Source: an uncultured Planctomycetota bacterium (lineage in GTDB: Bacteria; Planctomycetota; JACOTG01; JAUIME01). From it: DNA of 28,096 bases. The notes under the pieces are model-generated. The model did no database searches. It had not been told where the DNA came from and saw nothing but the letters and a program-made list of their open reading frames with translations. The position numbers and the translations under genes were made by a program. Where the stretch lies: assembly GCA_964597885.1 (NCBI GenBank), contig CAZQZX010000067.1, positions 1 through 28,096 on the forward strand. The letters are read 5' to 3'. Of the stretch, positions 1 through 28,096 are shown in pieces (position 1 is the stretch's first letter; each line of letters starts with the position of its first letter).

Positions 1-1719
1 CGCGCCCGCTACTTCGCCGGAGATCTCGAAGCGGCCGGCCGTCATGCCGACGCCGCCGAGCGCGCCGGGGCCACGCTCCCGACGCTCTTCCGCGCGAACC
101 TCGAGCGCGCCCTCACCGGCACGCCCGCGCCGAGCGCGCCCGTCGCGGCTTCGACCCGCGGGACCGGCCCCAACATCGGCCCGCAGGTTCGCGTCGATGT
201 CGGCGGCGGCACCGCGGCCGCGAACGAAACCTCGATCGCTTCGTCGGACTTCGATTCCGATGAGGTCGTCGCGAGCTGGAACGACTGGCGAGACAGTGGC
301 GGCAGCGAGACGGTCCGCACCGGCGTGGCGCTCAGCCAGGACGGCGGCACCACCTGGACGGACTTCACCCTCCGCCCGCCGCTTCCGAACCAGTCGAACG
401 TCGAAGGCGATCCGATGACCGCCTACGATCACCGCACCGGCGCCCTCTGGGTCGGCGCGATCTCGTTCACCACGAACGGTGGCCTGTACTCGGCCCGAAA
501 GGATGCCGGCAGCGCGACCTTCGAGCCGTCGGTCCAGATCGGCCAGCTCTCGTTTGCCGACAAGTGCTGGATGGCGGCGGGCGCCGCTCCCGGCAACCCG
601 AACGACACGCGCGTCTACATCGCGCTCAACGAAGGCGTCTGGCGCTCGTCGGACATGGGCGACAGCTGGCAGGGCCCGGTGAACGCGGGCTTCGGCGGCG
701 GCTTCCTTCCGCGCGTCGCGCCGGACGGCACCCTGTACGTGACGGTGTGGGACTTCAACGCCACGCACTTCCTCGCCACGAGCACCAACGGCGGCCTCAC
801 CTTCACGCAGACCAACATCGTCACGCGAATGGACACCTGGGGCACGCAGGACGGCTCCCGCTTCCCGGGACTGTTCCGCGTTCCTTCGTTCGGCACGCTC
901 GCGATCGACCCGAACGACGGCAAGCTGTACTTCGTCTACTTCGACACCACGTCGCAGCAGGGTTCGAACCGCGACGTCGACCTCTACCTGATGACGTCGA
1001 CCAACGGCGGCTCCACGTGGACGACCCCACAGGAGCTCGGCTTCGACAACGTCAACGACGGCGACCAGTTCTTCCCGTGGCTCGAGATCGACGCGAACGG
1101 CGTCCTGCACATGGTGTACTACGACAGCCAGAACACCTCGCAGAACGACAACGACGCGAACGGCTTCTTCGACGCCTACTACGCCTTCAGCGCCGACGGC
1201 GGCAGCTCGTGGGAGACGGCCCGTCTGACGCCGAACGCCTTCAACAGCATCAACGACGGCCTCGACCGCGGTTCGTCGCAGTTCATGGGCGACTACCTCG
1301 GCCTCGCGTACGGCGACAACCGGATCTATCCGTGCTACCCGTCGACGCAGAACGGCGATACCGACATCTTCGTGCACCGCATCGAGAGCGGTGAGCCGAC
1401 GGCTCTGTCGCTCGTCGACCCCAACCCGGGAATCGCGGGCCAGAACAACACGTTCCGCGCGACCGGCGCACAGCCGGGAGACCCGGTGTTCTTCGTCGCG
1501 AACCGCAACACCGGATCCGAGATCATCCCGGGCTGCCCGAACATCACGCTCGGCATCAACAACCCGAAGAATCTCGGCAACGTAAACGCCGACGTGAACG
1601 GAAACGCGTTCCTCAACTTCCGCGTTCCGCGCCGCGCCGAGGGCCTGCGGGTCTTCTTCCAGGCGTATCAGCTCTCGAGCTGTCGGAAGTCGAACGTGGT
1701 GGAGTACACGTTCCCCTGA
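1..1719 (+). CDS. BNR/Asp-box repeat protein, sialidase/glycosyl-hydrolase-like beta-propeller (5'-partial; frame is open from base 1)
   Basis: Frame 1 is open from position 1 to the stop at 1717-1719. The protein contains repeated S-x-D-x-G-x-T-W/F Asp-box motifs (SQDGGTTW, SSDMGDSW, STNGGLTF, STNGGSTW, SADGGSSW) and GC3-rich codon usage. The first in-frame ATG in the track is at 325, but the frame has no upstream stop. Confidence 0.75.
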   Translation, partial: RARYFAGDLEAAGRHADAAERAGATLPTLFRANLERALTGTPAPSAPVAASTRGTGPNIGPQVRVDVGGGTAAANETSIASSDFDSDEVVASWNDWRDSGGSETVRTGVALSQDGGTTWTDFTLRPPLPNQSNVEGDPMTAYDHRTGALWVGAISFTTNGGLYSARKDAGSATFEPSVQIGQLSFADKCWMAAGAAPGNPNDTRVYIALNEGVWRSSDMGDSWQGPVNAGFGGGFLPRVAPDGTLYVTVWDFNATHFLATSTNGGLTFTQTNIVTRMDTWGTQDGSRFPGLFRVPSFGTLAIDPNDGKLYFVYFDTTSQQGSNRDVDLYLMTSTNGGSTWTTPQELGFDNVNDGDQFFPWLEIDANGVLHMVYYDSQNTSQNDNDANGFFDAYYAFSADGGSSWETARLTPNAFNSINDGLDRGSSQFMGDYLGLAYGDNRIYPCYPSTQNGDTDIFVHRIESGEPTALSLVDPNPGIAGQNNTFRATGAQPGDPVFFVANRNTGSEIIPGCPNITLGINNPKNLGNVNADVNGNAFLNFRVPRRAEGLRVFFQAYQLSSCRKSNVVEYTFP

Positions 1720-1755
1720 TTCGCGGCCAAGCCATACGCTGCGAGTGAGGTCGCT

Positions 1756-1810
1756 GCAAAACAAAAAAGCCCGGCCGGCGCGAGATGCGCCGGCCGGGCT
1801 TTTCTTTTGG
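1756..1810. terminator. bidirectional rho-independent terminator between convergent genes
   Basis: A-tract (1756-1767), perfect 13-14 bp GC stem AGCCCGGCCGGCGC / GCGCCGGCCGGGCT (1768-1800) with loop GAGAT, then TTTCTTTT (1801-1808). It reads as hairpin plus U-tract on both strands. Confidence 0.75.
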
Positions 1811-1904
1811 CGATCCGGTGTCGCCCGCGCCGGCTCGCGCTGCCGTTGCCGACAACGCGCGTGTGCAGAGGGTCCGTTGCGCAGACGTCCGGGGGTCGGT
1901 GACT

Positions 1905-4331
1905 CTAGAGCACGCGAAGCTCCGCGGACTTGGCCTTTCGGCTCTTTCGCTTGCGGGCTTCTTCTTCCTCGAGCAGGCGCAGGATCTCGGCCTTCGAACG
2001 ATCCGAGTGCAACAGATCGATCAGGTCGCGGCGCGCCGATTCGTTCGACTGCTCGACCGCCTCGATCTGGCGCTTCATGATCGCCTTGAGCACCTCGTCG
2101 CTCATCTCGTTCCGGTTGACCTGGGCCGACTCGAGCGCCTTCTTCAACGGGATGATCTGTTGCTGGTGCTCGCCACGCATTCGATCGGTCTGCGAGAGCA
2201 GCTCGACGAGCTTCGCTTGGAGCGCCTTCGTGCGAGCTCGTTCCTTCGCGAGCTCCGCCTCGAGCTTGGCTTGAGCCGCCTTGAGATCGTGCTGCACATG
2301 TTCATTCTTCGCCTGCTGCGCGCGAATCTTCTGCATCGCGGCGATCTCGCGATCCCGGGCGCGCATCTCTTCGGCTCGCGCTTCTTCGATCGCGCGAAGC
2401 TCGTCGTACGCCCGGCGCTTCTGATCGTCGCGACGCTGTTTCTCGGCAGCGCGGCCTTCCTCGATCGCGCGAAGCTCGTCGTACGCCCGGCGCTTCTGAT
2501 CGTCGCGACGCTGATTCTCTTCGTAGGCGCGACGTTCGTTGTACGCGCGCTTCTCTTCGTAGGCGCGCTTCTCCTTGTACGCACGCTCCTCGTGCGCGAG
2601 GCGTTCCTCGAGCTCACGCTGCAGATCGTGCAGGTGCGCTTCCCGCGCGCGGATCTCTTCGTGCATCCGACGCTCGCGCTCCGAGATCTCGCGCTGCAGG
2701 GCTTCCTCGCGGGCGCGGATCTCTTCGTGCATCTGCCGCTCGCGGGCTTCGATCTCGCGAGCGAGATGCATCTCCTTGGCTTCGATCTCCCGCGCGAAGT
2801 TCCTCTCACGCGCTTCGATCTCCCGCGCGAGGTCCTTCTCGCGCGACTCGATCTCGCGAACGACCCGCTCGCGGGCCTCGAGCTCACGGGCGAGATCTTT
2901 CTCGCGCATCGCGTCCTCGATGCGGGCCCGTTCGCGCCTCTGGAGCTCGCGAGCCTTCTCCAGCTCGAGGATGACGCGCTTGTTCTTCTCGCTACCATGC
3001 TCGTCATAACGCGCGCGGGCCTCGTCGAGCTTGGCGCGAAGAGCCACTTCGTGGAGCTGCAGCTCGCGCACTCGCGCCCGCTCCGCCTGCATTCGTTCGA
3101 AGACTTCCGCCTTCTTCTTGTGCTCGGCGAGCACCTTCAGCTCTTCGGCGATCGCGGCCGCGCGCGCCGCTTCGGCGGTTTGCTTCGCGACCATCGCCTG
3201 GCGAGCTTCCAGCTCCGCCTGCTTTGCGAGCATCAGGTTCTCTTGCGCGGCCTTCTCGGCGAGGATCAGGTTCCTCTTGGCGGCCGCGATCTCTTCCTTC
3301 GCCTTCTCGTTCTTTTCGGGGGGGCAAGCCACGGCCGGTCGCATCGCGACGAACGCGAGTGCGGCCACGGCGACGAGCACCAGCGGCACGGCCCAGCCGA
3401 CCGCTCGGCCGGCGGAGTCGCGCTCGGCGCCGACAATCCGTCGAATTCTCTTCATCAGGGGTCCTCCAGTCGATGACATGGCCAAACGGTTCACGGGTCC
3501 GGTGTGGGGGCTGCGCAGCCCGTCCAGCGTCAAGAGTGCCCTCGCGTAAGCAAGAGCCTCGCCGCGGCGTCCCGCGGCGGCATCGTCACAGCAGTATTCG
3601 CGTTCCACCCGGATGCGGTTCGAAACCCACCACACGGCCGGATGGAAGAAGAACGTCGATTCGAAAGCAGCCTGCACGAGATTCACGAGCCCGTCGTGCC
3701 GACGCACGTGGGCGAGCTCGTGAAGGATCACCGCGCGGAGCTGCTCGGGAGGGAGCGCCGTCAGAGCGCTGGCCGGAAGCAGGATCACGGGACGCAGCCA
3801 GCCGACGACGATCGGCACGTGCGTGAGGCCCGACTCGAGGACGCGCACCGGCCGCGAGATGCGCCATCGCCGCGCCGTCTCCCGAACGAGCGAGCGGACC
3901 GCGGCCGGAGCCACACGTACGTTCTTGCGTCGAAGTCGAAGCGCGTAGGTCCAGTGAAGCACCACTCGCACGTGAAACAGGATCGCGCCGGCGCCCCAGA
4001 ATGCGGTGAGCATCGCGTAGAGCCACGGGATCTCACGCGCGCCTTCGAAGCTCTGCGTCAAGAGCGCGAGCGATTCCTCGCCGAGCGGCGGGACGTCAGC
4101 GACCGGCCGGACCGAAAGCACGAAGAACGTCGAGAGCGGCGCGAGGATCATCGCGATCATCGCCGCGAGCGAGACGGCGTAGCGCGCTTCAGGCGTCGAT
4201 CGCCGGAGCAGATGGAGGCCGAGCGCGAGCACGGCGGCGATCGCGGTTCCCTGCCACAGGAAGTGCAGGAACGTCAGGCCGGCGCTCTCGACGAGCGAGC
4301 TCCAGTCGATGTCGAAGTGAAGGGTCGGCAT
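1905..4331 (-). CDS. BlaR1/MecR1-family M56 metallopeptidase membrane protein. The N-terminal 4-TM domain carries an HEXXH motif. The C-terminal roughly 480 aa form a highly charged coiled-coil/single-alpha-helix-like repeat region with no recognisable sensor domain.
   Basis: The N-terminus has multiple hydrophobic helices and HELAHVRRHD (HEXXH) as in BlaR1 M56 peptidases. The start codon overlaps the stop of the upstream BlaI-like gene (ATGA at 4329-4333). The C-terminal half is E/R/K/A-rich with repeated units such as LAREIEARER and RAYEEKRAYNERRAYEE, and the protein ends without a globular domain. Confidence 0.8.
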   Translation of the reverse strand: MPTLHFDIDWSSLVESAGLTFLHFLWQGTAIAAVLALGLHLLRRSTPEARYAVSLAAMIAMILAPLSTFFVLSVRPVADVPPLGEESLALLTQSFEGAREIPWLYAMLTAFWGAGAILFHVRVVLHWTYALRLRRKNVRVAPAAVRSLVRETARRWRISRPVRVLESGLTHVPIVVGWLRPVILLPASALTALPPEQLRAVILHELAHVRRHDGLVNLVQAAFESTFFFHPAVWWVSNRIRVEREYCCDDAAAGRRGEALAYARALLTLDGLRSPHTGPVNRLAMSSTGGPLMKRIRRIVGAERDSAGRAVGWAVPLVLVAVAALAFVAMRPAVACPPEKNEKAKEEIAAAKRNLILAEKAAQENLMLAKQAELEARQAMVAKQTAEAARAAAIAEELKVLAEHKKKAEVFERMQAERARVRELQLHEVALRAKLDEARARYDEHGSEKNKRVILELEKARELQRRERARIEDAMREKDLARELEARERVVREIESREKDLAREIEARERNFAREIEAKEMHLAREIEARERQMHEEIRAREEALQREISERERRMHEEIRAREAHLHDLQRELEERLAHEERAYKEKRAYEEKRAYNERRAYEENQRRDDQKRRAYDELRAIEEGRAAEKQRRDDQKRRAYDELRAIEEARAEEMRARDREIAAMQKIRAQQAKNEHVQHDLKAAQAKLEAELAKERARTKALQAKLVELLSQTDRMRGEHQQQIIPLKKALESAQVNRNEMSDEVLKAIMKRQIEAVEQSNESARRDLIDLLHSDRSKAEILRLLEEEEARKRKSRKAKSAELRVL
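2386..2515. repeat. intragenic direct repeat, 75-bp period x2, with a roughly 51-bp core identical in both copies
   Basis: tcgatcgcgcgaagctcgtcgtacgcccggcgcttctgatcgtcgcgacgctg occurs at 2386-2438 and again at 2461-2513. The period of 75 nt equals 25 codons and encodes ...QRRDDQKRRAYDELRAIEE... twice in the minus-strand protein. Confidence 0.8.
2508..2910. repeat. intragenic short tandem repeats (18-bp units around 2508-2590; 33-bp units x~8 around 2640-2910, with a 66-bp super-period)
   Basis: Degenerate 18-bp units (cttctcttcgtaggcgcg / cttctccttgtacgcacg) encode KRAYEE repeats. The 33-bp units (cgcttcgatctcccgcgcgaagttcctctcacg / cgcttcgatctcccgcgcgaggtccttctcgcg ...) encode AREIEARERxx repeats. 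gcgcggatctcttcgtgcatc recurs at about 2647 and 2713. Confidence 0.65.
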
Positions 4332-4720
4332 CAGTCTTCCCCCTCGCTCTCGAGGCGATCGAGGAGATCCCGGATCTGCTTCCGCTCATCCGAGCTGAGC
4401 TTCCTTGCCGAGAGCGCCTGGAGCACCAGGTTCCCGGGGGAGCCACGGAAGAGCCGATCGAGGAGATCGCCGACGTAGACCTTCTCGGTCTGGCGGCGTG
4501 TCCGCGAAGCTCGGTAGACCTGCGGCCGCACCGAGTCATCCTTCTCGAGGATGCCCTTGTCGGCCATGATCTGCATCAGCTTCAGGACCGTCGTGTACCC
4601 GATGTCGTGCTCCTCCTCGAGGGTCCGCAGAACCTCGCGCACGGTGCTCGGTCCGCGATCCCACAAGACCTGCAGGATTCGCAGCTCGGCGTCCGTCGGG
4701 CGTCCTCGATCTTTCTTCAT
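4331..4720 (-). CDS. BlaI/MecI/CopY-family transcriptional repressor (Penicillinase_R-like winged helix)
   Basis: The 129-aa protein MKKDRGRPTDAELRILQVLWDRGPSTVREVLRTLEEE...TTVLKLMQIMADKGIL has a typical BlaI N-terminal wHTH and C-terminal dimerisation region. An AGGAG RBS lies 9 nt upstream of the ATG, and the gene is translationally coupled to the downstream M56 peptidase gene. Confidence 0.85.
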   Translation of the reverse strand: MKKDRGRPTDAELRILQVLWDRGPSTVREVLRTLEEEHDIGYTTVLKLMQIMADKGILEKDDSVRPQVYRASRTRRQTEKVYVGDLLDRLFRGSPGNLVLQALSARKLSSDERKQIRDLLDRLESEGED

Positions 4721-4740
4721 GGCTCAGGCTCCTGGATGAC

Positions 4741-4820
4741 GGCAGGGGTATACGTCCGTCGACCGATCCAGTTTGACGTAAGTCTTCGTCATTTTCACGA
4801 AGTTTTTCGTCATTTGTGGG
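4741..4820 (-). promoter_or_regulatory. candidate promoter/operator region of the blaI-like operon (overlapping dyad symmetries and direct repeats)
   Basis: An AT-richer patch 20-100 bp upstream of the blaI-like start holds several dyads and repeats. TTGACGTAAGTCTTCGTCA lies at 4773-4791. The imperfect palindrome CTTCGTCAttttCACGAAG lies at 4784-4802. The motif TTCGTCATTT is duplicated at 4786-4795 and 4807-4816. Confidence 0.4.
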
Positions 4821-4924
4821 CGGGGTCTTGAGCGCGGATCTCGGCCCGACGCCGCACCGGGTACGGGGCGTGGACGTAGGTAAGGCGTCAGAAAGGTCTT
4901 CCGTCGTCGATCCCGAGGCGTGGA

Positions 4925-5737
4925 TCAGGTCGTGCAGAGCGAGCGTCGCGCGAGGATCTCGCCGCCGATCGCCCAGGCTCCCACGCCCATCGCGAGGAGG
5001 ACCGCCATATCGCCGGCCGGAAATCCGTTGCTGCTGAGGACGTTCGCCGGCTGGTAGTAGTCGAGCACGCTCAGGAACACGACGTGCTTGGCGGGCTCGA
5101 AGAACTGCGCGATGAACTTCAGGAGGAACGACGCCACGACGAACGTCGTCACGATACCCACGGCCTTGCCCCGACGATCCGAGAGCGCCGACACCAGAAA
5201 CGCCGCGCCAGCCACCGCGACGAAGACGCAGTAGAAGTTCAGGTAGACGACGATCACCTGCATGCCGCGAGGTCGGATCTCGGGCGGCATCGCCGGCGAG
5301 GCCACGAGATGCCCGAGCCAGCCGCAGATCATCAGGAAGACGCCCGCCGCGAGCACGTAGGCCGTCTCGGTCAGGTACACCGTGCGGCGGCCGATCGGCC
5401 ACCCGAGCAGGATGTCGATGGTGCCTCGATCGACCTCGCCGGCCGGCGTGCGCGTGCAGAACACGATCACGAAGCCGAACACGGTCGTCAGGATCACCGG
5501 ATGCACCCACAGGATCGCCTGCATCATCTGCGCCGAGAGCGTGTCGCCGATCTCGGTCGAGAGCAGCGCGGACACCATCCGTCGCGCGATCGGGATCTGC
5601 TTGAAGATATCGCCGAACCCGTCCTGAAGCTGCGGCAGGATGTACGTCAGAAGCGCGGTGACGGCGAAGAGCGCGGCCGCGAACAGGCCGGTCATCGTCG
5701 AGGTCTCGCGCCAGATCTTGTAGACGAGGCCACGCAT
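4925..5737 (-). CDS. ABC-2 type transporter permease (6 predicted TM helices)
   Basis: The protein is hydrophobic with multiple TM segments. Its most plausible start, MRGLVYKIW... (ATG at 5735-5737), overlaps the stop of the upstream ATPase gene (ATGA). The track's longer 375-aa version would overlap the ATPase gene by about 300 nt. Confidence 0.7.
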   Translation of the reverse strand: MRGLVYKIWRETSTMTGLFAAALFAVTALLTYILPQLQDGFGDIFKQIPIARRMVSALLSTEIGDTLSAQMMQAILWVHPVILTTVFGFVIVFCTRTPAGEVDRGTIDILLGWPIGRRTVYLTETAYVLAAGVFLMICGWLGHLVASPAMPPEIRPRGMQVIVVYLNFYCVFVAVAGAAFLVSALSDRRGKAVGIVTTFVVASFLLKFIAQFFEPAKHVVFLSVLDYYQPANVLSSNGFPAGDMAVLLAMGVGAWAIGGEILARRSLCTT

Positions 5738-6636
5738 CAGCTCGCCTCGCTTTCGGATTCGGTCGTGTAGTACTGGCGGAAGAGGCTCTCGAGGTTCGGC
5801 GATCCGATCGTCATGTCTTCGATCGATCGAGTCGCCGCCCAGCGGATGAGATCCGAGCTCTCGCCCGCGAGCTCGCACCGCCACTGTCGCCCACCGCGAT
5901 CGAGAATCCGCAGGAACGGGGGCACGTCCACACCCGCCGCCTCGCCGTTGTCGAACAGAAGCGTCACCGTTCGGCGCGCGCGCTCCCGCAGCGACCGCAG
6001 CGACTCGTTCGCCACGATGCGCCCCTCGCGGACGATCGCGATGTGATCGCACAGCTGCTCGACCTCGCTCAGCGTGTGGCTCGAGAAGAACACGGTGTGC
6101 CCGTTCGCCGCCATGTCGCGAAGGAGATTCGACAGCTCGTCCTGCATCAGCGGATCGAGGCCCGACGTGGGCTCGTCCAGGATCGCGAGCCGCGGCTCGT
6201 GAACCAGCGCCATGATGAGGCCGAGCTTCTGCCGCGTCCCGCGCGACATCTTGTGGACGTGCACGCTCATGTCGAGCCGGAATCGTTCGGCGAGCTCGAC
6301 GCCCTTCTTCGTGAGGTCGCGCCCATGGATCCCGCTGAGGATGCGAAGCGCCGCGTGTCCGTTCATCCAGGTGTACAACCGCAGGTCGCCCGGCACGTAA
6401 CCGATCTGCTTCTTGATGGTCGCGCTGTTTCGCCAGCAGTCGAGCCCGAACACCTCGGCGCTTCCCGACGTCGGCTCGAGAAAGCCGAGCAGGATCCGGA
6501 TGGTGGTCGTCTTCCCGGCGCCGTTCGGTCCGAGGAATCCGAACAGGCTTCCCTCGGCGACCTCGAGGTTCACCCCGTCGATGCCGAGCCGGCTGCCATA
6601 GCGGCGCGTCAGTTCGAAAGTAGAGAGGACTTTCAT
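5737..6636 (-). CDS. ABC transporter ATP-binding protein (ABC-2/DrrA-like)
   Basis: It has a Walker A motif (GPNGAGKTTT), a Q-loop, an ABC signature-like MSRGTRQKLGL, a Walker B (LAILDEPTSGLD) and an H-loop (SSHTLSEV). Confidence 0.9.
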   Translation of the reverse strand: MKVLSTFELTRRYGSRLGIDGVNLEVAEGSLFGFLGPNGAGKTTTIRILLGFLEPTSGSAEVFGLDCWRNSATIKKQIGYVPGDLRLYTWMNGHAALRILSGIHGRDLTKKGVELAERFRLDMSVHVHKMSRGTRQKLGLIMALVHEPRLAILDEPTSGLDPLMQDELSNLLRDMAANGHTVFFSSHTLSEVEQLCDHIAIVREGRIVANESLRSLRERARRTVTLLFDNGEAAGVDVPPFLRILDRGGRQWRCELAGESSDLIRWAATRSIEDMTIGSPNLESLFRQYYTTESESEAS

Positions 6637-7325
6637 GATCTTCGTGACGCCACGCTACGCCGCGCTTCCTCGGCCATTCGCTTCTTTGTGGCCGTCCACG
6701 AGCAAATCGGGCACGTGCCGAGGTCGTGCCCCCGCGCCGGACAGTGCTCGCGGCCGAAGTAGATGATCTGCAGGTGCAGCGCGTTCCAGCGGTCGCGCGG
6801 AAACACGCGCTTCAGGTCGGCCTCGGTGCGCTCGACGGTCGTCCCGCGCGAGAGTCCCCAACGCGCGGCCAGCCGATGGATGTGCGTGTCCACGGGAAAG
6901 GCCGGCACCCCGAACGCCTGCGCCATCACGACGCTCGCCGTCTTGTGGCCGACGCCCGGCAATCGCTCGAGCGCCTCGAGGTCGGCGGGGACGATGCCGT
7001 CGTGCTCCTCGAGCAGGATCTCGGAGAGTCGATGGATATTCTTGGCCTTCGCGGGAGCGAGCCCGCACGTGCGGATGTGGTCGTGGATCTCGGCGACGGA
7101 CAGCTCGACCATCGCCTCGGGGCTGGACGCACTCGCGAAGAGCGCCGGCGTCACGAGGTTGACGCGCGCGTCCGTCGTCTGCGCCGAAAGCAGCACCGCG
7201 ACGAGCAGCGTGTACGGATCCTCGTGGTCGAGCGGGATCGGCGTCTCGGGGTAGAGATCGTCGAGGATCTCCTGGATGCGCTTGGCCTTGGAAGCCCGGT
7301 CCATGCCTGGGAGTCTAGCAGACAC
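6633..7325 (-). CDS. nth: endonuclease III (Nth) DNA glycosylase/AP lyase. The start may be the internal ATG at 7304.
   Basis: It has an HhH-GPD fold with LPGVGHKTASVVM (catalytic Lys) and VDTHIHRL (catalytic Asp), and a C-terminal Cys cluster region. The track's start at 7325 is a GTG. ATG at 7302-7304 gives MDRASKAKRIQEIL..., which matches typical Nth N-termini. The stop overlaps the ABC ATPase start (ATGA 6633-6636). Confidence 0.85.
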   Translation of the reverse strand: MSARLPGMDRASKAKRIQEILDDLYPETPIPLDHEDPYTLLVAVLLSAQTTDARVNLVTPALFASASSPEAMVELSVAEIHDHIRTCGLAPAKAKNIHRLSEILLEEHDGIVPADLEALERLPGVGHKTASVVMAQAFGVPAFPVDTHIHRLAARWGLSRGTTVERTEADLKRVFPRDRWNALHLQIIYFGREHCPARGHDLGTCPICSWTATKKRMAEEARRSVASRRS

Positions 7326-7369
7326 GGCAGGCCCCCGAGGACGTCAGCCGGCGACGTCAACCGACGACG

Positions 7370-8179
7370 TCAGCCGCGAGAGGCCCCGTTCGTCGGAACG
7401 AGCCCGAAGCGCCGCTCGCGTCCGGCGAAATCGCCGAGCGCACGATCGAGCTCTTCGCACTCGAACTCCGGCCACATCGTCTGCGTGAAGTAGAGCTCCG
7501 CGTAGGCGCATTCCCACAGCAGGAAATCCGACAAGCGACTCTCTCCGCCGGTCCGAATGACGAGGTCCACGTCCGGCGCCGGCTCGGGCTCGCGGTACAC
7601 GGCGGCAAGCGCCCGGGCGAAGCGCGCGTGCTCGTGGGCGCGGGCGTCCGAGCTCGCGTCGGCACCGTTCGTAGCGACGTCCTGCGCGCGGCCGTTTCCG
7701 TTCGTGGGCGTTTCCTCGGCCAGGCGTCGTGCGGCAGCGAGGATCGAGTCGCGCGAAGAGAAGTCGACGGCGATGCGAAGCAGCATGCGATCGCCGTGCG
7801 CGGTGGCTCGCTCCACCTCGCGGATCAGCGCGACGACCTTCGCGGGCAGCCGGTCGCGGTTGCCGATGACGCGCAGCCGAACGCCGCGCTCGATGCAGCG
7901 CTCCTTCTCGAGACGAAGGAAGCGCCGTAGAAGCTGGAGCAGGAAGCTGACCTCACGCGGCGGACGCCGGAAGTTGTCCGCCGAGAGCGCGAACAGCGTC
8001 ACGGTGCCGATGCCGCGATCGAGTGCCGCCTCGACCGCTCGACGCGCCGTCGTCGCGCCGGCGCGATGTCCCTCGAAGCGCGGAAGTCCGCGAGCATTCG
8101 CCCAGCGGCCGTTGCCGTCCATGATGAACGCCAGGTGCATGCCTCGCAGGTTGTCGCTCCAGGGTGCTCTCTCTATCAT
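7370..8179 (-). CDS. uppS: isoprenyl transferase / undecaprenyl-diphosphate synthase (UppS)
   Basis: It has HLAFIMDGNGRWA and DLVIRTGGESRLSDFLLWECAYAELYF... motifs of cis-prenyltransferases. A GGGAGA RBS lies 7 nt upstream of the ATG at 8177-8179 on the minus strand. Confidence 0.85.
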   Translation of the reverse strand: MIERAPWSDNLRGMHLAFIMDGNGRWANARGLPRFEGHRAGATTARRAVEAALDRGIGTVTLFALSADNFRRPPREVSFLLQLLRRFLRLEKERCIERGVRLRVIGNRDRLPAKVVALIREVERATAHGDRMLLRIAVDFSSRDSILAAARRLAEETPTNGNGRAQDVATNGADASSDARAHEHARFARALAAVYREPEPAPDVDLVIRTGGESRLSDFLLWECAYAELYFTQTMWPEFECEELDRALGDFAGRERRFGLVPTNGASRG

Positions 8180-8327
8180 GATGTCTCCCTGATCGGGCCC
8201 GGCTCGGCGCGGTGTTCCTCGGCCGCCGGCCCATCCGTCACGGGCCCCTTCTCGCCCGTACCCTTCATCGGCCCTTGATTATCGAGAACTTTACATTGCA
8301 AAGCAAGAGCTTTTCGGCTCGCCTCGC

Positions 8328-9137
8328 ATGACCACGCAAATCCCGATTTTCCAGGTAGATGCGTTCACGGACCGTCCCTTCGGTGGGAACCCGGCAGCCG
8401 TGTGCCCGCTCGAAAGCTGGCTTCCGGACGACCTTCTGCAGAAGATCGCCCTCGAGAATCACCTATCGGAAACCGCGTTCCTTCTACCCAAGCAAGAAGA
8501 CTTCGAACTGCGTTGGTTCACCCCTGCCGTCGAGGTCGATCTCTGTGGGCACGCCACACTTGCAGCCGCTTGGGTCGTCTTCGAGAAGCTCACCGAAGGG
8601 CGCTCCGAGGTGCGATTTCACACGCGCAAGAGCGGCACCCTGACGGTGACGCGCGACGGGAGCCGGCTCGTGCTCGATTTCCCGAGCCGTCCGCCGAGCC
8701 CGCGCGAGGGCGATCTCGACGCGGTGGCGGAGGCACTCGGCGCCCGGCCGACCGCCCTCCTCGAGTCGCGGGATTGGGTCGCGGTATTCGAGCGAGAGAC
8801 CGACGTCGCCGCGCTCGCGCCCGACATGCAGCGCGTGACCGACCTCGGCTGCTTCGCGATCATCGCGACCGCGCCCGGCACCGATGCGGATTTCGTCTCC
8901 CGCTTCTTCGGTCCGAGGGCCGGCGTCCCCGAGGACCCGGTCACCGGCTCGGCGCACTCGACGCTTATCCCCTACTGGGCGAAGCGCCTGGGCAAGAGCG
9001 ATCTCTTCGCGCGGCAGATCTCCGCCCGCGGTGGCGAGCTCCACTGCACGGATCGCGGCGACCGGGTCTCGATCGCCGGCGATGCCGTCCTCGTCCTCGA
9101 GGGGACGTTCCTTCTCGACGGCGTTGCGGGCTCATGA
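8328..9137 (+). CDS. PhzF-family (phenazine biosynthesis-like) isomerase-fold protein
   Basis: MTTQIPIFQVDAFTDRPFGGNPAAVC...ETAFL...DLCGHATLAAAWV matches the PhzF/YddE DAP-epimerase-like family. The stop overlaps the next gene's start (ATGA 9134-9137). Confidence 0.85.
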   Translation: MTTQIPIFQVDAFTDRPFGGNPAAVCPLESWLPDDLLQKIALENHLSETAFLLPKQEDFELRWFTPAVEVDLCGHATLAAAWVVFEKLTEGRSEVRFHTRKSGTLTVTRDGSRLVLDFPSRPPSPREGDLDAVAEALGARPTALLESRDWVAVFERETDVAALAPDMQRVTDLGCFAIIATAPGTDADFVSRFFGPRAGVPEDPVTGSAHSTLIPYWAKRLGKSDLFARQISARGGELHCTDRGDRVSIAGDAVLVLEGTFLLDGVAGS

Positions 9138-10585
9138 CGGACCCGTCCGACCGCTCCGAGCCCATTCCCTTCGACCTCTCACCGGAGGAGATGCGCAAGC
9201 TCGGCTACGACGTGATCGACCGGATCGTCGAGCACTTCGAGACTGTCCGCGAGCAGCGCGTGACGCAGAAGATCACCCGAGCCGACGCCCGCGCGCGGTT
9301 CGCCGAGCTCCCTCCCGAGCACGGCGCCGACGCCGCGTCGATCGTCCGCGAGACCGTCGAGGGCGTGCTCGCGAACGCGATGCGACTCGACCATCCGCGC
9401 TTCTTCGCCTACATCCCGAGCCCGCACAACTACGTGAGCGTTCTCGCGGAGGCCCTCGTCGCGGGATTCAATCCGTTCGGGGGAACCTGGCAGGCAGCGT
9501 CCGGTCCGACGTCCATCGAGCTTCTCACGATCGAATGGCTGCGCCGGCTCGTCGGGCTTCCCGAGTCCGCGGGCGGGATCTTCGTGAGCGGCGGGTCGAT
9601 GGCCAACCTCCTCGGACTCGCCCTCGCCCGACACGCTCGCGCCGGCGGCGTCACGAAGGACTCCGTCGTCTACACGTCCGATCAGACCCACTCGTCGATC
9701 GATCGCGGTCTTCGCACGCTCGGCTTCGCGGACGACCAGCTCGTGAAGGTCGAGAGCGACGACGCGTTTCGCATCCGTGTCGATGCGCTCGAAGCGGCCG
9801 TCGCCGAAGATCGGGCCGCCGGCCGCCGGCCGCTCGCCGTCGTCGCGAACGCGGGAACGACGAGCACCGGAAGCGTCGACCCGATCGCCCGGCTCGCCGA
9901 TCTGTGCGACCGCGAAGGGCTCTGGCTTCATGCCGACGGCGCCTACGGGCTCGCGGCCGTTCTCTCGGACGAGGGTCGACGGGATCTCGAAGGGATCGAG
10001 CGCGTCGACTCCTGCTCGTTCGATCCGCACAAGTGGTGGTTCCAGCCGATCGAGACCGCGTGCCTGCTCGTGCGGGACGGTGCCGGGCTTCGTGACGCGT
10101 TCCGGATCCTCCCGGCGTACCTCGAGGACACGCAGGGCGCCGAGGAAGAAGTGAACCTGTGCGACTACGGCGTGCAGCTCACGCGGACGAGCGCCCGCGC
10201 GCTGAAGCTCTGGATGTCGATCAAGACGTTCGGCCTCGCCGACTTCCGGCGCGCGATCGATCGCGGACTCGAGCTCGCGCGCCACGCCGAGGCTCGGATC
10301 GACGCATCCCCCCGATGGGAAGTCGTGTCCCCGGCGCGCCTCGGAATCGTCGCCTTCCGATACCTCCCCGACGGGACCGGACGCGAGGACCCGGCCGATC
10401 TCCACGCCGAGATCGTGAAGGAAGTGTACCGCGAGGGATTCGCGATGCTCAGCTCGACCGTGCTCGCCGGCCGACCGGCCCTGCGCCTGTGCACGATCAA
10501 TCCGCGCACGACCGAGGACGACATCGACCGCACCCTCGCGCACCTCGAAACCGTCGCGGCGCGAATCCTCGCCCGTCCGGCTTGA
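9134..10585 (+). CDS. group II pyridoxal-phosphate-dependent decarboxylase (aromatic-L-amino-acid / glutamate decarboxylase family)
   Basis: The 484-aa protein starts at MTDPSDRSEP. The PLP-lysine motif SFDPHKWWFQP and a GSMANLLGL region are typical of Pfam Pyridoxal_deC. The 727-aa track ORF at 8402 is a different-frame read-through and was ignored. Confidence 0.85.
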   Translation: MTDPSDRSEPIPFDLSPEEMRKLGYDVIDRIVEHFETVREQRVTQKITRADARARFAELPPEHGADAASIVRETVEGVLANAMRLDHPRFFAYIPSPHNYVSVLAEALVAGFNPFGGTWQAASGPTSIELLTIEWLRRLVGLPESAGGIFVSGGSMANLLGLALARHARAGGVTKDSVVYTSDQTHSSIDRGLRTLGFADDQLVKVESDDAFRIRVDALEAAVAEDRAAGRRPLAVVANAGTTSTGSVDPIARLADLCDREGLWLHADGAYGLAAVLSDEGRRDLEGIERVDSCSFDPHKWWFQPIETACLLVRDGAGLRDAFRILPAYLEDTQGAEEEVNLCDYGVQLTRTSARALKLWMSIKTFGLADFRRAIDRGLELARHAEARIDASPRWEVVSPARLGIVAFRYLPDGTGREDPADLHAEIVKEVYREGFAMLSSTVLAGRPALRLCTINPRTTEDDIDRTLAHLETVAARILARPA

Positions 10586-10689
10586 CACCGAAGCCCGGAT
10601 ACGAGACACCTACGAAAAGCCGTTCGGTCGCTTACCCGATTGATCGGTCGCCCCTCGGCGAAGGGATCACGGGAAAGGAGTCGCTTCGC

Positions 10690-11595
10690 ATGTTCTACCG
10701 CTCGGATCGTATTCTCGCGCTGGCCGTCGGCCTCGCGTGGCTCGCGCTCGCAACGCCGGCCCGCGCCACCGACGAACCCGCCGCCGGAAAGCCCGCCGAC
10801 GACTTCACCCTGACGTGGTCGCCGTCTTCGCTCGTCGCTCCGGATATCTCGTCTTCGAACGGACTCGCGCCGAGCGCGAAGCCCGCCCCGGAGCCGGCTC
10901 CGATGCTGCAGCCGGGGAACCCCTTCGTCATGAACCCGGAGTCCAGCTTCGGCGGGTTCTTCCGCACGAACCTGTGGCTGCTCGACCTCGACGGCGACAT
11001 GACCGTCGAGCAGCGTGAGTCCGACGTCGATCTGAGCTTCGGGGATACCTTCGGCGACACGGATTTTTCCGGGCAGATGGTTCTCGACCTGCACGGCGCG
11101 CAGATGGGTGTCCTCTTCGACATCACGTACATCAGCTTCGACACCGACAATCGGTTTCAGGGCGTAAAGACCGAGATCGACGCGGACATGTTCCTCGCCG
11201 ACGTGACGTTCAAGTATCGCCTCGGCGGCGACGAGAAGTCGCGGCTCGATCTCCTTCTGGGTGCGCGCTACCTCACCATGAAGGGCGAGTTCGACGGCGG
11301 CGCCCGCGGAAGCGAGACCGAAGACTTCTTCGATCCCGTGGTCGGCCTTCACCTGCGCATGCCGGCATCGGATGCCTCGATCTTCGACCTGCGGGCCGAC
11401 ATCGGCGGCTTCGACATCGGCGAGGGCGACTCCTTCACGTGGCAGATCTCCGGCGTCATCGGATTCGTCGTGAAGCAGGGCATCTTCACGGTCGGCTATC
11501 GCTACTACTCGATGGACTACGAGACCTCGGATTCCGATCTCGGCATCGACGCGAGCCTGCACGGTATCCTCGTCGGCTTCGAGATACCCTTCTAG
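10690..11595 (+). CDS. putative outer-membrane beta-barrel protein (signal peptide; C-terminal ...GFEIPF)
   Basis: AAGGAG RBS 9 nt before ATG 10690. The N-terminal signal peptide is MFYRSDRILALAVGLAWLALATPARA. The protein has an alternating amphipathic beta-strand pattern and a terminal aromatic residue (F), as in OMP beta-barrels. Family assignment (MipA/OmpV-like?) is uncertain. Confidence 0.6.
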   Translation: MFYRSDRILALAVGLAWLALATPARATDEPAAGKPADDFTLTWSPSSLVAPDISSSNGLAPSAKPAPEPAPMLQPGNPFVMNPESSFGGFFRTNLWLLDLDGDMTVEQRESDVDLSFGDTFGDTDFSGQMVLDLHGAQMGVLFDITYISFDTDNRFQGVKTEIDADMFLADVTFKYRLGGDEKSRLDLLLGARYLTMKGEFDGGARGSETEDFFDPVVGLHLRMPASDASIFDLRADIGGFDIGEGDSFTWQISGVIGFVVKQGIFTVGYRYYSMDYETSDSDLGIDASLHGILVGFEIPF

Positions 11596-11744
11596 ATCAG
11601 CGCCCGCGGTCGCGATCGAGCCCGGACCGCCGGGCGACGCCCGAAGCCTCGGTCCCCCTCGACCGGGCCTCGGACGCCGCCCCCGCAACCGCCCCCTTTG
11701 CGACGGACATCCCCGACCGTCGCGATGACGCGCTCTTCGTTCGA

Positions 11745-11999
11745 TCAGAGCACGCCCTCCCCCTCATTCACGATGCCGGCAGCGATTCCCGCTCCGTCGC
11801 GCACGTGATCACGGATGCGCGCGCGGCCTTCGTCGTTGTCGACCAGGCCGAGCGCGTAGCGAATCATCGCGCGTGCGATATGCGGCGCTCCGCAGTCGAC
11901 GCGGGACAAGATCCAGTCCACGTCGGCCGCCGATCCCGCTCGCGCTCGCTGGCGGAGCTCCTCGAGGGAGATCTCCCCGGCTCGAAGCACGCGATTCAT
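11745..11999 (-). CDS. small hypothetical protein (84 aa)
   Basis: A strong SD (AAGGAG) lies 7 nt upstream of the ATG at 11997-11999. Codon usage is GC3-rich and consistent with its neighbours. It lies 60 bp downstream of the SPFH gene on the same strand. I recognise no domain. Confidence 0.45.
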   Translation of the reverse strand: MNRVLRAGEISLEELRQRARAGSAADVDWILSRVDCGAPHIARAMIRYALGLVDNDEGRARIRDHVRDGAGIAAGIVNEGEGVL

Positions 12000-12059
12000 G
12001 ACGTCACTCCTTCCGTCCAGATGGCCGGCCGGAGGAGCGACGCCCCTCCGACCGGCCGG

Positions 12060-13163
12060 TCAAAGCAGATTCATGACGCGATCGGCGAGACCCTTCTCGC
12101 CGAGGAGAACCTGGAGGTTCGCCTTGTCGAACAGCTTCTCCAGGATCTCGAGCTCCCGAAGCCGCATGAGCGTCGGGTTCGCGTCGAGGAGCCGCGCGGT
12201 GTTCACCTGCGACCGCGCGGCCGCCACTTCCTCCCGACGGGTGATGAGCGCGGCCTCGGCGGCCTTCTGCGCTTCGGTCACCCGGTTCAGGAGGACCTTC
12301 ATTTCACCCGGAAGCACGATGTCACGGATTCCGAGCGAGACCACATCGAGGCCGAGCTTGTCGACCCGCGCCTTGAGGATGCCCTCGAGCTCTCCGGCCA
12401 TCTCGTCCTTGCGGGCGAGAAGATCGTCGAGCTCGCGGGTCCCGATCACGGCACGGAGCGCGAGCTGTGCCTCCCGGTACAGCGCCTGGTTGCGATCCCC
12501 GATCTCGGTCACCGCCTTCACGGCGTCGATCACGCGGAACGCGACCACGGCGTTGAGCCTCAGCGAGACCTTGTCCGCGGTCATGATTTCCTGACCGGAA
12601 ATATCGAGAACCGACTCACGGACGTCGACGATCTCGAGGCGCACCTTCCCGGCGAACGCCCAGAACGCGTGCCGACCCGGTCGGAGCGTCGCCTGGAGCT
12701 CTCCGTCGCGGAAGTACAGGCCGACGTGACCCGGCTCCACGAAGTACTGGTTGATCCACGCCTCGGCCTCGCCGGACTTGAGGATCACCTCGAGCGACTC
12801 GTGCTCGAACCGCGGCTCGCGTGCATCGAAGATCTCGATCTCGACATCGCGGAACGCGGTCCAGAGGACGGCGAGCCCCGGACCGGCGATGCGATCGAAT
12901 CGACCGTCGATCCAGACGATCGCCCGCTGCCAGTCGCCGAGGTCGATCACGCGCACCTCGTCGCCGAGCGCGTCGGACTTCACGATGACGTCGAGCTTGC
13001 TGTGCTCGAGCCACGGTGCCCGCACCGACACGACGTCCACGCGGACGCGGCCGAACGGATCGAACAGCCAGTGCACGCCCGGCTGCATGACGCCCACGAA
13101 CTCGCGGTCCTCGAACCGCAGCCCACGCTCGAACTTCCGAATCTTGATTCGCTTCAGGATCAT
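12060..13163 (-). CDS. SPFH/band-7 (stomatin/prohibitin/flotillin-like) domain protein
   Basis: The 367-aa protein starts MILKRIKIRKFERGL.... A perfect SD AAGGAGG lies 6-7 nt upstream of the ATG at 13161-13163. The central region has the band-7 pattern (ESVLDISGQEIMTADKVSLRLNAVVAFRVIDAVKAV...) followed by a coiled-coil tail. The track's start at 13211 is a GTG further upstream without an RBS. Confidence 0.85.
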   Translation of the reverse strand: MILKRIKIRKFERGLRFEDREFVGVMQPGVHWLFDPFGRVRVDVVSVRAPWLEHSKLDVIVKSDALGDEVRVIDLGDWQRAIVWIDGRFDRIAGPGLAVLWTAFRDVEIEIFDAREPRFEHESLEVILKSGEAEAWINQYFVEPGHVGLYFRDGELQATLRPGRHAFWAFAGKVRLEIVDVRESVLDISGQEIMTADKVSLRLNAVVAFRVIDAVKAVTEIGDRNQALYREAQLALRAVIGTRELDDLLARKDEMAGELEGILKARVDKLGLDVVSLGIRDIVLPGEMKVLLNRVTEAQKAAEAALITRREEVAAARSQVNTARLLDANPTLMRLRELEILEKLFDKANLQVLLGEKGLADRVMNLL

Positions 13164-13616
13164 GGTCTCGTCCTCCTTTCTCCCGGCTGCCGCGGCGTCA
13201 TTGCCGCGCACACCGAGGTTCGGTTCTCGTGTCCTTCCATCGGTCTCGATGACACCGCGCCGTCGAGTGCGGTAGAGCCTTCAGGGGGCGGACCGTCTTG
13301 TCCGCCACACCTTCGTACGCGGAGCGCAACTTGAGCCCGCGGGCGAGCCTCGATCGTCACCGACGCGGACGACACCCGGCGACACCCGGGACACGCATCG
13401 CTGCGTTTCCCGAGCTCTTCGGGGTCGAACCACGCCACGCGAGCGAGGTCGCATCGCGAGCGGTATCCGCGCGCTGCAGGGCGCCGTCGCGTGCTGCTAC
13501 GGGAATCGATCGCGCCGGTCGCCGCCCTCGGTTCGAGGCACGGCGGCCGCGGTCACGCTTCCCGGAGCCGGCCGATGCGACGGTCGCCCCCATCCGGCAA
13601 CGTGGAGATTCGTGCG

Positions 13617-13690
13617 GTACGAATGCAGGAATCGAACCTGCGACAGCCAGATTCAAGTTCTGGTGCTCTACCCATCTGAGCTAATCCGTA
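13617..13690 (-). tRNA. tRNA-Gln (anticodon TTG), 74 nt, no encoded CCA
   Basis: The minus-strand sequence folds into a cloverleaf. The acceptor stem is TACGGAT/ATTCGTA (U1:A72, as in bacterial tRNA-Gln, with one G-U pair). The D-arm is GCTC-AGATGGGTA-GAGC. The anticodon stem is CCAGA/TCTGG with loop ACTTGAA (anticodon UUG). The variable loop is CTGTC, and the T-arm is GCAGG-TTCGATT-CCTGC. Confidence 0.8.
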
Positions 13691-13893
13691 GGTCGCCTCT
13701 TCAGAATCCGTCACTCGGAACACGCCTTCGCAATCCACGCAGGAGCGAAAGCGCGCCGCCGGCTCGGCGTTCATCGATCATGTTGTCGTGTGTTCGGGGT
13801 ACCGTGATTCGGATTCGCCGGAGGGTATGGACGGACCCTCTCCGCAAAGCCTCTTCACGGCTCTTCGTTCTCCTTCAGCGTTCGCTCCGCCTA

Positions 13894-13929
13894 CAAAAAA
13901 AGCCTTCCCGGGCATCGCCCGGGAAGGCT
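13894..13929 (-). terminator. rho-independent terminator (minus strand) upstream of the tRNA
   Basis: Perfect 13-bp stem AGCCTTCCCGGGC/GCCCGGGAAGGCT with loop ATC (13901-13929). On the minus strand it is followed by a run of seven T (complement of A 13894-13900). Confidence 0.65.
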
Positions 13930-14093
13930 TTCGAGTTCTACGAGAGTGTCTCGATCAGTCTTCCGGAGGGCATACCCCATGCGCGTTCGCGTCGTACATG
14001 AAATCGAACGACGCGGGCCGACCGCTCAGGCGGTCTTGCCTCGCTTCACTGCCGTTGATGATGTCATGTCGGGTTTGCACGAAATTCAAAGCT

Positions 14094-14130
14094 CCGAAAA
14101 ACAACCGAGCCGCAGATGATAGCGGCTCGG
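14094..14130 (-). terminator. rho-independent terminator (minus strand) about 105 nt downstream of the giant gene's stop
   Basis: 9-bp perfect stem CCGAGCCGC/GCGGCTCGG (14105-14130) with an 8-nt loop, followed on the minus strand by TTGTTTTTCGG. Confidence 0.65.
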
Positions 14131-14137
14131 GAATCGA

Positions 14138-14163
14138 AGTCAATCGACTTCTTTCATTTTTCC
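14138..14163 (+). terminator. terminator-like hairpin plus T-tract on the plus strand (no annotated plus-strand gene upstream)
   Basis: GAAGTC-aatc-GACTTC followed by TTTCATTTTTCC. It sits immediately next to the minus-strand terminator in a lower-GC spacer. Confidence 0.3.
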
Positions 14164-14234
14164 GCTCGTTGAGACGGATGAGCGTTCGGAAAGGTTCGCT
14201 CGTCTTTCGAAAAAACATCAGCGACGCGAAGTCC

Positions 14235-17200
14235 TCATCGACCTTGGTGAAGCGCATGCACGGTGAGATGCATCTCGTGCTCGAGAGCGCGGCCCTTCGC
14301 GTCACGGATCGACCATGTCACGTGTGCTTGCATCGCAGGCGCGACGTCTTCGATTCGAAGACGCACCGTCTTCGCATCCGCCGCAAGCTCGACCGAATCG
14401 ATTCGCCATTCGGTACGCCGATCCTCTCGGCCGTCGAGGTCGTACGTCGCGGATCCATAGTCGGCCGTTCGGCGATAGTTCCACGCCAGAGCCGACCAGT
14501 TCCCGGGATCGCTCGCCGACGCCTCGTCGAGGCGATGGAGGAACGTCAGCGCGAGGCCGTCCGATGTCGCGCGAAGCGCGACCGGTACGTTGAGGCTCTC
14601 GGACCACGCATCGACGCGCGGTCGAATGCGGTAGAAGCCGCCCGGCGCGGTGCGATCGCTCGACCAGCCGAACAGTCCGCACACGTAGAGGTCGCCCGTC
14701 GCGGGATGGATCTTTCCCGCGAGCAGCCCCGTCGGGAACTGCAGCCCGAGCTTCACGATGCCGCCCTGCGCGATCGGCTCGCGGCCCTCGACCGGGACAT
14801 CGTCACGCAGCACGAGGTACACATCGCCCGTTCCGTACGACAGACCGAGAATCGATCCTTGGAGCGGCCCCCACGCCGGGTGATCGACGTACAGCTGCGA
14901 GGACGGAGAGCGATCGAACGTGGGATGCATCCAGCAGAGCGGCGGCTCGTACGGAGCATCGTCCGGCCACGGCTCCTGCACGCGCTCGCCGTCGCGCTCG
15001 ATGCGTCGCGTTCCGCCGCCGGCCGCCCAGCCGTTGCCGTAGAAACGCGGCGCCGCGCGCGCCCCCGAAGTCGGTCGAATCAGGTTGATGCGATTCGCCG
15101 GCGTCCAGTGTCCCTCCTGGTCGGAACCGAGCAGCGATCCGTCCGGAAGGATGCCGAGGCCGATCGGCGCACGGAATCCGCGCGCGACGACTTCCGATTC
15201 GGCCCCGTCTGAAGAAACTCGGATCACGGTGCCGTGATGATCGTGCGCCGCGAGCTTCGCGTGGCGCGCCGCCTTGTGATAGTAGAGACTCCCGTCCGGC
15301 GCGAAGAGCAGTCCCGATGCCGGCTCGTGGAAGTGCTCGCCGTTTCGGTTCGCGTTCGTGAAGCACTCGAGCGCGTCCGCCTCGCCGTCGCGGTTGCGAT
15401 CGACGAGCCGCGTGATCTGATCGCGACCGAGCACGAGCGCCTCGCCGCCTTCGCGCACGGCGACGCCGAAGGGCTGGTTGAGCCCCGTAGCGGTCCGCGT
15501 CCATCGAAGCTCGTTGAGGTCTTCGTCCAGACCGTCGACGCGCCAGACGTCTCCCGACCACGTCGCGATGAGCGCCGACGTCGGTCCACTCGCGCTCGCG
15601 TCGGGAATGAAGTCGAACGCACCGAATCGCAGCCACGAGTCGAACGGGTTCTCGGCCGGCCACGTGAGCTGATCGATGCGGAACGGTCGCGCCGCCCCGA
15701 CGGTTTCCTCGAGCGCGCGGCGCGTCCAGGCCTCGACCGTCGAGCGAGGACCGCGGCGACTCGAGATCGCGACCTCGACGTCCGCATCGGAGCGCGGCAG
15801 CGTGAGGACGGCCTTTGTCCCGTCGATCCGCACCGTCGCGGCCGCGCCGTTCGACGACGGGCCCTTAACGCCCTGACGCGACGCTTCGCGAACGATCCTC
15901 GCCTCGACGATCGGTTCTCCCGACATCGCCGCGACTCCGGCCATCGCCCCGTCGTCGACGCATGCGCCGAGCAACAGCAGACCGTCCATGTAGCCGCTGA
16001 ACCTCGACACCTCCGGGAAGTCCTCGTTCGTCCATCCGAATCGAGGGCGAAATGCAGAGCGACTCTCCTCCCGCCCGAACGGGAGCGCACGCGAGGCCAC
16101 GCGCGCGCCGTCGACGAACAGTCTCACCTCGCCGCTGTCGTGACGCCACGTCGCGGCGACATGGTGCCAGGATCCGTCGGCGATCTCCGGGCCTCCTTGA
16201 ACGACGCCGACCCAACCGACGTCGAAGGTGAGTTGCCCGCCCCGGAGGAACAGCGTGACGCCGTCCGGGCACCAGCTTCCTTCCGGAGGCGACACGGCGA
16301 ACACCGTCCCGTCGCTCGTCGTGTGGATCCAAGCGGCCACGGTCAGGTCCTGCTCGCCGAGATCGACGAGCTCGGTCTCGACCCAAGCCGCTGCCGTCCC
16401 GTCAAAGTCGAGCGACCGGCCCGTCACGCCTCGACGCCACGTCACGCCGTCGAGGCGCAGGTCGTCCCTGTCGCGGAAGGCATTTCGCTCGTACGCGCCG
16501 CTTCCGCGATCCGAAGGCCACCAGCCGATCGGGGAGGCTCGCGTGAGGTCGGGCGCAGACGCTCCGACGGACGAGAGCACCACCGCGGGCAATGGCTGCC
16601 TCGCCGTGGCCGGAGACGCATCGAGCAGCTCGACCGACGCGCCGCCGGACAGATCGATCTCTCGGGCGTCGGCCCCCGCAGCGTGCACGATGCGGCGCTC
16701 GTCGCGATCGTCGAACGTCATCCCGACGACGCCTCGCGTCACGAGCGGATCGCCCCACCGCGAACGCGCTCGCTCGATGGCGGTATGAATGTCGTCGCTC
16801 AGCGACGCAGGCGGGTCGGCAACCCCGGCGGCACCCACGCGCAGGTGGAACGCGCCACGTCGCGGCCCGCGCCAGGCGGACGCGCGGCCGAGAACAGGCA
16901 CGGCCTCCGCGTCGCCGAACGCACGAGTCGCACCGCGATCGTCCGACGCGGAAGTCATCGCGAAGATCGGCCCGGCGGATGAACCCTCCGACGACTTGCC
17001 GGCAGGCTCGACGGTGACCTCGCGCACGAACGCGAGCCCGTCCCCGGTGCGCTCCGCGAAGACGCGCTCGAAGATCGTGTACGCACCCTCGCCAACGGCG
17101 TACGAGAGGATGACGTCGTCGCCATCGAGGTGGAGGCCCGACCATCGGCCGAACGACGACGGGATCGGACCGAACGGCTCGTCGCGCGGATCTTCATCGA

Positions 17201-18632
17201 GACGGGAGACATCCGTCGGCGTGACACCGGGCAGCGCGTCCGCCCGCAGCAGCGGCTCGCCGCGAATGCGCGGAAACGTTCCATGCGGTCCGTCGAAGAC
17301 GATGCCGCGAAGCTCGAGCTCGCCGCGCCACACACATCGCCATGCGAGCAGGTCCGTGTCGAAGACGGCCTGAAGGTCCGTGGGCTCTCCGTCCGGGGTT
17401 CGCAGACGAAGAACGATGCCCTTGTGCACCGGCGGCAGGTCCGGCCCGATGCCGACCGCTGTCGACAGGAACGGGCCGTAGTCCATCCGCTCCCACGGAG
17501 CGTCGCCACCACCGAGCTCTTCGTCCTCCTCCTCCTCTTCGTCGAACGACGTCGTCGCGGGACGCGACTCACCCTCGGGCATCGCACGGTGCGGCCACGC
17601 CGGGGTGTCGGGAGGATCGTCGAGGAACGGGGACTCGCCGAGCGCGAAGTCCTCGGGCTTGAGCTCGAGCTCGGCAAACCACTCGTCCTCTTCGATGAAC
17701 CCGTAGAAGCTCGGATAGAACGGATCGACAAAGTCGACATTCGCGCGCGCCGGCACCTCGAGCCCGGTCAGGCTGTAGCACGCGTTCACGACGAGTCGAC
17801 GCAGCCCCTCGGAGACGAAGTCGACAGACGCTCCCGCCGTCGTGCAGAACGAACGCCCCGTCGTCCGACCGTTCGGCGCGGTGTACGTGTGGAGCCACGC
17901 GAGCGCCTGCATGGGATCGTTCTCTTCACCGGCGACGTTCGCCGAGTCCGGGTGAAGCGATTCGGTGACGGCGCCGCGCATCAGGATCGTGTCGGCATCC
18001 GTCAGGTTCTCGACGCCGTACACATCCGAAGGCGCAAAGACGTTGTCCACGCCGCGCAGGATCGGATGGTCGGCGTTCGCGGCTTCGATCACGCCCCGGC
18101 AACCTTCGAACTTGTGTCCACCGTGGTGGCGCACCCAGCGCTCGCCGAGGACGCGGATGCCGAAGTCACCGAAGGCGATCGCGTCCTTCCCGCTTCCGAA
18201 CCGACCACGTCCCGCGAAGGCGTGCGTCGCCGTGCGCAGTCCGATCACGGGCTTGCCGGCATCGAGGAAGCGCGTCACGTGCGCCGCAGCGGCCGCGTCC
18301 GGACGACGAAAGCGCGTGGCGATCACCATCAGCTCCGCGTCGTCGAGCGCCTCGAGACCGCGCAGCCCTTCCTGGTGGTTCGGATCGATGTAGTCGTCCG
18401 TCCACGAGAAGAGGACCGTGCAGTCGAAGCCGTGTCGCTCCGCCAGGATCTTGGCGAGCATCGGCATCGACTCCTCCGAGCGGTACTCCTCGTCGCCGGC
18501 CACGAGAACGATGCGCTTGCCGGAGCCGGGTCCGGGGCGGCCCTCGAAGGAAAGTCGATCGGCGGCGGTCGCTCGCGACGCCGAGAGGGCCTGGCAGACC
18601 AGGACGATGAGGATGCAGGAAAGGCTCTTCAG
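14235..18632 (-). CDS. giant secreted multidomain protein: signal peptide, ThuA-like (class-I glutamine-amidotransferase-like) domain, LamG/concanavalin-like domain, and glucose/sorbosone-dehydrogenase-like beta-propeller plus C-terminal domain. The conservative GTG start is at 18503; the probable start is further upstream.
   Basis: There is one continuous GC3-rich frame of about 4.4 kb. Upstream of the first GTG (18501-18503) the frame stays open back to a TAG and encodes a classic signal peptide (L)KSLSCILIVLVCQALSASRATAADRLSFEG. The only candidate initiator is CTG at 18630-18632, preceded by GGAGAC. LamG-like signatures appear in the middle (...WHHVAATWRHDSGEVRLFVDGARV...). SGDH/PQQ-propeller-like strings follow (GLNQPFGVAV..., LLFAPDGSLYY...). 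Confidence 0.7.
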   Translation of the reverse strand: MKSLSCILIVLVCQALSASRATAADRLSFEGRPGPGSGKRIVLVAGDEEYRSEESMPMLAKILAERHGFDCTVLFSWTDDYIDPNHQEGLRGLEALDDAELMVIATRFRRPDAAAAAHVTRFLDAGKPVIGLRTATHAFAGRGRFGSGKDAIAFGDFGIRVLGERWVRHHGGHKFEGCRGVIEAANADHPILRGVDNVFAPSDVYGVENLTDADTILMRGAVTESLHPDSANVAGEENDPMQALAWLHTYTAPNGRTTGRSFCTTAGASVDFVSEGLRRLVVNACYSLTGLEVPARANVDFVDPFYPSFYGFIEEDEWFAELELKPEDFALGESPFLDDPPDTPAWPHRAMPEGESRPATTSFDEEEEEDEELGGGDAPWERMDYGPFLSTAVGIGPDLPPVHKGIVLRLRTPDGEPTDLQAVFDTDLLAWRCVWRGELELRGIVFDGPHGTFPRIRGEPLLRADALPGVTPTDVSRLDEDPRDEPFGPIPSSFGRWSGLHLDGDDVILSYAVGEGAYTIFERVFAERTGDGLAFVREVTVEPAGKSSEGSSAGPIFAMTSASDDRGATRAFGDAEAVPVLGRASAWRGPRRGAFHLRVGAAGVADPPASLSDDIHTAIERARSRWGDPLVTRGVVGMTFDDRDERRIVHAAGADAREIDLSGGASVELLDASPATARQPLPAVVLSSVGASAPDLTRASPIGWWPSDRGSGAYERNAFRDRDDLRLDGVTWRRGVTGRSLDFDGTAAAWVETELVDLGEQDLTVAAWIHTTSDGTVFAVSPPEGSWCPDGVTLFLRGGQLTFDVGWVGVVQGGPEIADGSWHHVAATWRHDSGEVRLFVDGARVASRALPFGREESRSAFRPRFGWTNEDFPEVSRFSGYMDGLLLLGACVDDGAMAGVAAMSGEPIVEARIVREASRQGVKGPSSNGAAATVRIDGTKAVLTLPRSDADVEVAISSRRGPRSTVEAWTRRALEETVGAARPFRIDQLTWPAENPFDSWLRFGAFDFIPDASASGPTSALIATWSGDVWRVDGLDEDLNELRWTRTATGLNQPFGVAVREGGEALVLGRDQITRLVDRNRDGEADALECFTNANRNGEHFHEPASGLLFAPDGSLYYHKAARHAKLAAHDHHGTVIRVSSDGAESEVVARGFRAPIGLGILPDGSLLGSDQEGHWTPANRINLIRPTSGARAAPRFYGNGWAAGGGTRRIERDGERVQEPWPDDAPYEPPLCWMHPTFDRSPSSQLYVDHPAWGPLQGSILGLSYGTGDVYLVLRDDVPVEGREPIAQGGIVKLGLQFPTGLLAGKIHPATGDLYVCGLFGWSSDRTAPGGFYRIRPRVDAWSESLNVPVALRATSDGLALTFLHRLDEASASDPGNWSALAWNYRRTADYGSATYDLDGREDRRTEWRIDSVELAADAKTVRLRIEDVAPAMQAHVTWSIRDAKGRALEHEMHLTVHALHQGR

Positions 18633-18994
18633 GGGTCGGTCTCCGCGCTCGGGTCGGGGTTTGCCGGCATTCTAGCGCACGCGCGAATCCGGGATCGCCG
18701 ACACGCGAGAGAAAAAGATTCGGTTTCGTGTCACGAACCGCGTCCGCCCCATCCCCCCGTAGAGGGCCAGTTGCCTGGCCCTGCGCAGGAAGGAGATGGA
18801 TTCGATTGGCTGTCGAGTCCCATGGGCGACGCGACGGTGTCGCCAGTAGCCTCGCACCTTCGTAGGCGGCTCCCCTCTCTCGGGGGCCGCCTACGGAAGC
18901 GCCGCCGGACCGCACGTCCGGCACCTCCCGGCCGGCCCGGCCGGCCCGGCCCGTGATCCCGAACCCGTTTCTTCGCGCGCTCCATTGACGCCCC

Positions 18995-19045
18995 TCGAGC
19001 TTGTGATACACTTGTGTCTTATTTGAGACGATAAAACTCGCAAGC
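18995..19045 (+). promoter_or_regulatory. AT-rich candidate promoter/operator upstream of the tetR-family gene
   Basis: cttgtgatacacttgtgtcttatttgagacgataaaactcg is unusually AT-rich for this window. It has a TTGTGA -35-like hexamer and short dyads (ACACttGTGT; GTCTtatttgAGAC), and lies just upstream of the AGGAG RBS at 19047-19051. Confidence 0.3.
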
Positions 19046-19059
19046 CAGGAGTGAGCGTC

Positions 19060-19692
19060 ATGCCCGCCGGACGAAGCGAAAAATCCCGCAATGCCATCCT
19101 CGAGGCAGCCGCAGCGCTGTTCTCGCGGAATCCGGGGGCCTCGCTCTCGGAAGTGGCCGAGACGGCCGACGTGGGACGCGCCACCCTCCACCGGCACTTC
19201 GCCTCGCGAGAGGACCTGATCCGCACGCTGGCTCTCGACGCGCTCCGGCGTACCGACGAGGCCACCGAGCACATCGAGCGCGAAGCCAAGAGCGCCGTTC
19301 ACGCCATGCAGCTGATGATCGAAGCCGTGGTCCCGCTCGGCGATCACTTTCACTTCCTCGCCACCGAGCCCGCGGCGCAGCGCGACCCCGAGATCGAGGC
19401 CGTGTATCGCCGCCAGCTCGATGAGGTCGCGGAGCTCGTCGAAGCCATGCGCGGCGAGGGCGCCGTCGGACAGGACCTGCCGACACCGTGGGTCGCTGCA
19501 ACCATCGACGCACTCATCTACACCGCGTGGACCGCCGTCCGCGAGGGATCGATTGCGCGCAACGACGCCGCCACGCTCGTCTTTCGAACGCTCCTTTCGG
19601 GGATCGGGCCCGAGCCCGCCGCCGGATCGAGCGTCGCCCCGTCCGGGAGTCCGGGACGCACGACGAAGAAGAAGAGAGGAGACCAGTCATGA
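19060..19692 (+). CDS. TetR/AcrR-family transcriptional regulator
   Basis: The N-terminal HTH is NAILEAAAALFSRNPGASLSEVAETADVGRATLHRHF. AGGAG lies 8 nt upstream of the ATG at 19060; the track's GTG at 19051 is less likely. The stop overlaps the next gene's start (ATGA 19689-19692). Confidence 0.85.
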   Translation: MPAGRSEKSRNAILEAAAALFSRNPGASLSEVAETADVGRATLHRHFASREDLIRTLALDALRRTDEATEHIEREAKSAVHAMQLMIEAVVPLGDHFHFLATEPAAQRDPEIEAVYRRQLDEVAELVEAMRGEGAVGQDLPTPWVAATIDALIYTAWTAVREGSIARNDAATLVFRTLLSGIGPEPAAGSSVAPSGSPGRTTKKKRGDQS

Positions 19693-21614
19693 GATCCCCC
19701 ATCCGCCACGGCGCCATCCTTCTGTCGCTGCTCCTGCTCGTGTCCGTCGCAACGGCGACGGAGCCCGTCGAAGCCTCGCGCGTGCAGGACCTCCGCGCGC
19801 TCGATCTCGACGGCAAGATTCGCCGGCCCGGCACCGAGAACGGCGTTCGCCCGATCGCGCTCGTCTTCCTCGACACCGAATGCCCGATCTCGAATCGATA
19901 TCTCCCGCGGCTCGGTGAGATCGCGCAGGCTGCCGGCAAGCTCGAGGTCGACTTCTTCGGCGTGCTCTCCGATCCGAGCCTCTCGCGGGCGAAAGCTCTC
20001 GAGTACCGCAAGGAGTACGAGATCCGCTTCCCGATCCTCTTCGACACGACCGGCGAGATCGCCGCACGGCTCAAGCCGACGCACGTTCCGGAGGCGTTCG
20101 TGATCGACGCGCGCGATCGGGTGGCCTACCGCGGGCGCATCGACGATCAGTTCGCCGCGATCGGCCGGCCGCGCGCGAGGGTCAGCTCCCACGATCTGAA
20201 AACGGCGATCGAAGCCACGGCCGCCGGGCGTGATCCCGCGAGCCGACACGAGCCGCCGGTCGGATGCATCTTCGAAGCGTGGAACACGGCCGCCGAGGAA
20301 GCGAACGAGATCACCTACGCGCGCCACATCGCGCCGATCCTCGCGACGCAGTGCGTGGACTGCCACCGCCCCGGCGACATCGGCCCGTTCTCGCTCACGA
20401 CGTATGAGCAGGCCAGGCGCCGCGCCAAGATGATCGCCGCCGTCTGCGAGGATCGCGTGATGCCGCCCTGGCACGCCGAGCCCGGTGCGCACTCCTTCCG
20501 CGACGAGCGCATCCTCTCCGATCGCGAGATCGCGATGCTGCGGAGGTGGGCGGACCACGGTGCGCCGCGCGGCGATGAGGCCGACCTCGTCCGGGTTGCC
20601 GCATCCGAGAAGGATTCCGGCTGGCGACTCGGCAAGCCCGACCTCGTCCTGACGATGCCCGAGCCCTTCGAGGTGCCCGCGTCCGGCGAAGACATTTATC
20701 GCTACTTCGTGATCCCGAGCGGAGTCACGAAGGACCGCGCGGTCTCGGGCTTCGAGTTTCGACCCGGTGACGCCACCGTCGTCCATCACGCGATCGCGTT
20801 CGTCGACTACACCGGCACCGCGCGCAAGCTCGACGCCAAGGACCCCGCACCGGGCTTCACGATGTTCGGGAACACGAACGATCTCATGGAGATCGAGGAT
20901 CTCGGCGGCGTGGGCGGGTGGGCTCCCGGTTCGGAGCCGTACGAGCTTCCCGATGGCCTCGCGATGGAGCTGCGCGCCGGAGGCGACATCGTCCTCGAGG
21001 TGCACTATCACCTGAGCGGCAAGAAGACGACCGACCAGAGCACCGTCGCCCTGTTCTACTCCGAAGACCCGGACGTTCGATTCGTCGACACCGTGGTGAT
21101 CGGCACGCAGTACGTGGACATCAAGCCCGGGGACGACGCGTACCGGCGCTACGTCTACATGGACGTGCCGGTGGACATGCGAATCATCGACATCGGTCCG
21201 CACATGCACTTCATCGGGCGCGACGTCGAGGTGACGGTCACCTTCGCGGACGGAACGAAGCACTCGCTTCTGAGCGTGCCGCGATGGGACTTCCGCTGGC
21301 AGAGCGTCTACGTGTATCGCGAGCCCGTTCGCATCCCCGCCGGAAGCCGGATCGAGGCGACGTTCACGTTCGACAACTCGGCCGACAACCCGGCGAACCC
21401 GAGCTCACCACCCGGCCGCGTGCGATGGGGATGGGGCACGAAGGACGAGATGTGCGAGATCTACGTCACGATGCTGCCCGATGATCCGCGTCATGCCAGT
21501 CAGCTGGAGTGGGCGTCGTACGCGTCGTGGCTCCGTCCCGCGCAGCCGAAGAAGGACGACCGCGGTGCCGCGAGCTCAAGGCGCGCAGGGACTCCCGCTC
21601 CGGCAGGCGGTTGA
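19689..21614 (+). CDS. secreted three-domain redox protein: AhpC/TSA-redoxin-like domain, mono-heme cytochrome c (CVDCH) domain, and copper type II ascorbate-dependent monooxygenase (PHM/DBH)-like domain
   Basis: It has a signal peptide (MRSPIRHGAILLSLLLLVSVATA). The redoxin-like region has a single Cys (FLDTECPIS). A CXXCH motif, QCVDCH, lies at 20352-20366. Copper-site-like motifs follow in order: VVHHAIAF (HH), LEVHYH (H), GPHMHFIG (H-x-H) and KDEMCEIYVTM (the Met ligand in an EMC context, as in PHM DEMCNLY). Confidence 0.8.
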   Translation: MRSPIRHGAILLSLLLLVSVATATEPVEASRVQDLRALDLDGKIRRPGTENGVRPIALVFLDTECPISNRYLPRLGEIAQAAGKLEVDFFGVLSDPSLSRAKALEYRKEYEIRFPILFDTTGEIAARLKPTHVPEAFVIDARDRVAYRGRIDDQFAAIGRPRARVSSHDLKTAIEATAAGRDPASRHEPPVGCIFEAWNTAAEEANEITYARHIAPILATQCVDCHRPGDIGPFSLTTYEQARRRAKMIAAVCEDRVMPPWHAEPGAHSFRDERILSDREIAMLRRWADHGAPRGDEADLVRVAASEKDSGWRLGKPDLVLTMPEPFEVPASGEDIYRYFVIPSGVTKDRAVSGFEFRPGDATVVHHAIAFVDYTGTARKLDAKDPAPGFTMFGNTNDLMEIEDLGGVGGWAPGSEPYELPDGLAMELRAGGDIVLEVHYHLSGKKTTDQSTVALFYSEDPDVRFVDTVVIGTQYVDIKPGDDAYRRYVYMDVPVDMRIIDIGPHMHFIGRDVEVTVTFADGTKHSLLSVPRWDFRWQSVYVYREPVRIPAGSRIEATFTFDNSADNPANPSSPPGRVRWGWGTKDEMCEIYVTMLPDDPRHASQLEWASYASWLRPAQPKKDDRGAASSRRAGTPAPAGG

Positions 21615-23051
21615 TCCGGACGGCAGCCCGTACAGGAACGTCCAGAGCGGTACCTCGTAGATGTCCTCGAAGAGCGTCTCTCGGATACGCTTCTTCGTCG
21701 TTCCCTGGGTGAGGAGATAGCCCGAACGGCACTTCTCCTTGCCCATGAACGAGCACAGATCCTGGATGTCGTCCGGCATCGCGTCGGGCCGGTAGGCGAG
21801 CGCGAGAGGGATGACCTCCTTGTCCGTCTCGAGCACGGCGTCGACGTAGACCTCGCGCGTTCCGAGGCGATCGCGGTAGTGATGAAGCTTCCAGCCGCGA
21901 TCGCGCGCGAGCTCTCCGAGGTGCGTCATGAGCACGGTGCGCGCGAGCGTGTCGAGCTCGGACGGTCGCTGCAGATACTCTTCCCCGCGCATCAACACCG
22001 CGTTGCGAAGGCTGCCGTCCACCACGTAGATCTGCGGACGCGAGCGAAGACCCTTCGTCGACTTCCCCCGGAAGTTCCGCACGAGGTAGATCAGCAGCGT
22101 GCTCTCCATGTGCTGGATGTACTGCGACACGGTCGAGCGCGCGATCCCGAGGCTGATCGCGAGGTCCGACAGGTTGAAGCGGTTGCCGGTCTGCAGCGCG
22201 ATGTGGATGAACAGCCGCTCGAGCTCCGGAAGATTCTGCGCACCGTAAATGTGCGCCATGTCGCGGAAGAGAATTCGCTCGACGACATCCTCGCGCAGGT
22301 GCTTCTGGATCAGCGACGGGCTCCGTCCCATGTGCGCGACTTCGGGGAAACCGCCGCGGAGCAGGAACTCGTTGAACAGCGGGATGAGCGTCCGATTCGT
22401 GTGATGGTTCTCGAGGAGATCCTCGGGATCGATTCGCGGCGGCTCGGCGCTCAGAAAAGCAGGGGCGTCGATCCGGCTGCCCGGTCTCACAATCGAGACA
22501 AACTCGCGAAAGCGCAGCGTCGGCAGCCGAAGGTTGTGCCACTGTGCCGGGTCGAAGCGCGAGCGCCCCTTGGGTTTCATTCCCTCGGCGAACGTACCCG
22601 TGGCCACGATGTGCGACGGGATGTTGTCGCGCCGCGTGACGAGATCGACGCCTTTGGTCCAGTCCCTCGACGCGTGCACCTCGTCGAGCAGGAACGTGCA
22701 GCTACGCGCGGATCCGAGCACGTTCTTCAGATAGAAGCGGACCAGGTCCTCGAAGTCCGTGAGCTGGATCAGAGGGTGGTCGAGCGCCACGTAGAAGATC
22801 GATCGCGGATCCGTACCGCGCTCGAGGAGCTCCTGGACGAGCTGATGCAGGAGCGTCGTCTTTCCCACCCGTCGCGGCCCGGTCAAGAGCACGCGTGCGT
22901 CCGCCCGGTCGTCCGCGACGAGCGCCGAGAGGTCTCCGAGCGCCTCGCGCGCTACCGGCGGAGCATGTTCCTTGGGAACTTTGCCGGTGCTCCACCACGG
23001 GTTGTATCCGTGCAGAACGCCATGCACGGAGTCGGGCTGGACTGGAAACAT
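21576..23051 (-). CDS. AAA+ superfamily ATPase (COG1373-like; AAA_14 + DUF4143-type architecture)
   Basis: A P-loop (GPRRVGKTT) and a Walker B-like motif (FLLDEVH) are followed by a winged-helix-like C-terminal region. The plausible start is MFPVQPDSVHGVL... (ATG 23049-23051); the upstream GTG in the track is less likely. The 3' end overlaps the convergent monooxygenase gene by 39 nt. Confidence 0.7.
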   Translation of the reverse strand: MFPVQPDSVHGVLHGYNPWWSTGKVPKEHAPPVAREALGDLSALVADDRADARVLLTGPRRVGKTTLLHQLVQELLERGTDPRSIFYVALDHPLIQLTDFEDLVRFYLKNVLGSARSCTFLLDEVHASRDWTKGVDLVTRRDNIPSHIVATGTFAEGMKPKGRSRFDPAQWHNLRLPTLRFREFVSIVRPGSRIDAPAFLSAEPPRIDPEDLLENHHTNRTLIPLFNEFLLRGGFPEVAHMGRSPSLIQKHLREDVVERILFRDMAHIYGAQNLPELERLFIHIALQTGNRFNLSDLAISLGIARSTVSQYIQHMESTLLIYLVRNFRGKSTKGLRSRPQIYVVDGSLRNAVLMRGEEYLQRPSELDTLARTVLMTHLGELARDRGWKLHHYRDRLGTREVYVDAVLETDKEVIPLALAYRPDAMPDDIQDLCSFMGKEKCRSGYLLTQGTTKKRIRETLFEDIYEVPLWTFLYGLPSGSTACRSGSPCAP

Positions 23052-23164
23052 GGGGCGACGATTGTAATGAGTTTCGGTTGGAGAGAAGAGGGGAAAATCC
23101 GAAGTCGGTGGCGCCTCGCGAATTGACCGCACGCACCGCGAACGCGACGTCCGCGCGTCCGGCG

Positions 23165-23812
23165 TTATCCGCGTTTGCCCCGGTCGCGCGCGCGCTCAGC
23201 GAGCAACGCTTCGATCGCCGACTCGAGCTGTTCGATCGGAGCCGCGTTGTTGAGATCGGCGAAGCGCAACGTCCCTTCGTGATCGATCAGGTGCAGGTCG
23301 GGATAGCCGTCCACGTAGTACGCGGCCGCGGTACGATTCCCTTGTGCTTCGATCCCGATCGGATACTCGATATTGTGTTGCTTCACGTAACCCGCCACCT
23401 TGTGCGCGTCACGATCCGTATGCACGCCGAGCACCACGAGGCCCTGGTCGGCGTACTTGCGGTGAAGCTCCTTCATGACGGGAGTGAGCTTCTTGCAGGG
23501 GCCGCACCACACGCCCCAGAAGTCGAGGAGCACCACGGACCCGCGCAGGGACGCGATCGAGAGGCCGCGTCCGTTCAGGGTCGCCCGAAGCTGCAGCTCC
23601 GGAGCCGGCATCCCCTGGATCTTCGCGAGGCGCGCTCGCTGTCGGGAGCCCCCCTCGAAGGGGATGGGCAGTCGCGGCTCGATCGCGGCAGGAGTCGATT
23701 CGGTCGCGACGACATCGCCCTCCGAGCTACCGCCGCATCCGGCGACGAGGGGCAACGTCCAAACGGTCAGGAACAGCACAAGCAGAGGCCGAGCGCCCGT
23801 GAAACGTGACAA
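23165..23812 (-). CDS. TlpA/ResA-family thiol-disulfide oxidoreductase lipoprotein (thioredoxin fold)
   Basis: The lipobox is LVAGC, the active site is WCGPC, and the fold matches TlpA-like proteins. The start codon at 23812 is TTG, preceded by AGGGAG 9 nt upstream. Confidence 0.8.
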   Translation of the reverse strand: MSRFTGARPLLVLFLTVWTLPLVAGCGGSSEGDVVATESTPAAIEPRLPIPFEGGSRQRARLAKIQGMPAPELQLRATLNGRGLSIASLRGSVVLLDFWGVWCGPCKKLTPVMKELHRKYADQGLVVLGVHTDRDAHKVAGYVKQHNIEYPIGIEAQGNRTAAAYYVDGYPDLHLIDHEGTLRFADLNNAAPIEQLESAIEALLAERARDRGKRG

Positions 23813-23903
23813 GGATTTCGTCTCCCTGGATCGATGCTTTTCTCCTCCGCCGGCGCCATCATAGCACGGAATCCGCGGATCGCCCGGAGACGCGGCACGG
23901 CGG

Positions 23904-26207
23904 TCAGACCGATTCGACGTGCGGCTTTTCTCCCGCCCCCTCGGCGAGGCGCCAGGCGAGCGCCGAGTGACGCGGCTGGTCTCGCTCGTTGCGCACCGAC
24001 AGGGCCAGCGCGCGACGCGAGCCGACCACGACCACCAAGCGCTTGCCGCGCGTGATCGCGGTGTAGATCAGGTTGCGCTTGAGCATCACGAAGTGCTCGG
24101 TGTGGAGCGGGATGACCACGGCCGGGAACTCGCTGCCCTGCGACTTGTGGATCGAGCAGGCATAGGCGTGCACGAGATCGTCGAGGTCCCCGAAGTCGTA
24201 GACGACCGGACGTCCGTCGAACGCGACGGAGATCTTGCGCTCCTCCTCGTCGATCAGAGCGACGCGGCCGATGTCGCCGTTGAAGACGTCCTTGTCGTAG
24301 TCGTTGTGGATCTGCATCACCTTGTCGCCGATCCGGAAGACCCGATCGCCACGCGCCACCGATGCGCCGTGCGGATTCAAGAGCGACTGCAGCTCCTGGT
24401 TGAGGCGCACCGAGCCGAGCACGCCCTTGTGCATCGGCGTGATGACCTGGATGTCCTCGATGGAACGCAGCCCGAAGCGCTCCGGGATCCGCTCCGACAC
24501 GAGCCGCTTGATCACCGAGAGCGCGTCTTCGGGCTCCTCGCTCTCGTGGAAGAAGAAGTCGCCGGTGTCGGCTTCGGGTCTCAGGTACGGCATGTCGCCG
24601 TGATGGATGCGATGCGCGTTCACGACGATCAGGCTCTCGCCCGCCTGCCGGTAGATCTCGGTGAGTCGCACGACCGGCACGCGTCCGCTCTCGATCACGT
24701 CGTGAAGCACGCGCCCGGGCCCGACCGACGGCAACTGATCGACGTCGCCGACGAGGATGAGACGGCCGTTCAGCGGGATCGCGTCGACCAGCTGATGGAA
24801 GAGCACCTGATCGACCATCGACACCTCGTCGACGATCACCAGCTCGGCTTCGATCGGCGTATCCTGATCGCGCCCGAACGAGACGGTGCGCGGATTGAAC
24901 TCGAGCAGGCGATGGATCGTGCGCGCCTCGCGTCCGGTCGCCTCGCTCATGCGCCGGGCCGCGCGTCCCGTCGGAGCGGCCAGCTCGACCTTCTGCACCT
25001 TCTTCTCGAAGACCCGGATGATCGCGTTGACGAGCGTGGTCTTGCCGGTACCCGGACCGCCGGTGATGACGACCACCTTGCTGCGAACGGTCTCGGCGAA
25101 GGCGCGACGCTGTTCTTCGCCGAGCTGATGCCCCGCCTGTTCTTCGTACCAGCGGATCGCGCGCTCGGTGTCGATGCGCACGGTTCGCGCGGGCGTTTCG
25201 ACGAGCTCGCGAAGGCGCTCCGCAGAGTGCGTTTCGCAGAGGTACAGCGCCTCGAGATAGACGGCCGGCTCGCCCGCGACCTCATCGATGACGACCCGTG
25301 CCGCGCGCCCGAGCTCGTCGACCCCGCGCCCGATCAGGTCGGCCGCGATCGCCGGGGTGATCTTGTGCGGCTCGCCGCCGTCCTCGACCGTCACCTCCGC
25401 GCCGACGAGCGCCAGCGTCTCGGCCGTCTTGCGCTCGAGCAGCTCGCGCGGCGCGTAGACGTTGCCGGCCTGCGACATCTGATCGAGCGTGTGCAGGACG
25501 CCGGCCTGGATCCGCTGCGGCGCGTCCGGTCGCAGCCCGAGGTTCGCGGCGATCTGGTCGGCGGTCTGGAATCCGATGCCGGGGATGTCGGCGGCCAGGC
25601 AGTACGGGTTCTGCTGGACGCGCGCGATCGCACGGCTTCCGTACTGCTTGAAGATCTTTACCGAGTAGTTGGTCGACACGCCGTGCGTCTGCAGGAAGAT
25701 GACGACTTCCTGGATCTGGTTCTGCTCGGCCCACGCTTCGCGGATCGTGTCCACGCGCTTCGGCCCGATGCCGTCGATCTCGGCGAGCCGCGCGGTCTGG
25801 TGCTGGAGGATCTCGAGCGTCTCGAGCCCGAACTTCTCGACGATGCGCTCCGCCATCACCTCGCCGATGCCGGGGATCAGTCCCGACGCGAGATACTTGC
25901 GGATCCCGACGAGCGTCGCCGGCTTCATGGTGACGTAGCTGTCGACGCGGAACTGCTCGCCGAAGCGCGGGTCGCGCACCCAGCGGCCCTTCATGCGAAG
26001 CGTCTCGCCGGGACGAATCCCCAGGAGCGTGCCGACCGCGGTGACGGGCTCCTTGCGCCGCCGGATCATGAGCTTGGCCACGCTCCAACCGTTGTCTTCG
26101 TTCTGGAAAACGAAGCGGTCGACCGTGCCCTCGAGAGAGCTCAGGTCGTCGTCGCCGCGGCCCGATCGGGCGGACGACGGTTCGGAAGCGTCCAGTGGTC
26201 GGCTCAA
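23904..26207 (-). CDS. recD2: RecD2-like SF1 ATP-dependent DNA helicase (RecD/TraA family)
   Basis: An N-terminal RecD2-type domain (LEGTVDRFVFQNEDNGWSVAKLMIRRR; HhH region GIGPKRVDTIREAW) is followed by Walker A (GGPGTGKTT), a DEVSMVD motif, and C-terminal SH3/helicase motifs (ACSIHKSQGSEFP, ITRGKRLVVVVG). The annotated start is TTG at 26207, so the exact start is uncertain. Confidence 0.85.
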   Translation of the reverse strand: MSRPLDASEPSSARSGRGDDDLSSLEGTVDRFVFQNEDNGWSVAKLMIRRRKEPVTAVGTLLGIRPGETLRMKGRWVRDPRFGEQFRVDSYVTMKPATLVGIRKYLASGLIPGIGEVMAERIVEKFGLETLEILQHQTARLAEIDGIGPKRVDTIREAWAEQNQIQEVVIFLQTHGVSTNYSVKIFKQYGSRAIARVQQNPYCLAADIPGIGFQTADQIAANLGLRPDAPQRIQAGVLHTLDQMSQAGNVYAPRELLERKTAETLALVGAEVTVEDGGEPHKITPAIAADLIGRGVDELGRAARVVIDEVAGEPAVYLEALYLCETHSAERLRELVETPARTVRIDTERAIRWYEEQAGHQLGEEQRRAFAETVRSKVVVITGGPGTGKTTLVNAIIRVFEKKVQKVELAAPTGRAARRMSEATGREARTIHRLLEFNPRTVSFGRDQDTPIEAELVIVDEVSMVDQVLFHQLVDAIPLNGRLILVGDVDQLPSVGPGRVLHDVIESGRVPVVRLTEIYRQAGESLIVVNAHRIHHGDMPYLRPEADTGDFFFHESEEPEDALSVIKRLVSERIPERFGLRSIEDIQVITPMHKGVLGSVRLNQELQSLLNPHGASVARGDRVFRIGDKVMQIHNDYDKDVFNGDIGRVALIDEEERKISVAFDGRPVVYDFGDLDDLVHAYACSIHKSQGSEFPAVVIPLHTEHFVMLKRNLIYTAITRGKRLVVVVGSRRALALSVRNERDQPRHSALAWRLAEGAGEKPHVESV

Positions 26208-26429
26208 AGGTTCTCGTCCCGCGAGCGAGGTGGTAAGCGGCCCGCGTCGATCGCAAGCGTGGCCCGGGTCCGTGGCGCGCGTCCGCCCAGACGCCCTCGC
26301 AGGGGGGCCTCGAGGCGCCCCGGACCGTTCTTGCCCCTACCTTACCTTCCCCCAAGCTCGATCGGGAGGGCGCGACGCCCCCGGAGGGCCCGATCGCTCC
26401 ATCTATCGGTCTGCCAATCAGCTGCGGAC

Positions 26430-26453
26430 TTTCGATACAGATCGGTATCGAAA
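26430..26453. promoter_or_regulatory. perfect 9-6-9 palindrome TTTCGATAC-AGATCG-GTATCGAAA; candidate operator in the recD2 / Rrf2-suf divergent region
   Basis: Exact inverted repeat with 9-bp arms. It lies 120 bp upstream of the Rrf2-family regulator gene. A TATAGT -10-like hexamer (26497-26502) containing the palindrome TAGTACTA lies between it and the gene. Confidence 0.4.
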
Positions 26454-26572
26454 TTTTAAGTTTTTTCGCGACCTGTCCTTGCCCACTGCCGAAGGATATA
26501 GTACTAAAAGTGTCCTCTTTCGAAGGGGATCGCGAAGACACTCATTCTCCGAGACACTCTCGACTCGTTTCT

Positions 26573-27136
26573 ATGCTTCGAATCACACGTGAGACCGATT
26601 ACGGGGTGGTCCTTCTGACCCGCCTCGCCACCGCCGGCGAGGGCGTCATGCTCGCCGCGAGCGATCTCGCGAACGACACCCGGATTCCCCAGCCGACGGT
26701 CAGTAAGATCCTCAAGGTCCTGACCCGAGGGGGCATCCTCGCCTCGCACCGCGGCGCCAAGGGCGGCTACTCGCTTCTGCGCAGCCCGGAGGCGATCACC
26801 GTCGCCGAGATCATCGAGATCCTCGAAGGACCGATCGCGCTCACCGATTGCGTCGATCAGCCCGCCGGGAACCATGCCGACTGCCAGCACGTCGGCACGT
26901 GCCCCGTGCAGGCCAACTGGAACCGGATCAACCGGGCCATCCAGGACACTCTCGCGGCAATCAGCCTCGCCGAGATGGCGAACGGCGCTCCCCCGCTTCG
27001 CACCAACGGCAACGGCGCCGGCGGAAAGAACGGGGCTCAGACGGGCCTCGCCGGCAACGGCAACGGGGCCGGCGGCGACGCGACGAACGGCGGCGCATCC
27101 GGTGGAGGCGAGCCGGTTCAGCCGATGCAAGTCTGA
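26573..27136 (+). CDS. Rrf2-family transcriptional regulator (IscR/NsrR-like, three clustered Cys) with a Gly/Asn-rich C-terminal tail
   Basis: The N-terminus [19 protein letters not shown]... plus a wHTH match Rrf2. Cys ligand spacing is C-x11-C-x5-C ([19 protein letters not shown]). The 50-aa tail ([35 protein letters not shown]) is encoded by a 51-bp-period direct repeat at 27003-27074. The plausible start is ATG 26573; the track's start at 26510 is further upstream. Confidence 0.8.
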
Positions 27137-27243
27137 CCGCGAGACGAGAAGCGACACACGACCAACGATACAGAAGCGGCAGGCCGACGCTCGCCGCCTT
27201 CGATAACGCAGCAACGACAACGAATTTGGCCGGAGGCAAGACC

Positions 27244-28096
<853 letters not shown>

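Follow-up and report, generated by a model that had tools for sequence, protein, structure and literature searches.

Reading frame and the absence of a canonical start codon

Where does translation begin in a large gene whose putative signal peptide is encoded 5' of every canonical start codon? The question is raised by a minus-strand gene of an uncultured Planctomycetota bacterium, located in the window (the whole 28,096-nucleotide stretch of DNA that was analyzed), whose frame is open between an in-frame TAG (18672 to 18674) and a TGA stop codon at 14237 to 14235; all features of this gene given below lie on the minus strand. Counted from a CTG at 18630 to 18632, the coding sequence (14235 to 18632) specifies 1,465 amino acids (aa) plus the stop codon, and the ∼1,465-aa open reading frame (ORF), its CTG, and the preceding GGAGAC (18644 to 18639) have the coordinates and sequence described in an initial annotation. 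The accompanying claim that no ATG, GTG, or TTG lies between the TAG and V44 was confirmed by a codon list, with none of the three present among the 56 in-frame codons from TAG 18674 to GTG 18503. That GTG (Val44, 18501 to 18503) is the first canonical in-frame start and would give a product of 1,422 aa, and the CTG, the proposed initiation codon, is the sole near-cognate codon that keeps the signal peptide intact. A Shine-Dalgarno (SD)-like GGAG (18641 to 18644) precedes the CTG with an 8-nt spacer, and GGAG/GGGAG motifs similarly precede the ATG starts of two other genes in the window, at 4331 and 8179.

The full-length coding sequence has a GC3 of 0.82 and a coding-type GC1/GC2 pattern, and homologs align along the entire 1,465-aa product. 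Main-frame codon usage 5' of the CTG is non-coding-like, with a log-odds value of −3.7 versus 6.3 ± 4.6 in coding windows. At the other end of the gene, a GC-rich hairpin (14105 to 14130) with a 9-bp stem (8 GC pairs), followed by the T-run TTGTTTTT, lies ∼105 nt beyond the stop codon and is likely the intrinsic terminator of the gene. Taken alone, the missing start codon is unremarkable, because ATG, GTG, and TTG together account for 4.75% of the in-frame codons of genes in the window, a run of 43 to 56 codons without them has a chance probability of ∼0.07 to 0.12, and start-free runs within the same ORF reach 124 codons. It is homology, namely, the conserved coding sequence 5' of the GTG, that gives the missing canonical start its meaning.

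Conservation of the N-terminus and the predicted signal peptide

The segment AADRLSFEG...GKRIVLVAGDEEYR, encoded 5' of the GTG, matches a stretch conserved at the N-terminus of over 100 homologs, and the query AADRLSFEG..GKRIVLVAGDEEYRSEESMPML, likewise 5' of the GTG, agrees with the homolog consensus AADRLVFEP..GKHIVLVAGDEEYRTEESMPML. The coding sequence thus reaches 5' beyond the first canonical start, and the earlier proposal of a signal peptide encoded upstream of all such starts holds, since this region is real coding sequence. The distance from the CTG to the GDEEYR motif is 45 residues, and that from Met1 to G[DE]xEY[RQ] in the homologs has its mode at 43 to 45 (31 of 105; upper quartile, 57). 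Moreover, Lys follows the CTG and is also the commonest second residue of the family (32 of 105 homologs). In this alignment-based comparison, the CTG coincides with the Met1 position of the family.

The predicted Sec-type signal peptide, (M/L)KSLSCILIVLVCQALSASRA (18570 to 18632; predicted cleavage before TAADRL), was judged by inspection and by a Kyte-Doolittle/charge heuristic against 100 homolog N-termini. It is composed of an MK n-region (+1), the segment SLSCILIVLVCQAL (Kyte-Doolittle, 3.3), and SRA with cleavage before T, and by this heuristic it displays the Sec (SPase I) features of a positive n-region, an h-region of at least 10 residues, and small residues at −3 and −1. Its best 10-residue hydrophobic window scores 3.3 versus a median of 2.56 in the 100 homolog N-termini. 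Counted from the CTG, the n-region charge of +1 is the same as that in 45 of the 100 homologs, whose n-regions are at least +1 in 92 cases and negative in 1. Inspection revealed neither a twin-arginine motif (no RR in the signal peptide) nor a lipobox, with Cys6 and Cys13 lying outside an [LVI][ASTVI][GAS]C context.

Proposed initiation on CUG and competing explanations

The explanation that we prefer, and to which we give about an even chance, is that an intact gene encodes a ∼1,465-aa Sec-exported protein whose translation is initiated on the CUG at 18632 to 18630. The ribosome would be placed by the GGAG 8 nt 5' of the CUG, initiation with fMet-tRNA would be less frequent than on AUG, and the product would be MKSLSCILIVLVCQALSASRA, with cleavage before TAADRL.... 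We infer that ribosomes do use the CUG and that the protein undergoes export and cleavage.

In Escherichia coli, the CTG starts of hda and yfjD have been established experimentally (PMC3531124). As in the query, conserved coding sequence precedes the first canonical start of these genes, and the conserved N-terminus coincides with a CTG that has a plausible ribosome-binding site; the same argument predicted their CTG starts, which were later confirmed by mutagenesis (PMC3531124), whereas the query is known from sequence alone. The query also differs from the E. coli cases in its host, a high-GC Planctomycetota-like bacterium, and in its product, which is large and predicted to be secreted; the choice of start would therefore settle whether export takes place. 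A CTG start is unusual, although it is known in bacteria. CUG initiates at ∼0.02 to 3% of the level of AUG in E. coli (bioRxiv 10.1101/063800), the only organism with measured CUG initiation strength. The collections searched yielded neither a nearly identical sequence from a second assembly or strain nor an orthologue conserving the CTG, the closest relatives being ∼62 to 70% identical.

The 30- to 5,000-fold weakness of CUG relative to AUG in that study and the lack of an orthologue with CTG in these collections also favor a possible, although rather unlikely, alternative, namely, that the codon was originally ATG and reads CTG here either because of a one-base error in sequencing or consensus calling or because it mutated naturally in the recent past. 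A single transversion would suffice, and the CTG stands exactly at the Met1 position of the family, followed by its commonest second residue. Were the mutation recent and natural, the gene would be a hypomorphic or silenced allele and not one with a maintained non-canonical start. However, the 1,465-codon frame is fully intact with a high GC3, which leaves room only for a very recent inactivation; moreover, the 28 kb is otherwise free of signs of sequence error, and residual translation would begin at the same CTG anyway.

The initial annotation offered an indel in the assembly as the alternative to a CTG start. We consider it improbable that the CCCC run at 18636 to 18633 lacks one base (by assembly error or genuine frameshift), or that tRNA-Pro makes a −1 slip on C_CCC_UGA, with the true start at ATG 18670. 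This out-of-frame ATG, 38 nt 5' of the CTG, opens, in the +1 frame, an upstream ORF of 13 codons (18629 to 18670), encoding MPANPDPSAETDP and ending in a TGA that lies just beyond the CCCC run and overlaps the CTG (CTGA), such that one added C would fuse the frames. The product would then be MPANPDPSAETDP-LKSLSCILIV..., for which MPANPDPSAETDPLK would be a diagnostic peptide, and its 58 residues to GDEEYR would lie within the family range given above. The short frame has G or C at 12 of 13 third codon positions (GC3) and a codon log-odds value of +2.0, which is ambiguous, being intermediate between coding and non-coding, but 13 codons are too few for weighty codon statistics. Furthermore, its n-region would have a net charge of −2 (four acidic residues and one Lys), a sign found in just 1 of 100 homologs, and ATG 18670 is without an SD-like motif, whereas the CTG has the GGAG at a proper distance. 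No further frameshift or sign of sequence error was seen elsewhere in the 28-kb window, in which at least 15 other genes have unbroken frames and full-length Pfam matches, and the assembly is therefore not indel-prone.

The same upstream ORF might instead be translated, with terminating ribosomes re-initiating on the overlapping CUG (CUGA), aided by the GGAG inside the upstream ORF, or, as a variant, with a tRNA-Pro −1 slip on C_CCC_UGA fusing the two frames. We regard this as quite improbable; if true, a leader peptide would have to be translated for the secreted enzyme to be expressed from its weak non-AUG codon, the two being translationally coupled. Finally, initiation at GTG 18503, which would yield a 1,422-aa cytoplasmic protein and render the upstream "signal peptide" fortuitous, is highly implausible: although this is the first canonical start in frame, and gene callers limited to ATG/GTG/TTG would pick it or a later one, the GTG lies within strand beta-1 of a confidently modeled domain, the 19 residues 5' of it are conserved in more than 100 homologs, all bearing signal peptides, and no SD-like motif precedes it.

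Domain architecture

From its N-terminus onward, the protein carries a predicted signal peptide, a ThuA-like domain, an acidic linker, DUF6797, Laminin_G_3, a soluble glucose dehydrogenase (sGDH)-like six-bladed propeller, and a C-terminal beta-sandwich. A ThuA domain, a LamG domain, and an SGDH-like propeller had been proposed initially, and these assignments all held up when judged by fold or homology; of the profiles named for checking, Laminin_G_3 matched, but ThuA PF06283 and GSDH PF07995 had no direct match to the query. For the N- and C-terminal domains, the folds are shown by predicted models. The ThuA-like domain (aa 22 to 350, 17583 to 18569) has a predicted class-I glutamine-amidotransferase-like fold (AF2 model pLDDT, 88.8; pTM, 0.87), with 1t0b (E, 8.5e-8) and 4e5v (E, 4.5e-6) as the top Foldseek matches. 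Both RLSF and RIVLVAG are beta-strands in this model, and RIVLVAG is strand beta-1 (model residues 20 to 26; pLDDT, >95), within which the GTG (Val44) falls. PF06283 had no match in the query even at an E value of ≤10. Nevertheless, the ThuA-like assignment is upheld by the 18 of 22 aligned homologs (26 to 69% identical to the query; best E, 1.3e-17) that match PF06283 and by the predicted fold. The domain is followed by a disordered acidic linker (17421 to 17582) that includes FDEEEEEDEEL, has a pLDDT of <50 at model residues 344 to 380, and forms the junction of two evolutionary modules.

Beyond the linker, DUF6797 (Pfam PF20601; aa 422 to 516, 17085 to 17369) scored 58.8 bits against a cutoff of 24.9, and Laminin_G_3 (PF13385; concanavalin-A-like lectin/glucanase; aa 748 to 885, 15978 to 16391) scored 56.4 bits against a cutoff of 27.6. 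The six-bladed beta-propeller (aa ∼984 to 1340, 14613 to 15683) has a predicted soluble quinoprotein glucose/aldose dehydrogenase-like fold (AF2 model pLDDT, 85.9), and its Foldseek matches include 5min (E, 6.5e-10), 3das, and 2g8s. The Pfam profile search returned no match to PF07995 in the query, and precomputed matches to this family are present in a few homologs; DUF7133, at 17 to 19.5 bits, remained below its cutoff of 27. Judging from the model, the propeller resembles soluble PQQ sugar dehydrogenases in its fold. Within the family of the query itself, the motifs EHFHE, ARHA, DQEGHW, and DRSP are invariant. The C-terminal beta-sandwich (aa ∼1350 to 1465, 14238 to 14585; strands at model residues 410 to 518, pLDDT mostly >90) is conserved throughout the DUF6797-propeller family and aligns in all 20 of the 20 members of alignment A2. 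Neither DUF6797 nor this C-terminal domain was in the initial domain list.

Relatives and proposed role

The best structural matches to the propeller, sGDH (5min/1c9u), Asd 2g8s, and 3das, share its six-bladed form with Foldseek E values of 6.5e-10 to 3e-9 and target TM-scores of 0.5 to 0.68, at a sequence identity of 14 to 18% and a profile-to-PDB E value of 0.054. Similarly, the N-terminal domain shares its fold with 1t0b, 4e5v, and the ThuA of ThuAB (Sinorhizobium, Agrobacterium), which is described as a dehydrogenase forming 3-keto-disaccharides (PMC8121099), and the query is 14 to 17% identical to the solved ThuA-like proteins. Unlike that of ThuAB, the ThuA-like domain of the query is predicted to be exported and is fused to other modules, and no ThuB (Gfo/Idh/MocA) partner is encoded within the window. 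We propose that the protein may act as a periplasmic or extracytoplasmic sugar-binding and sugar-oxidizing or sugar-modifying enzyme; since it contains no cytochrome c or cupredoxin domain, a separate electron acceptor would be needed.

The protein belongs to an uncharacterized family already represented in databases. Its size, initially thought unusually large, is normal for this family, in which architectural homologs have 1,343 to 1,383 aa and ThuA-bearing relatives up to 1,641 aa. The uncharacterized "ThuA domain-containing proteins" of Planctomycetota MAGs, P0004 (1,343 aa) and P0007/P0008 (∼1,380 aa) (loci L001 to L004), have the same order of signal peptide, ThuA-like domain, DUF6797, Laminin_G_3, propeller, and C-terminal domain, and their cores are 54 to 56% identical to aa 401 to 1465 of the query. 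However, their ThuA domain is of a different subtype (29 to 34% identical to that of the query), and they start with ATG or GTG.

The N-terminal module of the query resembles the ThuA-like module of PVC-type heme-binding CxxCH (TIGR02604) and sulfatase-ThuA fusion proteins from Planctomycetota and Verrucomicrobiota, with 55 to 70% identity over ∼330 aa that includes the signal peptide and the AADRLVFEP lead-in. Unlike these proteins, the query contains no CxxCH motif and no cytochrome c, HEAT, or GDSL domain. Membership in TIGR02604 itself was rejected (15.9 bits versus a cutoff of 122.2, with CxxCH nowhere in the protein). For aa 401 to 1465, the closest relatives are the ThuA-less proteins P0001, P0002, P0003, and P0005 (∼1,100 aa), which are 59 to 61% identical over the whole core, have their own signal peptide directly before DUF6797, and begin their mature sequence at the same D.PW.RMDYGPFLS motif as the query core. 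Because these closest relatives are ThuA-less core proteins with a signal peptide adjoining DUF6797, the query looks like such a core that acquired an N-terminal ThuA module.

Open frame and conserved coding sequence upstream of the first GTG

The target gene lies on the minus strand as one long open frame closed by a TGA at 14237-14235, and its first in-frame ATG, GTG or TTG is a GTG at 18503-18501, from which a protein of 1,422 aa would be translated. The frame stays open for 56 further codons until a TAG at 18674-18672, and not one of them is ATG, GTG, or TTG. Within this segment, a CTG at 18632-18630 is preceded by GGAGAC (18644-18639), and translation from it gives 1,465 aa. These observations agree with the initial annotation, in which every coordinate was correct. 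Canonical start triplets account for 4.75% of in-frame codons in the genes of the window. Considering that a run of 43 to 56 codons free of them has a probability of ∼0.07 to 0.12, and that the gene contains internal runs of up to 124 codons, such a gap is not unusual alone. Judging from sequence comparison, the weight of the missing canonical start derives from homology.

A search of 5.8 billion proteins retrieved 887 relatives, and over 100 of the top 120 contain a domain 55 to 70% identical to residues 21 to 350 of the query protein. Homologues carrying this domain N-terminally start with Met, generally followed by Lys or Arg; a hydrophobic stretch then leads into AADRLVFEP...GKHIVLVAGDEEYRTEESMPML, to which ...SASRATAADRLSFEGRPGPGSGKRIVLVAGDEEYRSEESMPML corresponds in the query. 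An AlphaFold2 model of residues 21 to 400 (pLDDT 88.8, pTM 0.87) places both RLSF and RIVLVAG in strands of the domain fold.

The CTG as a putative start codon

We give a functional CTG start about an even chance of being the correct reading. Counted from the CTG, the distance to the G[DE]xEY[RQ] motif is 45 residues, while the homologues have a mode of 43 to 45 (31 of 105) and a median of 48. The residue after the CTG is Lys, the commonest second residue in the homologues (32 of 105), and the resulting n-region, MK, has a charge of +1, a value shared by 45 of 100 homologues. In the h-region (SLSCILIVLVCQAL), the Kyte-Doolittle mean over 10 residues is 3.3 (family median, 2.56), and S-R-A stands before the conserved mature end. 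Neither a twin-arginine motif nor a lipobox was present in the query N terminus, which leads us to expect the Sec/SPase I route, a heuristic prediction. Moreover, GGAG occurs 8 nt before the CTG, and similar motifs precede two other genes of the window with clear ATG starts. Main-frame codon usage in the 13 codons before the CTG was non-coding-like (log-odds of -3.7, compared with 6.3±4.6 in coding windows and -5.4±5.7 in the intergenic region), in a segment too short to discriminate. An Rfam scan of the leader for leader or riboswitch elements found none, and the RNA fold of the start region was indistinguishable from shuffles (z = 0.35).

Other near-cognate starts, namely, ATC at residues 7 and 9 and CTG at residue 11, were rejected as destroying the signal peptide; with the ATC codons, none of the n-region and only part of the h-region would remain. 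An in-frame ATG at 18752, beyond the TAG, was also rejected. It opens an Arg-rich peptide (MGRTRFVTRNRIFFSRVSAIPDSRVR; 18675-18752, minus strand) terminated by the TAG just before the target gene, with mildly positive codon log-odds; this frame is probably due to chance, since its use would need stop-codon read-through. Among the homologue loci in Planctomycetota MAGs, one (1717-5532, plus strand, contig JBCCGI010000068.1) has an apparent GTG start (VNLLAPLFLSLAPLP...), indicating that non-ATG starts occur in this protein family.

CTG initiation is established for hda and yfjD of Escherichia coli (PMC3531124) and proceeds in that species at roughly 0.02 to 3% of the AUG level (bioRxiv 10.1101/063800), while our literature search found no papers on CTG starts in Planctomycetes. 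If maintained, initiation of a large secreted enzyme at CTG would represent another case of low expression limited at initiation, which is known from E. coli and barely documented in Planctomycetota. The target gene is probably a new example of a known rarity, within a known but uncharacterized protein family.

Mutation, sequencing error, or frameshift

An alternative with a lesser but appreciable probability is that the start codon was ATG and reads CTG here through a sequencing error or a recent ATG-to-CTG mutation. Regarding close sequences, a protein search for near-identical sequence gave 60 to 62% identity at best, GTDB representative genomes contained four Planctomycetota MAG loci at 54 to 62% and none closer, JGI metagenome contigs gave no match to the target, and exact-product look-ups with the 1,422-aa GTG version (V or M first) returned nothing. 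Across these protein clusters, representative genomes, metagenomes, and look-ups, the closest relative was at ∼60 to 70% identity.

The assembly indel that the initial annotation had offered beside a rare CTG start, or a frameshift, with translation from an ATG at 18670-18668 (minus strand), is considerably less probable. This ATG opens a 13-codon upstream frame (MPANPDPSAETDP and a stop; 18629-18670) whose TGA overlaps the CTG (CTGA). Were the CCCC run at 18636-18633 one C longer, this frame would be joined to the target frame, giving a predicted protein that includes the peptide MPANPDPSAETDPLK. The upstream frame is ambiguous in composition (GC3 of 12/13, log-odds of +2.0). However, the fused N terminus would have an n-region of net charge -2, although the charge is negative in only 1 of 100 homologues and at least +1 in 92, and no Shine-Dalgarno-like motif precedes the ATG. 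Nor was any further frameshift observed in the window, where at least 15 genes have unbroken frames, with full-length Pfam matches where testable. The upstream frame (minus strand) contains GGAG and ends in the CCCC run; the arrangement may serve for coupling or slippage, or may be coincidental.

Translation beginning at GTG 18503, the codon for the second Val of RIVLVAG, was rejected as scarcely credible, given that it would remove one strand, half of another, and the export signal. The remaining probability falls to other explanations of the start. Gene callers limited to ATG, GTG, and TTG will cut the gene at Val44. The signal peptide is then lost together with the first strand of the N-terminal domain, and an exported enzyme is mislabeled as cytoplasmic; the target gene illustrates how such starts can be rescued by homology to family N termini.

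Domain architecture and predicted function

Pfam matches in the query comprised DUF6797 (aa 422 to 516, 58.8 bits), which the initial annotation had overlooked, Laminin_G_3 (aa 748 to 885, 56.4 bits), and a subthreshold DUF7133 (aa 1048 to 1149). The models it had named for the other two domains, ThuA PF06283 and GSDH PF07995, both failed to match the query in direct Pfam and NCBIfam scans. The interpretation of the initial annotation was right in outline, including the ThuA and propeller calls as far as fold is concerned, and needs correction in these models, in DUF6797, and in the supposedly unusual size, which is ordinary for the family.

The N-terminal domain is ThuA-like, as indicated by its homologues and predicted fold: PF06283 was matched by 18 of 22 aligned homologues (best E value, 1.3e-17), and the best PDB matches of the model were the ThuA-like 1t0b (E value, 8.5e-8) and 4e5v, while PDB sequence and profile searches with this domain returned nothing useful. 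The C-terminal 525 residues were modeled (pLDDT 85.9) as a six-bladed propeller followed by a beta-sandwich. The propeller resembles soluble PQQ glucose/aldose dehydrogenases in predicted fold (5min, E value of 6.5e-10; 3das, 2g8s, and 3a9g), but the sequence-profile link is marginal (E value of 0.054 against PDB, with NHL-type blade motifs scoring better).

The C-terminal module belongs to a large family of ∼750- to 800-aa proteins pairing DUF6797 with this propeller, some labeled glucose/arabinose dehydrogenase in JGI. Relatives that carry the ThuA module often have added cytochrome c or plastocyanin/azurin domains, which suggests, from domain content, a role of the family in periplasmic sugar oxidation. 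The query contains no CxxCH motif and scores far below the TIGR02604 cutoff. We infer an extracytoplasmic sugar-binding enzyme that oxidizes or modifies sugars and has no electron-carrier domain of its own. ThuAB has been described as 3-keto-disaccharide forming (PMC8121099); unlike that system, the target gene has no ThuB-like partner nearby. The combination of ThuA-like, DUF6797, and sGDH-like domains defines a large, wholly uncharacterized PVC-group family that includes the query.

Mosaic origin

The core (aa 401 to 1465) shares 59 to 61% identity with ∼1,100-aa proteins without ThuA (P0001, P0002, P0003, and P0005) and 54 to 56% with homologues of the same architecture (P0004, P0007, and P0008), whose ThuA domains are only 29 to 34% identical to that of the query. 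The query ThuA domain is 66 to 70% identical to a module of PVC-type heme proteins. This identity contrast divides the gene into a ThuA side (17421-18569) and a core side (14238-17420, both minus strand), joined by a disordered acidic linker, FDEEEEEDEEL. The differing relatives of the two parts indicate that ThuA modules were joined to the core at least twice, and the mosaic N-terminal module of the query shows shuffling of these modules; by sequence comparison, this module brought along a signal peptide and a start position of its own.

Genomic context

The target gene appears monocistronic. A hairpin resembling an intrinsic terminator, with a 9-bp GC-rich stem and then TTGTTTTT, lies at 14105-14130 (minus strand), ∼105 nt past the stop, followed downstream by a tRNA-Gln (anticodon TTG; 13616-13690, minus strand), the sole Rfam match. 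The neighbors are unrelated housekeeping genes (M56 peptidase, ABC transporter, endonuclease III-like, UppS, PhzF, PLP decarboxylase, Band 7, RecD2, SufBD, and the divergent TetR), with neither a ThuB nor a sugar-isomerase partner among them. The GC content of the window is 64 to 71%, and the loci closest to the target were from Planctomycetota MAGs. The TetR-family regulator gene (19051-19692, plus strand), divergent across a 418-nt intergenic region, could act on the target gene or on the downstream 708-aa gene. The latter frame (19488-21614, plus strand) as listed overlaps the TetR gene by ∼200 nt, and its true start is thus probably further downstream; its AhpC/TSA (redoxin) domain is oddly paired with a copper type II ascorbate-dependent monooxygenase C-terminal domain, to which the match is weak.

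Follow-up and report, generated by a model that had tools for sequence, protein, structure and literature searches.

What is made by a bacterial gene that joins a thioredoxin-fold domain, a c-type cytochrome-like domain and a copper monooxygenase-like domain in a single chain, and why is it tied to the gene for a TetR repressor? The gene lies in a window (the whole stretch of DNA analysed) of 28,096 nucleotides. The original prediction placed all three modules in one ORF with a signal-peptide-like start, and this is borne out: the protein runs from a signal-peptide-like N-terminus through a PRX-like domain, a cytochrome c-like domain and a PHM/DBH-like two-copper core to a disordered tail (residues 616-641), and on recheck all of the coordinates given for tetR, the fusion ORF, their overlap and the motifs agree. 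The refuting checks that came with the prediction were carried out, and none overturned it. We think it probable, if far from settled, that the locus encodes a periplasmic copper monooxygenase that is inducible and takes electrons from a heme c of its own and not from ascorbate, within a two-gene, self-repressed operon. The features that the argument uses are as follows.

18985-19012, + strand: promoter-like site, with -35 TTGACG (18985-18990), a 16-nt spacer with TG and -10 TACACT (19007-19012)
19004-19030, + strand: putative TetR operator TGATACA-cttg-TGTCTTA (19004-19021) and a third half-site, TGAGACG (19024-19030)
19046-19051, + strand: tetR ribosome-binding site, CAGGAG
19060-19692, + strand: tetR, TetR-family repressor, 210 aa, ATG 19060 to TGA 19692
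19689-19692, + strand: ATGA in which the tetR stop overlaps the fusion start, with GGAG 8 nt upstream
19689-21614, + strand: fusion gene, ATG 19689 to stop 21614, 641 aa
19689-19757, + strand: Sec-type signal peptide, residues 1-23 (MRSPIRHGAILLSLLLLVSVATA / TE), read from the sequence
19776-20285, + strand: PRX-like thioredoxin-fold domain, residues about 30-199 (Pfam, PDB profile, Foldseek)
19881-19883, + strand: C65 in the motif D-T-E-C-P, invariant (119/119 homologues)
20265-20267, + strand: C193 in the motif V-G-C, invariant (119/119 homologues)
20301-20588, + strand: monoheme c-type cytochrome-like domain, residues about 205-300
20352-20366, + strand: heme-attachment motif CVDCH (residues 222-226)
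20460-20471, + strand: MPPW with M258 (invariant, 119/119), inferred candidate for the sixth heme ligand
20640-21068, + strand: N-terminal jelly-roll (CuH subdomain), residues about 318-460 (profile alignment, fold match)
20784-20789, + strand: H366 and H367 in VVHH (364-367), identical in 119/119 and 118/119
21003-21005, + strand: H439 in EVHYH (437-441), identical in 119/119
21081-21488, + strand: C-terminal jelly-roll (CuM subdomain), residues about 465-600 (Cu2_monoox_C, profile alignment)
21201-21209, + strand: H505-M-H507 in GPHMH (503-507), both His identical in 119/119
21450-21452, + strand: M588 in KDEMC (585-589), identical in 119/119
23165-23812, - strand: TlpA-like lipoprotein gene (WCGPC motif, ResA subfamily E 1e-22)

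The C-terminal region had been predicted to carry, in order, the copper ligands of PHM and DBH. In the window protein Cu2_monoox_C passes its cutoff (23.7 bits versus 23), while Cu2_monooxygen remains sub-threshold (E 0.087, 13.5 bits versus 30); among 29 family members the two Pfam domains are found at E <= 0.01 in 15/29 and 12/29, respectively. The family profile matched rat PHM in the PDB at E 2e-8, so that the profile searches uphold the assignment. In the HMMER alignment to 1yjk, VVHH falls on 'VHH' of PHM and EVHY on 'QVHY', which in PHM numbering are H107, H108 and H172; PHMH likewise falls on 'HTHH' (H242/H244) and DEMC on 'DEMC' (M314). All six proposed ligands are thus placed on PHM ligands, with the correction that in 'HYH' the ligand is the first His, H439; H441, the second His, is Lys in 13/119 homologues. 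The AlphaFold model folds like human DBH (PDB entry 4zel; Foldseek E 7e-17) and like PHM (E 5e-15 to about 1e-13, TM about 0.66 normalised to PHM, about 295 aligned columns), as the structural part of the prediction anticipated. The ligands are observed to be identical in 118-119 of 119 homologues, which is far beyond chance. A PHM/DBH-type two-copper core is therefore supported by the alignments and the predicted model, with copper occupancy inferred from the motifs.

The product of tetR contains a TetR_N domain (E 1e-9, 38.5 bits versus a cutoff of 24), and its closest solved relative over the full length is LfrR, the efflux-pump repressor of M. smegmatis (E 6e-18). The ATGA overlap suggests that tetR and the fusion gene are translationally coupled, and the coupling that had been read from this one locus proves to be conserved: the 4-nt overlap recurs in 21/27 co-oriented loci, across phyla, with an 8-nt overlap in two more. 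These 27 loci (of 76) have a co-oriented TetR orthologue directly upstream, with 34-55% identity; a further 19 have a divergent TetR gene, giving 46/76 loci with TetR adjacent to the fusion gene and 30/76 without. The promoter-like site is the sole sigma-70-like match between 18500 and 23900 (shuffled sequences gave a mean of 0.3); it is a consensus match only, with function not shown. The putative operator overlaps the predicted -10. In the regions upstream of the orthologous tetR genes, the 7-mer TGAGACA is found in 23/27 and TGAGACA-N4-TGTCTCA palindromes in most of the 27. The exact sequence TGAKACANNNNTGTMTCA is present at 18 sites in 17 loci. Where its position was cross-checked (L053 excluded), it immediately precedes the tetR ORF or covers its 5' end, and in L044 a second copy follows tetR. 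The site in the window is the single match, with two mismatches, in 28 kb, where 0.58 would be expected, and is not significant alone; its weight rests on position and conservation, not on match statistics. The arrangement of TetR, ATGA and operator is thus conserved, while the action of TetR on the palindrome is inferred, there being no DNA-binding data.

All ORFs within 7 kb of the fusion gene were clustered in 79 loci, and TetR was the only broadly recurrent neighbour. Each of the others is confined to nine or fewer loci of related lineages: a sulfatase, ABC_membrane_3, a DAO oxidoreductase, a class-III aminotransferase, an arginase-family protein, a solute-binding protein and an RND pump. 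RND efflux genes stand directly downstream in some loci. No trustworthy substrate clue was found among the recurrent neighbours within 7 kb in the 79 loci, and the neighbour clusters contain no conserved reductase partner. The TlpA-like gene downstream, proposed as a possible helper, is a real gene, but its link to the fusion fails: an unrelated ATPase gene separates the two, the TlpA-like gene is encoded on the other strand, and a phmmer search of every ORF in the 78 other non-redundant loci yielded no homologue of it (0/78), so we reject it as part of the system. The suggested survey of tetR, fusion and tlpA thus returned a conserved tetR arrangement without tlpA. A PLP-dependent decarboxylase (8402-10585), considered as a DBH-style supplier of amines, is not supported either; it is about 8.5 kb away, several unrelated genes stand between it and tetR, and no decarboxylase-sized large ORF is present in the recurrent neighbour clusters within 7 kb.

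Which substrate the copper core would act on is less clear. Across the 119 homologues the position of PHM Arg240 is occupied by T, S, M, G or L, that of Asn316 by Glu (80/119) or Leu, and only that of Tyr318 is kept, as Tyr or Trp. The absence of Arg240 argues against a peptidyl-glycine-like substrate, and with Asn316 also not kept the protein does not strictly qualify as an enzyme that amidates peptidyl-glycine. The same chemistry might still be directed at a peptide or protein, such as a secreted peptide (e.g. a RiPP) or a periplasmic protein, and not at a small xenobiotic. PHM itself modifies peptides, many relatives have C-terminal TPR repeats, which are typical binders of proteins and peptides, and one relative (P0150) is fused to an FGE-sulfatase-type domain. 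In a Rhodospirillales MAG (L008), moreover, the opposite strand carries, just ahead of tetR, a LanM gene together with four small genes with weak NHase_alpha Pfam matches that we read as possible NHLP-type precursors. However, the window protein has no TPR tail, Arg240, the anchor of the peptide C-terminus in PHM, is not conserved, the RiPP neighbourhood occurs only in closely related loci and not among the recurrent clusters, and the similarity of TetR to LfrR points to a small-molecule ligand. We consider a peptide or protein target unlikely, without dismissing it, and keep to a monooxygenase acting on a small molecule.

The heme-attachment motif noted at CVDCH is confirmed, the CXXCH being identical in 119/119 homologues, with heme binding inferred from the motif. 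The fold around it is harder to place: Cytochrome_CBB3 is sub-threshold in the window protein (E 0.06) and matches in 22/29 family members, Foldseek with the isolated heme domain gave no significant match, and the heme-domain profile gave only marginal, motif-level matches in the PDB, to the heme site of hydrazine synthase at E 0.007 and to PccH at E 0.0085. The CXXCH nevertheless stands 93-121 residues upstream of the copper domain in 121/121 related domain copies. As 66 of the 121 lack a redoxin-sized N-terminal region before the cytochrome domain and keep the heme and copper residues, the conserved core is heme plus copper, and from these sequences the pair is a fixed, obligatory unit, with or without the redoxin domain.

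This pairing is silent on the direction of electron flow, and the electrons could run the other way: the copper core would oxidise a substrate, heme c would relay the electrons to the respiratory chain, and the protein would be a periplasmic dehydrogenase or oxidase with no O2 insertion. In many dehydrogenases of the periplasm, electrons leave by way of a fused cytochrome c domain, and the lack of a conserved reductase partner nearby fits such a role. Against it stands the complete CuH/CuM set, including the CuM Met, which at 118-119/119 is the signature of O2-activating PHM and DBH; we also know of no member of the PHM/DBH fold that acts as a dehydrogenase. Reversed flow is thus quite unlikely in our judgement, and we retain heme c as the proposed donor to a copper monooxygenase.

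The N-terminal domain had been described as a single-Cys AhpC/TSA-like redoxin. The redoxin fold is sound: the window protein exceeds the Pfam cutoffs for AhpC-TSA, with 36.1 bits, and for Redoxin, with 28.8 bits, its profile matched PDB entries 2cvb (E 1.6e-17), 2ywi (E 6.5e-16) and 3u5r (E 6.6e-13), and Foldseek matched PRX-like structures at E about 1e-10 with TM 0.71-0.78. The single Cys is not, since C65 and C193 are both invariant. The solved PRX-like proteins share with the fusion a Y-R/H-G-x-x-D-D motif and a terminal G-C cysteine. They differ at the first Cys of the CxxC: 2cvb and 2ywi have C-N-H-C-P and 3u5r has Ser for the first Cys, whereas D62 of the fusion aligns there and the family has Asp (94/119), Gly or Asn. 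The second CxxC position of 2cvb, 2ywi and 3u5r, C65 in the fusion, presumably corresponds to the peroxidatic Cys of peroxiredoxins as given in NCBI CDD. A conserved Thr three residues before C65 is absent among the 119 homologues, which have no PxxxTxxC motif, and with the NCBIfam ResA and StoA models it scores about 16-19 bits, where the cutoffs are 170-210. Without a CxxC and without the Thr at -3, the fusion is not to be classed with the peroxiredoxins or with TlpA.

These features also bear on whether the main task of the protein is to detoxify peroxide by thiol or heme chemistry, with a copper-like domain that is structural or a metal buffer. Such a function would match the database name 'redoxin/AhpC-TSA', and AhpC-TSA and Redoxin are the only Pfam matches comfortably over threshold; C65 is kept, MsrA and YceI genes adjoin one homologue (L007), and the C-terminal Cys of 2ywi has been described as a possible resolving Cys (PMC3091736). 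The missing Thr and PxxxTxxC motif weigh against it, as do the 66/121 closest copper-domain relatives that keep the heme and copper residues without a redoxin-sized N-terminus, and copper ligands at 118-119/119 are not those of a degenerate domain. Peroxide detoxification as the main function is very unlikely. In the copper monooxygenase that we prefer, the PRX-like domain, lacking the nucleophilic CxxC Cys but keeping two invariant cysteines, would be an accessory module of unexplained role, possibly in peroxide handling, substrate binding or copper handling.

The least tenable explanation, an assembly or frameshift error joining three genes or chance motifs in a non-functional ORF, has no support beyond the abundance of long spurious ORFs in high-GC DNA and is ruled out by the occurrence of an identical protein (P0001) on a separate, independent contig in ENA, more than 600 full-length collinear homologues (45-71% identity, many phyla) that carry all three domains in one gene, a CXXCH-to-copper-domain spacing kept across hundreds of clusters, and a confident single-chain AlphaFold2 model (pLDDT 91.5, pTM 0.89). 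The family is large and widespread, in marine Planctomycetota, Proteobacteria, Acidobacteriota and others. When clustered at 50% identity, close relatives amount to about 1,300 clusters or more. The N-terminus shows a basic n-region followed by a hydrophobic core and an A-x-A motif, as read from the sequence with no predictor run; residues 1-20 of the model have low pLDDT, with a helix at 8-16, and signal-peptide-like N-termini were present in 27/27 orthologues inspected. Export to the periplasm is inferred from this N-terminus. No ccm genes were found within the window.

The mechanism that we propose for the copper monooxygenase has no experimental data behind it: whether heme and copper are bound, which way the electrons flow, the chemistry, the inducer and the substrate are all matters of inference. 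The operon would consist of tetR and one enzyme gene. Its enzyme would be exported to the periplasm, where heme c would be attached covalently to the CXXCH domain, and two mononuclear coppers would be bound in the core, CuH (by His366, His367 and His439) and CuM (by His505, His507 and Met588). As in PHM and DBH, CuM would activate O2 and the substrate would be hydroxylated at a C-H bond. The second electron would come from CuH, which the fused heme c would re-reduce, provided that the heme-to-CuH distance allows direct transfer, drawing on periplasmic or respiratory electron carriers in place of soluble ascorbate; most bacteria are not known to synthesise ascorbate. TetR bound to a TGAKACA-N4-TGTMTCA palindrome over the -10 would shut off both genes until released by a small, probably hydrophobic ligand, likely the substrate or a related compound.

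PHM and DBH are textbook enzymes, and animal enzymes of this type make amidated hormones and noradrenaline; how electrons are received and passed between their two distant coppers is still debated. A broader claim, that there is a very large unrecognised bacterial PHM/DBH-type superfamily with fused cytochrome c in place of ascorbate, whose redoxin branch is a TetR-ligand-inducible hydroxylase, is plausible, and we advance it tentatively, short of calling it probable. If true, O2-activating mononuclear copper chemistry would be wired directly to the periplasmic electron-transport pool, so that PHM/DBH chemistry, familiar from the secretory vesicles of animals, would reach into the periplasm of bacteria; the TetR of the redoxin branch would have co-evolved with the enzyme, translationally coupled and with an operator conserved across phyla, and its ligand would be the substrate. 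An enzyme of this type that naturally has its heme c tethered would offer a self-contained system for studying PHM/DBH electron transfer, and as bacterial genes are usually easier to express than animal enzymes, it may be more tractable. The conserved TetR and operator provide an experimental handle, since the identity of the inducer should reveal the substrate. The source names listed for the homologues are all 'hypothetical protein' or some 'redoxin' or 'thioredoxin' label, leaving a whole class of oxidative enzymes invisible in genome annotation, and no NCBIfam model covers the core of the protein. Full-text searches found no literature on bacterial heme-fused PHM/DBH-like proteins, although subscription journals were outside their coverage and absence is not proven.

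Each module has known counterparts. The PRX-like proteins of T. thermophilus (2cvb/2ywo), G. kaustophilus (2ywi) and S. meliloti (3u5r) are similar to the fusion across the whole N-terminal domain, but they stand alone and are uncharacterised, whereas here the domain is joined to a cytochrome and a copper core. PccH, a monoheme c-type cytochrome of Geobacter sulfurreducens (PDB entry 4rlr), is free-standing where the heme domain of the fusion is internal, and the similarity is modest. The repressor resembles LfrR-type TetR proteins in full-length similarity, in its HTH domain and in having a palindrome on the promoter from which its own operon would be read; those regulate a pump, and here, with DNA binding inferred, a periplasmic redox enzyme would be regulated instead of, or besides, a pump. 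Copper enzymes with a built-in or dedicated heme donor include cytochrome c-fused NirK and the LPMOs fed by cellobiose dehydrogenase. They share the design of a heme donor tethered or dedicated to a copper site, which makes a diffusible reductant unnecessary, by analogy only and not homology, their copper folds and chemistries being unrelated to those of the fusion. The closest comparison remains with PHM and DBH, which have the same double jelly-roll core, CuH His-His-His, CuM His-His-Met and 'DEM' motif. PHM has been treated as a eukaryotic family (PMC8812541). PHM and DBH are proteins of the eukaryotic secretory pathway, and the fusion is bacterial, predicted to be periplasmic and only about 17% identical to them. 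The PHM disulfides are absent from the fusion, which holds only six Cys in all, and so are DOMON and PAL domains; to the shared core the fusion adds a cytochrome c, proposed to replace ascorbate, a PRX-like domain and TetR regulation.

The fusion protein is encoded together with a TetR-family repressor in a pair of co-oriented ORFs, which share the ATGA overlap at 19689-19692 that the original prediction had described; the motifs that it had named are also each found at the position claimed.

19060-19692, + strand: tetR, 210 aa, ATG to TGA, with the ribosome-binding site CAGGAG 8 nt upstream
19689-21614, + strand: fusion ORF, 641 aa, ATG to stop, co-oriented with tetR, with GGAG 8 nt upstream of the start
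20352-20366, + strand: CVDCH, residues 222-226 of the fusion protein
Residues 364-367 of the fusion protein: VVHH
Residues 437-441: EVHYH
Residues 503-507: GPHMH
Residues 585-589: KDEMC

A protein search gave 624 matches among scored candidates; the top 120 homologues are collinear with the query, with 88-100% coverage and 45-71% identity, and an identical copy of the protein is found on an independent ENA contig. This is thus one gene and not three joined by a frame error, and an artefact is excluded. The GC content of the locus (0.65-0.69) is like that of the remainder of the window.

Pfam places AhpC-TSA and Redoxin above threshold on residues 36-151 and Cu2_monoox_C on residues 498-595 (23.7 bits against a cutoff of 23), with Cytochrome_CBB3 (213-263) and Cu2_monooxygen (407-441) below threshold. 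When 29 diverse family members were scanned singly (E ≤ 0.01), AhpC-TSA was found in all 29 (best E 1.3e-12), Cytochrome_CBB3 in 22 (4.6e-5), Cu2_monoox_C in 15 (2.3e-6) and Cu2_monooxygen in 12 (9.5e-5). A family profile built from 119 homologues and searched against PDB sequences matches the uncharacterised thioredoxin-like protein 2cvb with residues 33-201 (E 1.6e-17; also 2ywi and 3u5r) and rat PHM with residues 340-600 (E 2e-8). The HMMER alignment sets VVHH on VHH, EVHY on QVHY, PHMH on HTHH and DEM on DEM of PHM, motifs which we take to hold the CuH ligands H107, H108 and H172 and the CuM ligands H242, H244 and M314. An AlphaFold2 model made with the 119-sequence alignment (pLDDT 91.5, pTM 0.89) was compared with the PDB using Foldseek, which returned human DBH (E 7e-17) and about 30 PHM entries (E 5e-15 to 1e-10; TM ∼0.66 normalised to PHM, ∼295 columns), as well as 2ywo, 2cvb, 2ywi and 3u5r for the N-terminal domain (E ∼1e-10). 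The PHM/DBH-like copper domain inferred from the sequence alone is therefore upheld by both HMM and predicted structure. The heme domain modelled alone (residues 196-322; pLDDT 81.8) gave no significant Foldseek match, the first-ranked entries being cytochromes c; we consider motif conservation good support for its assignment as a cytochrome, and the predicted fold moderate support only. No NCBIfam model covers the heme-copper core.

In the alignment, C65, C193, C222, C225, H226, M258, H366, H439, H505, H507, E587 and M588 are identical in 119 of 119 sequences and H367 in 118; H439 is taken as the copper ligand because H441 is replaced by Lys in 13 of the 119. The copper domain alone (residues 320-615) was used in an exhaustive HMMER search of clusters at 50% identity, which gave 9560 at E ≤ 1e-3, 5772 at E ≤ 1e-10 and 1344 at E ≤ 1e-30. 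Pairing was counted in the best 147 only, among which 121 domain copies are preceded by 125 residues or more; a CXXCH lies 93-121 residues (median 97) before the start of the copper domain in every one of these 121. The N-terminal region is redoxin-sized in 55 copies and consists of the cytochrome only in 66, and the conserved unit, as judged from sequence, is the heme-copper pair. We regard the domain composition, the full PHM/DBH ligand set, this obligatory pairing and the signal-peptide-like N-termini as established. The core is also found with C-terminal TPR repeats, which form long tails in P0198, P0213 and P0253, and with a C-terminal FGE-sulfatase domain (P0150), from a family that includes copper-dependent formylglycine-generating enzymes. 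In P0121 it is duplicated in tandem, with EF-hands, and in P0229 it stands behind an N-terminal DUF1559.

When species-representative genomes were scanned, relatives turned up in 306 stretches, from Planctomycetota, Alpha- and Gammaproteobacteria, Acidobacteriota, Binatia, Latescibacterota, Gemmatimonadetes, Verrucomicrobiales and Flavobacteriales. Almost all of these genomes are MAGs, with Sulfidibacter corallicola and Candidatus Uabimicrobium among the cultured exceptions. The source names of the listed homologues are all 'hypothetical protein' or some 'redoxin' or 'thioredoxin' label.

Clustering of the ORFs within 7 kb of the enzyme gene in 79 non-redundant loci left TetR as the sole broadly recurrent neighbour. 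Of the 76 loci whose upstream sequence is long enough, 46 have an adjacent TetR: directly upstream and co-oriented in 27, where the TetRs are orthologues of the window TetR (34-55% identity over the full length), and divergent in 19, where they belong to a different TetR group. Among the 27 co-oriented loci, 21 repeat the exact ATGA overlap of tetR stop and enzyme start that the window has, and two more overlap by 8 nt. The 7-mer TGAGACA is present in 23 of the 27 regions upstream of the orthologous tetR genes, usually within the palindrome TGAGACA-N4-TGTCTCA and sometimes with an adjacent everted copy. The exact pattern TGAKACANNNNTGTMTCA has 18 sites in 17 loci; in those loci where its position was compared with the tetR coordinates, it closely precedes the tetR ORF or overlaps its 5' end. 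The corresponding sites in the window are as follows.

18985-19012: promoter-like site TTGACG-16-TACACT, a consensus match and the only such site in the region
19004-19021: putative operator TGATACActtgTGTCTTA, the only match to the pattern in the 28 kb window
19024-19030: half-site TGAGACG, following the palindrome

The putative operator overlaps the predicted -10 element, and TetR would be expected to bind TGATACActtgTGTCTTAttTGAGACG within 18985-19035. We conclude that the tetR-enzyme pair is a conserved bicistron, autoregulated as judged from its putative operator. Among solved proteins the window TetR is closest to LfrR, an efflux-pump repressor (E 6e-18), and some genomes have RND pump genes after the enzyme gene. 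An Acidobacteriota MAG locus (L044) has two copies of TGAGACA-N4-TGTCTCA, one upstream of tetR (2101-2118) and the other between tetR and the enzyme gene (2736-2753), which are unusually far apart here, by 81 nt. This suggests that the enzyme gene is repressed separately where translational coupling has been lost. Between the giant gene at 14235-18503 and the tetR promoter, the window has a run of GC-only overlapping palindromes (CCGGCCCGGCCGGCCCGG and similar; 18918-18951) and a 21-nt imperfect hairpin (18854-18902), which may terminate or insulate the gene upstream, or be a simple repeat.

In the rest of the window the genes are unrelated and of housekeeping type; the ORFs of note outside the tetR-enzyme pair are as follows.

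1905-4331, - strand: 808 aa, M56 peptidase domain of the BlaR1 type (E 2e-33), with no match in its long C-terminal extension
8402-10585, + strand: 727 aa, group II PLP-dependent decarboxylase (Pyridoxal_deC, E 8e-67), the domain being preceded by ∼300 residues without a Pfam match
14235-18503, - strand: 1422 aa, only DUF6797 and Laminin_G_3 recognised
21576-23132, - strand: 518 aa, AAA_14 and DUF4143 ATPase, convergent with the fusion gene
23165-23812, - strand: TlpA/ResA-like lipoprotein

The last is a genuine gene, as predicted, but the proposed link to the fusion is not sustained: it lies on the opposite strand beyond the AAA_14/DUF4143 gene, and none of the other loci has a counterpart of it. 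The 3' ends of the ATPase and fusion genes overlap by 39 nt (21576-21614), inside the disordered tail of the fusion protein. The 1422-aa ORF, which ends ∼550 nt before tetR, is a large multidomain protein of a kind typical of Planctomycetota-like genomes. Decarboxylases of the Pyridoxal_deC family make amines that are hydroxylated by DBH-type enzymes; the one in the window, however, is ∼8.5 kb from tetR, and the neighbours that recur within 7 kb in the other loci include no cluster of decarboxylase-sized ORFs. Amine/polyamine-type genes (class-III aminotransferase, arginase-family hydrolase, DAO-type FAD oxidoreductase and SBP_bac_8 solute-binding protein) surround the enzyme gene in L042, L046, L064-L067, L072 and related Alphaproteobacteria MAG loci, which could be mere shared synteny. 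In S. corallicola (L005, 9937-12482) a 91-aa ORF comes after the enzyme gene, then genes for a Rieske ring-hydroxylating oxygenase alpha subunit and an FAD/NAD/2Fe-2S reductase; a P450 gene and a fatty-acid desaturase gene are found upstream, and the TetR is divergent. This arrangement, which only this one genome showed, looks like a cluster of oxygenases for hydrophobic substrates.

We infer that the protein would be exported to the periplasm, acquire heme by Ccm-dependent attachment and bind two coppers in its core. Electrons from periplasmic carriers would then reach CuH by way of heme c and move on to CuM, where O2 would be activated and a C-H bond of the substrate hydroxylated, and a small ligand related to the substrate would relieve repression. 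The target could instead be a peptide or protein, as the TPR-bearing relatives might indicate, together with one lineage in which a LanM gene and four small NHase_alpha-like genes adjoin the pair; however, such a RiPP neighbourhood is absent from the recurrent neighbour clusters of other lineages, and PHM Arg240, the carboxylate anchor, is replaced by T, S, M, G or L, which argues against peptidyl-glycine as the substrate. The lineage in question is a Rhodospirillales MAG (OY770023.1; L008, 627-7014), where a class II lanthipeptide synthetase gene (DUF4135 and LANC_like, 1102 aa) and the small genes, with weak or faint NHase_alpha matches and perhaps encoding NHLP-type precursors, are on the other strand, immediately upstream of the tetR-enzyme pair, with an amidohydrolase gene and RND pump genes downstream; this may hint at a peptide substrate. 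A further rival to O2-dependent hydroxylation is that electrons run the other way and the enzyme is a dehydrogenase. A peroxide-detoxifying role can also be proposed; the PRX-like domain fails both the CxxC and the Prx motif tests, and we therefore name it neither a peroxiredoxin nor a TlpA.

Copper-dependent hydroxylation with a built-in donor remains our preferred reading. We found no paper on bacterial heme-fused PHM/DBH-like proteins in the full-text literature, from which most subscription journals were excluded, so that an earlier description is possible. PHM has been described as widespread in eukaryotes only (PMC8812541). The fusion would be a variant on PHM/DBH chemistry that is bacterial, TetR-controlled and equipped with its own cytochrome c donor. 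In comparison with PHM, Asn316 is replaced by Glu and Tyr318 is retained as Tyr or Trp, and the disulfides are absent, as the fusion protein has only six cysteines. In the C-N-H-C-P motif of 2cvb and 2ywi, the first Cys corresponds to Asp62 of the fusion family (94 of 119) and the second to Cys65, while the terminal G-C cysteine (C193) is common to the family and the matched thioredoxin-like proteins 2cvb, 2ywi and 3u5r.
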